A stretch of DNA of 62,665 bases, the filler included, from Dugesia japonica (lineage: Eukaryota): NCBI GenBank assembly GCA_001938525.1. It is 6 parts of 6 records of this genome, joined end to end, with 100 filler letters (N's around TTAATTAATTAA, not from the genome) between each part and the next. Parts side by side here need not be neighbours in the genome. Positions count along the whole stretch, not along the records: positions 30,411 to 43,257 come from MQRL01225774.1; 5 more parts are not named here. The stretch is one strand, 5' to 3'. The notes under the pieces are model-generated. The model did not search any database, was not told where the DNA came from, and was given only the letters and a program-made list of their open reading frames with translations. Shown here one piece after another: positions 1 through 62,665 of the stretch; within the stretch, counting starts at the first letter, position 1, and every line of letters begins with the position of its first letter. The position numbers and the translations under genes are program-made.

Positions 1-380
1 CTGTCCCGTCGAGTAGGTCACCCATCTGTAACACAATGGGATGATGATGACGACATAGCCGCTTTCAACTTTGCTATAACGGATCCCGACCAGTGGTTAG
101 ATCCGGGGTAGCTGGATCTGCTTTAAATATTTTTATAAAATAAAATGTCTGTGTTCGAACTTAGAATTTCTTATCTTCAACAGTAACAATAAGGGAAGAA
201 TCATTGAACCCGAAAATAAANGTTTACGGGTGCTTACCTCCCATTAAGAGTAAGGTCAACCGCCATAAACTGAAAACCTACCCCAGGGGCGGTAGGGTAA
301 ATTCTTGGACGGGTTCCCCTGAGGGCTGTTTTTTCCCCAGCCATCTTTTTGCGACTCTCAACTCAGGTGGGACCCCAACA
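1..380 (+). mobile_element. Probable 3' end of a long LTR (ends ...GACCCCAACA) carrying the C-terminus of a small ORF
   Basis: Frame 1 is open from 1 to TAG at 109-111 (..WDDDDDIAAFNFAITDPDQWLDPG*), with AATAAA at ~139. A GC-rich hairpin region ends CCCCAACA at 380, the reverse complement of the TGTTGGGG start seen at 50312. Confidence 0.4.
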
Positions 381-773
381 ATAGTATTGTGACATGGTTA
401 TATTTATCAAATATTCAATTAAACAATCGTTATGATTTAAATAAACTAGTACACATAATATACCCCTTTGTTGTGTAACAGATTATCGATCGCTCATCAT
501 ACTAAACGGAGTTGGCCTACCTTTCTGCAGTTTTTAAACTGTGTTTATCATTTTACTGGCGATTTACCTCTAAGATAATATTTCCTAAACTGTCTTACCT
601 ATGGATGATCAACTTCCTCTAGATGATGATCAATCCTCCTGTTAGCTACATTGTCATATTTACTTTCTAAACATAAAGGTGTTATTCTATATTTATTTAT
701 AATTATCAATTATGAATTATCATAAATAATCAATAATATAAATTTAAATCAAGAACTAAAGATTAGTTTATAT

Positions 774-1047
774 CAGAGCATCTTAAACTTTTTTCATTCA
801 CGACCCCATTTATGATTGTGAGTTTTTTAGCGACCCTATATAAATATAAAAGATATATAAATATTTTGTCAAATTCACAGTAACGTGTTAGTGTGTGCAC
901 TAATTCAAACCTTTTTTTCGTGAGTGTGTGTGTGATTTTGTTACAAATACACATCTCGATTTTATAAATTCATATATTTAAATATTTTATATTAAAATCT
1001 TGTGACCCCAAGATTTTGCTAAGCTACTCATGGTTTAAGAAGCTCTG
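774..1047. mobile_element. hAT-superfamily MITE (274 bp)
   Basis: TIRs CAGAGCATCTTAAAC / GTTTAAGAAGCTCTG (14/15 match) flanked by a perfect 8-bp target-site duplication GTTTATAT (766-773, 1048-1055). Confidence 0.85.
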
Positions 1048-2425
1048 GTTTATATCATCGACCTAATATTTTTGATCCGACAATTACACTCATTCTAAAC
1101 ACAATAAAAATTAAATATAAGGATTCAACCACCACTTTTCCACTCCTCATAACATCTCTTTTAATATTGCTAGCAGCTTTTCGTACTCCCACGAACAACT
1201 ATCAACCCACTCATTAACAGCTATCAGTTATTTTCAAAATTAATAACAGCTACTCCTTCATTGCCATAATCATTAAGAACTATTATAATTCTTTCTACAC
1301 AACTCTTTCATAAATGGATGATCTCGTGAAGCAAAGAACTGAACGGTGCCAGCTTCCACTGCTAGCAAAGCTAATGAGTGGTGATCATCACCTCAATCCT
1401 TCTTTATTGTCGCATATATGATTTATAAAAATAAAATTATTCAAATTACTTCTCGATTTATTCTGATCCTTTTACTTAAATGCGAAATAATACTACTTGG
1501 TACTTTTAACAATAAGTTAACAAGAGTTTAACATGAAAATTTTAGTCTGATTTTACAGAAATTTACTTCGTCTTTTATACCTAGCTGTATCGTCAATTTT
1601 TGACAACTACAGTGTGAGGCTACTTCAAATTTTTTTGAACTTACTGAATCGTGCGGAGCCTACTCGCAGATTCATTATAGATGACTATATTTAGTCATGT
1701 TTATTTTTTCACATTTTTTCATACATTGACTATGTTACATATGATTTACCGGTGCTTACTCGGCATCATAGATTTTCTTTATATTTCAGATGCATGTAGT
1801 ACGGTGCCTACCTGACACATAGATTTCAATATGTTTGTACAGATAGTGTGGCGCTCATAGAATGTCAAATCTGATGTTGAACTATCAGAAATATTTTCCA
1901 ATTTAAACTGGTTCCGATGAAATTAGTGTTCATTTATTCGTGACAAATCGTTTTAGGAAACTTTTCTTTGTTTTCCATATATAAATAACGATATTTACAT
2001 GAATAAATATAAATAATTAAATATCATTTTAAAATTATAATTTAACTTTTTATTCTCTTTCATGTCATGTAACTTTTATTTCTAAACTCTGTTTTTACCC
2101 AATTTAATTATATTTATCTAATAATAATAAAATTAATAATATTTATCGTAAATAATAATAATATTACATTCTTATTATTTTAATACATTAATTTAATAAT
2201 ATAATTTTCCTAATTAAATAGTAACGATTTTGCTAATACTTAAATAATTGTAATAATGATAAGATTTATTTCCTATTTTTATTCCTATTATTTCTCTTTA
2301 TCACCTTACAAACTTTTAATATAATACCTTTGTTTTAATTCTACTTTATTAATATTATAATTATTATAACAATTATTTCATTATATTACTACTTTATATC
2401 ATGAATATAATTATAAATAATAATA

Positions 2426-3187
2426 TGTGACGAATCCCACCTCCAGTTTCGTTTTCGTTTCGTTTATTATTTCTAATTTAACATTTTTTGGCATAATTTA
2501 TTCATTTAATTATTATTTCTTCGAGTTTTCTTTTTTTTATTTCATGAAACTTATTTATGTTTCTGACATTTACCATGGATTATTATTTCTTTGAGCATCA
2601 TTTTGTGTTCGTGATTTATTTATTTTCCTCTTTTTATCTCTTATTTTATTAATCGACTATTTTTTAATTTATTTAATTTTTTTGACACTCATTTTTTCTT
2701 AGTTATTCAATTTCTGTTTTGGTTCATGAATCTATTTTATTGTTCATATTTCAGATGGTTTTATTTGATCCCTTTTATTTGATTTATCACTATTTCTTTA
2801 TGCATTATTCTTTATGTTTATTCTAACAATTACTTCTTGAAGCTTTGTTTGTTATAATTGCTAATTCACTTTTATCTAAGAGCATTTTGTTTTATTCGGA
2901 CTGATTGCTTTTTCGTCAAATATATTTGATTCCATTAATCTTAATCACTTCTGCGTTTTCATTTTCCTATTTTTATCTGCCGAGTTGTTTCATATATAAT
3001 TTTATTAATTTATTGATGATTTAATGAAGTTTCTCTTTATTATTAATTCTTCTTTTTTGGCTCTACTTTTATTATTATCTCTAATTCGCTCACGAGTTTA
3101 TCATCTCTCTTTTTTCCCCTGTTTTATTCACTTTAATTCTTTAATTATCTGTACTTTTTCAGCCCAACAAATTACTGGGGGCTCACA
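2426..3187 (-). mobile_element. Possible solo LTR
   Basis: Strongly T-skewed block bounded by TGTGA...TCACA inverted ends with GC-rich subtermini. No conserved TSD. Confidence 0.3.
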
Positions 3188-3229
3188 AAAAATTCTGCCT
3201 CGAAATTTCTTTAACTAGAGGTTATTGAT

Positions 3230-5250
3230 ATAAGCGATGATGATAAAATAGGAGGTAAAGTTGAAGACTTTCTTGCTCTAGTTGTTGATCCGGTTGTCGA
3301 TCTGACTGTTAATTCAGTTAATGATCTGACTGTCGATCTAGTTGGTTGTTCTGTGGATGATAGGTCTTTTGATAAGGAATTAGGTGATGAAGATGAGGTT
3401 TTGAATAAATATTTGGAAGAGGAAACCCAAGTTAATGGATCTCTTTTTCATGTTGACCCTGTTATTGAGTCAGGTCTTTATATAAGTCATCAAATCTTGA
3501 AATTGGACGTTGCTAAATATAGTATGCGAGAAATAGTTTTACTGGATACCTTGTTAAAGAAAGAGTAAAATAATAGAGGATTTGAAGAATGTTAAGATTC
3601 AGTTCGGATTACATGTTAAATTTGTAAGGGATTATGAGATCAAAACTTCAAGGCTGTTCCTTTTAGTGATGAATTATTTTAAGAAGGAATAAGGTCTTTG
3701 AACTAGAAAATTGCTGTAAGATCTGAATTAGGGAGTAGTGGGATCTTGATTAGAATCTGGGAAATTAATTTTAAGATCACTAAAGTTAGTGATTTAAGTA
3801 GGTTATCAGGAAGTTGTCATATCAGAACAACTAAATATCTTCTAGATAAGAAAGCTCTTCTTTATATTCAAAACAAAGACAATATGTGTTTCATTTATAG
3901 CATTCTTGCTGAACTTAAACAAGGTGTAGTTAAAAAGAATAAGTATCGAGATACGAAATATAAGAAGTAAATAGGAGAATTAGTATTCAACGAAACTGAC
4001 ATGCCGATGAAATTGGCGAATATTCCTAAATTTGAGGAAATAATTTCAGGTCTTTACATAAATTTTTTTTCTTGTTACCCGATTAATATTTGTGATGATG
4101 AGAATGATGTCATTATGAAGCATCCAAATCTTGATATTATTCATAGAAGTAAGGTTGAATGAGACTGAAAAAATAATCTTTTATTGCTTGAAGATGAAGA
4201 AAAATATCATAACACTGTAGTAATGAATTTGAACCGTCTTATGAATCGCGATATAAAAACTGGTGGGGTGCGTATTAGATCAATCTGGTGTGAAAATTTC
4301 TTGAATGGGTTTAGGGATGATATTGCTTTGAAGACTTGCATTTTTCTTTGTAGTAGAATCCAAACAGGTACAACCTCATATGCATTGCCATTTGATCCAA
4401 AATTGTTGTTTAAAGATTTTCCTAAGACAATTACACCTCCTTTTGTTGTCTATGCATTCTTTGAGTCTATTCTTGAGAAAGATGAAAATTATCTTCATAA
4501 GCACTTGTCTATTTTAGCAGGGCTTTTACTGGTTAATAACTTCACTAATGAATTTAAGTATAACCAGTTTATAAGTTTGAATTTTGTATTTGATTTCTTT
4601 AAGGCTGTTGAGAAAATAAGTAAGAGTGTTGCTGATTATTATAAGGAGAATGTAAATAAAAAAATTGTAATTACTTCATCTGAGGAAATTGAATTTAAAG
4701 CTTCTAAAACTTGTTATTTATGTAAATAAAAATAACTAAGCGGTTCGTGATCATGATCACTTTACAGGTAGATATATAGGTCCTTATTGTTCTAAGTGTA
4801 ACTTGAGTAAGAAGATTAGAATTTAATTGCCTGTTGTTTTCCACAATTTGAGAGGATATGATCTCCATCATATTTTAAAACATGGTTTGAATCGATTTAC
4901 TGAATGGAATATCTCTTGTATTGCTATGTCTACTGAGAAATTTATTTGTCTTATTGCACATATAGGTAATACGGCAATTAAATTTATTAATAGTTACCAG
5001 CTTATTAACTCTTCCTTTGATGCTGTTGTTAAAACCATAAATTCTACACCTTTAACGTCTATTGAGTTTAATGATGATAAGATTTTTAAATCTAAGGGGA
5101 TCTTTCCATATGAGTTTGCTTCAAGTTTTCCAATATTAGTGAAAACATGTGAAATGCCACCTAAGTGGGATGATATTAGAGATGAATCTTTTAGTAAAGC
5201 CCTTGAAATGTCGGAAATTACAGGATGTGATAACCTACTTGATTATATGT
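3230..5250 (+). pseudogene. Polinton/Maverick protein-primed DNA polymerase B, N-terminal half (degraded, 3'-truncated)
   Basis: vOTU-like IQNKDNMCFIYSILAE; ExoI-like FVVYAFFES; EndoVII/HNH insert CYLCK..VRDHDHFTGRYIGPYCSKCNL (4714-4805); ExoII VVFHNLRGYDLH; KGIFPYE. Multiple stops and frameshifts. Confidence 0.85.
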
Positions 5251-7000
5251 GAAAATAAAATGGTATAAATAATTCTTTCATTGATTTATCTTATAAATTA
5301 CAAATTTGATGAGCATAACCTCTGAATTCCCTATTAAAGTGGTCATGATCAATATCTAGATTTTCAGTTATCTTTTTATTACAATATCTACATTTAGTTT
5401 CTTGTATAAAATTTGGATGATCAGTTCTAGTATAATATTCAATTAATTTTTTTATATCTTTTAATTTATGATTAATCTCTTCTAAAAATTCAAAGAACTG
5501 TTCATGAATACTATCACCATAAAATTCTTTATATTCATTTTGAAATAAATGTTAATATTTACTTTTGATTTAAATTCCTAGAGATAAGGGTTTTTGTTTA
5601 TTGGTAATTGTACTGGTCCAACTTTCAAAATCTCCATAAATTACAAAAGGCAATTTATTTGAGAAATAATTATTTTTAAATGAATAATATTTATCATTTT
5701 TAAAATATAATTTAGATGAATCGTGGTTAATACATTCTTTTTGATGATTAATTAATAAAGTTTTACTTCTATATGAATTCATACAACATAAACACAAATG
5801 GTTTTTATTTTTATTATTATTTGCAAAAACACCAACATTTCTACACAAAATATAATGTACTTTATAAAATAATAAATTACATTTATTTATTTCTGATGAT
5901 GGATTACCATCATAATGAGAAATATAAACTGGATAGATTTTAGCTTTTTCAGTAACTTCAAATACATTTACTTTTAAATCGTTTAATTTTTCAAATAATT
6001 TTACATCATCAATACTTGCAGGAAAATTCATTTGGTGTAGCCCGTTGAATTTTATTTTTAATTCGTTTAAATAAGAAGCATAATTTGTAACTCTTTTTTG
6101 ATTATTTTCAAATACATGTTTATGAGCTAAAATTGAATATAAAAAACAAAAATCATCTTTATTTTTAATATTAATTACATCTGGTTTAATAAAAGGTAAT
6201 TTTTATATGATTTCCCACCAACTAATTATTGATATTTAGAAAGTTCAATTTTAAAATCAACAATACAATCCAATTCCATCTACTTTCATTTTGGTCTTCA
6301 TCTTCCATATATCTTTGTAGTTGATTTAATAACTTTTCCACAATAATTTTTACATCACTTTTGATAGTAATTCTTTCATTACTTGAATATGAATTAAATA
6401 CTCTTTCCTCATCTTCTTTAGTATAATTACAGTTTACACTCAATCTTACCATCAACGTTTTTGAATAATCAAAATAAATATAAACAATTTTAGTAATTTC
6501 TTTTTTAAACCAAGTTATTAATTTAAAATTTAATTTATTTTACATCTCTAGTTAATTCAATTTTACTTTCTTTGAAATATTCAATATTTTAATATTTTAT
6601 ATTCTTTAAATGTTTAAATAATTTTCGAGTTTCATTCTTTTCAAAATCAATTGCTTTATCTCCAGGTAATTCATCTTATAATCTTTTAGTTTCTTCTTCT
6701 TTTGTTTTCAAAACACGCTCTTGGTGTACTCCACTTTTAAAATGAGATCTTGCATGGTTTTGTCTAGTGAATGTTAAATTGCAATAATTACAATTTAAGG
6801 CAACTCTAGACCTACCATCATCTNNNNNNNNNGTGGAGTTTTTATGTAATAACAAGCATTTTTCACTTGCTCATCATTTGAAACAAATGTTACATCTCTA
6901 ATAATCGTGTGCTGATCTTGCACAGGTTCGAGATTGAATATGCGACGACAACCCCACGTTATTTTTAAAAGTCTTGTTACAAACAGAACATTTAAACAAT
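5250..7000 (-). pseudogene. C2H2 zinc finger-fused Polinton pPolB, N-terminal half (degraded, truncated at ExoII)
   Basis: Minus-strand translation gives FKCSVCNKTFKNNVGLSSH and CNYCNLTFTRQNHARSHFKSGVH zinc fingers, IKNKDDFCFLYSILAHKH, FVIYGDFES, KCRYCNKK..DHDHFNREFRGYAHQICNL and IPFYFH at the break. Clearly homologous to 16084-17800. Confidence 0.85.
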
Positions 7001-7199
7001 TAACTCCGAAGAACTTATAGGTCTTTAAAAATTCATATTTGAGGAACTCATTTCACTTGCAAAGCTACTCATTTTATAAAGAATTAATTTGGTTGTATAA
7101 AAAAATTACTACCTTAAAGGTTCTTATTTTGAGTTTTGGTTAGTGTTTAGTTTATATTTATCTATGATTAACCTATGTTTTGGTTTTAAAGTTTAATGA

Positions 7200-7886
7200 T
7201 TTGTTTAATTCATTATCTACTTTTCCATCTAAATATCCACCTCCAATTGGATTATTTTCTTTTTTGGGTTTATTGTTTATTGATTTATTTATAGTTGATG
7301 AATGCAAAATTTTTGATTTTGATAGTGCTAAATTATTTCTTTTATAAGTTAACCTTTCTTTTGAAAGAATTTCTAAAATTTCAAAAGAACTTGTTTTAAT
7401 ATTAAAAACATAGTCACCCTAATTATTTTTAATATATTGATGTGATTTCTCATCAAAAGAATGTTTTACTATTACATATATTTATCTCTCAGGTTTTAAG
7501 TTTAATTCTCTTAAAGTTTTATTTAATGTTTGAACAGATATCCCCATTTCTTTAGCTATAATTGAATCTTTTAAAATTGGTTCTTTAAAAATAAGTTCTA
7601 GATTTTTTGCTGCTAAATAAATCTTTTGAGATTTATTTAACAACTTTGAATCAAAGGTATTTGCAGAACTAATGTAATCAACAACATTTTCATATAAATC
7701 TTTTTTGTTTTCTGCTGCCATTTTTTTATTATTAAAATAAATAATAATAATAATTATACAAATAATTACACAAAATATAATTATAAAACATATAATTATA
7801 TTTTCTTGATTATCACATTTTTTATTTATATTATCAATATCTTTTATAATACTAATTATTTCTTTTGTATTTATTTCTATAGGCAT
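7200..7886 (-). CDS. Polinton accessory ORF(s): short TM peptide followed by an HTH protein (MAAENKK...), interrupted
   Basis: ORF 7482-7886 has a hydrophobic run IIICFIIIFCVIICIIIIIIYF, then an HTH-like LKDSIIAKEMGISVQTLNKTLREL. Coding-like sequence continues past the stop at 7482. Confidence 0.4.
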
Positions 7887-8226
7887 TTTCTAGAGTAATT
7901 TTATTTAAGTATTTGTTTTGTTTTTTATTTGATTTTTTAAGTGCATTTAATATCAATTTATTTTTATTTTCATCTTTTTCAGTTTTCTTTAAAGAAATTA
8001 TCATATTTATTTTTTCTTCATCATATTGATTTACTTCCTCTGATTCTTCTTTTAAAGTTCCAACTTCTATTGCTAAATCATAGATTGTGCCTCCAGCTAA
8101 ATTCATAGCTTCTTCAAATAATTTATATGTAGGGTAAATATTTTTTAATATTAAATTTTGTTCTTTTAATGAAGAATTAAAAACTTTAATATAATTGTGT
8201 TTTAAATCTTCTAAAATATCATCCAT
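7852..8226 (-). CDS. Hypothetical Polinton accessory protein (124 aa, helical, charged)
   Basis: Intact ATG-to-stop ORF in A-rich start context, lying between the terminal repeats and pPolB on the same strand. Confidence 0.45.
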   Translation of the reverse strand: MDDILEDLKHNYIKVFNSSLKEQNLILKNIYPTYKLFEEAMNLAGGTIYDLAIEVGTLKEESEEVNQYDEEKINMIISLKKTEKDENKNKLILNALKKSNKKQNKYLNKITLENAYRNKYKRNN

Positions 8227-8274
8227 TTTCTAATAATAAAAAATAATAAAATAAAAATTCAAACCATCAACCCA

Positions 8275-8405
8275 AGTAGTGTGTAAATGACGGCTTCCCG
8301 AGAAGTTGTTTATTTATATTCACTATACTCTATTTTATCCCAGATCATATATGTATGTAAAAGATGGTTACAACCTTGATGGGAAGCCATCATTTACACA
8401 CTACT
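8275..8405. repeat. 131-bp inverted-repeat element / MITE with AGTAGT ends
   Basis: AGTAGTGTGTAAATGACGGCTTCCC (8275-8299) versus GGGAAGCCATCATTTACACACTACT (8381-8405): 24/25 complementary. Confidence 0.8.
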
Positions 8406-8650
8406 AAGACTGCTCCATTTCAAGCTAAATATAGAGACTCCCCTCATCCCATTTAATATATAGAGACTCCCTAATACCATGCAAATTATCAAGACTGCCC
8501 CATTCCATGCTAAATATAGAGACTGCCCGATGCAAAATATCAAGACTGCCACTTACCATGCTAAATATAGAAAATCGTCCCATCTCATACATAATAAAGA
8601 AGCTCTCCATACCATGCTAAATATCAAGACTGCTACATCTCATACATAAA
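8406..8650. repeat. Subterminal degenerate tandem repeat (~29-30 bp unit, ~8 copies)
   Basis: Recurring (A/G)AGACT(G/C)CC...CCATGCTAAATAT unit. Confidence 0.8.
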
Positions 8651-9319
8651 TGTAAAGTCTTAAAAAATTTAAATTTTCCCTCGCCCAAAAATAAATTTTT
8701 AAATTTTCTGCCAAAAATTCAAAAAATATCAAGACTCTTCTCTTCCCTGTTCAAAAAATATTAAAAACAACCCTTCCCACTCAAAATACTCAAAAAATAC
8801 TCAAAAATATATCATTTTTACAAAAATACCATTACTTTCAACTAATTCACCATTTTAAGCAAAATACAGCATTTTAACCAAAATAAAGATTTTAAAACAT
8901 TATTACGTCAAATTCAACCACAACCAATCAGAAATTAAAGCACAATTGACATCCCAAATATTTCCCATCACACTACCTTTCGAACAACCCATCAACCAAC
9001 AAAATCTATCAACCCACTACAAAGATACACTCTCCCAAAAAAAACCACGATAACTCATACGACTGTACCAGTGCGCCACTACCCTTCTAGGAAAAACCAT
9101 CCATCTAACCTCATAAGTCCTTTAGACAATGTATAGACAGAATTTTTGTCCAACAACAACCAAATCTTAAAAACCCCCAAAAAATTATTTTCAAGATCTC
9201 CAGCTTTCACTCGAATCCAAAACCCTTCTTTCACACACACAAACTCAACTTGACCTTCTTTTTAAAAACCACCTTAGCAACCCAAACACACTGTAATTTT
9301 AAAATTTAAAAATACACAC

Positions 9320-9440
9320 ACCCAGGATAAAAAAACTGATTCGATCAAAACTTTTTTGATCCTAAAAATCTTAGAAAAAAACCAACACAAAAATACCAGC
9401 ACAATCGTAATGTGTTTCCGTGCGCTACTATCTACCTACT
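9320..9440 (-). mobile_element. Polinton-like terminus (left end of the ZnF-pPolB element)
   Basis: Reverse complement begins AGTAGGTAGATAGTAGCGCA..GGAAACACATTACGA and aligns with 30058-30270. Polinton TIRs characteristically start 5'-AG/AGTAG. Confidence 0.65.
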
Positions 9441-9826
9441 AATAATAGAACCTTTAAACTATGGGAAAACAGTATAATTAATAGAAAAACAAAAAGCAAA
9501 TAAGCAAACAAATAATTGAGCTCTCCAATTGAAATATATAACAAGGGAATATGAGAATAATAAAGAAAGAAACCCGATAAAAGAAGCCATAGAAACAAAC
9601 TATGAGGAAACAGGGCAGTTAATAGAAACACAAAAAGCAAGTAATCAATTATTAATTGGTAATCAAACCCTTCAAGCCTAATCACAAAAAGTGAACAACC
9701 AAATATTATTGGATAATCTAGTTTTTTTATTGAAATGCATAGCAACAGAAAATGAAACTAAAAAGAAAAGAGATACAATATAAGAGACCATGGAAATAAA
9801 CACTTATGAAACCAAAGTAGTAGAAA

Positions 9827-9926
9827 NNNNNNNNNNNNNNNNNNNNNNNNNNNNNNNNNNNNNNNNNNNNTTAATTAATTAANNNNNNNNNNNNNNNNNN
9901 NNNNNNNNNNNNNNNNNNNNNNNNNN
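9827..9926. other. Artificial scaffold linker N44-TTAATTAATTAA-N44
   Basis: Exactly 100 nt with stops in all six frames; recurs five times. Confidence 0.97.
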
Positions 9927-10339
9927 TAGTATTGTTAATTTGAATTTTATTATGTATGTTGGTATTATTATTATTTTATCATTAGGATGGTTATTAGTAT
10001 GATCAATCTGAATATAACCTTCATTTAAACTCGAAACTAATGAATTTTAAACTAGATTATTTCAGTATTATCGTCGTCAACATTCTTAAACTTGAAGTTT
10101 TCCTTGTTATTATTTTTCTCCTAGTTAAAATTGCACTTTATTACCTTCTATGTCATTACTTTTAAGTAGTTCTTGTATATATTACATTAATGGAATTCAT
10201 TTTATAGTTTTAATATTATTAGTATCGTATTATTAATGCTTACAACTTTGTTAATTATTTATTCGATTATAATTGAATCTTGTTATTTCTCTTTAACTTA
10301 TCAATGTGAAGTTTATACCACTGAAGAGATTTTGTTTCA

Positions 10340-10470
10340 TAAGACAGGATACCGCATAGTCCCGCTGAATTCGGGAATGGGGGATCGTGATGCAGGAGAA
10401 GGCGTCACACAAATTCTTTCGGCTGCTAGGTATCATCCTCCAGAGATAAAATAACATCAAAAGCCTAGAA
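10340..10470. repeat. Unclassified structured dispersed repeat, copy 1
   Basis: AAGAC(A/G)GGATAC.GCATAGTCCCGCTGAAT..GCTAGGT.TCATCC.CCAGA..AACATCAAAAGCCTAG is shared with 30428-30622. Confidence 0.7.
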
Positions 10471-10552
10471 GCCCAGCACATTTAATGTGCATAATTGAGA
10501 AAAGAGTAGTGACAGGGTTTTGAAGCTACTGTCCATTAGTGTTGTAAGGATT

Positions 10553-10985
10553 AAAAATTGAAAATCGCAATTTAAAGTTTAAAGAAAATGTTATAGAAGA
10601 TTTCAAGATTTTTTTAAAATATTTAAAATGTTTGTTTAAATATTCAGATTTTAAAAAATTAGTTTTTGAAGATTTGAAGACTTGAAATTTTGTGTTATAC
10701 ATAAAAATGTATTGAATATAATGGACTTTTCAGAAAGTCTATCAGTAACTAACATGGCAACCACACCAGGACCTCAGTCAAGAAGCACTAAACCCAGGAA
10801 TTTACCGACATTTTGACGATATTGAACATTTTATCAATGGTTGCATCTAATACTTCAAATGTATTGGTGTAAAGAAAAAGGATAAAAACCTCTTGGTGGT
10901 TGGCTTAATTGATCGAGAATTAAGAGAAGTATACGAATGTCAAGATGAATTATTAAATTTTGAGGACCGACTGCGAAATATATTT
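10553..10985 (+). mobile_element. Ty3/gypsy LTR remnant plus gag 5' fragment
   Basis: Starts TGTAAG, then MATTPGP..DDIEHFINGC.YFKCIGVKKKDKNLLVVGLIDRELREVYE, resembling an N-terminal retrotransposon Gag. Confidence 0.5.
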
Positions 10986-11995
10986 GATGAACTTGTTGTG
11001 ACATTCCCCAACTATGAGAATTATAATTAAGTTAACACTTATTTTCTTAAACTTATATTGAAGGAGCTGCAGAAAGATTACCTCAATTTCTCATTATGAT
11101 TTGGAGCCATTATGAAGCAGTTTTCAAAAAATTTCCAAAAACTATAAGCTGTTGCGAAGGTTTTCATAATGCATTGAATTCTNNNNNNNNNNNNNNNNNN
11201 NNNNNNNNNNNNNATTTATTAGATGGTTTAAGACGACATATAGCTTTCCATTGATAATTATTAGCAAATGCTGATACAGATCGCTCAGAAATAAGAATTA
11301 AAACATATGAATCACTCAGAAACCAAGTGGCCATAGTTGTGTAAGGGTATCAATATGAAGAAAACAAGATAGAGTTTCTACGCCGAATGGCCAATCTTCA
11401 ATAAATTATTGTTTTCATTCATCATTCATTTTTAATGACCATGGTTTTAAATATTGGATTTAGTTTTAATTACTAAATTGGCACAAAACGTTAATGTTAA
11501 ATTTTATTTTTTCGATTTTCATTCTGTTTATTTGGTTTTTCGATTAATTTGATGAGATTAAAATTTAAATCTCTTTCTCTATATATAAAATATTAAAATA
11601 TNTAGAGAAAAGTATTATTTCAATAGTTTCATAGTTGTAACATGAAAATAAATAAAAGTGAAGAGCATTTCTTCAAAGTTATAATGACTATTTTTGAATT
11701 GAAAATAAATTGAATTTTTATAATTTCTGGCTTTTTTGGATGACCAATAGGAAATTGGTCATTTGTTAAATTAAAATTATAAAATAAACAAAAATTCTTT
11801 AAAATATATTAACAACAAAGTCTTTAATTCAAATAATCTTTCATTAGTCTTTTCAATATTTAAGAAACGTTTATTAATGTTTTAAATTAAAAAATTAAAC
11901 TTTGGGCAATTTTCCAGGTGCCCAATATTCGAGTGAGCAATTTTTGTGCACCTATTCTGTACCTATGGCATATATCAATAGAACACCTGCAAAAT
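10982..11995 (+). mobile_element. MULE (Mutator-like) transposase C-terminal relic with probable 3' TIR
   Basis: RLPQFLIMIWSHYEAVFKKFPKTISCCEGFHNALNS matches the MULE 'W..Y....PRTNN..EG.HN' motif. Short-period GC repeats at 11900-11970 are typical of MULE TIRs. Confidence 0.65.
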
Positions 11996-12479
11996 NNNNN
12001 NNNNNNNNNNNNNNNNNNNNNNNNNNNNNNNNNNNNNNNNNNNNNNNNNNNNNNNNNNNNNNNNNNNNNNNNNNNNNTTCTTTTTTGTCTTCTGTTTTTT
12101 CTTGTTCTTTTCATTCCGGTTACCGTACATAAATGACAAAAATTGAACCTTTTCAGAAACTTAAAGTTATTACAAATTTTCATAATAGTTGTATTAACAA
12201 TTTTTCTGTCAACCGTTTTCTTGATCCAAAAATTCTGGTTACTTTTCTGTGAACAATCGGTTGTTTTAGTGTCAAATTGTAGTTATAGTTTATGTTAGGT
12301 GAGTTTGGAAAACTCATCGAATCATTAACATCAGAATTCAACTCCATAAATTTATTAAAATAAANNNNNNNNNNNNNNNNNNNNNNNNNNNNNNNNNNNN
12401 NNNNNNNNNNNNNNNNNNNNNNNNNNNNNNNNNNNNNNNNNNNNNNNNNNNNNNNNNNNNNNNNNNNNNNNNNNNNNNN

Positions 12480-15400
12480 AATCAGATTTTAAAATAAATG
12501 TTCTATTTATTTATTAAAACTTAATTTTAGAATTTAAAACAGTTACTTATTAGTCATTTAATCTTTTATTCAGATTTTTAAAATAAATTTTCAGTTTATT
12601 TATGGAAATTTAATTTCAAAATTTAAAACAATACTTATTCGTCATTTAATTTTTCATTTCAATTTAAATCTTTTTCAAAAAAGATTTCAAGAAAACGATC
12701 ACCANCCACACGAAAATTTCAACTCGCTTAAAACATACTCACATCNCCNTTTTTAAGAAATTTTTTGATTTTCACTATGTTTCTTTCAAGACCTTTTACG
12801 TTTGTATCTTCCAGGATGTAACGTCTGTCATGAATCTTCCTCTTGATCTTATAAGGTCCTTCACAACAATATTGTTTCTTGTTTCAGCTTTCACTAAGAC
12901 TTCATCACCGATCTCGAATTGTCTTTTTGTTAATATTTCTTCCTCTTGTTCTTTGTGCACTCTTTGAGTATTGGTTTCATACCCTTTTTCTCTGCTTATT
13001 CTCTTCACAAATACGATTTCAGCAGGGCTTATCACGATAGTTTTCTGTTTTGTAGCATTTAAGATAAATTATTTCTCTGGGACTACATCCGCCCAATCTG
13101 AGGTTTACCTTTCTTTAAACGTTACATTAATCATATCTCGCATAGTTCTAAACTATCTCTTAATTTGTCCATTAGTCTTATGATGATATGGACTCAAAAA
13201 CCTGAGGGTAATTCTATGTTCAGCTGCAAAATCTTTCATTGATTTAGACACAAATGCTCTTCCAAAATCAATTCGAATTTCTCTCGGACACCCTAACTTT
13301 AATATCCACTTCTCAAATATTGCTTCCTGTTTGGCATCTTCATCTTGTTTTGTCATTGCTATCAAGGCTACATACTTACTGCATTGGTCTATTATACCGA
13401 GAACTTATTCTTTTCAGCCTCTAGTCTCCGGCAGCTGTCTACAGACATCTTTAAATAACAGTTCAATTATTTCGATTGATGCGTCTTTTTTGTTTCTTCC
13501 TTCGTTTCTGTTGTCAACACTTTAGTTTTCTGGCATTTTATACAGCTTCGTACAACCTCTAATACTTTAGTTCACAAATGTTTTGCGTTATATTTATGCT
13601 TCATATACGCTGCTACCAGCATGACACAAAAAATGATGTATCCTAATTATAACTTTTTCTACGTTATCATCAAGTATTTACGTTCCTTCAATCTATTCTC
13701 TAAAATGGCTTTGTTTTCCTTGTGACCCATATGTAATAACACTTTCTTTTTGTCTCTTTATACTATCCTTTCGAGATATTACTGCCACAATCGTATCGAA
13801 ACTCGCATTCGTGTCCATAATAAATCTTCTATTTATATCTGGAAAACATAATATTGGAGACATAATTAGTGCTTCTTTCATTCTATTAAAAAATTCTTCT
13901 AATTTGTTTACCCATTCAATTTTCTTACTACTCGGCCCACTACACAGTTGTTATAGAAATCTAGCTTTTTTCGAATAATCTTTAATTAAACTTGCAATAG
14001 GACTTGCAAATTCCTAAAATGCTTCTCATCTTCTTAACGTATTTTCGTTTACCAGCGTTCTTAATTGCTTCTATTTTAGTTGGATCTGTTTTGACACCTT
14101 CTTTACGTATAACGTGTCCCAAAAATTTGATCTCCTATCGTATGAATTGACATTTCTTCGGATTAACACTTAGACCAGCATTCTTAATTTCTGTTAATAC
14201 TTTATTGATTATTTCATAGTGTTACTCCTTTGTTTCAGTAAATATGAGAATATCATCTAAATAAACCATTGTTCCTTTTATTTTTGCAATCACTATATTC
14301 ATCATTTCCTGGAACGTACTTGGTGCTGCTGCAATTCCAAAAGGCATTCTATTGAAACAAAATTGCCCTGGTTTGGTCGAAAAAGCCGTCTTTCCTTGAG
14401 AATTTTACTGAGTTTCACTTGGTAGTATGCATTTCTCAAATCTATTGAGCTAAACTACTGCGTACTTTCCAAAGAATCTAGCATTTCGTCCACATTTGAC
14501 ATAGGAAAAGCTTGACTTTCTGTTATTGCATTGAGATGTCTTAAGTCTAAGCATAATAGTATATTCTTTTCTTTCTTTTTCCAAACACAGGTTAATGGCG
14601 TATTCCATTGCAAATTACACTTCCGGATAATACCATAATCATATAGATTCTTGATGGCCTCTTCAATCTTTTCCTCTAGATTCATTAGTTGACGATACGG
14701 TTTTATGTTGATTGGATCTTCTTTAGTGATTATTCGTTGCTTCGTTAAGTGTGTACATCCAATGTTTCATTTATCTGCCATAAATACATCCTCATTTTTC
14801 TGAATATATGCAGTCAATCTATGATCTTTGTTAATTTTTAGAATCTCCATTGTATGTCTCAATCGTTCAATCTGCCTTCGAAATTTTGCCTCGATGTTGC
14901 AAATAATTTTCTTCGATGATTATTGTTGTCTATGCTGCACTTTTTTTGAAGATGATACCCAAATGTCTTCTCAAATTTCATTCAACCAATTAGATCTGGT
15001 ATTAATTTCTCTACGATTATAAATATCACTTCCTTGCACACATCAGAAACTACAGCTTCCACACGTATCTTTTTAATCGTCTATAATGAGCTGTTATTCG
15101 TGCAATGCAATCGTTCCTCACCTTTCTCTAACATTGTTTCCTCAAGTCTACTGAATCCTGTCATGCTGTTTACATTTATGCTTGCTCATTCAGTTGTTTC
15201 TATCACTCCTGCTTTTTTAACTTCCGCATCATTGAAACTTTCTCTTTTTAGGAATCTGTAAACCTTTTCTCCCACTTTACTCATCTCGTTCTATTTCTCT
15301 GCTTCTTGAAGATATTCAAACGTTATCTCGTTTAATGAATGACTCCGACAAACTCATCTACTGATGGACCCCTGACGTGTGGGTATTCTCTTCTTGGATC

Positions 15401-15600
15401 TTTTTTTCTATTATGCCCCCAGTAAAAACCTCTTTATTCACATCATCATCTTCTTCTCAAATGGCATGAATTTGTTTGGTCCGACTTCAATCTTTTGTTT
15501 GTTGTTCGCTTTTAAAATTGTATCTTCTCTCTTCTAGTCTAGGTTAATAATGTTCGAATAACATTCTTCCGATCTGTAACCCTGTCTTTTTTATCTACCA
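12480..15600 (-). mobile_element. Degraded Ty3/gypsy LTR retrotransposon (pol: RT-RNaseH-IN, PPT, 3' LTR)
   Basis: IIRKCN..WNTPL, LCLDLRHLN, VYLDDILIF (~14250), MDTNASFDT, IRIDFGRAF, SPYHHKTNGQI. PPT at ~12744-12755 precedes LTR start TGTGAG at 12743. Confidence 0.9.
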
Positions 15601-15619
15601 CATATAATTTCTGTGCTTC

Positions 15620-15950
15620 TTTTCTACAAAAAATTTTCGATTTTCTACAAAAATTTAAAACACGAAAATTTGCAAATGCGGCATTTTTTACAAAAATTTT
15701 TTCGATTTGCGATTTTTGATTTTTTACAGGAAATTGCAAATGTGTCATTTTCTACAAAAATTTAAAACATGAAATTTTTCGATTTTTTATAGGAAATTGC
15801 AAGTGTGGCATTTTTTATAAGAAATTGCAAATGTGGTATTTTTTATAGGAAATTGGAAATGTGGTATTTTTTATAGGTAATTGTAAATGTGGTATTTTTT
15901 ATAGGAAATTGTAAATGTGGTATTTTTTATAGGAAATTTGAAAATTTAAA
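15620..15950. repeat. Tandem repeat (~28 bp unit TTTTTATAGGAAATTG(C/T)AAATGTGGTAT) upstream of ZnF-pPolB
   Basis: Directly visible; at least 6 good copies in 15780-15940 plus degenerate copies upstream. Confidence 0.9.
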
Positions 15951-16083
15951 ACATGAGAGGAAATGAAAAAAATTCCTCTTAAAAAAAATGAAAAAAAATT
16001 CCTCTTAAAACATAATAAAATGTTTAGGCTTAAAAAAGGCTTCAAAAATTTTTATAAGTATGATTAAAATTTATATTTAATAA

Positions 16084-19000
16084 ATGGAAGCAGTAACACT
16101 CCAATGTACCATTTGTAATAAAATATTTCAAAAACAATCGGGTCTTGCAACCCATAGAAACAATTGTGGTAGAAGAGGTTATAGATTTAAGTGTGTAATA
16201 TGTAAGGATAGATTTTTAACACAAGAACTACTAACCGTACATTTTAATTCAAATGTTTGTGTGGCACTATATTGTTACGTTTGTAAAAAAAAATTTCCTA
16301 ATCAAGAAAAAGCAAAAAAACATTAGGAAAGAAGAATACACCGAGAAAATGCAGAGGATCTTACAGTTTATTTATTTGAAGAACTTTCAGGAGAAAGACC
16401 AGAGAAATTAAAAATAGATGAATTATTTATAGGTCCCGAATATCAAGATTTTGTTATTACATATTTTGACGATTCTGCAATTTATTTAAGAAGAGATGTT
16501 GAAGTTTTTAAAAGTAGTGAATTTAATTATCAAGATGAGATTGAAAAAATTATTACAAGATTTTTTAAATTTGGAAAAATAATTTATGTTAATATTGGTG
16601 TAGAGGCAAATTATTCAAAAACTACAACAACTAAAAAAATAGAAAGAAGATTTAGATCGAATTCCCTCATTAGAAGATTAACAGTAAGAAATGAAATTGG
16701 AGAGAGAACTCGAGAAATAATAACTGATTTAGTAACACAAATTAATGGCGATAAAAGGGAAAGTAATTGGACTTTAGATTGTGTGGTTTATTATAAAATG
16801 AAACTTGGCATTTATGAATCACGCGCAGGTGCAACATATCAAAAATTACCATTTTTTAAAAAAGGAATTATTAATATTGAAAACCATGATAATAAATGTG
16901 TTCCTTATTCAATTCTAGCACACAAATATAGATATGAACATCCAACACGAGTAAGTCTTTATAAAAAACATTTAAATGAATTTGATTTAACAGGTGTAAA
17001 TTTTCCAGTAACAAATGATGATATAAAAAGATTTGAAAAAAATAATAATTGGCAAATTAATATTTTTGAGATTGAAAAAGTAAATGCAATTCCTGAATCA
17101 ACTCATATTTCTCACACTCTTTGTAAACCAGAACAAAATATGAATAAATGTAATTTGTTACTTTATAAAAATCATTATGTCCTATGTAAAAATTTAAATA
17201 CATTTATTAGCCGTCCTGAAGTTGATAATTATTTATGTGTAAATTGTATGAATGCCTATTCCTCTCAACAAAGACTTGATAATCATCAAGAAGAGTGTGT
17301 TCATCACAAACCAAGAAAAATTGAATTTGAAACAAAAGAATTTCATGAATTTACAGATTTTAATTTTATGATAGAAGTTCCATTTGTAGCATATGGGGAT
17401 TTTGAGGCATGCACTATTACCACCAACAATAAACAAAAACCAATTTCTCTTGGGGTTTATATTGTAAGCAAACATCAAGATTTAATTAAAACGGATTATA
17501 TAAAATTCACAGGTGAAAATGTGATAAATGAATTCATTCAATACATAAAAAATTTAAATTAAAAAGTAGATGAGCTTCTTGAAACAAATTTTATTAAATA
17601 TTACCCAAGAATTTTAAAAGATGAATGTTTTTACTGCAAGAAAACACTTGGGGGAAATCCAGAATAAGTTTACAACTTTTTCAATGGAGAATTTATTGGA
17701 GGAGCTCACGAATTTTGTAATAAGAAATATAAAAACATTAAGAAAAATTTCTTTTTACCATTTTACTTTCACAACGCATGTGGTTATGACAATCGTCTTT
17801 TCTTTAGGGAGCTCATAGAAAAACACCAAGATGATATAAAAGGAATTATACCACACANCGATGAGGAATACATTTCTTTTTCATTTAAAAAAAATCCGAT
17901 TTTTAGATTTTTACAGGATGTGTTCCGCAGACACAACAGTAGAAAAATAGGGACGATATTAAATAAAAATAATAAATACCCCCATTTAAAATCTTTCAAT
18001 TTAAAAGCAAAAAGGATAGCATTTCCTTATGAATATTTAAAAGGAAATAATGTGCAAGAAGTTGAGCAATTATTAAAAAGTAATAAAATACCCACAATAG
18101 AAGATTTTTTCAATGTCTTAAAAAAAAATAAAATAACCTTCATAGAATATAAGGAATTTTTAAAAGAGTTTTTTAAATTAGAAAATATGTGGGAACACAT
18201 GCTTCATTATTTAAAACTCTATGTTTTAATTCTTGAAGATTTCATGGAAAATCTTCGAGAAATTTGTATGAATTATTATGAAATCGATCCGTGTTGTTGT
18301 TACTCAGCTCCAGGACTTACTTGGGTAGCAGGAATAAAATTTACAGGAGCCAAGTTAAGATATCCAAAACAAGAAAGTTATGAGTATTGTTTAAAAAATC
18401 AACGAGGTAGTCGAGGTGGAGTTTCTGCAGCATGCGGCGAAAGACAAGTTTATTCATTTAATAAAAATATAGCAATTAGGAAATTTACAAAATCACAAGA
18501 AGAAGATCTCTTAAAATATTTGGTGCAAGGCGAAGAAATTCCGCAAGAAGTTTTCGAAGAAACATTTTTAAAATATATGGATCAATATTCTTTATATTCA
18601 GCATGCATGACAAAACCTCTTCCTATGGGTGATTACACAGAATTTAAAGAATTAACATATGAAAAATCAACAGATGAGTATAATTTCCTTTATGATGTTG
18701 ATTTGAAATATCCTCCAGAGATTCACGAAAAAACGAGGTATTTTCTATTGGCTCCAGAGAGGATAAATATTCAAAAGGAAATGTTGACTCCATACCAAAC
18801 CGGTTTTAATAAAAAACTTACCAAAGACAACACAAAATTAGCACTTACCCGATTTGATAAAATAAAATATATAATTCAAGGAAGCACTTTAGATTTATAT
18901 CTCAAACTTGGAATGAAGTTGAGAAAAATTTATTGTAAATATAAAGTTCCAACAACTCCATTGTTAAGATCATATATTCTTTTTAACATTGAAAAGAGAA

Positions 19001-19552
19001 ATGAGTCAAAAAGAAATGGAGATGAATTTGGCGATTATTTTTTCAAACTTTTAAATAATTCCTTTTATGTAAAAACTCTTGAAGATGTTTTTAAAAGAGT
19101 GGTCTTGGAATTTGTTACATGTAATAAAGATTTTCAAAGGGTTTCATCAAGATTAAAATTTAGATATTTTAAAATATTTTCAAGAAAATTAGCGGCAATG
19201 CATATGGAAAAAAAGACTGTTAAATATAATAAATTTCCATTTGTTGGTTTTGCTGTTTTAGAATATGCAAAAGAGATTATGCATACTTTTATATATNNTC
19301 AAATGCAACCAATGATTGGAATGGAAAATTATAAAATTCACTACACAGACACTGATTCTCTATTTGTTGAAATTACGGGGCAAGATAATTTTGACAAGTT
19401 GTCAACAATATTTGGGAAAGAACTCTTTCAAATGAAAGACGAAATGCCAGATAGTGAAATTACACACGCAGATTTTATAAGGGCAAAATGTTATGCTTTT
19501 AATTTTATAGTAAAGCTTTTAATTGAGTATTACAATAGACATAAAGGAGCAT
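16084..19552 (+). pseudogene. C2H2 zinc finger-fused Polinton/Maverick protein-primed DNA polymerase B (near full length, few stops, cut by scaffold end)
   Basis: Three zinc fingers (16084-16340) in the same frame as 16783-17562. vOTU-like DNKCVPYSILAH..KNHY; ExoI VAYGDFEA; ExoII YFHNACGYD; pol motifs YMDQYSLY, FFKLLNNSFY.K and HYTDTDSL. Confidence 0.92.
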
Positions 19553-19652
19553 NNNNNNNNNNNNNNNNNNNNNNNNNNNNNNNNNNNNNNNNNNNNTTAA
19601 TTAATTAANNNNNNNNNNNNNNNNNNNNNNNNNNNNNNNNNNNNNNNNNNNN
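19553..19652. other. Artificial scaffold linker
   Basis: N44-TTAATTAATTAA-N44. Confidence 0.97.
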
Positions 19653-19653
19653 A

Positions 19654-20291
19654 TTCTCTATGACAATCGGCGACGTTCGGCGCGGTGGTTGAACAGCGAT
19701 CAACAACCACAACACTTTTCGAAGCCGGAATTTCACCAAAAGAAGGTTATGGGGATTATTTGGTGGTCTGCAGCCGGTCTTATCCATCACAGCTTCCTGA
19801 ATCCGAGCGAAACGATTACAACAGAGAAGTACTACCAACAAATTGATGAAATGCACCAGAAGCTTCAACGTATGTGTCCAGCATTAGTCAAATAGAAAAA
19901 GACCAATTCTTCTCCATGACAACGCTCGGCCACACGTCGCTGAACTGACCCGGTAGAAGTTGCACGAATTGAACTACGAGACTCCGCCTCATCCGCCATA
20001 TTCGCCGGATCTCTCACTTTTATCACTATCACTTTTTCAAGCATCTGGACAACTTTCTCCAAGAGAATTGCTTCAAAAACCAAGACGATGTCAAAAACGC
20101 ATTTGCTAACTTCATCACCACAAGTCCTCCGGATTTCTATACTACCGGTATAAATAAACTTCTTTCACGTTGGCAAAAATGCGTTGATTCTAGTGGGTTT
20201 TATTTTGATTATTAAACTTGTTTATAAGCTGAGTTGTACTAATTAAAAGTTGAGATTTAATAACCTGCATTTATATTTCATCAACCTAATA
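19654..20291 (+). mobile_element. Mariner (DD34D) transposon, 3' half, inactive
   Basis: KKVMGIIWWSAAGLIHHSFL, LHDNARPH, PHPPYSPDL, RWQKCVDSSGFYFD. Ends ..TCAACCTAA followed by TA. Confidence 0.93.
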
Positions 20292-20488
20292 TTTTACATT
20301 ATTAATTAAAAATAAACTTTTTTTAAAGTAAATATAAGTAAAATTAATTTTCATTATTTTCCATGTTATAAATAAAACATGTTCGGTGTTTTATAATAAT
20401 ATAAGTACTCTAAAGTTGTTTTTATGAAGAACGATTGATAAATGAAACTAGTATATTTTATTATCGCTCAAATACACAAAAGCACTGT

Positions 20489-20563
20489 AATTCGCGGTTC
20501 ACTTAACACGCGGTATGTGAATCTTGGATCCGCACTACCGCATGTTAACGTGGTTTGACTGTA
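20489..20563. mobile_element. pogo/Tigger-like terminal fragment
   Basis: Reverse complement reads TA-CAGTCAAACCACGTTAACATGCGG with an internal repeat (TTAACACGCGG). No partner end seen. Confidence 0.45.
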
Positions 20564-21359
20564 TTTTGTTTTGTTTTATTTATTTATTCATCGTTGGTTA
20601 TAATTAAATTTAAAAATTAAACACTCAAAGCTACGCTTAAAACAAAAAATAGTGCATTTTTTCAGAAATCGAAACAGAAAAAAAGGTCCAAACCCTTAAT
20701 AAAAGTGATATCATATTAGATTAAAAAAATTTTTTTCATTAATATTTTCATATTTGGGAAATTATCAGTAATAATTGTAAAAATAATAATTATCAAATGA
20801 ATTGAAATATTTATTTCTATCATTCTATTTGTTTTGTTTCTTTTCAAGTTTTGGGATTATGCATATATTCTATGTTTTCCTTAATTATAAATTCTCATTC
20901 CGTCGCTTCTTTTAGAAGAAATCGTAATACAAACAACACTATATTTCTTTGTAATTAAAAATCATATCCGTTCATTCTTTTTTTTAAACAATATTTCGAT
21001 AATACTAGCATTTTGATTTCTTGTCAAATCGAAAATTTTTCATTAAAAATATAATAATAAAAAAAAATAATATAGTCACTGATAAATAATTTTTAAAAGT
21101 TGATACTAAATAATAGAAAAACTAAATAAGAAAATATTTAATTTATTTTAATTGTTTTATCTTTATTTTATCGATTTCATTTTCCGAAGAATTTATTTAT
21201 ATTTTTAAAATTTTTTATTAATAATTTTACTGGGTTATGCTTGAATATAAATATGTTTGAAATTAATTAATAAAAAATATGTGATTGTACTATTCAATAT
21301 ATGCCTTATTAATTTAACGTTTTATTTGGAATTTTATTCTTTATTATAATTAAATAGTA

Positions 21360-21515
21360 AAATTATTTATAATATAATAAATATTATATAATAATATTAT
21401 ATTATATTAATAATATATTAATTAATATTATTATTAATATAATATTAATAATATTATATTGATAATATTATATAATAATATATTATATAATAATATTATA
21501 TAATATTATAATAAT
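21360..21515. repeat. AT-only low-complexity (TAA/TAT) tract
   Basis: Directly visible. Confidence 0.9.
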
Positions 21516-22604
21516 GAATATGATTTTAGTTCACTAACAAACTTAACTAAAAAAAAACCTAACAAGCTTATAAATTGAAAATAATTTCTAGTGGTACCTA
21601 GACAAATTTTAACTAATTTTCTTCACTATTTTTAACGATTGCTATTAATATGTCTAACAAGATTTGAATTGGAATCGAATTATGGACCTAGTTATGATGA
21701 CATTAGTTTAGAATTTATTGTTGATTGATTCATCATTTTTACGATTTGATCGTTTGTAATCGTTTGTTAGAGGCTCGGCACTTGATGATTGATACTACTT
21801 TCCTTCGCCTCTCCTTTTATTTGACAGATATCGCAGTCCAAACGACCGCCGGGAGACTTGACAGCAGACATAGAGGCATCAATGATTTTTGCAGATTGTT
21901 GCATGCAATCTCTGTTGATATTCTTGCATCGATACATATAAATATCGTATCTGACCAAGTCGTTTCTGGTTTTCTCACTTATTCTACGAACTGGACAGCT
22001 GGGGTTTGACATAGACTTGATTGATGCTACCAAAGTTTGTGCATGTTACCAGATGAAGCGGTTGATTTAAACAAAAGTTATCTAAAAAAATTCCAAACTC
22101 TTTTTACGAAAAATCCGGAGGCGATGAAGTGTAATTAATTGCTGTAAAATTGTTTTTCTCGGATTTTCTGCTTTCTATTGGTAGCACCTTTAGAGAAACT
22201 GGGTGCTACACTCACTCTATATTACAGCTGTTTCGTTGATTATGTCGCCTGCTGTTGAAAATAGTAAATGCACACAAACTAAGTTTACAATGTTTGATGT
22301 TATTAAATTGGGTATTTAAATATAATTAATTAATTAGTCGTATTCTTTTTAGATAAATAAATTAAGAGACTACAAACACAAAATAAAATTGTAAATAAAT
22401 ATATTTTATTTGCCTTGTATTATTAAAATAATCGCATAATAAATATTATTAACAAACAGTTTGTAGTTAATTATTGTTATTTTTAACAATTTATCTTATA
22501 ATAATAAATTCATAATACATTTAAACAACATATATATTATAAACAATAATTACTTTCACATTATTAATTATATAACAAAATAAATAAAACAATAAATAAT
22601 AAAT

Positions 22605-24095
22605 TTGAATTCCTTGATATATTTGCTTAATAAATTGTTAAAGAAAATAATAATATTACTAAAGATATATTTGAGAAATTACGTCCTAGAGGTTCACAAC
22701 CTGCGAAACTTTATGGACTTCNNNNNNNNNNNNNNNNNNNNNNNNNNNNNNNNNNNNNNNNNNNNNNGATAAAAACAGCTCAATATAAAGTTGCAAAATT
22801 ATTGGTTGATCTTATTAAGACTTTACATAAATCTGAATTTGAGTGCAAAGATAGTTTTGAATTTTTATCCTTTATCACCCAGTATCCATTGGCTAGTAAT
22901 GATTGCTTTATGGTCTCATTTAATGTAACAAGTTTATTCACTAATGTTCCATTAAAAGACACTATAGATTTGTATTGTGAAATATGGAGTGATTTTAATC
23001 CTAACAAATCTTCTTTAGATGATATAGCGTTTTATGATCTTTTATCTTTTGCAATCTCGAATGTTCAATTTCTTCTTAATGATCAATGGTATAGACAGAT
23101 TGATGGTGTCGCGACGGGATCCCCATTAGCTCCAATATTAACTTCTATTTTCTTGTCTAAATTAGAGAGTAAAATAAATGATTATTCTTTTGTTAAACCT
23201 TTAGTTTAGAAAACGTTTTTTTTGATGAAATTTTTCTTGTTTTTGAAAATTGCTCTCAAGTGCATCCGTTTTTGGAGTATATGAATACCTTGCATTCAAA
23301 TATGGGCTTTACAGTTGAAGAAGAGATCAATTCAACTATCCAATTTCTTGATTTGCTTATTGAAAGAAAGAATACTTCATTTGAAACAGAGATATATAGA
23401 AAGAAAACTGATACCGGTTTGTTTACAAATCCTTCCAGTTTTTGTGACATAAAATATAAAAGTAATATGATTAAAAGACTATTTCATCGTTCTTGGTCTC
23501 TCTCTTCTACTTTTATCAAAACAGACAAGAGTCTAAAAAATTTTTTTGACTAACTTCATAATAATTCGTATTCTAAATTGTTTACGGACAAATCAGTTTA
23601 TGAAACTTTCAATAAACTTAATAGTGATTTGTCTCGTGTGGATGCATCTAAGGTTGTAGAAACAGCTCCTAAAATTGTTTTATCTGTACCTTATTTTGAA
23701 GACTTTAGAAAATTCAAACTTTCGATTGAAAATGTCTTAAGAATATTTTAAATATAAAGGTTGTATCCCAATTTCATAAGGTTATAAATATGTCCAAAAA
23801 TAAATCGTTAACCCCTTTAGGATTGGTCTATGATCTGGTCTATCAATTTAAATATAATGGGTGTAACGCCACATACATTGGAGAGACTTCCCGTCATCTC
23901 TGCGCCAGAGTTCAAAAGCATAATCAAAATAGTGGTAATAGTAATATTGTTGAATATCGGAGAAAATGTAGGAAATCAATAGGGATGTCTGAATTTTAAA
24001 TTTTTTGAAGTGGATTTAATAATTATTGGGAGAGAGTGATGTCTGAAGCTTTGTTAATAAGGGCATCAAATCCTAAAATGAATGTTCAGTTAACA
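22605..24095 (+). mobile_element. Penelope-like retroelement (RT + C-terminal GIY-YIG endonuclease), degraded
   Basis: RPRGSQPAKLYGL, SFNVTSLFTNVPL, YRQIDGVATGSPLAP, FLDLLI, IYRKKTDTG; GIY-YIG LVYQFK..CNATYIGETSRHL..RVQKH. Confidence 0.92.
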
Positions 24096-24194
24096 TAGCT
24101 CTTAAAATTATTTTTTTAATTATTTATTGATATTGCATAATTGAAATTATATAATCATTTAAACTTTGTAAAAAGTTTGTTTTAATATTCTTTA

Positions 24195-24240
24195 ATTGCC
24201 TGATGATGACGGTTATTCCGTCGAAATTGATCACAACAAA
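24195..24240 (+). ncRNA. Minimal hammerhead ribozyme core in the Penelope 3' region (probably degenerate)
   Basis: CTGATGA-T-GACGG-TTATT-CCGTC-GAAA followed by the palindrome TGATCA, ~100 bp after the GIY-YIG stop. Minimal type I hammerheads are a known feature of PLE pseudo-LTRs. Confidence 0.7.
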
Positions 24241-24460
24241 TAAATATTTTAGAAAATGGTATTCAATTATTATATAAATAATAAAGTATAATTTTCGAAT
24301 ATAGATATGAGTTGAGCTTATGAAAAACAGGTTTTTGAGTAATATTGTCATATTGCCAAATTTAAATATTTAATAAAACACTTTTATTGAAATAGTTTAC
24401 ATTTAAATAAATTTTTTTATAGATTTTTACAATCTAATTTTTTGCAAATTGGTTTTATAG

Positions 24461-24832
24461 CAGTGGTTCTCAAAATATTGTTCGTAGCCCAATTGAAGGT
24501 GAACCATATTGAGATACCTCTTTTCTATATATCTTCAGGAAAAGCATTTAACATGTAGATATATTCACTCAAGAGTACATGATGTTGGAAAAAATAGCGC
24601 TACGCCCAGGATATATACCACTTCATACACAGGCGTACGTAAAAAGTTTAATAGACTACTTTTCCACTGTGATAGCAGCATATATGTATAAGAAACAAAG
24701 AAAAAGTAAATCGAATAAAACTTTATTGAACCAACTTATATAACTATATAGAAAATATTTAATATTTGAGGTCACCACAACATCAGAAACCACATTAAAG
24801 GGTTGTAACATAAGGAAGGTGAAGAACCACTG
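24461..24832. mobile_element. hAT-Charlie-type MITE
   Basis: TIRs CAGTGGTTCT / AGAACCACTG; flanks TTTTATAG / GTTTATTG (6/8, degenerate TSD). Confidence 0.7.
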
Positions 24833-24879
24833 GTTTATTGCTATGTTTCTTAACCCAAAATAATCTGAGAAGTTTTTCA

Positions 24880-27800
24880 ATAAAATAATAAATAATAAAT
24901 ATTCTACTTAACATAAAAATTTATAAAATATTTTAAAAATATCGACTTTTTTAATTCAATGAAATATTTCCTTTTACATAAAAATTTCATAAAATATTTT
25001 ACTTGATAATTTCATTAAATAAATTAAAAATATCGATTTAATTTTATGGAATATTTTATTTTACATGTTTTAAAAATAAATTTTAATATTATATATAAAA
25101 AAATTAAAGAAGGATTTCTCAAATATTTAAATCTTTGAATAATTCTTATATCCCCTCTTTAAAATATTTTTTAATCTTTTCCACATTTCTTTCAATCATC
25201 TTGCCTTCTGTACACTTCAGCAGGTATCGTCTTTCATGAATCTGATTTATCACCTCGTATGGACCTGTATATCTTTCTTTGTTTTTTTTATCTGTTTTCT
25301 ACTTTGGAAATGTCTCTTTGTTGGTGTCAACTCTCCGGATTCTTCATTCTTTACTCCATTATTGAACCATATTTCTCTATGTATTTTCTTTCCGAATATC
25401 ACTTCTGCTAGACTTATCCCCAAAGTCGTTTGGCTTGTTCCATTTAGTGTTTATTCAGTTTCTGTTATTAACTCTGCTCAATTTTTATTCTTTTTATCTT
25501 TTAATGTTGCATTGATGTAATCTCTGATCGTTCTGTATTGTCTCTTTACTATTTCGTTTGTATTATGATGATATGGGCTTGGAAAGCAAATTTTTATATT
25601 CCTTGAATCTTTCATCTCTTTGAAGGCTTTCGATTCCAAAGTCTTCCCACAATCTACATGTATCTCTTTTTNNNNNNNNNNNNNNNNNNNNNNNNNNNNN
25701 NNNNNNNNNNNNNNNNNNNNNNNNNCATCTTGTTTAACTAGGGCTGTTAAGCATATGTATCTGCTAGAATTTATCTATTATGGGACATATATATCATTTT
25801 CTTCCTAAGGTTTTTATTGAATGGCCCACAGATATTGATATAAATACTTTCAAATGGTTCATTACCTTTTAATTTTATAGTTTCCTCCTTTGTTTTAACT
25901 GTTCTTACTTTGTTCATTTGTCATGCTGTACATTACTTAATTACTTTTGACACAGTTTCTCTCAAATCTTCCATATCATATTCATTTTTTAAATAATTTA
26001 TGACTTTTCCTGCGTGCCTGCGTGCATCAATAAATTATGCATTTCTTTTACCATTTAAATTTTCTTTTCTAACGGGATCCATATTTTGCTGTCTTTTGTT
26101 TTTATTATATCTTCTATAATTCGAAACTTTTTACATGTTTCAATTTTCATATCCTTCTTTATCAGTTCAATTTCTTCTACGTTACTTTTACCATTTATAT
26201 GTATCTGAGCCTGATAAACCATTAATTGTTCTTGTCTTTATTTTTCCTTCCTTTGGATTCTTATGATCTGTTAAGCATTGTACACACATACTACAATTCA
26301 TTCTCGACTGCATATCTGCATTCGTGTGTTTTGCATCTTGTCTAAATTCCAATACCATATCTAGGCTACTAAGAAAATTTATCCACGTCTGAAATTGCGG
26401 AGTAATTGGTTTGTTTGTAATTTTCATAAATGATATCGGCTTGTGATCTGTTCTCACCAAAAATCGTTTTCCATACAAATAATGTTTAAAATGGTTACGA
26501 AAATAGTAAATGGCCAATAATTCCTTTCTTGTTATACAATATCCTTTTTCATGAGCTGACATTGCACGTGACCCATATGCAATGACTTGTTATAAACCTT
26601 TTTCGTCTATTTGCGATAAAACTCGCATCTGCATCTAGTACAAACATCTTTTTGATATCAGGAAAACTCAATATCGGTGCTTTTGTTAATGCCTCTTTCA
26701 TNNNNNNNNNNNNNNNNNNNNNNNNNNNNNNNNNNNTTGTTACTTCCACAAAGCTCTTCTAATCTTCTAGCTTTCTTTGAGTAATTATTGATAAATCGAC
26801 TATAGTAATTGCATATTCCCAAAACGCTTCTCAAGTTCTTCACAAATTTAGGTCTTTTAAATTTTTATCGCTTCAAATTTTGTTGGATCATTCCATTCTT
26901 GTCTATGACGTGTCCTAAAAATTTTACTTCTGCTTGCAATAAATGACATTTTTTTGGATAAATTTTCAATCCTTATTCATGAATTCCTTTAAAAACTTGG
27001 TCTAAAATTCTAAAGTGCTGCTCTAAATTTTCTGAAAATATCAATGTATCATCCATGTATACCATTGTTCCTCTCTATCTTCCCAATACTTTTGTCATTA
27101 ATTCTTGAAACGTTCCAGGTNNNNNNNNNNNNNNNNNNNNNNNNNNNNNNNNNNNNNNNNNNNNNNNNNNNNNNNNNNNNNNNNNNNNNNNNNNNNNNNN
27201 NNNNNNNNNNNNNNNNNNNNNNNNNNNNNNNNNNNNNNNNNATAATATTCATTACCCAAATCAATAGTACTAAAATATCTTGACCCACTCAAATTGTCTA
27301 GTATTTCCTCTACATTTGGCATCGGAAATGCCTGTTTTCCTTGATTGCATTCAGTTTTCTAAATTCTAGACATAATCTAACGTCTTTCCTTTTTTTCCAA
27401 ACACATATTAACGGAGTGTTCCATTGCGAATTACACTTTCTAATAATGCCATTGTCAAANAAATTATTGATAGCTTTATCGATCTTATTCTCTAAATGCA
27501 TTGTTTGTCTCCATGGTTTCGTATTTATTGGTTCTTTATTTGTGATTATTTGATGTTTTGCCATTGTTGCTCTGCCGATATTCCAAATATCTGCAATGAA
27601 TATTCTTTTATAAATAATTTTAACTTTCTTCAAGTTCTCGTTTGGCTTGTTAATCGATATTTATTGCTCTCTGTACTCTCTCTTCATCCGATGTACTGCG
27701 TTCATACTTTGCTTCTATATTACAAAGATACATTTCATTGGCCTCATATTTAGTCTCTCTCAGCAGTTTGAATCCAAGCTGTTTCTGTAATTCTATTACT

Positions 27801-28850
27801 CCTATTAGATTTGGATGTATCTGTTTCACGACAATTAATTTAATTAGTTTGCTTTTTTTTCTCGAATTGCATTTCTACTTTTATCGTATCTACTATTTCG
27901 AGCGGACTATTATTTACCTTATATTAAATTGTCGTCGCTTTTTAATATATTGGCTTTTCCCAATCTTTCCAAAATTCTCAAACTCATCACATTAACTNTT
28001 GCTCCAATCAATTTTTACGCCTTGTATTTCAACCGTTATACTTGATCTACCTAGCATCTTGTCATAACTTATCTCTTGTCGCTTTATCTGTTCTATCGTC
28101 AGAATTTCACTATCATCTTCTCCATTTATATCATTGATCATCTTTAGTTAGCCTTTAAACATTTCTTTCTTTAAAAACTTGTAAACCTTTTCTTTTACAT
28201 CATTGCACTCATCTACTCGTTTATCTTTGTTTCTTTTATTTGTATCATTATTTATACTACTTTTACTATAATTAACAATACTGCTATTTTTGGGATACTT
28301 AATTCATTGGGTATTCGTCTTTATAAATATTTGATCCTTCATTACAATAGTGGTCTTTGTCTTCTCTATATACACAATCTTTTCCATTTTCCTCAATTAA
28401 ATTAACGTGACTTCCATTCCTTCTTGTGTAGTTATTCGTATTATTTGAATAATATATTTTGTTGTCATTTCCGAATACTTTTCTGATCTGTTCACTTTNN
28501 NNNNNNNNNNNNNNNNNNNNNNNNNNNNNNNNNNNACAGTCCTCTGTGTGGTGACCTTTCTTGTTGCATCTTGAACAACTAACTTTGGTATAGTCTTTTC
28601 TTAAGTGTTGTTCAGATCCACAAGCATAACACTTTTTTTCTTTCTTGACAATTTCTGCTTACATGAGCTATTTTGTTACAGATCCAACACATATTTTCTC
28701 GTCTTTCGTTGTTTCTGTTCTGTTGCACTCCTACATTTCGACTTTTGTTGAAATTTGTTTCTTCAAGACATTGGCGAACTGCATCTCTGTAGTTACGAAC
28801 TACATTTATTTCTTCAGTTTTTACTTTGTTTATGATATCATCATATTCTT
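24880..28850 (-). mobile_element. Degraded Ty3/gypsy element (gag CCHC, RT, RNase H, IN, PPT, 3' LTR)
   Basis: CSRCNKKGHHTEDC (~28536-28580), IIRKCNSQWNTPL, YMDD (~27050), LDADASF, ELLAIYYF..TDHKP, SPYHHNTN. PPT AAAGAGGGGA at 25151-25160. Confidence 0.9.
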
Positions 28851-28859
28851 TAAATCAAT

Positions 28860-29830
28860 TAGCAACCACGAAATTCATTTAAAAACTAATCAAGAAATTC
28901 AGACGAAAGAAAATCTTAAAATTAATGAAACCAAAAGCAAATTCAGAATGACATCTGTTGATTTTCTTGGATTCAACATATCTTCACAAGGAGTAAAACC
29001 AGTCAAAACTCGTATAAATGTAATAATAGACTGTCCTTCACCAACCACTGGTGCCTCGCAAAGAAGATTTTTAGGAGCAGCTACATTCTACCAATGGATG
29101 ACTCCAAATCTCTCTGAAACAATGGTTCCTCTTCATAATCTGTTAGCATCATCGAACAATACTCACAGGAAGCTACTATGGACATTTGAGCATAAAAAGG
29201 CTTTCACATATATCAAAGCAGCACTAAATCGAATTACAAATATGACTACACCTGATTCAAATAAAAAGTTAATATTTTAAACGGACGCATCAAATATTGC
29301 AATTGGAACCAGTCTAAATCACGAAGTCAGCGACAAACTTGCACCTATCGCATTTTTCTCAAGAAAATTAAACAAGACAGAAAAAAGATATTCAACGTTT
29401 GACCGTAAACTCTTAACCATCTATCTATCCATCAAGAATTTCAAACATTTCAAGGCAGCGAATTCACAATTTTAACATATTACAAGCCTCTGCTATACAT
29501 TCAATCGATGAAAAACCCTACAAACAGGCAATAGCGTCATATTGAATTTATCAGCCAGTTCTCATTCCAGCTCAAATACGTGAAAAGATCAGAAAACGTC
29601 GTAGCTGACTTCTTATTCAGAATTCCAGAAGAACTATTTGAAGGCAAAATATTTTCAATAAGAACGGATGAATTGATCAAAGAACAACAATCAGACGCTT
29701 CACTCAGACAACATCACTCACTAAAAATAAAAAAGATCGACGGAATCTTGACAGATACTTCCACACAACCCAGAATTTTGCTACCAATCCGATACAGAAA
29801 TACTGAGTTTGACAGATTGCACCACATTAA
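28860..29830 (+). mobile_element. Second-family Ty3/gypsy pol fragment (RT thumb, RNase H, start of IN)
   Basis: VDFLGFNISSQGVKP, RRFLGAATFY, TDASNIAIG, IAFFSRKLNKTEKRYSTFDR, ENVVADFL.R. Confidence 0.85.
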
Positions 29831-30057
29831 GTATTTTCCTTGTTTTACTAAACTTTATTGGAGACCACCAGTCGAGAATCAGTGATTTATAGAATTCATT
29901 TTAATGTAAAATATATTGTAAAATATATTATATATCTATTTTGTAAAATATAAGTAAATTCGATATTCATTTAATAAGTATTTCATTGTTATGTTAATTC
30001 TTCATTTTATTGATTTATTATTCAAAGAATATTTTTGCAAAACAAGTAAATACTATT

Positions 30058-30275
30058 AGTAGGGGGATAGTAGCGCATTAGCCCACTTTCATTTTAGCAG
30101 TTATCGAGGAGATCCCCCCGGTGTGGGGGGCTCGGAAACACATTACGAGTGGGCTATGTTTTTTTAACTATGATTTTTGTGTTAGTTTTTTTTTCTAAGA
30201 TTTTTGTGATCAAATATTTTTTGATCGGATCAAATTTTTTTTGATCGGATCAGTTTTTTTGATCCTGGTGGTTTG
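30058..30275 (+). mobile_element. Polinton-like terminus, copy 2
   Basis: AGTAGGGGGATAGTAGCGCA..GGAAACACATTACGA..TTCTAAGATTTTT..GATCGGATCAG is homologous to the reverse complement of 9320-9440. Confidence 0.65.
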
Positions 30276-30310
30276 GATCATCGCGTATATTAATTTCTAT
30301 ATTGTTTATA

Positions 30311-30410
30311 NNNNNNNNNNNNNNNNNNNNNNNNNNNNNNNNNNNNNNNNNNNNTTAATTAATTAANNNNNNNNNNNNNNNNNNNNNNNNNNNNNNNNNN
30401 NNNNNNNNNN
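30311..30410. other. Artificial scaffold linker
   Basis: N44-TTAATTAATTAA-N44. Confidence 0.97.
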
Positions 30411-30427
30411 ATAGAAATTGCATATCT

Positions 30428-30660
30428 AAGACGGGATACAGCATAGTCCCGCTGAATCCGTGAAAAGAAGGATCGGGTTACTAGAAAGAGTAGCACAAAC
30501 TTCTGTGGTTGCTAGGTGTCATCCCCCAGACAGAAAAAATATGCAGGAGAAGTAATTATGATCAAGAGATTAAAAATAAAGAACACTAAAATCAAATATT
30601 AAAACAACATCAAAAGCCTAGCAACCTAACAGGAATTTGGGGGGCTCAGCCGGCATCTCA
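30428..30660. repeat. Unclassified structured dispersed repeat, copy 2
   Basis: Homologous to 10340-10470; CGGGA..TCCCG hairpin. Confidence 0.7.
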
Positions 30661-32569
30661 TCATAAACTTATCTAAATAAAAATATCGGAATATTCAAAA
30701 TTATCACATTAAAAAAACACCAACACCACAGATTATATAGTTCAAGTTGATAACATCTTTAAATTGCCAGTGTCCTGCACGGGTTGGATAATCGGAGACG
30801 GAGGCATGTGGTGTGTTGTGATCGAGATGATGACCTTAATAAAATATTCTGTTATTAAGTATAACTATAAAATATATTCAAATAAAAATAACTGAAATTT
30901 TATGTTAATTTTAGCTTTTAACAAATATTTATAGAAAAAATCCACAAATGTATAAAAGGACTAAAAAAAGAAAATTACAAGAAACAGTTTTTTATTCTCT
31001 TAAAAACTTTTAGAAATTTTTTTTGTGTAATACGAATTTCAAGAGTTAATGCATATTGTAATATAATGCCTGTTTTTGTAATAATACTAATACAAAGAAA
31101 CAATCGGAAACTTTATGTAAATGAAATATGAAAAACTACATGAATACAAAAATGTATTTATCAATTTTGTGCAAATCAAAGAGAATATGACAATAAACAA
31201 GGAAGAGAAGATGATGATCAATTCAAGGATATAAATGTACAAATAAAAGTAGAAATTGATTTTTATAAAGTATTTAACACAATTTAGTATTTTAAAAATT
31301 TAATTAATATGCCTTCTTTTTCTTATTTTTTCAGCTTGTTTTTCTTAATGTGCTTAGGGAAGGTTCAACCACTACTAGACGACAAAACTGAATTTCAATA
31401 AAATTGTTAACATTATAAAAACGAAATATGAAGTATAGAAACTAATAAGAGCTCAGGATAAAATGAATTTTTAGGGGAAATGAGTGGATGATCTCGGATA
31501 GTAGTGAGAATTTGTGCATTGCTTATAATAATTATTTTGATATTTTAAATGATTTTATTTATCTATTAATATTTTAATGAATATTATTTAAAGCGATGTT
31601 CGCACTATGAGTAAAATTTTACTAAGTGAATTTCCGTAATAATTGAAAATTAATATTTTGGATTAAACAAGAAAGCAGTAATAATTTTTGTTATAAATTT
31701 GATGTAAAGTTTAGCAATAAATTAATTAAAATTTTAAATAATCGCAACCACGAATAATTGTTTTGTTTTTGATTATTAATTTAATGATTACGAATATAAT
31801 GAGCTAACATAAATAGTTCGGAGATATAATTTACTAGCACGGCAATTAACAGATGTCTGGTGGGTGATATTTTAAAATGATTTTATCTATTGATGGTTCG
31901 TTTTTTTTACTTAAAATTTTCATAAATGAATTCGAGCAAAAAATTGAATAATGATAATAAATAAGACTTCAAAACTAAAAATTACCTTGCGTTGAATTTC
32001 AAAAGGATAATTTTCAGAATAAAAAGATCATATGAAGAAGCTTCAAATTATAATAATATTTTGTGTCACAAAAACATTTTCTTCATTTTAATACTATTTA
32101 CTTTGTGAGTAGTTGACAGTTATATAATTTGTATAATTTTTGGGTGATTAAAACTTTGGATTTTTATTAGTGAAGATTGAGATAAAATAATTCAATTTTG
32201 AACATAATTATGTTAAGTTTATATTAAAATGATAATTTGTTTTGATTTATTAATATGAGAAATAATTAATGTACAAAATATTAAAAAAATCACTTAAAAC
32301 GTTGCAATCAATAATTCGATTAGAAATTCAAACATAAATCTGTCAGAATCAATAGCAAAATTTCATATAATCTGTTTTGTTTTAATTCGCAATTAAAATT
32401 TGCTCAATTATCAATTTGAGGCTATATCAAATCAGAAAACCATGTTCAGTAAAACATAATCATACCTTAAACATTATTTGAAAAATATTTTAAAATTTCT
32501 AATGAAATTATACCTAGAAAAATTGAAGTGCAATCAATTAAATCAATACAATACATTATTTCTCAATTA

Positions 32570-32910
32570 CAATCGATTCATATTATATTCCAAGTATTCC
32601 CTATCAAACCATAGAGCATATAAAACACCGGTTTTGCATGTTACGCAAGTGACATCATGATTATGATTCCGTATATGTTCCGAATGGTTTGATGGCTTTG
32701 TACCAACTTCATATAAATAAGATTAATGCATACACTGTAGATCGATGTTCAATAATTCAAAGCCTCCGTTGGTGTGAGTTTGTGCCAGGTTACTAAATGA
32801 AAAAACAATTAATTAATTTTTATAAATAGTAAAAATAGACTTACACGTTTTGCTACGTTATAAAATATACAAATGCTAAGCAGTTTAATAATAACTGCGA
32901 GGTGGAACAT
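32570..32910 (-). pseudogene. Possible decayed host gene: signal-peptide exon plus short-chain collagen C4-like domain
   Basis: Exon 32910-32845 MFHLAVIIKLLSICIFYNVAKR|GTAAGT; acceptor TTTTCATTTAG at 32793; downstream frame THTNGG..LQCMH*SYLYE..HNHDVTCVTC..REYLEYNM resembles HNHDVPCAVC..REY.GYLM. Exon phases do not join cleanly and there is an internal stop. Confidence 0.35.
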
Positions 32911-34589
32911 TTAAATATTTCGTTAAAACAAATCAAATATTTAGATATTAAATATTAAATATATTGAATGTTGAATATTAAATATCATTAAATTCTATAT
33001 TTTAAATTTATAGTTTTAAAAAAATATATAAAAATCATTTAAACTATTATAGTTTAGTATAGTTTAATAAAATTCAGATATTTCCATATTCTATTCGGTA
33101 AGTAACAATGCTAGCTAAAGATTTACTCTCATGTAAAGTTACTTCAACATAAAAACCTTAAAATATGGAAATCTAATTTTTACTCAATTGAAGAGAAGTA
33201 TGACATGAATTAAAGATATTGAATCGAGATTATTAGATTATTAAAATTATGCGGAAAGTGATAAAGTGAATAAAAAGTAAAGAGAGATATTTTTAAGAGA
33301 ATTTAAAGATTAACGAATAATTATTTCAAAGAAATTAAAGGAATAATGTAGAGAAGGATTAAAACGATATGAATGGTTAAATGATATGGAAATTATAAGG
33401 AATTAATGAAATAAATTGACTAAGTTGGGTAAGGGCCGCAAACATAATAACCAGAATTAATGGAGAAATTGAAACGATGAAAGGGATAATAATTTGAATA
33501 ATGACGAGTAGATGAAACAAGTAAAAGGAACCAAACGAATTAACGAATGAGTTAATGTAGATTCAAGGAGTAATCTGAAACATAATTAAATATAACCTAT
33601 ACTTATCAAGAAGTGTAGGATGGGTATCGGGACAGTCAACACAGATAGACCCAAGCGAGGTACTATCGAAATCTTAATCGACAAAGGGACGGAGAAGGGG
33701 ACTATGGCGTTATAAGAGGTTCTATGATTACTGTGGTGTCCAGCAGGAACTACTCACAGGAATATTTATTTTTTTAATTGAAATGTTTAGAGTTAGAAAC
33801 TATGAGAGAGAAATTGCAAGTGTATCGAAATATCAGAAGTGGGTTTGAAAGAAAACCTTGAGTTTGAAAGAAGACTCGAAGTAATCATAGATATTTGAAA
33901 GTACGTTATAACGGAATCGATTTTGGAAAATAGGGCCCGCAATCAGTAAGCTAGAATCCGAAGCCTGATCAACTTCCGAGAGGATAGCCCTAATTATTGT
34001 CTACTGACCAAGAAAAGGACGTTATTATTGACTAATGCTAAGAAATCTTCGAAGTAATTGTAGTGAAAGAAGATCTTCTGAAGATATGCTTGAGACTGAC
34101 TTCGAGCTCTACGGCTGTAGATAAGAAGTACTGCTCTAGAGAACTAACTACTGTGGATAGTTCTCAGGCCGAAAGAATCACGATACAAGATTTATCTAGT
34201 AAAGATCAGTCAAGATTCACAAGGAATCAATGAAGGTGTCGGCAAAGTTCAAGCATCCGTTAATGACAGGTTGACCGCCTGCTGCACTCAGGTTGGCGTG
34301 GATTTGCTTTGAAATCCATTCCCTACAGCTATCTGCTCATAGCTCTACAGAATTTTAATTAAAAAGTGAAACAGTCCTAGTAGAATCAGTCGAAAGTGAT
34401 TCGGAGAAACTTGTGATTATTGTATTTCATTTTTGTTGACTAGAAGGTACACCAGTTGCCAAAATTGGAATCAGTTTAACGAGAGATAGAAACCCCGGAG
34501 AGTTTCAACGGTAATTTCATATCCGAGCAGCACGGATATTACAAATCAGTGAAATTTCACATTTTACTGAGATGCTTCACATTAAAGAG

Positions 34590-34805
34590 TAGATTGGAGC
34601 TGAACCAGATAAAATAGACTCGCAGCTACTCTTGACACATTAGTTGGAGAGCCTGGAACTGAATTGAAATAGACTACCAGCTACTCCTGAAATAGGAAAC
34701 TGTCGATTTAAAGATAACCGAAGCTGAAAGAATAGACTATCGGCCACTTAGATATATTGAAGGATGGAAGCGATAATTGGAGGTGAATCTAAATAGCCTA
34801 CCGAT
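34590..34805 (+). repeat. Degenerate ~60-bp repeats in the leader of the gag-UBL-G element
   Basis: Four units containing GGA(G/A)CTGAA..AATAG(A/C)CTA..(C)AGCTACT. Confidence 0.55.
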
Positions 34806-35426
34806 TGCAAAAGAACTAACAGAATAATGTTAAACGATATTTTACCGTAATAATGACGAAATTTACAAAATAATTATAGTTAAGTATGAACTCATGATAT
34901 AGGATATTGGACAAATCGAGGAATAAAATTTAAATAATATACATCGTGAGAAGAGAAACAAGAAATAGAAAATGCAGAGCAGCAATCAGGAAAGATTGTA
35001 GAAATTTTGGAATAATAATTTTGTAGTAATAATGTGAAGTGATGATGGGATAAATATGGCCAAAGTAGAAATGAAAATAAAATAAGGTATGATGATTAAA
35101 GAGAAATGAAATCGAGTATAGATAAAAGTCAAATCGCGGGTAAAACCTAAGGAATTAAACGAGATAGATTGGTAGATAATGTATGCAATATGATATACAT
35201 GACTAATTAAAAGTGTGTAAAAATGTGAACTATGTGAACTAACAAAGTATAGGAATTAATAAATTAATAAATTGCGTAATAAATAATAAAAAGTATATGA
35301 ATAATAAATAATAATAAAGCGCATGTGTATTAAAATTAAACAAACTGCTAATAAGAACTAATGTTAAATGAATAAAGAAGTGATTTAGAGTTTAGAAGCC
35401 GGGAGACTATCATATTTTACTTTCAG

Positions 35427-36880
35427 GTTATTCAATAAATCAAACGATCAAGAACTCAATCAGCTAATTCATCATTGCGAATTCAGCAGACAGATACAAT
35501 CTACGAAATTCGACAAAAAACAAGAAATCTTATTCAAGTGATAAACCACATTCCGCAAAGAAAAGAAGAACAGCATCATTCAATCCACAAAACAGAAAAC
35601 TATTCGATCAATCATTCCTAACAGAATCAGGAACTCCATCAACTCCAACAAGATCTACAGATAATTTAACAGACCTAAACGAAACTAGCGAACCAGATTC
35701 AAATCCAATCGGCGATTCAAAATACAATTACAGTACAATATCATTGAGCCAATCGAATTCAGGAAGAACAAGCCCTACGACAACAGTGAGATCTGAAGAT
35801 ACCAGCGTGGAAACAATCTATCAACCATCAAGTCAATTAAACACGTGTAATAGTAACAGTCCAGAATCTAGTGACGAATCAATTATATCAGGAAACTAAA
35901 CGTATAACCAAGACACGACGATTAGTCCTATTGAGAAACCGAAGGACGACAGCCTAAGTGGAACTAAAGTTAAACATGGATCAGAATGGAAAACAGAGTT
36001 CAATGAAGAACATTATTCGAGCAACCCGGATAAATTAGAGAGTTTCATAGCGGCATACGAAATTCATAGAAAGACATGGAGATGGAGTGAGGAGAGAGCA
36101 GTAGAGCGATTGCCATTATATTTAAAAGAATCGGCGAAAACGATATATTGGAACAAAGCAAAACTAGTCAAAGATGGCGTAAAAACATGGAAGGATGCTT
36201 AAAAGATCTTAGAAGACAACTTCAAACCATTGACATTACAAGGAAACATTACATTGTCCAAGATTTTACAGCTAGACGACAGATGAAAGATGAATCTTTG
36301 CAAGCTTATGCAATAGAATTGTGGAGACTCGGAAAACTAGCCCTCGAAGACGAGGTGCAAGATAAACTAATTCTTGGAATATTTATTCTTGGAAGGTCTC
36401 AGAAACTCAGAAGTGCGAAAGTGGGTTAATTTAATGCAACCAGAAACGGTGGAACAAGCTATAAACTTAGCCGGAGTATCACAAAAAGTAGAAACTACGC
36501 CGAAACTAGCTAGTATCTTTAAAATTGAGGAGCAAGACTCAGGAGTGAAGAAGATCCCGAAGATAACGAATTGCATACCAGGAAATACGTAACCTTTGCT
36601 AAAATCATTGACTCCGGGACAGAAGACAATTGAAGAACTCAAGAAGAGGAGGTGGCAATAGACAAAATAATTGGCAACCAGCGAGTAATCAAAATTGCTT
36701 TAACTGTGGGGAATATGGACATATAGCCAGAGAATGTCGTTTAGTGTCATTAAGTTGTACATTATGCCAGAGAATAGGACATACAGCAGATCAATGTTAT
36801 ACATCAAAACCCATAGTATGTTATACTTGCAACAAACCGGGTCATACGAGTAGAAATTGCTTCAGGAATACGAGAGGGAG
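35427..36880 (+). pseudogene. gag: Ty3/gypsy-like Gag (capsid + three CCHC zinc knuckles), frameshifted
   Basis: LESFIAAYE..WRWSEERAVERLPLYLKESAKTIY, RRQMKDESLQAYAIELWRL, FLEGLRNSEVRKWV..PETVEQAINLA; CFNCGEYGHIAREC, CTLCQRIGHTADQC, CYTCNKPGHTSRNC. Confidence 0.9.
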
Positions 36881-39800
36881 TGGGTATGGAAATAATAGCC
36901 ATGGCTTCAATAACAAATCAAATAATCAAGCAATCGAAAACATGATACAACAGAATAATAGCTTACGACAGTAATTACAGAATAACCAGAAGCAGAGTCA
37001 ACAGCGAGTTAACATGATGCAACAGGAAATGCAAAAACATGAAGCAACCCAACAAAGAATATATGATCAACTCAAACAGAAACAAGAGTATTTACAACTA
37101 CAATGCGAGAAGCAGCGGGTTGCGCAGATGAGATTAAACGAGAGAGCGGCAAACCACAATACTAACAATCAAGGTCGAGTGAATATGATGCGACTAGTTA
37201 ATGAAACAGAAGTAAAGATCAAAAAGAGTGAACAAACATCGGTAAAACGAAGGATAGAAAGTAAACTCGATCTGATACAAGGATTCAAAGGAAGGATCAA
37301 CAGAAAGACTTATTGGAAATTAATGAATCACGTTATGGAACTAATGGAATGTAGCCATCTAAACCCAATTATCAAGGAGGAATGGCAGCCGGTGATCTGG
37401 GAATACGAAAACGAAATGAAAGAGCAAACGAAGCCAGACGATTTTATAATTATGATAAACTAAACAACTAAACATTTAAAATAATCAGACAAAAAAATAG
37501 CACCGTGTCAGGTCATCTTGCAAAACGATACGGGGGGAGGACTATTGTGTGCTATTTAAAACGAACAAGTATTAGAAGAGCCATTAGACAACTATGTAAT
37601 ATGTTCAAAGACGAGAGTAATTGAAAAGGACCATGTTACCGTTAAAAAAATGGAAAACTGCATAAAAGAGATAAATCTGATGATGACGGGAACAGAAATA
37701 AAAGCTCCAAAAAGCAATCAAGTGTTAATCGCACAAGTAAATATGATGACAACTAAAGATATATCTGAGACTGAAGATGAAGTAGATAATACAATCAAAG
37801 AAGAAATCGAGACAATCGAAGTCTTACGAAAGGTAAAAAGAGCTATCAAGGAACCTATCAAAGATGGAAATGATTCGACAAAAGCTATCAACAAAATATT
37901 CGCGATAACACGGAATTTTGAAAATAAATTAAACAGATGACGTTATTGGATGACAATGAATCATTTGGTAGAGTTAACGGAACCAGGCCATGTGGATATT
38001 ACAACGAAAGAGAAGTGGAATCCGTTAATCTAGGAATACAAAGCTGAGGTAATAAAGGAATCTCAAAGCAAGGATTATTTTATCTGGGTCGGAGAATCAA
38101 TCAAGCCAGTAACAATAAGCGAAAAGATATGGAATTTAACGAACTTACAACAAATGACGAAATACCATCGTCCAAGAGTCGTAAAAATCAAAGGATTAAC
38201 ATTCCGAGATCCACTGGAAGCTTTATCAAAATTAGAGTGGCCAAAACCGATAACGGAATATATCATACATACTCCAACAATGATTGTAGATCAANGTGAT
38301 GTTGATGAGCATGTATATACTTATGGAGTCAAACCAGGATGGGAACTAGAAGTCAGAGTAACTGACAAAGAGCGAGTGTATAAAGATAAAGAAAAATTAT
38401 GGCCGCACTTAGATTTTCGAGCAACTGAGGAAATTTTGAAATCGCCGTATAAATGTCATGAGTTATATTGTTCCGCTTATTAAACATCTGAAACTCAAAG
38501 AACAACAGTATCAAATTATAGAATCAAAAACAGAAGACAACAAACCTGGTACGAGTCAAGGAAGATTATTTATGATAAGATCAATATCAAACAAACTATT
38601 GAGTAGAAATAAAAACAGTCCAAAACAGGCAACAAGTATGACTGATATTAGTATGGGTGAGTTCAGTGAACCACCAATATCCACGGACGATAATTCAGAT
38701 CACGAATACTATCAGAATGTGGTAACGGTAGAAAAAAGAAACCCTATTTCAAAATGACAGAATCTCGAAGCAGTCGTACTGGAGAATAATGAATATAGCA
38801 TGGGATGAACATTATAATCAGCTGATGAGGGGAGCAAAACACAGTACACACCCAGAATTAATCGATATGTACAAAGGGAAGGTATTAAAGGAAACAGTAG
38901 GAGCAGATTTTGGGGTTAAAATCAATTATCCGACAATAAACGATAATTTAGTGATAACGATGCAAACAAAAATAATTAAAAAATTCAAGACGACAACAGT
39001 CGGTGAATTAAAAGATATATTTAATGAATTGCCACTAGAACGTGGGTTGGAAAGATATAGAATCATATGTGATTACATGAAAATTGAACGAGATAAATTG
39101 AATAATCGAGATATTCATTTAATTGAGTTCTGGTTAAGACCTGGAGAAATTACAGAATTAACGTTAGAATATGATGACGGACAACCGAGAAGTGTTGATA
39201 AATTTTCAGTCAGTAGAATGAGAACAAAGATGAGAAAAGTATATCAAGAGGAAATAGATAAAATGGATTATCTGAAATTAGTACATGATGATCAAATAGG
39301 ATTAACAATAACTGTGGGAAATGAAGTGGAACCATGGAAATTGTTGAAATGGAATTTAGCGAAAATTGGGCTAATAATACTAAATAATTTTAATTATATT
39401 AAAAGTAGAGAAACAAAAGAGGTAATAGATTGAATCAATCAACTAGGCTTAATATGCGGGGAACATTTCAATGAAGTAGTAAGAGCAATAGTCTTATTGC
39501 ATGCATCACAGACGCCAAGACAAGTAGTGAAAGTGACAGCTCACTTTCCAGATGAGTCAAGTAAAGAACTCAAAGTAAAAACGATGACAAAATGGGAGAA
39601 ATTTATAAAACAGATACTAAAGTATGTGAATAAAGAATCGCTAATAGACAAAAAAAATATTTCAAAAGTAAAAAGAGAAGATATTGTAATCTATTGCGGT
39701 GAGGAAACCACAGAAGATCTTGACAGTGATGCAATCAAATTGTCAGGTATATGGCCAGGTCACATGATGAATATATACGTATTTGCATCGGAAGATGGAG

Positions 39801-41779
39801 ACAGAAATTTGTTTACCCGAAGAGGAATAAGAGAAAGTTTATGTTGGAAAACGATACAGTATTATGTGGAGAATATGAACCCATTAGTGCCATGGAGATT
39901 ACAAATACACTCTGAGGAATTAAATTTCGAGTTTACGGAAAAAGTGACAATGTTACGGTCAAGGCAAGCATTGAGTCGTCAATATTGATCCAATCAGGAG
40001 TTAAACGGATCAGTAGAAAGGTTAGCAATGATGATACATACAAAGATAACAAACGACTATGCATCAGAAATAGTGAAACAATTTATATCATTAATTAATG
40101 AAACGGATATTCCGAGGGACCAAGTTCAGAAATTAGCAAAACAGATTCTGAAAAGTGATTTATCAATAAACGAACTAAGAGACCTGACATTTGAAATATC
40201 ACGATTTAAGGAAGAGTGTGAGTGGAGGCCATCACAGTTCAGAGCAATCATTAAAAAATGGTGAGATATAGAAACAGATGAAATTGAACCTCGACAATAC
40301 CGCTTTCAAATAATAGATCCTAAAGGATACGAAACTAAGATAGCCGGTCTGGCATACGAAACAATTGGAGTTATAAAGGAGAGAATACCGTACGAACCAC
40401 CATATATTTTGACATTAAACAATAAAGAATTGCTAAACGATGACGTAATTGGAACATTAAATATTCGATGGGAGATGTCGAACAATTTTTATATTAAACC
40501 CGAAGCGAAAAGGAAATTAGTGAGGGAAATGTTTCCACAAGGCAAAATGAAGTCTACAGGAAAACCAATCCACCAAATCACAAATTATCCACAACCAATT
40601 TTTATTGACAGCAAAGAGGGTACCAGTTACATGACCCCAAAATCGATAAAGAGTAAATCAGCGAAGCTAAAAAGACATATAATCTCCAGAGAAATTACGA
40701 CAAAAGAAGATGATATTATGAAACAATTATTTGGATTATCAAACGAAGAGGATGAAGAGATACAAATAACTCATTTTGAACCAGCAACGATGACAATAAA
40801 ACCAGTGAATAAGGAGAAGACAGTGAAAGATAGATTCAATCCTAGAGAAGTAGACTATGATATCAATAACAAAATACGGTCACAACCCAGAATATCAGAA
40901 GGAACAAAACAAAAATCACCATCATTAATGGAATTCGAGCAAAACGCAAGGACGCCAATTATACCAGAGTACGAATTTGGAGAAGAAAATATAGGTCCAT
41001 CAGCAGAATTTGAAGAGGAAATGACGACAACAGATAATAAAATCGAAACTACGGATAATCAAGAAGAAACAACAGATCACGAAATATATCAAAAAATAAT
41101 GGTCGATGTAGAGACAAAAATGGAACGAAAGGCGCGTGGACGACCAAGAGGATCTATTATGAAAAAAGGAGCAACACGTCGAAAGCCGACATAAAAGGAA
41201 CAATAAGTAGCAGTATCACAAGAGATCATGGAGAATTGTGAACTATCAGAACTATCAACGGAAAAAAGGATGCATCACGTATTACTAATATTATATCCAG
41301 AGTTAAAAATGTGGATTGGAAATACAGTATTATCGGCGGAGTGTAAAAAAATTGCAGCAATATTGGAACCTGTAATACAGAAACTACCAGCATTCAAGTG
41401 GACAGGACTGAGAGAACGAGATAAAGTAGAAAGTGCAGTCGAAAAAACATTGGGAGAATGTCCAAGCGCGTCGAAAATTGCAAAGGCATTGGCATACCTA
41501 TGTAAACAGACACAAGCGGCGCTAGTACATCGTAATACAAGTGCAAAAGTAAAAATGAACATGTTGCCAATCGTTGAAATAATATTTGATAGAATTGAAC
41601 CACTTATTTTGAAAATCGGAGGATGGTCAGCGTCGATGGAAAAATTAAAACCAGAAGCGAATCTACAACGAAATTTAGCAGAAAGAGCGCGATTGTTAAT
41701 GAAAGATTATATAGACGAAATAGGAATGGAATCTAACAGCAGCACAAGAACGAATACGAGGGCAAAGGGTATACAATCA
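36881..41779 (+). pseudogene. Non-pol polyprotein middle region: Q-rich coiled coil, VNMM repeats, tandem ubiquitin-like domains, AT-hook, helical domain
   Basis: ORFs 36630/37014/37650/38154 share one frame and 38789/39497/40028/40409/41228 share another, separated mostly by isolated stops. UBL-like segments at ~38170-38365, 38912-39175, 39521-39785 and 40292-40500; RKARGRPRGS at 41126-41155. No YxDD, RNase H or DDE motif seen. Confidence 0.65.
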
Positions 41780-43257
41780 ATGTTAATGTTATTAACGATA
41801 ATGCTTCTGATGGGCCGAGGTGCGGCGATAAAATGGATATTGGAGAAACAGTTTGCTCACTAGTAGACGTGGATAAATGTCCAGAAGCAAATCCAGAAAA
41901 ATTAGAACCAGTTCGAAAGGCAATACCATATTTTGTGTATCAGGAATCAGATTATTACAAGACAAAGGTGAGAGAATGTAGAATGACAAAGACAGTTTTT
42001 GTGTATTATTGCGGAGCAAGAAGCTATACAGCAATTATCGAAACTGGACAAGAAGTGAAACAGATTTATCTAACCGGAGAGCAATGCGAAGAAGGATTTG
42101 TAACCGAAAAGATACGAGTAGCTGAAGGAAAAATTGTTGGTGCTAAAAGTGGACAGATCATGCAAACAAGAATATTCGCATCAGGAAGCATATCGGATGA
42201 ACATGGAACATTTACTCATGGCACCTATACTGTAAATGGGGTAGTCACCAGTTATGTGGTAGCGATAGAAAGTGATCGAGTCAAATTAAAGGAATATGAT
42301 GCGTTCTTCGATACAAAAACACAATTGATGAAAATGTATACCATGTGTAAAGCGTCAGATATTTCATGTGATACGGNAATGTCAACTTTAGTATATAATG
42401 TTAATCATCAAGAATGTGCAATGACATTTCTAAAAGAAACCGCGTTCAACGAATATCAAGGTAAAAAAGTTATTGAAGTAGATGAGAAGGAAACGATACC
42501 ACCAGAAGGTAAGGTGGATGAAGCAATGAAACCAAAAACAGGTGAAATACACTGGGTAGAAACTACAGTAGTCTTAATGTCAACTGACAAAAACAATATG
42601 ATACGATTAATACGAAAAAAAACAAAATCAAAATGTGGAGAATTAGTATACGAAACGAATTACAAAGGTTTGTGGGTATCAAAAACGATATTAGAGAGAG
42701 CTAAAGCAGAAATCACACTAGAGGATAAGAAGTTACATCTCTATATTAATAATAAAGTGGATCATCTGTTTCATCTAACACAAACTTCAATAGAGAAAAT
42801 ATATCAGGATCTAGTGTGGAACGATTGCACATTAAAAAACAAAATATTAAAGACGAAATTGGCAAAAGCAACTGCAAATCCAGATAATGTATCACCATTA
42901 TTCCGATAGAAGAAGGGCAATTTGGACGAATTGTGGGAGAGGTAACGTTCAAATATCGATGCAAAAAGGTGGACGCAACGTTGGCACCAATAGAACATAA
43001 TAAATGTTATAATGAAGTGGAAATCATATATAACAGAGAAAGACGATTTGTGCAGCCAATCACTAGAGTAATATCACCAAGAGGATTTGTCCCGAACATG
43101 ATAAATTGTTTAAACCTATTTGGACCTTACTTTAAACTGCATAACAATAAATGGGTACGATTTCTAGAGAGAATTCCAGTAACAGGGGTCAGAAATTTTT
43201 CACGATTACAATTAAAAGGTGGAGCAAAATTTACACCGTTAAATGTAGCCGAAGGTG
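41780..43257 (+). pseudogene. env: Chuvirus-type / gB-like (class III) envelope glycoprotein ectodomain, truncated by scaffold end
   Basis: Signal-like MLMLLTIMLLMGRGAA; SLVDVDKC, VREC..YYCG..SY, KCGELVYETNY..L, LYINNKVDHL..IY..L..NDC, G.FGRIVGEV..Y.CKKV, KCYNE..I.YN..FVQPITRVI. This Cys/motif spacing matches chuvirus G and retroelement-borne homologs as I recall them. Frameshifts at ~41830 and ~42900. Confidence 0.8.
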
Positions 43258-43357
43258 NNNNNNNNNNNNNNNNNNNNNNNNNNNNNNNNNNNNNNNNNNN
43301 NTTAATTAATTAANNNNNNNNNNNNNNNNNNNNNNNNNNNNNNNNNNNNNNNNNNNN
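43258..43357. other. Artificial scaffold linker
   Basis: N44-TTAATTAATTAA-N44. Confidence 0.97.
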
Positions 43358-43371
43358 TTATTTTGTTGTTA

Positions 43372-43836
43372 TTAACCAATTAAGTTTCAATGATATTTAA
43401 TTTATTTTTAATTTAATTAATTAGAATTTTCTAAAAAAATATTTCAAAATAGTTTATATATCAAAAGAAATTCGTTAAGATATATTTTCCTGATTTTTTC
43501 AGAATAAAAAAAATAATAATANNNNNAATAATAAAAAATAATAAAATAATAAAAAAAATAATAATAAATTTGTTTACATTGTTTGTTAAAATCTTTCGTA
43601 GTTAATTACAATGGGTGTAATTAATTTGCGCATTAAGAACTTTAAAAAATATCTCTAATAAAGATAACTTTGCTATTTCATTGGCTGATTTTATTTTGTT
43701 AACCAATTAAGTTTCAATGATATTTAATATAATTTTAATTTAATTAATTAGAATTTTCTAAAAAAATATATCAAAATAGTTTATATATATCAAAAGGAAT
43801 TCGTTAAGATATGTTTTCCTGATTTTTTCAGAATAA
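43372..43836. repeat. Direct duplication of ~135 bp (43372-43506 and 43699-43836)
   Basis: TTAACCAATTAAGTTTCAATGATATT...CCTGATTTTTTCAGAATAA occurs twice. Confidence 0.85.
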
Positions 43837-44192
43837 TTCAACGACGAGACATTTTATTTTGTTTAATATGATGATTAATGAAAATTCTTAATTTTTCGAT
43901 TTTTAAAAATTATCTGATATTATTCTCACTCTGTTTCGATTTATTATTTTATAGGCTCTATATTTTTAATCTATTTCAATTAATATATTTTGTTCTCTAT
44001 TATACTTTGGCATTATTGATTTGTTCATTTATTTTATTTCAGATCGNTATTTTGGAACGTATTTTGGCCGATTAAATGAACATTAATGAAGTTGTTATTA
44101 GTTAGTATGTATATTGTTAACATTTTTAATAAATAAGTTGTGAGAATGATTTATTATTTATTCGTTTAAATTATTATTAATATTAATTAATA

Positions 44193-44765
44193 TTAGGTTA
44201 AGGAATATTAATTGCGTATTTTAGTAATATATTTAAATCAACAAAGAAATTTTTTTTAGAATGTCATTAAATAATGTATTCTCCATTGAACTGGACAACT
44301 TGTCACCATCTCTGTGATAGTGCTTCAATCCCTTTGCGATAGAGCTCGTGTTTGTTTTTAGTCGAAAAAGCTCGAGATCGCTTCTTTGCTTGCTTCTTCA
44401 TTTTTTAACTCCTGTCTATTCAAATTATTTTGAAGACATCGAAATAAGTAATAATCCGATAGAGCCATGTCGGGAGAACATGGTGGATGTGGCAAGACTT
44501 CCCATCCAAGCATCTGTATTTTTTCCTGAATCAATCGAGTAGTATGTGGTCTGGCATTGTCATTTAGTAGGATCACATCTTTTCTCTTTGTTAAGATAGA
44601 CCTGATATTTTGACTCAATCTCTCTAATTGTTGAAAATAGAGTTCAGCATTTATAGCAGTGTTCTCTTTCAACAGTTCCCAATGCACAATACCATGGATA
44701 TCCCACCAAACAGATTATAACACCTTTTAGAATGTGCACCTGGTTTGGCAGTTTGTAAGGGTTAC
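44193..44765 (-). mobile_element. Mariner transposon 3' portion, inactive
   Basis: VWWDIHGIVHWELLKEN, LLNDNARPH, LPHPPCSPDMALSDYYLF; terminal TA-TTAGGTTAAGGAATATTAATTGCG. Confidence 0.9.
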
Positions 44766-45025
44766 ATTAATCCGATCTCAGTAATTTTCAATCTTTATGA
44801 AGCTGGGAACCAAACTGACACATTTTTAGTGGGCTAATAACATTAGGACTCAAATATATTATAATTTAAATTGTCAAAAACAATTGCATATTGGTAAAAA
44901 TAAATAAAATTGTCATTTTAAAAAAATAATGAAAATACTTGAGTTTATAAAATATAGTTCTCATAAAATTTATTTATTAAAATTTAGACATAAATTAAAT
45001 ATTAGGAAAAGGATTGATTAGTTGA

Positions 45026-45026
<1 letters not shown>

Positions 45027-45058
<32 letters not shown>
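45027..45058. repeat. (TA)n microsatellite
   Basis: Directly visible. Confidence 0.95.
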
Positions 45059-45060
<2 letters not shown>

Positions 45061-45477
45061 AAAACGCAATTTTTTAAAATTTTTANTATATATAATAAGA
45101 AAACGCAATTTTTTAAAATTTTTATTTGTATAGGACAAATCTATGTCCATCATCAGTTACTGTTGTAAAATAAGTGAGGAAAGTGTTTATTTACTGGCTA
45201 ATTAAATCTGTTACGTAATCAATCCAATAAAATAAGATTAAAATAAAATAAGAAAAATGAATGTGTGTCAATCTGAGTATAAAGAATCAGATTTCATTAA
45301 AATAATAAAAAGCTTCGATCAAAATAAAATTTATTTNTAAAAAGGTTCAAATTTTCGACAATAGTCTTCTTCAGGTTATACGATCGAATTCTCAGCCTCG
45401 CAAGCAATTCTTTCAAAGTGATTAGTAAAACTGCTGTTCAAAAGTGTAAACTCATCGATGCTTATTTGCCTTTTCTA

Positions 45478-46101
45478 TTTTTGCAACAACAGACATGATT
45501 TTAAACAGAATTTTTTCATCTTAATTACATATGCTCGCTAACACGTGTGCAACTATGATGTATTATCTATCCAATGTATGTGACATAAGACCCGTTACAA
45601 TTCAATTAATAAACTAGGTTAGCGAGCAAAGCTTTTGATATACTAGATTTGTTGCTTAAATAATTGAGCGAGAATTTCAATGATTTAGCTACATCCGAGA
45701 ATAGTAGTTCTATAGATATTTTTCTTAGATATTCTTATTTGTAGACAGACCCATAGCTGTAAAACNNNNNNNNNNNNNNNNNNNNNNNNNNNNNNNNNNN
45801 NNNNNNNNNNNNNNNTTTTGCAACAACAGACATGATTTTAAACAGAATTTTTTCATCTTAATTACATATGCTCGCTAACACGTGTGCAAATATGATGTAT
45901 TATCTATCCAATTTATGTGACATAAGACCCGTTACAATTAAATTAATAAACTAGGTTAGCGAGCAAAGCTTTTGGTATACTAGATTTGTTGCTTAAATAA
46001 TTGAGCGAGAATTTCAATGATTTAGCTCCATCCGAGAATAGTAGTTCTATAGATATTTTTCTTAGATATTCTTATTTGTAGACAGACCCATAGCTGTAAA
46101 A
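45478..46101. repeat. Near-identical ~287-bp tandem duplication flanking an N gap
   Basis: 45478-45765 versus 45816-46101, with only a handful of substitutions. Confidence 0.9.
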
Positions 46102-46859
46102 CTGTACTCTGTAAGAAACCAACATACACAACTATATATTACTCTTAAACGTTTTTGTGATGACCGATAAAAAAATGGCATAATAACCGGCTTAGTTCAT
46201 CGAGTGTAGTGTACATTATCAGGCTTTTAGTTTGCTGATGACGGTCTTATCAGGTTAGATAGTAGAGTTTAAGCTAATGGATATAACCAAACCACCATTT
46301 ATAATAATATAACAAACTACTCAGCATCAAATAATAACCAAGAGGAAAACTTTAATAATAATCAAGAAAAAATAACTATAAAACAACCATTCTCGGAAGT
46401 AGCTAAATCATTGAAATGCTCACTTATTTTATTTAATAAATTTCAACGTGTACAAGCACGATATTAAAAAACTAAAATAGTAAAACTATTGTGACGTCTA
46501 AAAATTAATTTCTTAAACATAGTTGGGCTAAAGAAGCTAATTTTTACATACGCATATATTGTCCAAAAATTTACAGAGTATGAAAATATGGCTCTTGCGT
46601 TCGTAATATACGGCGCCCCTTAGAAAACAACTTTTGCTAAATATTTTCAAAAGTTTTGAGATAAAAGCTAGAAAACACTAAACTAGAATGCTTCAATAAT
46701 TTAGGATAAATAATTGCAATGTAAACTGTATATGAATGAGATTTCTGTGAACTAACAGGATGGATACCTGATATTAAAAAAGTAATAGTTATGTTAATAA
46801 AGATTAAACTTAAAGTTATTATATGACACAACATAGATATATAGGAGCGCACTGGCTCA

Positions 46860-49030
46860 CCTCCTTTGTGCTCACACATGGTTCCAGCGATTTATTTGGT
46901 CGGAATTCAGATGTTCGATTAAGATCAATGAAGTACAAGGTGCCATGGTATACCCGGATGACAAATTTGTAGTTTAAATTTAGATGGAGGAATTTTTTTT
47001 GAGAATATAGAAATTAGTTTAGACGGAAAATTGGAAGCAAGTTTGAGAATAAATTCGGAAAAATGCTCTTTTACGAAATTGAAGATAAATTTTTAGGCCA
47101 CATAATTAGGGAAAGAGGAATTCAAACAGATCCAGTGAAAGTAAAAGCAATCAAATCTTTCGGAGAACCAAAGTTTGTAAAGAAACAGCCTAGTTTTCTC
47201 TGCATATGCAACTACTACTGGACGTTTATTAAAAAGTATACGATGAAGGCTAGGAAATATGAAAAATCATACAGTGGTCAGCAGAACACAAAATTGGTTT
47301 GGTCGGCAGAATTGTCGGAGATTTTTGAAGGATAGAAAACAGAACTGACCAAGATTTTAGTGCTTAGGTTCCCAGATTTAAGAAGAGAATTTATCTCAGA
47401 TATGGATGCTAGTTTTATTACTGTTGGTGCATTTTTCTCATATTAGAACGAATATATGAAAAAACGTTTGATTACATACGGTTAACATGCCATGTATAAT
47501 CATTAGAATGTTTATTGTATAATCAGGAAGAAATTTCAAGAAGTTTATTATTTTCGCTTATATTTTAAGCATTATCTCTATGGGAAACATTTCAAGCTGA
47601 GAACGGATCACGAATTAATTATGTTTATGTTAAGCATATCAAAATTGGTTACTAGTCGTTTACAAATGTGTATTAATTTTTTAAGTGCGGACATCAAGTT
47701 GGAATAAGGTTACTCTTCACGGGAATGTGAATATACTCAGCAGATTGAATTATGACAAATGTGTGCATTGTCAGATGCAACATAAGAACGCGAAAGACAG
47801 AAAAGAGTAGATGAGGCTGCTAGAGACTGAGTATTGCATTTTAAGGGTTAAAACTGAGATTTATGATACAAGAGGAACTATGGTAAATAAAGAAAAAACG
47901 TGATTAACAACGGAGTAATTAGATTTAGTAGATTCGCGGGTTTTTATATCATTCAGGAGCGGAAAAGACGGAGAACTACATATATGCGGGAAATTCTGGA
48001 TACCGTTTGAGACAAAGAATGAAACTTGTATTTAATGCTAAAAAGTGACGACTGATACAGTGAAAGTTAATGAAGCTATGGTTTTGTCGGAAAATTTTGA
48101 ACCGTTTGAGGTGACTTTTGTTGACATCTGCGGACCTTTAAAAGAAACAAAATGTAGAAAGAAATATATTCTAGTCATAATTGAACAATGTTCGAAATAT
48201 ATGAAACTGATAGCGTTAGTTAGAAAGGACGAATTAACAATTCGGCAGAATATATTGACAGAATGCAAATAGAGGTTTGGATGCTAGATCAAGTTGCTGC
48301 ATAAGATTCAAAGCTAGAGAGATTAAAGATTTTACAAAAATGTTAAAGTTGATCTGGCATGTGACGAGTCCTTACCATCACAAAACTAACGGGCAGATTA
48401 ATCCATAGTTCGAGTAGGTACCGGACTTCATGAAGTGTAGAATACAAGAAATGTGAACATTTGATTGTGCGAAATTATTGTCAGAAATTGAGTTTTCAAT
48501 AAATAAAAGTAAACAAAAAACGATTGCAAGTGAATTTGACAGAAATGGTTTTTGAATAATAAATCAGTCGAGAAAGATGTCAATCAAAGAAAAATGAAAA
48601 TTGTGCAATGAAAATAGAAAGACATAATTCGTATAAGTATCTGACAAGAAAGAAATTCGAGGTTGAGGTTGAAGCAAAAGATAAAGAGGAAAACAGATAT
48701 AAAGGCCTCTACGAAATAGTGGAGAAGCAATGTGTTAGCCAATCAAGATGAGAAGGAGCTCACAGGTAATGTCGAAAAATTTAACTTTCTTGAAAAAGGG
48801 CTGAAGGCATTGTGTGATTTTCGAATGTTTTCAATTATCTTTCTTAGTATAAAATAAATTAAATTTGATTTTTATTTAAAATTAAAGAAACATTTGTTTT
48901 AATATTATATGCAATAGATTTTTTATATAAGTGTTTAAATTTAATTATTTAATTTTATTTGTAATTTAGAATTTAAATTTAATTGGTAGATAAGCATTTT
49001 ATATTTGTCGATTTTACGAAGAAATTATTT
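46860..49030 (+). mobile_element. Heavily degraded Ty3/gypsy pol with 3' LTR remnant
   Basis: KFLGHII..GIQTDP, SFL.ICNYY, DMDASF, HYLYGKHF.LRTDH, FEVTFVDICGPL, SPYHHKTNGQI. Confidence 0.85.
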
Positions 49031-49502
49031 GATTTTAATCGGATTATTATTGTTATTATTATTATTATTATAATTATTATTTTTATTATTATAATTAAGT
49101 TGGACTGGAACACGTTGAAAAATAGAAATTGTAATCCCGAAGTGTGAAATTCAATGAGTAAAGTACGGATAATGGATGGCAGAGTAGATGTGCTGGACCG
49201 GAAAATGGATTATTTTATACGAAATTATTATTATTATTATTATGTAATTATTATTAGTATAATTATTATAAATTTATTTATGAAAAAGTCGAAAATCGAA
49301 ACTCGGGCGTAGAAATAAAATAAAATTTATATGAGCTAAAAGGAAATAAAGAATGAAATAATAAAAATAATCTACAATAATATATTAGAAGGGCCTCTAA
49401 AACGCGTTTTATTTATTATAAGTAACGCTAATTAGCGTTTAATATTATTTGAAAGTTAATTAATTTTTGGTCCAGTCAATTTTGCCTTGTCTGAATCAGG
49501 CG

Positions 49503-49720
49503 AGTAGGTAGATATGAATGCACCAAACCGCGGCCCTTCGAAGGGGGGCACCCACCCCCCGATGAGTCATAGCTTTTGTACTCCGCCCCTTTTCTGCCAC
49601 GCCAACGTTTTTGGCCACGCCCACTTTTTTAAAATTTTTGTTAAAATTTTTTTGATGAGTCATACTTTTATTTGAAAATTTTTCTAAGTCAGAACAAAAA
49701 CACCATATCCCCACCATCCG
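49503..49720 (+). mobile_element. Polinton-like terminus, variant 3 (GC-rich)
   Basis: Begins AGTAGGTAGATA, identical to the first 12 nt of the 9440 terminus; GC hairpin CCCTTCGAAGGG; two GATGAGTCAT motifs. Confidence 0.45.
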
Positions 49721-50001
49721 GCAATATTTTTTTATTTATATTATGGTGACTGCCATTGCTATACTTGTTGATACAACACATTCAAACGGGTAATAAAAGA
49801 GAAAATAGTGATTAATAATTTTATCTTATTTTTTTTCTGCAATAAAAATACATGATAAAAAAAACGTGACTTGTAAAAAAAACATGAGCTCTGCAACAAC
49901 CTACATACAAAATGTGTTTTCTCACTACTACTAAGACTAACAAAATGAAAAACAAATTATTATTCAACTCCATTTATTAGACAATAAAAAGAATAATTAC
50001 A

Positions 50002-50250
50002 TTAATTTCTTCTAAACAAATAAAACAACACAACAGATGTACATACAGTCATAGCCGCATTTTTGACTCTCCTTTGTCTCTTCAATTCTTCTTTAATTTT
50101 GTTCATAAATATCGTTCGGACTAAGAGTTCAACATAGTCATGTTTACTCATTGGACNNNNNNNNNNNNNNNNNNNNNNNNNNNNNNNNNNNNNNNNNNNA
50201 CTGTTAATTGTATCTGACAATTTTTGAATTTCTCTTTCCAATTGATACAT
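50002..50250 (-). CDS. Small coiled-coil protein with C-terminal TM anchor (gap inside)
   Basis: ATG..AAMTVCTSVVLFYLFRRN*; lies inward of the 49503 terminus. Frame across the N gap is unverified. Confidence 0.3.
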   Translation of the reverse strand: MYQLEREIQKLSDTINSXXXXXXXXXXXXXXXPMSKHDYVELLVRTIFMNKIKEELKRQRRVKNAAMTVCTSVVLFYLFRRN

Positions 50251-50704
50251 GCTGAGAATAATTTTGAATTGTAAAAAGATTTATTTTACGAAAGCTATTG
50301 CTTTTATACTTTGTTGGGGTGAAACACCCACTAAAAGATAGAATAAACCAAAGAAAGAAATAAAACGAAAAAGCAACCATAAAAAAGAAATGAAGTAAAA
50401 ATAAAGAAGATACAAGGAAAATAGAGGCAGCATAGGATCCTTAATTAAGAAAAGATTAATAAATAAAAAGAATTAATAAAGGAAAATATTATAGAAAATA
50501 ATTAATTAATATCGAAAATTAATTAATTTTAAACAAAAACTCCAACGAAATTAGATAAAAATCTGTTTTTTACGGATATCGCTGGCCCCAGTCATCAGAA
50601 AAGACTCCAACAAGAAAAATTGAGCAGAAAATAGCCAAGTGCAATTCAGACCCTAAAAAGGAAAAACGTACCACCTTCCAGAGGGGTATGGTAGGGATTC
50701 TAAG

Positions 50705-50945
50705 ATTCGACCAATCAGCGGCCAGAAAATAAAANNNNNNNNNNNNNNNNNNNNNNNNNNNNNNNNNNNNNNNNNNNNNNNNNNNNNNNNNNNNNNNNNN
50801 NNNNNNNNNNNNNNNNNNNNNNNNNNNNNNNNNNNNNNNNNNNNNNAAAAGAGCCGTTCTAAAAATACCGGCAAATCTAAACCTAGTTGGGGTGTCCAGA
50901 AAATCCTATAAAAGGACCCTTAATTTTCAAGTAAAACACAACATT
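50705..50945 (+). promoter_or_regulatory. Pol II promoter-like CCAAT + TATA arrangement
   Basis: GACCAATCAG at 50709 and CCTATAAAAGG at 50905-50915 (N gap between them). Confidence 0.45.
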
Positions 50946-51439
50946 TATTTCATTTAACTAAGTAGCCAGAACTACGAATAAAATTTTTTTTATCGTCAAG
51001 TTATAAACAACTATCTACAACTAATTAAGCCAATAGTTCAGTAATCCGAGAAGAATTAAAGGAAAATATATNNNNNCGTATATTCAAGATTACCAGGAGT
51101 CAGTTGAAATTAGTGATAATTCTTATTAATCATTTCCTTCAGAAAAAACCACGTTAAAGGAAAAAGAAGAATTATCCCTCGAAATCTATCTAGCTTACGA
51201 ATCCATTGTTGATTAATCCTAGTACCGTTACAGAACGTGTGAAACTCCTCTTCAGAAACCATATATATAAGTAATTATCTTATTTTTTATCATATTAAAT
51301 GGTTGTATAAAAAAATTCATAATAAATGATTTAGTTATGATAATTTGATTTTATGAATTATAAAAGTGATCTTCTCCCATCATTTAAAGTATGAATCATG
51401 ACTCATATATGGACAATAGAGAAATAGTCGAATCAGTTG

Positions 51440-51960
51440 ATAATTGTAAAATAAGACAATATCAAAAGGAATCTTCCTGATTATAAAATAGCAAATATGA
51501 ATTTCCTAATCATTAAAATAGACAATATCAACATGAATTTCCTAATTTTAAACTAGAAAATTATCAACTGAATCCCCTATTTATAAAATAAAAAAATATA
51601 TCAAAACGAATTTCCTAATCATAAAATAGACAATATCAACATGAATTTCCTAATTTTAAACTAGAAAATTATCAACTGAATCTCCTATTTATAAAATAAA
51701 AAATATATCAAAACGAATTTCCTAATCATACAATAGACAATATCAACATGAATTTCCTAATTTTAAACTAGAAAATTATCAACTGAATCTCCTATTTATA
51801 AAATAAAAAATATATCAAAATGAATGTCTTAGTGTAAAATAGAAAAAATCAAAGCTGACTTCGTAATTCCAAACCAAAAGAATATCACCATTAATTTAGT
51901 AATCATAAAGTAGAAAATCTCAAAATTAACTTAATAATTATAAAATCGAGAATTAGGTCA
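51440..51960. repeat. Higher-order tandem repeat (~109 bp x3, built from ~36-bp monomers)
   Basis: AATCATAAAATAGACAATATCAACATGAATTTCCTAATTTTAAACTAGAAAATTATCAACTGAATCTCCTATTTATAAAATAAAAAATATATCAAAACGAATTTCCT repeated three times, with degenerate monomers on both sides. Confidence 0.9.
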
Positions 51961-54200
51961 TGAATGGTAAATCCAAAGAAAAAGAAAATTCTTTCATCAA
52001 AAATAGTTCATAGTGATAACCTAAAAAAGTAACCAAATTAATAGGACTGATAAATAGAAGAAATCGGAACATTAATTTAATAACTGTAAATCTAAAAAAT
52101 ATCCCAAACAGTTTAATATAGTAAATAGGGTGAATATAGAAAAAATCGTAACATTTGTTAATTAAACGATATCAGAATGATGTTGATAATGAAAGTAGAA
52201 ATCTGTCAAAATTAAATAGAGCAGATAGTGGTAATAAATGCCTAAAACACAAATTTTAACATTTAAACCAAGACAACATCATTTTATTACTTCTACCAAT
52301 TACATCGAGTATTATTTATAACACAACTGGATTAAATAATGAAATACCTGTAAAATCATACATAACGCAGGAGATTGGAGGTCATAAGTAAAAAATCCAA
52401 GACATTGATCCATAATTAGCTATCCTGCTAATGGCGAAGTTAATGAAAATTCCGATAAAAGAATTCCCGAAGTGATAATTTGCGAGTATGCAGTATCGGA
52501 ATTATGAAGTTATGAGGCACACACACACAGAGATGCATACACTAACCACGAGCTTGGCAGTGATGTTGACCTTGGATGTAACCATGGAAATATAAATTCC
52601 CGGCATTTTCAAATCAACACTGGATTCTTAAATTCATACTAATCGAATTATAGAAATATCAGCTAGTAATATTCAGCACATTCATTGAATTAATTGTTCT
52701 ATTAATAAAATAAAGTTTCTCATAACTAAATACTCTCAACAACACTTTCCAAAAATTTGTCCAAGAATTGAGTCAAATTAGCATTTCAAGTTTATGACTA
52801 ACCCCCTTTTTCTAACCCCATGTGTTCAAGGAATTGATAAAGATTTTATTAATCATCTCGTCAATATTACCATTATTATTTCGGTGGTTATTATTCTGAT
52901 TATGATTATTATTACTAGCTATATTATTCCGAGATTATTTTACTATCCAATTTCGCAATATCAACATCTTGATAATCAGTTTGACACATTACTACTATTG
53001 ACAATCCTGAACATTACTTTCGACACTAATGTTGTTATTATTAACTTTGGTAACCCTAGTTTTACCCTTAATCGTAACATAGTTCGTTATATCATTACCA
53101 AAACATATGCAAGCACTCCGAAATGATGTTAAGAACATTGTCAACGTTTAAATTGTATATTATTGAAACATGATGTTACATTAATGCTAACAATAAATTC
53201 GACGATAGAGCTAAATAGTAGACTGATTATACAGTTAAAATCCAGATAGCTAATGCCTTTATCGCGTTCGCTACGAGGGGGTAAATACGCCCTGGGGAAG
53301 TTAAGCGTTATTCATATCATAAATGCGCAAATCCGTAGTATCATTTCGTTACTAATGTTATCACCCCACTTGCGACGAATATATATAATTTAACTGAGAT
53401 TCTTATGCTTGTATCCGTTTCAGTAATGCCAGCCCGACTACGCCACATGCTTCGGTGGATCAAACAGCGACGTCAGTCTGCTAGGCTCAAGCAATTAATC
53501 GCGCACCTTCTGACCAATGGGGCCGTGGAACACCCCAACGAGACAGACTTGCAGTGTTTCGTCGAGATGTTTCCCCTGACGGTTCCAGTCGACCTCGACG
53601 AGGACTTAGAAATCCTAACCGCATGGTAACGAGTGGCTTGTTTGATCATTTACAACATTAAATAAATAATCGTTGCTGCGGAGTTTGCGTTATTAATTTT
53701 AAGATTTTGCTTACAACATTAATTAAATAATCTCTGCGGTAAATTTTGCGTGATTGATTTCAAGGTTTTGTAAAATTACAGTTGTAGTAACACATATCCA
53801 TCCCGGATAGTTTTACGATCTTTTCATTGTAGAATTTCTCTAATGGATCACGTATGGAACGTGANTACGGACATCCAAACGGGGTTATCCACATTCAAGA
53901 AATTCAGGAATCCGCATAATCGGGACGCAGGAGTATTAGTCAATAACTCCAACATAACCCCCGAGTTAGCGGAGGAATATCGGAACTGGGAAGCCGAGGA
54001 ACGAGAAGCGTACTACCAGTGGCGTGGCCCCATGCAGGACCGCCCTTATTATCCTCGGTCTCCTCGCACTGATTCCACTTCTATGCGATTACCACGAATT
54101 GAACGAGTGTGGTCGGAGAGTCCTATGGTGTTCGGGTTTGCTACCACCCAACTACCTTCTTATGACCACCTTTCTTCCTTCATCCAGAATAACTTGTGGA

Positions 54201-54300
54201 NNNNNNNNNNNNNNNNNNNNNNNNNNNNNNNNNNNNNNNNNNNNTTAATTAATTAANNNNNNNNNNNNNNNNNNNNNNNNNNNNNNNNNNNNNNNNNNNN
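54201..54300. other. Artificial scaffold linker
   Basis: N44-TTAATTAATTAA-N44. Confidence 0.97.
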
Positions 54301-56580
54301 GGAGAATAATATAAAACTGGAATGGGTTGGAACAATTGAAGTAGAACAGAAAACAAATATTTCGTATCATCAACTGCAAGGCATACCAAGTGTTACGGTA
54401 TCAATTCAAAGAAATGAAGTCGAATGTTTATTAAATACAGGGGATCGAATTAAATTTATGAGTTTGAGTTATTTTAATAAATTACGAGAACTACATTTAG
54501 AAATGAAAGATAAAAGATTGCTTTGTGCAAATAATGGTACACTTGAAATTGTTAAGGAAGTTAAAACTAGAGTGATAATTGATGAAGTTTGGCAAAGAGA
54601 TCACTTTCTTAGTTGCTGAAAGAGTGACACCAGATCTAATAGGAGAAATAGATGTTCAAAAAGTTTTTTGATATCAGTTTAGGCGAAACTTTGATAGCAA
54701 AACGGATGAAAAAGTTGAAAATTAAATTTCTAATATTGAATCGAAATTCGGAAGACAAATTAAAAAGAGAGAGCGATTGACAAGAGCCTTAAATATTTTG
54801 AAGATTAAAGGGGATCAACGGTCATTGAAAATAATTGTAAGTAAAGAAGATGCTTTTATCGCAGATAAATGAGATGTAGGACACATATATCCGACAANAT
54901 GCAAAATAATCAAAAGTTGTGAACCAATCAATGTAAAACCGTACAATCAACCAATGAACTTATAATATAAAATTGAAGAAACTATCCAAATCCTTTTCGA
55001 GAATAATATTATCCGGAAATAAAACTCTCCATGGAATACCCCACTGATTTGTTTTTGGAAAAAGAAAAAGACGGACATTGAAATATGTTTGGATTTCAGA
55101 AAACTGAATGCAGTAACAAAAATACAAGGCTTTCCGATGCCGAGCGTTGATGAAATGCTGAAATTAGATGAAGAAAATTTTTTAAGTTCAATAGATTTGT
55201 GAAATGCGTATTATCAAGTAGAACTCGAAGAAAAATCTCAAGAAAAAATAACGTTTTCAACAAAGCACGATCAATATTGTTTTAATAGATTGCATTTTAA
55301 GATCGCAGCGGCACGGAGAACATTTCAGGAGATGATGACAAAAGTGGTAAGTGGAATTAAAGGAGCTATGGTTTATATCGATGACATTCTGATATTTACG
55401 AACAATAAAGATCAACACTATGAAGTAATTGACCGATTATTGATGGAAATAATGAAGGCTGGTTTAAGAATTAATCCCGTTTCTTCAAAGCGAAATCAAA
55501 TTTCTTGGACACATAATTAACAAGGATGGTGCTGGAACTAATCCGTCTATAATAGAAGCAATAAGAACAATTGACAGGCTTAAATTGCGTGAAAAAGTTA
55601 CAAAGCTTCTTAGAAATTTTTAATAACTGCAGGAAATTTATTGAAAACTACGAAAAAATCAAGGATCTTAGAAAAGTTGTGTAGCGGACCAAACAACAAA
55701 ACGTTAGGATGGACAGATGAAATAAACGATACTTTTCAGGATCTAAAGAAATCTCTAATGACTGCACCAATATTGTATTTTCAAGACATAAACAGAGAAT
55801 TAACGTTAGATACAGATGCCAGTTTCGATAAAATTGGAACAGTATTGTCACAGAAAAATAAGGAAGAAAGAGAAAAGGTTGTTGCATATTGATGACACTC
55901 AATGACAAGTCATGAAAAGGGATACTGCATCACACGAAAGGAGGTATTGGCTGTTTATTATTTCTGCATGCATTTCAAACATTACTTGTATGGTAGAAGA
56001 TTTACTCTTAGAACAAATCATAAAGTTCTAACTCTAATGATGAGGTCACAATTCAAGACTAGTATTAATTAACTGAGTAGTATAGACATAGTTTTGGAAT
56101 ATAGAAATGAAATTCAACATGGTAATGCATATATGTTATCTAGACCAAGATGTCAAGTTTTTGTACCATCTCAAATATCACATGAGGATGTCAAGAAAGG
56201 GAAGTTTAAAGTGAGAAGACTAAACATAATTGAAAAGTAAAAAGAAGAGCAATTAAAAATTTCTGACGAAACAGATTTAATCAAGAAACTAAAAATTTCG
56301 AATGACAATATACATGAGAGAATAGAAGAAATAATTTAATTATTATGCCATGCAGGAGTTGAAAAAGTGTACGAATATATGAGAAACAAATATATTGCTA
56401 AGAATTTGTGAAGCCAAATACTGAAGATAGTTTGTAGTCATGAAATTTGTCAGAAGACCAAAGTAGTTAAAAAAGAGAAGACAAATTGATTAGAAGCTAC
56501 CAATTTCTTTGAAGTCATATTCAAAGATATATGTGGGCCAATGCTGGAAACAAGTGAACGGAAAAAATACATTCTTGGAA
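54301..56580 (+). mobile_element. Degraded Ty3/gypsy pol (protease, RT, RNase H, IN N-terminus)
   Basis: VECLLNTG (protease-like), SPWNTPL, CLDFRKLN, VYIDDILIF, LDTDASFD, HYLYGRRFTLRT, LCHAG, DICGP. Confidence 0.9.
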
Positions 56581-57260
56581 ATTTAATTAGAAAGTAATTA
56601 ATTATTGATATTAACACGCATTAATTAATTGAGTCAGAAATTTCTCATTTTAATCACGAACTTTCATACATTTTTCTTAACAGATTATATGAATATTATT
56701 AAAATGATNAATAACATTATTATTTTTATTCGAGAGATTATTAATAAGAAAAAGTCGATTTCTGTCGATGACAAAGTCAAAAATTAGAATTATTATCAAA
56801 AACAAAAAGGACAAATTTTTGATCCAAGCTTTTGTTTTAATGAATTCTGAAAAACTATCAATGGTTACGTCCAAAAATTATTCTCGCAATATTTGCAATT
56901 GTAAGGCAATTATGGCTGGCGCCATCAACCGTGGACATTTTTATTTATTCAATGGTTTAAATATTTTCAAAATTCAAAATCCCATAAAATTCTTAAGAAA
57001 TGTAAAAGAAGGGAATTAATACCTTTTGGTTTTAGAACTCAAAAAAAACTTGAGAACATCTTTATTTGTCGCCAATCCGAAGAATTGTCTAAACGACAAG
57101 GTTTTTAGTGGATGACGTTTCTTAAGAAGAGACTATATATTGAACTTCATTATCTGCTAAAAAATAAACTTATACCTTTTCCTCTTAATAAAGTTGATCA
57201 AGAAAAATTTAACAAATATGAAGAAATAATTTCTTGCAATAAACAAAAGAAAATAAGATC

Positions 57261-57580
57261 ATGATCAAGGATACTGTAAATAAATTCCCGTTTTTAAACT
57301 CAGGAATCAATACAGCTTTCCCTGCCTATGCTGATGATCTCGTACTTATGACAAATAACCAACTAAAAAGTGTTGCAATGATAAATCATATAGTTATTCT
57401 CTCTGAAATTTGTCAATTTCGGTTCAGACCTAGAAAATGTGGCTACTTCATCACTAACAGCCAATACGTTTCTAATGAAATCCAAATTTTTGGAGAAAAA
57501 CTTCGTATCATTGACGAAGAAAATCTCTTTAATTACTTAGGTTCACCTTTAAGTGAAAAGAAAAAATGCAACCTAGAGAA
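57261..57580 (+). mobile_element. Non-LTR retrotransposon RT fragment (R2/RLE-like)
   Basis: AYADDLVLM, F.PRKCG and FNYLGSP, corresponding to RT domains 5-7 of a LINE. Confidence 0.7.
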
Positions 57581-57829
57581 AATTATCCCAATAAAATTGA
57601 TTGCACTCCTCTTTCATGATGTATGAGCAAAATTTATTTAAACTTGGCTGTTTGATGAAACTTATTGATAAAAAGAAAATAGTTAAGGTGATAGACTCGT
57701 CTATACCTACTTTGACCGATTTTAGGACTAGTCATCCTATTGTATTGATAAATAAAGCTTTTTTTCATTCAAATTAACAAAGATCATAGATTGACTGCAA
57801 TTGTTCAGAATAATAAGGTTGTAATTATG

Positions 57830-58970
57830 GCATATAAATGGAACATTGATGCTCTCATTTAACAAAGCATCGAATAATCGCTAAAGATGGTCCAATCAAC
57901 ATAAAATAGTATCGTCAACAAATAAATCTTGAAAAGAAGATTGAAGGGGCCGTCAAAAATCTGATTAATAATAGGATAATCTGGAAGTGTAATTCGTAAT
58001 GGAATACGCCATTAATCTGTGTTTATAAAAATGTAAAAAAGGATATACGATAATTCTTAGACTTTAGACAGCTCAATGCAAAAACAGAAAGACAAAGTTT
58101 TCCTATGCCAAATGTGGACGAAATGCTAGATGCTTTAGAAGGCACGCAGTATTTTAGCTCAATAGACTTGGGAAATGCATACTACCAAGTGGAACTCAGT
58201 GACGATTCTCAAGAAAAGACGGCATTTTCAACTAAACAAGGGCAATTTGGTTTCAATAGAATGACTTTTGGAATTGCAGCATCACCAGCTACGTTCCAGG
58301 AAATGATGAATAAAGGGATTGGTAAAATAACAGGAGCGATGATATATCTAGACGATATTCTCATATTTACGGAAACAAAGAAGCAACACTATGAAATAGT
58401 CAATAAAGTATTAACAGAAATTAAGAAGGCTGGTCTAAGAGTTAATCCGGAGAAATGTCAATTCATGCGAAAGGAGATCAAATTCTTTGGACACTTTATC
58501 AGTAAAGAAGGTAATAAAATAGATCCATTGGAGTCTAAATCAATGAAAAATTTTGCAACTGAACATGGAATTACCCTCAGGTTTTTGAGTCTATATCATC
58601 ATAACACAAATGGACAAATCGAGAGACAGTTTAGAACTATGTGAGATAGGATAAATGCGAAACTTAAAGAAAGGAAAACATCAAATTGGGCGGATATATT
58701 GTCAGAGATCGTATATACCTTGGATGTTACAAAACAGAAAACCATCGGGAAAAGCCCTGCTGAAATAGTATCGGAAAAGAGAATAAGTAGAGAGAAATAA
58801 TACGAAACAAATTCTTAAAGAAAGCATAAATAACAAGATGAAAATATATTGACCAATAGACAATTCAAGGTTGGTGATGAGGTCTTAGTGAAAGTTGAAA
58901 CCAGAACCAAGATTGTTTTGAAGAACCCTATAAGATCAAAAGAGAAGTTTACGACAGATACCACCATCTA
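57830..58970 (+). mobile_element. Ty3/gypsy pol with internal deletion (RT joined directly to IN C-terminus)
   Basis: FPMPNVDEMLD, IDLGNAYYQV, IYLDDILIF, FFGHFI..DP, then immediately SKSMKNFATEHGI..YHHNTNGQIER. Same family as 12480-15600. Confidence 0.9.
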
Positions 58971-59049
58971 ATAACGGTTTATATAAACCCTTTACTTGTT
59001 CTGTAGACTTGTAGAATTTTGCAGAGGGAAGATCAAGTATTAGCGAAAG

Positions 59050-59850
59050 ATTTTCATCAAATGATACATATTAAACTTTATCAAGTAATTTAAACATGAT
59101 CAGTCTAAATTTTGAAAATATTAAAAATTATTTAAATATTTTGTGGCAAAACTTTATAAATGATTTTTTAAATCCATGTAATTGAGCATCAAATTGTGAA
59201 TTAAACTTCAATTCAATAATACAATCAGATTTGATTACTGTTTTCTTTGCGCCATCAATGTTTATTTCACAATTAGCTTTATTTTTTGAACCCGAAAAAA
59301 TAAATTTCTTTTATTTCAACGTTTATGATATTCACAATTTCTTTTATCGTGTCATTTCCTTCAATAATAAAAAACCTTAATTTTAAAGGTATTGATGGAA
59401 TATTAACCAGTATTAATTTCTCATCAGCTTCAACAATTGAAGCCAATGGTTTCTTGTTTTTGATACTGATTGAATTAAATCCGAATATTTTAGCATTTGC
59501 CACCAAGGTTAATTCCATTTCCATTTGACAGTCTGTTTTTATTATCAATTTCTTCTAATAAATAGAAAAATTCAAATTATATTTTTGTTTTCTGGAGGAA
59601 ACGTAAAGTTGAATATTATCATTTCCTATTGCAATTTGAAGTTTTTCTTCAATTTCCTTCACATGTCTTATTCTATAATCCTGGTTTGACATTTTCCTTT
59701 TAGTCTGCGAATAATAATTGAAAAGAAGTTCTGTCATGGTAACTTCCCAACGGTTATCTTTCAAACTGATGGCATTCTCATAGTCGACTATTATTATCAG
59801 ATCAAGTTCTTGGACAACTATTGCTTAACAAAACCATATAAAAACTCATT
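59050..59850 (-). pseudogene. Polinton minor capsid (penton/PY)-like gene, degraded
   Basis: MSFYMVLLS.(N)SCP..DN..DYENAISLKDNRWEVTMTEL matches the Maverick PY N-terminus pattern F.++L.SNS..I.L.G.WEV.+.E. Lies directly downstream of the integrase. Confidence 0.6.
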
Positions 59851-59859
59851 ATTGGATTT

Positions 59860-60760
59860 AAGATGTTTGAATCCAAGTAGGTTTTGAATATCCATGCCAT
59901 TCAATTAAATGTTGGTTATCGTGTCCTTGACCTTTGGTTTCTAAAATTGATTTGGTTCGATTTATACTTGGCTTTTCCCGCAACACTTGTTATTCCTGCT
60001 CAAAAAAAATTTGTCTAGAATAATATTGTCATCTTCATCATGTATATATTACCGGGATCTGCCTAGTGTTGATTTCTGAGATTTGAAAGACTTCATCACT
60101 TCAATTATTATCAAAATTCTTTATAAATGGTGCCGTATTAATTCGGGAAATCTGTATATATTTTCCAATGTTATATTTTGGTTTTGGATTATTATTTATG
60201 AAATACTGTTTATCATTATCATCATCTGTAACATCGACTGGTGTCTTTCCTCCTCCAACACATCTGTGCTCAGAATAGTTTTATGTATAAATAATCTTTG
60301 GTAAAACATGTATCCATTTCTTATTATCTTGTTTGGTAAAGAACTTGGTTAATCAAATTCGTAATGCTCGATTAAATAGCCCATCTAGAACAGCCTTGTA
60401 CTCAGAAATACTGAATAATGTAGTATACCATATTGTTTCAATAGTGATTTGAATTGGGCATTATAACACTCTATCAAAATCTGTTTTAATGGCTTTTGGG
60501 TGAACATCTTTGAACTAACTCGTCAAAGCCAACAATATGTTCTTGCAAGATTTCAGAGGGTACCGATTAAATACCACAGCATATGTCAAAATATATCTGT
60601 AATCATTATTTAAGCTTGCATATGGAATCATTTCCATCAAATCCATTTACCATAGTCTGTTAACACCACCAACAATATACTTACGTGTTGGCAACCATAC
60701 GGTTCAATATAAGTGAAAGTTCTTTTCCATGATCGTTTTTTATATATTTTTGTAGAGTAG
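59860..60760 (-). pseudogene. Polinton/Maverick rve integrase with C-terminal chromodomain, degraded
   Basis: PTRKYIVGGVNRLW.MDLMEM..YRYILT, PKAIKTD, YNAQFKSLLKQYGILHYS, FNRALR, KWIHVLPKII, TPVDV, PKYNIG..IQISR, SDEVFQI; chromo-like HLIEWHGYSKPTWI. Confidence 0.85.
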
Positions 60761-61449
60761 ATTCATTTTTGTGGGTGATCGTTTAAATATCACTATCAAT
60801 TTTCTGACTCTATTTACTATATTGATGAATATTGAATAGTGCATACTTTTTAATATTTCTTCAAATTATATTATAAACAAGCAAAATCTAGAGCAACAAA
60901 TTGTCTCATTTGCACTATCACTTGCTGTGTGGTCAACAAGACAAAACTATCGCAGTACAGCACTCGCAACTCGTACAAACACCCACAGACGACTGTCTGA
61001 AGTCTGGGGGTTAATGTATCGAGAGTAGTCATCAATAACCATTAATAATAACTTAATAATCAAATACATAATTTGATTATGCTTTTTTGTGCAAAAAAAT
61101 ATTGTTTCATATCACAGTTTACGACCACTGCCCAGACGTGTGCGACGCCAAAGGTCATGAGAGATGCAGTACGGGTTTAAATGGCTCACTTAGCGATAAT
61201 GTATTGTTTTAATTTTACAAACACAAATAGATTTTTATTGATCAAAATATCGTTTTTTGCCGCCTTTAGTAACAATGCGCAACAGAAACAAAATATACAT
61301 TTAGTTATTAATTGCGAAAGAGACAAAATATATGTGAGAAGAAAAATAGACTTGTTGTTTGCAAATTATATAACACATTTTATTATTTATTATTTTACGC
61401 CAGAATATTAGTATTTCTGGCACATTCGTGAATTTTGGAATTGTGTTTT

Positions 61450-61522
61450 CTTTTCCCGGAACTTATCAGGTATTTAAAATCGTCGGATACTGGGATCCAG
61501 GATACCGGGAATAGAATCCCTA
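61450..61522 (-). mobile_element. Possible hAT terminus with subterminal CCCGG-like repeats
   Basis: Reverse complement begins TAGGGATT followed by repeated TCCCGG/ATCC motifs. No partner end found. Confidence 0.3.
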
Positions 61523-62665
61523 GTTACCACTCTATAAGATTAATGGTTAATATTCTAGTTCATAGTTACTAAAATCTAATTATAGTAACTCAATTTTTAA
61601 AATTTATTCCAGATTCTGATTGGCTTAATTTTTATGTGGCTTATTCCGATAGGTCGATTCATTTATTCGGTTCCTGAAAGTTTCTTGCGTTTTTAATACA
61701 GACTGCAACTTCTTATATATTTATCTGTTCTTTAAAACCCATCGAATTTCATGATTTTCTATTTGCAAAATAAAATTACACTTATACATACACTTATTTA
61801 TTTCATTAAAATAAATTATTTTTCGAATAAAATTCTGTATTTTCTGTTTCATTATTATTGGAATGAAATATATTATTATGAAAAATTCCTCGAAAATTAT
61901 TAAAAAACTAGGGATTACTTGTTAAAAATTATAGTTACTAAATAAAATTTTAGTAAATTNCATAATGGTCTAAAAAATAATAAATTTTAAGGATCACCCG
62001 TCAACAATTTTAAGAAACGAAATTGAATTAGCTTAGTAAGAAACCTTTTAAAAATAGTAAAAATATTAAATACGCTTTAAGTTTTAATTTGGCAATGTTT
62101 TAAAAGATGAACCAAAATTATAACGAGCTTAATTATTCTTTTCTTTAATTTTCCAAATAAAATGTTTAATTATTCTAAATTTATTTCGCGATTTTTGACT
62201 AAATTGGTGTTCTTGATAGATAACTTGAGAAACACACTTTGACATTCAATATACTTTCAATAGAATTATTAATTAAGCGGCGTGTAACTTAATTTATTTT
62301 ACCAAATACTAACGTTTATTTTAATTAAAAATGATGTTGGTTAAAAGTTTTTCCAAGATACTGTCTCTTTTTTTCAAGGGTACGTTTAATTTTAAAAATG
62401 TTAACTATTTCACGTACATAAGTTTTTATAATTCGATACAAAACATTTTTAAATATTTTTTTAAAAATAGCGGTCAATTTAAACTTAATTTATTTTTCCG
62501 TGACTAAGACACTTTTGTATTTTCATATCTTCAAAAACTTAAAAAACTTAATTTGTTTTATAAATTAAAATTGTAATGAAATTAACGGCCATTTAAACTT
62601 TTAATTCATACGTCTATGCAGTCTGTAATTATTTTACAAATTAATATATTTGTAGGAAATTATAT

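Follow-up and report, generated by a model that had tools for sequence, protein, structure and literature searches.

The coding stretch at positions 35,427–43,257 of the Dugesia japonica window (the whole stretch of DNA analysed, 62,665 nucleotides with filler included) is very probably the 5′ part of a dead copy, cut off by an assembly gap, of a Burro-like Ty3/gypsy retroelement that is present in high copy number and in which env precedes pol within one polyprotein. The stretch is A-rich (42% A by composition) and reads on the + strand throughout. A reading path of 2,596 codons, made up of eight frame segments and seven frame changes with segment borders placed by eye, meets 15 stops, where 200 shuffles averaged 173 and never had fewer than 151. 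This bears out the single-strand ancestral ORF of ~2,600 codons proposed in the first-pass annotation. The order read is an LTR-like repeat, capsid, knuckles, repeats, AT-hook, Bcl-2-like domain, a hydrophobic stretch and the glycoprotein (Table 1). The main parts of the earlier inventory stand, to which we add the Bcl-2-like domain, three ~150-aa repeats and the likely 5′ LTR that it had overlooked. The limits first given to the element, 35,427 and 43,257, had to be abandoned: it starts ~1.8 kb further upstream, and the assembly gap from 43,258 cuts the glycoprotein inside the ectodomain, before the membrane anchor. From the LTR candidate to the gap, 9.7 kb is visible; past the gap and spacer (43,357) lies AT-rich DNA that is unrelated by composition. 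This copy is dead and cannot make its protein.

Table 1. Positions of the features read in and around the coding stretch, counted along the whole window.
Feature	Positions	Strand	Basis
Likely 5′ LTR (~0.95 kb)	33591..34543	+	Contig depth step; edges inferred
A-rich untranslated leader	34544..35426	+	Contigs cover all of it; composition
Gag N-terminal part, Ser/Thr-rich	35468..35899	+	Open frame
Ty3/gypsy-type capsid, interrupted by a stop and frame changes	36029..36393	+	Relatives-only Gag profile
Nucleocapsid, three CCHC zinc knuckles	36696..36860	+	Motif scan and Pfam
N/Q-rich segment, probably coiled-coil	36861..37250	+	Translation, motif scan
Internal repeat R1, ~150 aa	37251..37700	+	R1-R2 z 22, R1-R3 z 10
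Internal repeat R2	37881..38366	+	R2-R3 z 7.3, 0/300 shuffles
Internal repeat R3	38732..39181	+	Repeat comparison with R1 and R2
Candidate ubiquitin-like (beta-grasp) domain, weak	39512..39799	+	ESM Atlas, below threshold
Helical domain, then candidate ubiquitin-like domain (40,286–40,510), weak	39989..40510	+	Pairwise match
AT-hook-like motif, RGRP at 41,135	41123..41155	+	Motif scan; acidic stretch before
Bcl-2-like domain	41207..41671	+	Relatives-only profile
Internal signal peptide (predicted)	41768..41830	+	Hydrophobicity
Class III (gB-like, Monjiviricetes-type) fusion glycoprotein ectodomain, two frame changes	41830..43257	+	PF24664
Assembly gap with spacer	43258..43357		N runs

Pfam alone gave no capsid family in the window and no family match for the N-terminal part of Gag. 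The Ty3-type capsid of the first reading is supported by a Gag profile built from three relatives, which matches 36,029–36,217 (iE 9e-8) and 36,232–36,393 (iE 2e-7), the next-best match anywhere in the window having an iE of 2.9. The Gag of relative P0013 matches the dArc2 capsid (E 0.007) and relative P0024 matches Retrotrans_gag (E 2e-4). The three CCHC knuckles were likewise recovered, at 36,696, 36,756 and 36,819 by motif scan and as zf-CCHC in Pfam (E 2.4e-14). Motif scanning also located VNMM motifs at 37,008, 37,179 and 37,737, which are candidate protease cut sites.

Downstream of these, R1 combines a Trp-rich helical part with a possible beta-grasp part, and its scores against R2 and R3 were matched by none of 300 shuffles. 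An array of ubiquitin-like domains had been read in this cargo region; tests by Pfam, PDB, own profile and fold did not confirm it and left one sub-threshold language-model lead. Pfam was blank for the ubiquitin-like units, PDB profile rows were at chance level (best E 0.16 and 1.1), and an AlphaFold model of a candidate, from a single sequence, was unusable (pLDDT 38). The lead concerns 39,512–39,799, blank in Pfam and in the PDB search, whose nearest named ESM Atlas clusters are p85B, Kindlin-N, FERM F0, plexin RBD, GRHL1-C and RA, at scores of 0.76–0.80, under the lead threshold of 0.9. Within a set of 13 sequences, the segment 39,989–40,510 has its pairwise match in P0016, at the pre-G domain (E 2.7e-4), and a relatives-only profile on it scored no better than shuffles. 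A ubiquitin-like array may be present, as a weakly supported reading of the sequence.

The AT-hook of the first reading was found again by motif scan, and a GRP basic motif also precedes the signal peptide in P0007, P0009, P0010 and P0013. Directly before env, the Bcl-2-like domain is present at profile level: a relatives-only profile matches 41,435–41,650 (iE 1.4e-4, against 0.49 for the runner-up in the window), and a five-sequence profile including the window's member matches Bcl-xL (E 5.6e-4). Pfam Bcl-2 is matched by four of the five members, the window's own being the exception. ESM Atlas gave no useful match for this part (score 0.75). Its AlphaFold model, made from a single sequence without an alignment, was unusable (pLDDT 44), and ferritin-like matches of that model were rejected as reflecting a generic helical bundle. 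The predicted signal peptide, also named in the first-pass annotation, rests on a hydrophobic stretch at 41,768–41,815 that holds the most hydrophobic 15-mer among five translated segments. It shares the frame of the cargo before it and, by eye, lies at the same place in all 13 relatives listed.

The glycoprotein had been called a gB-type viral protein, and this assignment holds. PF24664 (Monjiviricetes_fusion) is matched on two frames (E 1.2e-24 and 8.1e-11) over profile positions 35–448 of 653, and an 18-sequence profile searched against the PDB (E up to 1) returned herpesvirus gB in 22 of 22 matches, each weak (E 0.12–0.51). Five cysteines of the window fall in alignment columns that are at least 90% conserved. 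The database holds 168 related proteins, with 18 of which the glycoprotein groups in a quick tree (SH-aLRT 97).

No pol lies between gag and env, as was first noted: none of the scanned protease and RT patterns occurs in the six frames of 36,900–41,750, and Pfam finds no pol family in the coding stretch between Gag and the glycoprotein. Among the 18 clade proteins, 10 extend beyond the glycoprotein and every one of these continues in frame into a protease (nine by Pfam, P0011 by a DTGA motif); five reach RT-RNase H and four reach integrase. Pol was found upstream of the glycoprotein in none of the 14 clade relatives scanned. Since the nearest glycoprotein relatives are built with env before pol, we take this as the best reading of the window. 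Two options had been entertained earlier; that of env before pol, with pol lost at the break, is favoured by these relatives, and that of a pol-less unit gained no positive support. Moreover, the glycoprotein is preceded in frame by Gag or knuckle families in P0009, P0013 and P0024, and P0013 has the window's order of capsid, knuckle, weak ubiquitin match, AT-hook, weak Bcl-2 match and glycoprotein. P0007, P0008, P0010/P0156 and P0012 begin after Gag, and therefore a single gag-to-pol frame is supported for part of the clade only. We rejected the RT pieces in other parts of the window as the element's own pol, these being 32–53% identical to clade RT compared with 49–82% within the clade, and the two values of at least 50% span 20 residues or fewer. 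Word-index searches for homologues matched no relatives, blanks that carry no weight because relatives at ~40% exist. A metagenome locus scan found no relative.

Between 2,651 and 5,420 contigs aligned in each of three contig runs, pointing to high copy number, with the proviso that contig depth is not copy number and that, at 80% likeness, a conserved gene also gathers related families. The window itself is rich in nested repeats. All 30 bins across the stretch had coverage in each of the three runs, with no drop toward the gap, and no single contig of these runs crosses all of it. In all three runs the glycoprotein has ~2–4 times the summed contig depth of the middle region, with a step up at ~41,830, where a frame change also falls. 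This is one of four frame changes at which other copies differ by indels, and other copies also show small deletions. An LTR-like depth step lies at the 5′ side, and no 3′ LTR is visible: summed contig depth rises ~7- to 40-fold in bin 33,537–33,627 and falls beyond ~34,540 in runs X1, X3 and X12, a step not seen in the putative RNA run X8. The 3′ edge of the LTR candidate closes with TTACA, the 5′ edge is degenerate and was set mainly from depth, and a second copy was not found within the window. By eye the leader holds no clear primer-binding site, and the window contains no tRNA genes for comparison. In poly(A) RNA (a quarter of one run), 3,331 of 3,340 matched reads fit only partly, most of them over a single zinc knuckle that belongs to another transcript, and per-strand depth did not exceed 2.5 in 27 of 30 bins; a single run has little bearing on expression.

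These data bear on three other explanations. It is unlikely that the window holds a non-autonomous gag and env family without pol, copied by the enzymes of a helper element and supplying particles and fusogen. The window shows no pol of the element, and the raised glycoprotein depth could mean that several element kinds share the glycoprotein; against this, all 10 clade relatives that extend far enough have a protease, the break falls at an assembly gap inside the ectodomain, and the depth is open to the gathering of related families noted above. We consider just as improbable a pol-less, helper-dependent particle maker with an enlarged cargo of three tandem helical-plus-beta-grasp modules, additional ubiquitin-like domains and a membrane-tethered Bcl-2-like domain, which would have reached high copy number on the enzymes of another element. 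It is very improbable that the copy derives from a standard gag-pol-env element by deletion or replacement of its pol. Decay and the small deletions among other copies would suit it, but the 4.9 kb from knuckles to glycoprotein is coding, other copies cover each of its bins, the AT-hook, Bcl-2-like and signal-peptide series is that of relatives with pol after env, and none of the 15 listed joints (of 102) indicates a missing pol-sized piece. Lastly, the depth step and frame change at ~41,830 in a window full of nested repeats might suggest that Gag and glycoprotein are independent insertions on one strand by chance, which we judge very improbable given that the signal peptide just before this point is in frame with the cargo, relatives carry the same parts in one chain, other copies differ by indels here and at three other frame changes, and no LTR or target-site scar is seen inside the stretch.

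The reading of an env-before-pol element has published parallels, and the layout that first seemed unfamiliar had already been described for Burro/GYPSM1 (PMC6431247) and for gB-type errantiviruses (PMC13524379). Burro1-4/GYPSM1 are giant gypsy elements of the planarian Schmidtea mediterranea, reported in 2019, with a Burro-like element in Dugesia tigrina; one ORF runs Gag-Ubl-BCL2-env-pol, and in detail Gag, three CCHC, Smc, Ubi2/SUMO-like, BCL2 and env in frame, then PR-RT-RNase H-IN with BIR and ankyrin parts. The internal region reaches 25 kb and the whole over 30 kb, and the D. tigrina element has MATH outside ORF1 (PMC6431247). As described there, Burro/GYPSM1 shares with the window a Gag with three CCHC knuckles, a BCL2-like domain directly before a mononegavirus-like env, high copy number, and env on the same path as gag without pol between; a coiled-coil segment and ubiquitin-like cargo are candidates for further likenesses. 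In contrast, the window gives no MATH or Smc-like Pfam match (E up to 1), though a Q-rich segment is present, and has three tandem ~150-aa repeats that go unmentioned in section 7 of that paper. Its LTR candidate of ~1 kb is short for a Burro of over 30 kb, of which 9.7 kb would be in view. Pol, BIR and ankyrin parts are not visible, and the likeness given here is one of described layout.

The GAG-ENV-POL errantiviruses with gB-type env, described in flatworms, nematodes and bryozoans in 2026, include a Platyhelminthes C1a group with env after gag, as in the window (PMC13524379). By hand count over glycoprotein domains I-II, 69 and 70 of 161 gap-free columns are identical with Smed_errantivirus_5 and _6; of the 12 between-family pairs shown in that paper, 11 lie at 31–38%, below this ~43%. 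The window glycoprotein is identical to none of its six S. mediterranea rows, and those errantiviruses are intact whereas the window copy is decayed, with no pol visible. BEL/Pao elements with a chuvirus-like glycoprotein (PMC7642597) have the broad family PF24664 in common with the window. Unlike their gag-pol-env order, however, the window glycoprotein groups with env-before-pol polyproteins, and neither the window nor the 14 + 2 scanned relatives gave a BEL/Pao-specific Pfam family. A single chain with env placed after gag and before pol has been in print since 2019, so the layout adds little, and for functional tests the published intact families are better suited than a decayed, truncated copy.

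In its active form, the element would encode one polyprotein of capsid, nucleocapsid, cargo, Bcl-2-like domain and fusion glycoprotein, then pol, with protease-RT-RNase H-integrase predicted beyond the assembly gap. RNA driven by the 5′ LTR would be translated as a single chain, whose internal signal peptide would direct the glycoprotein into the ER lumen. A C-terminal anchor, present in relatives, would bring the chain back to the cytosolic side for the pol part. Cleavage by the element's own protease, with the VNMM motifs as possible sites, would release capsid, nucleocapsid and cargo. The signal peptide would keep the Bcl-2-like domain tethered to the membrane, in the manner of tail-anchored Bcl-2 proteins, and the domain could delay cell death; enveloped particles may pass between cells, leading to the insertion of new copies. 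With three tandem repeats and ~2,100 codons separating the start of Gag from the glycoprotein, this member shows that the cargo region is highly variable.

The element at 35,427-43,257 (+) is a new member, decayed and truncated, of an already published kind of element. Its path runs through 8 consecutive frame segments, with borders placed by eye, and contains 15 stops in 2,596 codons, against a mean of 173 and a minimum of 151 in 200 nucleotide shuffles of the same segments. The same-strand coding run described in the first-pass annotation is therefore real. Indel differences in other copies coincide with 4/7 of the frame changes (among 12 of 80 rows). The scarcity of stops and the indels fit a single ancestral frame that has been broken in this copy, in line with the earlier proposal of one ancestral ORF, but do not prove it.

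The window is AT-rich, gapped and full of repeats. Contigs from three public runs covered 30/30 bins of 32,500-43,257, with 2,651-5,420 records per run, and most of these records were <95% identical to the window. Therefore, this stretch represents one copy in a large family and is diverged from most of the others. None of the contigs listed spans this entire stretch. In 3/4 runs contig depth steps up at ~33,590 and down at ~34,540, which we read as a 5′ LTR of ~0.95 kb. Depth shows no fall on approaching the assembly gap after 43,257; the DNA beyond this gap is AT-rich and unrelated. In three runs the glycoprotein (41,834-43,257) has ~2-4x the summed contig depth of the gag-cargo region; a conserved env common to related families could account for the difference. 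Four loose ~58-bp repeat units were seen by eye in the leader (34,600-34,810) and were not reported by Tandem Repeats Finder. The LTR and leader are also present, at lower depth (window 32,900-35,600), in run X12, which is labelled as a second organism; this may reflect the element's presence in a related species, or carry-over inside a single study. Raw reads of one RNA run gave little sign of a transcript of the element.

A Gag profile built from three relatives, one of which (P0013) matched the dArc2 capsid, matched 36,029-36,393 alone across six frames of the whole window, and Pfam recovered the zinc knuckles (E 2e-14), bearing out both the capsid and the knuckles recognised in the first pass. 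Beyond the knuckles and the Monjiviricetes fusion glycoprotein, Pfam gave no other match of weight on the element. Overlooked in the first reading was a Bcl-2-like domain upstream of the signal peptide. It is matched at 41,435-41,650 (iE 1.4e-4) by a profile built from four relatives, with the window excluded, and the same profile found Bcl-xL once the window's sequence was added (E 5.6e-4). Pfam Bcl-2 did not match the window's domain by itself. A candidate ubiquitin-like array is plausible by eye, although five sequence or profile tests gave it no clear match; language-model neighbours of one candidate unit scored 0.80 or less and are mostly beta-grasp families. None of the protease or RT patterns scanned occurs within 36,900-41,750, in agreement with the earlier statement that no RT motif is seen between gag and env.

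Positions of repeats, stops, frame changes and other elements in the window
Feature	Position	Strand	Remark
Internal repeats, ~150 aa	starts 37,251, 37,881, 38,732	+	z 22, 10, 7
Stops in element path	35,465, 35,897, 36,200, 36,590, 36,972, 37,461, 37,482, 37,557, 37,938, 38,031, 39,431, 39,986, 40,262, 41,192, 41,204	+
Frame changes in element path	~36,250, 36,390, 36,610, 38,480, 38,730, 41,825, 42,900	+
Broken gypsy-type RT/RNase H pieces	13,700-14,850, 26,270-27,650	-	other families
Broken gypsy-type RT/RNase H pieces	28,790-29,760, 47,020-47,770, 54,750-56,580, 57,850-58,570	+	other families
Fragments presumably resembling Polinton/Maverick protein-primed DNA polymerase	4,169-6,202, 16,327-19,608	both	by eye
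Presumed Penelope-like RT fragment	22,634-23,553	-	by eye
Presumed mariner-like transposase fragment	44,358-44,714	-	by eye
Tandem array	51,498-51,946		35-bp unit, ~10 copies; higher-order 107-bp period

The glycoprotein itself matched the Monjiviricetes fusion family (Pfam E 1e-24 and 8e-11) over positions 35-448 of the 653 in the Pfam profile. The PDB matches of a glycoprotein profile were herpesvirus gB in 22/22 rows, each weak. A full-library search gave 168 relatives, 150 of them listed; 88 with sufficient coverage entered the tree and 62 shorter matches were left out. In this quick tree the window's glycoprotein sits in a 19-row group (SH-aLRT 97). Ten of its 18 companions extend beyond the glycoprotein, and protease comes next in every one (9 by Pfam, 1 by motif), with RT and RNase H in 5 and integrase in 4; the remaining 8 end inside the glycoprotein or just after it. 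Set beside these relatives, a family devoid of pol seems very improbable, and we consider it highly probable that this is a Burro-like element with env before pol and pol lying past the gap. The first-pass observation was real and right in the main. Four scored RT/RNase H pieces in the window are distant matches to the clade's RT.

Gag families stand in frame upstream of the glycoprotein in the database proteins P0009, P0013 and P0024. Not all of the relatives examined have one frame running from Gag to pol: P0007, P0008, P0010 with its cluster mate P0156, and P0012 start downstream of Gag. In P0156 (4,844 aa), RT and integrase are surrounded by seven aspartic-protease-like domains, by ankyrin repeats and by a C2H2 finger; P0009 also has multiple protease copies. 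NCBI assigns P0014, an env-PR-RT-RH-IN polyprotein, to a genome bin of Flavobacteriaceae; the sequence is likely animal DNA within this bacterial bin. P0153 and P0051 are distant relatives of the glycoprotein: in one of them a C-type lectin domain precedes it, and in the other it passes straight into an RNase H domain.

According to Arkhipova and Yushenova 2019 (PMC6431247), planarian Burro/GYPSM1 comprises a three-knuckle Gag followed by Smc, MATH, Ubi2/SUMO-like and BCL2, then an env, in frame between gag and pol, with matches to mononegavirus fusion proteins; decaying Burro fragments are noted there in Dugesia japonica. Chary and Hayashi 2026 (PMC13524379) catalogue gB-type elements with the order GAG-ENV-POL from nematodes, bryozoans and flatworms; S. 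mediterranea contributes six. The window's glycoprotein is none of these six families as given there; a hand count over 161 columns finds 69 identical positions with family 5 and 70 with family 6. The likeness to these published elements, together with the base composition, suggests a planarian host.

How the parts are ordered, that this copy is decayed and how numerous the family is are observed; the following steps draw on relatives and general retroelement biology. The polyprotein would be translated as a single chain, the internal signal peptide directing the glycoprotein into the ER, and after the anchor the chain would return to the cytosol with pol downstream. The element's protease would then free the parts, perhaps at three VNMM motifs. 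The signal peptide would keep the predicted Bcl-2-like domain tethered, and this domain could delay cell death.

Follow-up and report, generated by a model that had tools for sequence, protein, structure and literature searches.

Candidate ubiquitin-fold domains and a triplicated module in the cargo of a decayed Burro-type element of Dugesia japonica

The window, which is the whole 62,665-nucleotide stretch of Dugesia japonica DNA that was analysed, filler included, carries on its plus strand from about position 33,400 to a gap at 43,258 one decayed LTR retroelement, recognized by sequence reading and Pfam (Table 1). Its coding path runs from gag through three CCHC knuckles, a cargo region of about 1,600 codons with five candidate domains (D0 to D4) and a hydrophobic stretch at 41762 to env; a Pfam search of the element found no protease, reverse transcriptase or integrase between gag and env. 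Matches to PF00098 and PF24664 (a Monjiviricetes fusion family), together with the gene order of Burro elements, bear out the statement of the initial annotation that the domains lie inside a retroelement polyprotein. The capsid part of gag has no Pfam match, its capsid likeness being judged by eye, and env is frameshifted near 41840 and 42900. The 5' LTR is predicted from a rise in contig depth at the 33342 bin from 739 to 40,286, with depths of 23,000-40,000 up to 34709 and of 5,000-23,000 inside the element (run X1); a self-search found no second LTR copy in the window. The DNA of the window is AT-rich, repeat-laden and eukaryotic in character, and is interrupted by gaps.

Table 1. Features of the retroelement, in window coordinates
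Feature	Position	Strand	Basis
Probable 5' LTR	33342..34700, boundaries approximate	+	contig depth
gag: Ser/Thr-rich N-terminus and capsid-like region, with frameshifts and stops	35468..36690	+	frames read in sequence
Three CCHC zinc knuckles (nucleocapsid)	36693..36860	+	PF00098, E 2.3e-14; three motifs read
Module copy M1: Trp-rich N-half and candidate D0 (about 37482-37712)	37302..37730	+	shuffle tests, tblastn
Module copy M2: N-half and D1 (about 38130-38369)	37941..38381	+	shuffle tests
Module copy M3: N-half and D2 (about 38936-39178), possible beta-grasp	38777..39187	+	shuffle tests, profile
D3, likely SUMO/Rad60-like beta-grasp with insertions, no di-Gly	39515..39796	+	Atlas, SUMO HMM
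D4, likely ubiquitin-like beta-grasp with short helix, no di-Gly	40292..40504	+	Atlas, glocal profile
Acidic low-complexity linker with Arg-Gly-Arg-Pro motif at 41135-41152	40520..41190	+	sequence
Possible Bcl-2-like helical domain	41207..41740	+	position as in Burro
Hydrophobic stretch, likely env signal peptide, same frame as D2-D4	41762..41830	+	sole hydrophobic stretch in cargo path
gB/chuvirus-type env, cut by gap at 43258	41848..43256	+	PF24664, E 1.2e-24 and 8.1e-11

Matching contigs at 85% or more account for 4,908 of 10,004,874 and 2,173 of 10,231,477 records in two runs, figures that are not copy counts; because these thousands of records fill 30 of 30 bins along the element, with identities of 85-99%, the element belongs to a many-copy family. 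The copy in the window is broken and dead. Its coding frame contains 6 stops in the 542 codons of 36975-38600 and 5 stops in the 1,034 codons of 38732-41833; over 39000-41400 it has 1-2 stops per 600 nt, compared with 9-33 in the remaining two frames. A frameshift between about 38600 and 38750 separates the frame of D1 from that of D2-D4. Among 40 of 789 differences from the window, three concern stop codons that contigs of other copies do not share and others lie next to three frameshifts; these breaks therefore look private to the present copy, although no intact copy appeared among the contigs. The stops at 39431, 39986 and 40262, which lie between D2, D3 and D4, are absent among those 40. 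Two RNA runs yielded almost no reads over the cargo.

Downstream of the candidate domains, the linker contains an Arg-Gly-Arg-Pro motif that we take to be AT-hook-like. The Bcl-2-like candidate has no Pfam match, and its local alignments reach the C-terminal homology region of two viral Bcl-2 proteins without significance (719 of 5,000 shuffles). MATH, BIR and ankyrin domains gave no Pfam match in the part of the element that is present. The env region is colinear with the Smed_errantivirus_5 and Smed_errantivirus_6 rows in the supplement of PMC13524379, and a count by eye across some 180 residues puts its identity to the former at about 40%, which makes the present family a relative rather than any of the families in those rows.

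The firmest new result is a module of about 140 residues that occurs three times in the cargo. All pairs of copies are related in global alignments (M1-M2, z 11.1; M1-M3, z 6.2; M2-M3, z 6.5), none of the comparisons being equalled in 5,000 shuffles, and the repeat is also recovered by self-tblastn (E 0.008, for M1). The DNA of M1 and M2 is identical at only 211 of 373 aligned bases; together with protein-level z values of 6-11, this points to an old duplication under protein constraint. In every copy the Trp-rich N-half is paired with one candidate domain as C-half, namely D0, D1 or D2. D0 is thus a fifth candidate, upstream of the range that had been annotated, in a copy that holds three in-frame stops; D1 contains an N at 38295.

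The initial annotation had described four tandem ubiquitin- or SUMO-like domains, corresponding to D1-D4. The four peptides that it quoted do lie where it placed them, on the plus strand and in the coding frame, and, as it noted, no domain is followed by a di-Gly end, the sole GG pairs on the path being at 37533 and 41618. The arrangement differs from the one proposed. The domains are not head-to-tail, spacings being about 115-180 residues, and mutual kinship holds for D1 and D2 only (global alignment, 13 of 5,000 shuffles), because each is the C-half of the same module; D3 and D4 show no relatedness to each other or to D0-D2 (at least 592 of 5,000 shuffles), so the array is no tandem polyubiquitin. 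Nor does D4 depend on reading through a stop codon: its full length falls within the stop-free frame 40265-41194 and is therefore readable as it stands, the stop at 40262-40264 merely parting it from the upstream coding part.

Likeness of these domains to ubiquitin and SUMO is present but weak. Pfam, in which four of four control proteins passed the cut-off, returned no match above the curated cut-off to the ubiquitin clan (PF00240, PF11976) for any of D0-D4; hhalign gave probabilities all below 1%; and sequence searches of the PDB with the candidate domains returned no matches. Against a profile of 155 near-canonical ubiquitins no domain outdoes its shuffles (1,002, 472, 668 and 368 of 2,000 for D1-D4). 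A profile of 19 diverse ubiquitin domains favours D4 (HMM, 67 of 2,000 shuffles; glocal, z 2.9 and 7 of 1,000) over D1-D3 (glocal, 222, 411 and 565), and a profile of 26 SUMOs favours D3 (HMM, 37 of 2,000; glocal, 44 of 1,000) over D0, D1, D2 and D4 (679, 91, 74 and 86 of 1,000), in agreement with the original pairing of D3 with SUMO and D4 with ubiquitin. D2 scores best with a combined ubiquitin and SUMO glocal profile (z 2.6, 7 of 1,000). D0 has no signal with ubiquitin or SUMO profiles, the best figure for D1 is that with the SUMO profile, and a profile of the three copies D0, D1 and D2 is not significant (108, 457 and 492 of 2,000).

The best z values of the candidates, 1.4-2.9, fall at or under the lower end of the 2.5-9.4 that true ubiquitin-versus-SUMO controls reach (16 sequences). 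Among 750 windows of the element, D3 ranks 4-5, D4 7-8 and D2 9, and equally high scores are reached by chance in other parts of the element, in some cases out of frame. Fisher combination of D1-D4 after threefold correction gives p = 0.006, a value that selection of the windows by eye has inflated.

Neighbours in the ESM Atlas furnish leads for D3 and D4. For D3 the top-ranked neighbour (0.88) is a ubiquitin-like cluster, and the fourth (0.87) is a cluster of PF11976; for D4 unnamed clusters come first, followed from rank 5 onwards by clusters of PF00240 and PF11976 (0.88-0.89). The named clusters listed for both are ubiquitin and Rad60 families, one of which also carries DUF2604. We treat these neighbours as leads only, with scores of 0.85-0.89, all below 0.9, and ubiquitin-named rows sharing 118-141 of 256 features. 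AlphaFold modelling, proposed at the outset, displayed no beta-grasp, and with the blank Pfam search this is formally the outcome that the initial annotation had named as refuting its call, yet no alignment could be built and the single-sequence models are too poor to judge by (pLDDT 43.3 for the frame with D3 and 50.6 for D4); fold searches with them listed no beta-grasp, and the D4 model has a strand at the position of ubiquitin's helix. In pairwise alignment D4 shares 14 identities with ubiquitin; of the Leu8/Ile44/Val70 patch, Ile44 is replaced in D4 by Thr and Val70 by Tyr. D3 has Ile at position 44 and Gly at position 47 in an alignment whose register is uncertain, and the patch residues of D0-D3 are unreliable because their alignments are partly out of register. 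A Pro-Gly turn precedes the final strand-like stretch in D1, D2 and D3.

On Atlas neighbours and weak profile scores, the beta-grasp assignment is plausible overall, with strength that differs by domain. D3 probably adopts this fold, and D4 is likely to do so at only slightly lower confidence; for D2, which has the profile signal alone, the odds lean narrowly towards it. D1, lacking an independent signal, is a tentative member through its kinship with D2, and D0, related in the same way, is a more doubtful one.

The reading that we prefer, at a probability of roughly 0.45, is that the cargo of this decayed Burro-type polyprotein bears several non-conjugatable beta-grasp domains that would engage host SUMO- and ubiquitin-binding proteins, either by docking on them or as decoys. 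Conjugation of ubiquitin-type modifiers requires a di-Gly end, so domains that lack one would not be conjugatable. SUMO-like domains of Rad60 and NIP45 bind SUMO-pathway proteins without being conjugated, and D3 may act in the same manner. As in Burro, the whole would be made as one Gag-cargo-Env(-Pol) polyprotein, in which the cargo, lying upstream of the env signal peptide, would stay on the cytosolic side, either tied to Gag or freed by the element's protease. There, the domains and their Bcl-2-like neighbour might weaken host silencing, degradation or death responses. PIWI-type silencing uses SUMO in flies. In planarians BURRO1 is PIWI-silenced (PMC8532177), which would give counter-silencing cargo something to act on, and the neighbouring cargo of Burro elements (MATH, BIR and BCL2) is host-directed (PMC6431247).

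A serious competitor, short of even odds, is that only D3 and perhaps D4 are beta-grasp domains, equivalent to the single Ubi2/SUMO-like motif named in PMC6431247, and that the triplicated module to which D0-D2 belong is unrelated and folds differently. The silence of D0 and D1 in profile searches, the non-significant three-copy profile and the unrelatedness of D3 and D4 to the module all fit such a division; the result for D2 with the combined profile and the Pro-Gly turn common to D1, D2 and D3 argue against it.

Rather unlikely, in our estimate, is a role confined to the element itself, in which beta-grasp domains without host mimicry would assist folding, spacing, protease regulation or Gag-internal contacts. 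Divergence beyond the ubiquitin-SUMO distance and the replacement of Ile44 by Thr in D4 speak against faithful mimicry, integral Ubl domains are known in coronavirus polyproteins (nsp3 Ubl1/Ubl2), and the constant association of D0-D2 with a Trp-rich N-half suggests that the fold unit is larger; such a role sits less well with the host-directed cargo of Burro and with the Rad60/SUMO-like clusters that are the named Atlas neighbours of D3.

Unlikely too is a bolder form of the preferred reading, in which five uncleavable ubiquitin/SUMO-fold domains, three of them amplified as a cassette of Trp-rich half plus Ubl, would imitate a multivalent chain and titrate host readers, a counter-defence by domain amplification in which the titrated SUMO and ubiquitin readers would be silencing, proteasome or ESCRT factors.

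A budding function, with Gag-fused ubiquitin-like units replacing late domains and recruiting ESCRT for release of an enveloped particle, is improbable. Gag-fused ubiquitin does drive ESCRT-dependent release, more ubiquitin giving more release (PMC2958808), and the element has an env, no PTAP or PPxY motif on its coding path and one LYPxL-like motif at 41294; D3, moreover, appears to keep Ile and Gly at 44 and 47. Budding by fused ubiquitin, however, requires Leu8 and Ile44 (PMC2958808), and the patch residues of D0-D3 are, as noted, unreliable. An ESCRT role through an Ile44 patch in D4, the most ubiquitin-like domain, is doubtful because of its Thr at 44. That none of the domains is beta-grasp and the likeness arose by chance in strand-rich, fast-evolving cargo is improbable as well: blank curated-profile, hhalign and fold searches and equally scoring windows, some out of frame, would suit it, but two separate Atlas queries both gave ubiquitin-clan families and PF11976 has been published at this place in Burro (PMC6431247).

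Burro-type elements, which are silenced by PIWI and bring host-like cargo with them, shape the genomes of planarians. Elements of this kind and one SUMO-like motif at this place are already published (PMC6431247); the present result refines that annotation by mapping as many as five candidate domains and a module in three copies that has no name so far. The part of the finding that concerns many ubiquitin folds is unproven. Neither several such domains nor the triplicated module was found in the literature searched, from which Grohme 2018, its supplements and Repbase stood apart and may hold more. The function of Burro cargo was called worth testing in 2019 (PMC6431247), and the literature search found no functional test of it. 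Should one family prove to have amplified several ubiquitin-fold domains, selection for a host-directed function would be indicated, and D2, D3 and D4, being small and stop-free, could be studied singly.

Comparison with known systems places the element closest to Burro. Coronavirus nsp3, with Ubl1 and Ubl2, likewise embeds beta-grasp domains in a viral polyprotein without conjugation; its virus class is unrelated, and no deubiquitinase domain was seen in the present element. SUMO-like domains of Rad60, Esc2 and NIP45 (PF11976) and integral UBL domains (PF00240), the nearest named Atlas clusters of D3 and D4, are also integral and lack di-Gly, whereas D3 and D4 fall below every Pfam threshold, D3 having insertions, D4 a short helix, and surface conservation being only putative. 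Smed_errantivirus_5 and _6, GAG-ENV-POL errantiviruses of Platyhelminthes of HSV/gB type (PMC13524379), share a colinear env that directly follows the gag ORF; the words ubiquitin, SUMO, Burro and accessory do not occur in the available text of that source. Burro/GYPSM1 elements are giant planarian LTR retroelements of gypsy-like type (PMC6431247, citing Jurka 2007 and Grohme 2018), in which Gag with two or three knuckles is followed by MATH, a Ubi2/SUMO-like motif, BCL2, env and a pol ordered PR-dUTPase-RT-RH-IN, the whole making one long polyprotein; paired LTRs and lengths of 15-30 kb or more also characterize them. PF11976 was found there by HHpred between MATH and BCL2 and reported in 2019, env is mononegavirus-like and in frame before pol, and the cargo differs among elements (PMC6431247). 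Unlike those elements, for which one Ubi2/SUMO-like motif is named, the present copy has a triplicated module and as many as five candidates, and the portion available here gave no match to MATH, BIR or ankyrin; its pol, total length and 3' LTR are hidden by the gap. Like Burro, it combines a Gag with three CCHC knuckles, long cargo and many copies, including decayed fragments with stops and frameshifts, and has a SUMO-like candidate ahead of a possible BCL2-like region followed by a mononegavirus-like env.

The tryptophan-rich N-terminal half of the triplicated module, about 50 residues long, occurs in three copies in the cargo region of the element, and in a pairwise shuffle test copies R1 and R2 scored z 13.5, with none of 5,000 shuffles as high; searches of Pfam, NCBIfam, PHROGs and PDB sequences returned no match to this half. 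Divergent ubiquitin domains are found within long ORFs (up to 2,675 residues) of bacterial genomes from the phyla sampled (L213, L222-L231), and served solely as profile material. The acidic linker closes with an Arg-Gly-Arg-Pro motif that we take to be AT-hook-like.

Elsewhere in the window, a decayed gypsy reverse transcriptase (RT) region is present as two mutually inverted copies, 82-88% alike. The assembly spacers, N runs flanking a 12-base linker with stops in all frames, recur roughly every 10-13 kb, and the pieces on either side of one need not be truly adjacent. Long ORFs resemble by eye a Polinton/Maverick-type protein-primed DNA polymerase region with N-terminal zinc fingers and belong to a set of three related pieces within the window; a Pfam search gave no match to these ORFs, and a weak match to PF03175 at 4827-5249.

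Coordinates of features along the window
Feature	Position	Strand
Arg-Gly-Arg-Pro motif	41135-41152	+
Trp-rich N-half	37302-37460, 37941-38093, 38777-38914	+
Minisatellite, 28-bp unit	15719-15971	
Minisatellite, ~35-bp unit	51478-51976	
Assembly spacers	9827, 19553, 30311, 43258, 54201	
Gypsy RT copies	12824-14837, 57771-58958	
Further RT pieces	22634-23553, 28630-29280, 54900-56000	
Polinton/Maverick-like ORFs	16327-19551	+
Related piece	5471-6202	-
Related piece	3848-4621	+

Follow-up and report, generated by a model that had tools for sequence, protein, structure and literature searches.

A decayed Burro-like Ty3/gypsy element in Dugesia japonica and the probable release of its Env from a polyprotein by signal peptidase

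Among the described systems nearest to the element reported here are the Burro/GYPSM1 giant Ty3/gypsy elements of dugesiid planarians, in which env lies in frame between BCL2 and PR and whose ORF1 lacks MATH in D. tigrina, according to the sections used here (Arkhipova & Yushenova 2019, PMC6431247). GAG-ENV-POL "errantiviruses" with an HSV/gB-type ENV have been described from Platyhelminthes, Nematoda and Bryozoa, and six S. mediterranea families are listed, Smed_errantivirus_1-6 (Chary & Hayashi 2026, PMC13524379, in excerpt). In Atlas virus and other nematode Belpaoviridae, Env is situated within a single stop-free Gag-Pol-Env polyprotein, and the glycoprotein precursors of the related phleboviruses are cut by cellular proteases (PMC9094657, in excerpt). 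The mosquito BEL/Pao element Anakin carries a chuvirus-like G (PMC7642597, in excerpt), and the portion of PMC10084718 consulted has no bearing on processing. BURRO1 is reported to rise in smedwi-2 RNAi planarians (PMC8532177, in excerpt). When env shares a reading frame with gag before it and pol after it, a topological puzzle arises, as a lumenal fusogen and cytosolic Gag and Pol have to be accommodated in one chain. In the sections of PMC6431247 and PMC13524379 used here, this puzzle is named but left without an answer.

The element in the window and its state of decay

The window, a stretch of 62,665 nucleotides of Dugesia japonica DNA with filler included (GCA_001938525.1), consists of AT-rich, repeat-laden eukaryotic contigs with N-run linkers between them. 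The last part of the contig at 30411-43257 holds a decayed multicopy element of the Ty3/gypsy type (35468-43257), on a plus strand that is A-rich from about 33000 to 43257. The element carries, in order, a Gag with three CCHC knuckles, an accessory region, a Bcl-2-like domain, a hydrophobic stretch at 41780-41812 and a Monjiviricetes/gB-type glycoprotein (G). Because the assembly linker at 43258 truncates the element within G, ahead of the transmembrane segment, Pol and the 3' LTR are absent from the window. The features are as follows.

35468..36592, + strand: Gag region with a Ser/Thr-rich N-terminus ahead of the Gag core, interrupted by stops and changes of frame
36696..36860, + strand: three CCHC zinc knuckles (nucleocapsid); PF00098 E=1e-16, three CX2CX4HX4C motifs in the translation
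36975..37463, + strand: Gln-rich, coiled-coil-like segment, by eye
38732..41833, + strand: long accessory reading frame of 1034 codons with 5 isolated premature stops
about 38903-39181, 39515-39790 and 40292-40510, + strand: ubiquitin-like-looking segments, by eye only
41129..41149, + strand: AT-hook-like motif KARGRPR
41435..41644, + strand: core of the Bcl-2-like domain (BH1-BH2-like part, GGW motif), from a homolog profile
41750..41827, + strand: predicted internal signal peptide, with n-region ..RAK.., h-region 41780-41812 and c-region GRGAA
41827..42906, + strand: ectodomain of the class III (Monjiviricetes/gB-type) glycoprotein, first part; first conserved motif missing here
42888..43256, + strand: glycoprotein ectodomain, second part, past a frame break; cut by the linker at 43258

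The copy in the window is dead and unable to make the protein; its coding path changes frame in several places and meets at least 12 premature stops. In one DNA run, 4258 contigs aligned over 32900-43257, of which 396 were at 99% identity or above, 887 at 95-99%, 1674 at 90-95% and 1301 below 90%; this spread across identity bands points to a large family of diverged copies, contig depth not being equivalent to copy number. Summed DNA contig depth peaked at 33592-34283, along with a few mostly one-direction RNA reads, and this region is possibly the LTR or leader of the element.

Other mobile sequences were also observed in the window. Fragments at 4169-8229 and 16327-19608 resemble, by eye, protein-primed DNA polymerase genes of the Polinton/Maverick type. 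On other contigs, 44358-44714 (- strand), 47018-47335, 26188-29885 (- strand), 58054-58644 and 22634-23553 are transposon fragments, comprising a mariner-type transposase (PF01359), several Ty3/gypsy pol fragments and a reverse transcriptase of another class, the latter two assigned by eye.

Two pieces of the Gag region, 35900-36199 and 36091-36426, matched the N-termini of the G-bearing polyproteins P0008 and P0006 (blastp E 9e-5 to 2e-3 against a set of 150 proteins). The Gln-rich segment had no Pfam match and, by eye, is a candidate counterpart of an Smc-like coiled coil; a MATH domain likewise found no Pfam match in the window element. None of the three ubiquitin-like candidates had a relevant match in Pfam, the PDB or the Atlas search database. 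The KARGRPR motif resembles an AT-hook, and 4 of 14 homologs have similar motifs ahead of G.

G had originally been proposed to be an RNA-virus-related fusogen; its assignment to the Monjiviricetes/gB-type glycoproteins is supported by PF24664 (Monjiviricetes_fusion), which matched in two pieces, at 41737-42906 (E=1e-24) and 42888-43256 (E=8e-11), both above the cut-off. A second frame break lies inside G at 42888-42909, and by blastp the second part matched the same homologs as the first. Five Cys are invariant in a 17-row alignment of G. Only three PDB matches were obtained for G, all to herpesvirus gB and none significant (E 0.8-1.3). As a record of such a fusogen in this host lineage, the locus is not new: G groups with retroelement-borne rather than stand-alone G, and the excerpts of PMC6431247 and PMC13524379 already contain the layout.

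The junction between the accessory frame and G

Right before G we found RAKGIQSMLMLLTIMLLMGRGAAIK at 41759-41833, with R at 41759, the h-region at 41780-41812 and K at 41831-41833, in a frame that stops at 41861; G then follows in another frame, in agreement with the basic-hydrophobic-small pattern that had been noted at this point. No 11-mer in the 1034-codon frame 38732-41833 is more hydrophobic than the h-region (KD 2.76); the best window that does not overlap it reaches KD 1.80. The n-, h- and c-regions of a signal peptide and the small residues at -3 and -1 are present in the window copy as a sequence pattern, with predicted cleavage after the Ala at 41825-41827, a geometry found in 14 of 14 close homologs. 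An ORF at 41228-41863 had been reported upstream of G; it does have the signal-like end but is no separate gene, being the tail of the frame that runs from 38732 with five stops.

That G resumes in another frame was likewise correct, but a small indel alone does not account for the break. In the relatives, mature G begins with a [YF]DC motif, of which none of the three frames over 41790-41880 has a trace; the conserved motif was thus lost at the break, so that more happened here than a slip of one base. On either side, the adjoining residues (small-small-I-K on the upstream side) have kept their resemblance to the relatives, placing the break within about 41821-41833. We considered the Cys at 41821 in the G frame as the conserved first Cys and rejected it, since no [YF]D comes before it and the next motif is not at the right distance.

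Upstream of the h-region, a Bcl-2-like profile built from four homologs, with the window sequence left out, scored window ORF 41207 at 20.4 bits (E=6e-6); the next-best of 211 window ORFs reached 4.1 bits, and 0 of 975 scored shuffles attained 20.4 bits (maximum 8.5). A five-row profile, A1, matched Bcl-xL structures (E=2e-4). Four relatives have the Bcl-2-like domain directly before the h-region, and all four match PF00452, the best at E=8e-5, which is below the curated cut-off. The window protein alone had no Pfam Bcl-2 match, and as a single sequence the ORF had no match in the PDB or the Atlas search database. Word-index protein searches, a weak method where proteins are this divergent or very long, returned no matches. 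Structure models were of low confidence (pLDDT 45 for the single-sequence fold, 56 for the alignment-based one). Foldseek with the pLDDT 56 model found no match at E<=1e-3, and Bcl-2 proteins ranked 2, 5, 6 and 8 in the PDB fold search and first in BFVD, none significantly.

The relatives were collected by a HMMER search, which yielded 161 G homologs at E<=1e-3. Among the best 150 of 161, which were analysed, 113 aligned into the first 45 query residues, 91 of them with the motif, and 29 had at least 100 in-frame residues upstream of G. Within a close group of the 28 best G matches (E<=3e-24), half (14/28) have an in-frame extension of 100 residues or more ahead of G, and the remainder are fragments or start near G. 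The records are largely unnamed gene calls on contigs, taken as unspliced genomic ORFs. According to the original prediction, the internal signal continues the upstream reading frame, a claim against which a stop or splice acceptor ahead of G in intact copies was to count. It withstood the comparison with intact relatives, since 14 of 14 read in frame through the h-region into G, the continuity resting on relatives at 27-39% identity to the window G. Single ORFs join CCHC, G, PR, RT, RH and IN in P0009 and P0027 (Pfam and motif scans), CCHC, G and PR in P0004, P0006 and P0019, and G, PR, RT, RH and IN in P0002 and P0016. P0009, a 2627-aa CCHC-G-PR-RT-IN retroelement polyprotein, is assigned at NCBI to a Flavobacteriaceae MAG under the label hypothetical protein; it is probably animal DNA binned into a bacterial genome.

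The signal was evaluated by hydropathy (11-residue window, KD>=2.0) and a simple (-3,-1) rule. All 14 close homologs had such a window ending 5-13 residues before [YF]DC, in each case the most hydrophobic of the upstream part. The h-region, about 11-15 residues long, is followed by a polar c-region, and the (-3,-1) rule held three residues before [YF]DC, at one shared site, in 13 of the 14. Stand-alone G proteins with ordinary N-terminal signal peptides (e.g. P0057, P0065, P0071 and P0110) display the same geometry. Among homologs with long upstream regions, an adjacent h-region occurred in 16 of 29 overall and in only 2 of the 15 distant ones, the rest of which have other N-terminal extensions, and the pattern is therefore limited to the close clade. 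At the other end of Env, the main hydrophobic segment lies 525-551 residues past the motif in 11 of 11 full-ectodomain homologs. Nine of these continue past the transmembrane segment to a protease motif and two end soon after; P0007 and P0012 stop some 40 residues or fewer from it and have no in-frame Pol. A second, weaker hydrophobic segment (KD19>=1.5) follows the transmembrane segment in 2 of 11. N-glycosylation sequons in the homolog ectodomains were few (1-4), with no enrichment.

The match of G to the Monjiviricetes fusion family, together with a break in the window copy exactly at the junction, could also be read as chance juxtaposition, a chuvirus-like G having inserted with its own signal peptide beside an unrelated retroelement ORF. 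However, in a quick tree of the window G and 84 of the 150 listed homologs (those covering most of the region), the window G fell into a 13-row clade (SH-aLRT 96) where G is for the most part borne on polyproteins; besides the window G it has 12 rows, 10 of them with at least 161 in-frame upstream residues. Stand-alone G proteins, about 20-27% identical to the window G, formed a separate clade with support 100. The order of Bcl-2-like domain, h-region and G is common to the window copy and P0003, P0007, P0008 and P0012, and the matches of the window Gag to P0006 and P0008 are to the same set of proteins. Chance juxtaposition is already largely refuted by the homolog profile and the tree, and we consider it highly improbable.

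Proposed processing of the polyprotein

We propose that the element is a decayed Burro-like Ty3/gypsy whose intact form probably encodes one Gag-accessory-Bcl-2-like-Env-Pol polyprotein, with Env probably freed by host signal peptidase. The original interpretation of release by signal peptidase is thus largely supported. The domain order up to Env was observed directly in the window, while intact relatives show the continuous frame, the h-region and one main transmembrane segment; judging from the sequence pattern, signal peptidase is likely to cleave at this site. Gag and the accessory domains would be made in the cytosol. The hydrophobic helix would then open ER translocation and be cut by signal peptidase after the small residue at -1, about 540 Env residues would enter the lumen, and the Env transmembrane segment would stop transfer. 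PR-RT-RH-IN would lie back in the cytosol, tethered to the Env tail until freed by the element's own protease, which would also release the Gag domains. Such alternating topology is known from flavivirus and bunyavirus polyproteins. A conserved internal signal and one stop-transfer helix would give the topological puzzle a concrete, testable answer, with a predicted N-terminus of mature Env.

Drosophila gypsy env is made from a spliced mRNA, and a similar origin for most of the Env here, from a spliced or subgenomic mRNA in spite of the continuous frame, would turn the same helix into an ordinary near-N-terminal signal peptide. We regard this as unlikely, and the evidence points both ways. The window h-region contains in-frame Met codons and 5 of the 14 close homologs have a Met at the h-region or at most 15 residues upstream, but the remaining 9 have none nearby. 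A single polyprotein would yield as much Env and Pol as Gag, an awkward stoichiometry for a particle; yet divergent relatives all retain the upstream fusion. The best of 322 acceptor-like sites in the element, 35426 (35412-35426), precedes the gag frame by about 40 nt, and splicing may therefore occur in the element. By contrast, no strong acceptor-like site was found within 41200-41830, where the best of 22 YAG sites has 7/12 pyrimidines and no site within 200 nt of the h-region exceeds 5/12.

The gag frame has no ATG at its start, and the long 5' leader may hold an intron. RNA was drawn from three raw runs, of which 6-26% each was read, giving a depth that stayed below about 5 in each direction almost throughout the element; no RNA junction into env was seen, at a depth below 2 there that makes this uninformative. 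Two RNA peaks were put down to cross-matching, one at 36696-36736 where 40 nt match another transcript and a minor one near 35281-35318 in AT-rich sequence.

Were the helix to stay uncleaved, as a signal-anchor or as the membrane anchor of the Bcl-2-like domain, Env would remain two-pass or be freed by another protease. The helix sits 30-61 residues past the BH2-like GGW, a distance past BH2 at which Bcl-2 tail anchors lie. The gB-type ectodomains described in the excerpts of PMC13524379 are flanked by a signal peptide and a transmembrane segment or by two transmembrane segments, which would also suit an uncleaved helix. Nevertheless, the h-region is short, a polar c-region follows and small residues stand at -3/-1 in 13 of 14; homologs without a detectable Bcl-2-like domain retain the same signal, and the geometry equals that of the stand-alone G signal peptides. 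An uncleaved helix thus appears quite unlikely to us.

Cleavage by signal peptidase could, tentatively, be combined with one helix performing two jobs, first serving as the internal signal of Env and then, once cut, holding the Bcl-2-like domain in the membrane by its C-terminus, within a multi-pass polyprotein of the flavivirus kind; we see this as conceivable rather than probable. The helix would then yield a tail-anchored anti-apoptotic mimic and tether Gag to the budding membrane. If the cut helix does stay as a Bcl-2-like anchor, particle assembly would be linked to the control of host apoptosis.

Additional features were observed downstream of Env in the relatives. P0002 (from about 2480), P0009 (about 2250) and P0016 (about 2775) have a second signal-like helix after the integrase, followed by a Cys-containing domain, fibronectin-III-like by eye in two of them, and a further transmembrane segment. 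This post-integrase cassette is apparently a second membrane protein released the same way, and, should the two-job reading of the helix be true, this signal-ectodomain-transmembrane arrangement would work likewise. In the predicted cytosolic tail, 25-45 residues past the Env transmembrane segment, homologs P0002-P0027 share a conserved W-x-L-x-x-G/A-(C)-C-P-like segment, which may be an amphipathic helix bearing palmitate. Protease-like motifs are repeated in tandem, twice or three times, in several relatives.

Comparison with described elements

By the published description, as far as the sections used here extend, the window element is like Burro in the features visible in the window, namely a Gag with three CCHC knuckles where Burro has two or three, a long accessory region, a BCL2-like domain and a mononegavirus-type env, in the same order up to env (PMC6431247). 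The Burro env is in frame between gag and pol, whereas the frame in the window is broken and continuity is seen in the relatives. Burro has a MATH domain and, upstream of BCL2, a Ubi2/SUMO-like domain; neither was confirmed in the window element, which has by-eye candidates for the latter. The PR-dUTPase-RT-RH-IN, LTRs and 25-30 kb length of Burro fall outside the window; close G homologs carry PR-RT-RH-IN downstream. These sections of the Burro account contain no discussion of a signal peptide or of Env release.

Gene order and Env class are the same as in the GAG-ENV-POL gB-type elements of PMC13524379, as excerpted. The window G is about 43% identical to that of Smed_errantivirus_6 (67/157 ungapped columns, hand count); since Smed_errantivirus_1-6 are clearly different sequences, the window element looks like another family of this clade. 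Signal-peptide or transmembrane flanks are noted in these excerpts, and polyprotein processing is not treated. Atlas virus, like the relatives of the window element, has its Env inside one polyprotein, but differs in belonging to the BEL/Pao lineage and in having a class II phlebovirus-like Env at the C-terminus, after Pol (PMC9094657, in excerpt). Anakin shares a chuvirus-like glycoprotein borne by a retrotransposon, but is a Pao element of insect hosts (PMC7642597, in excerpt).

In a literature search whose coverage left out most subscription journals, we found no report on signal-peptidase release or on a dual-use Bcl-2 anchor in such elements. As the copy is dead and the gene layout is already published (PMC6431247 and PMC13524379, in the sections used here), the gain is mechanistic and modest, the new part being the processing model and the candidate dual-use helix set beside these two accounts.
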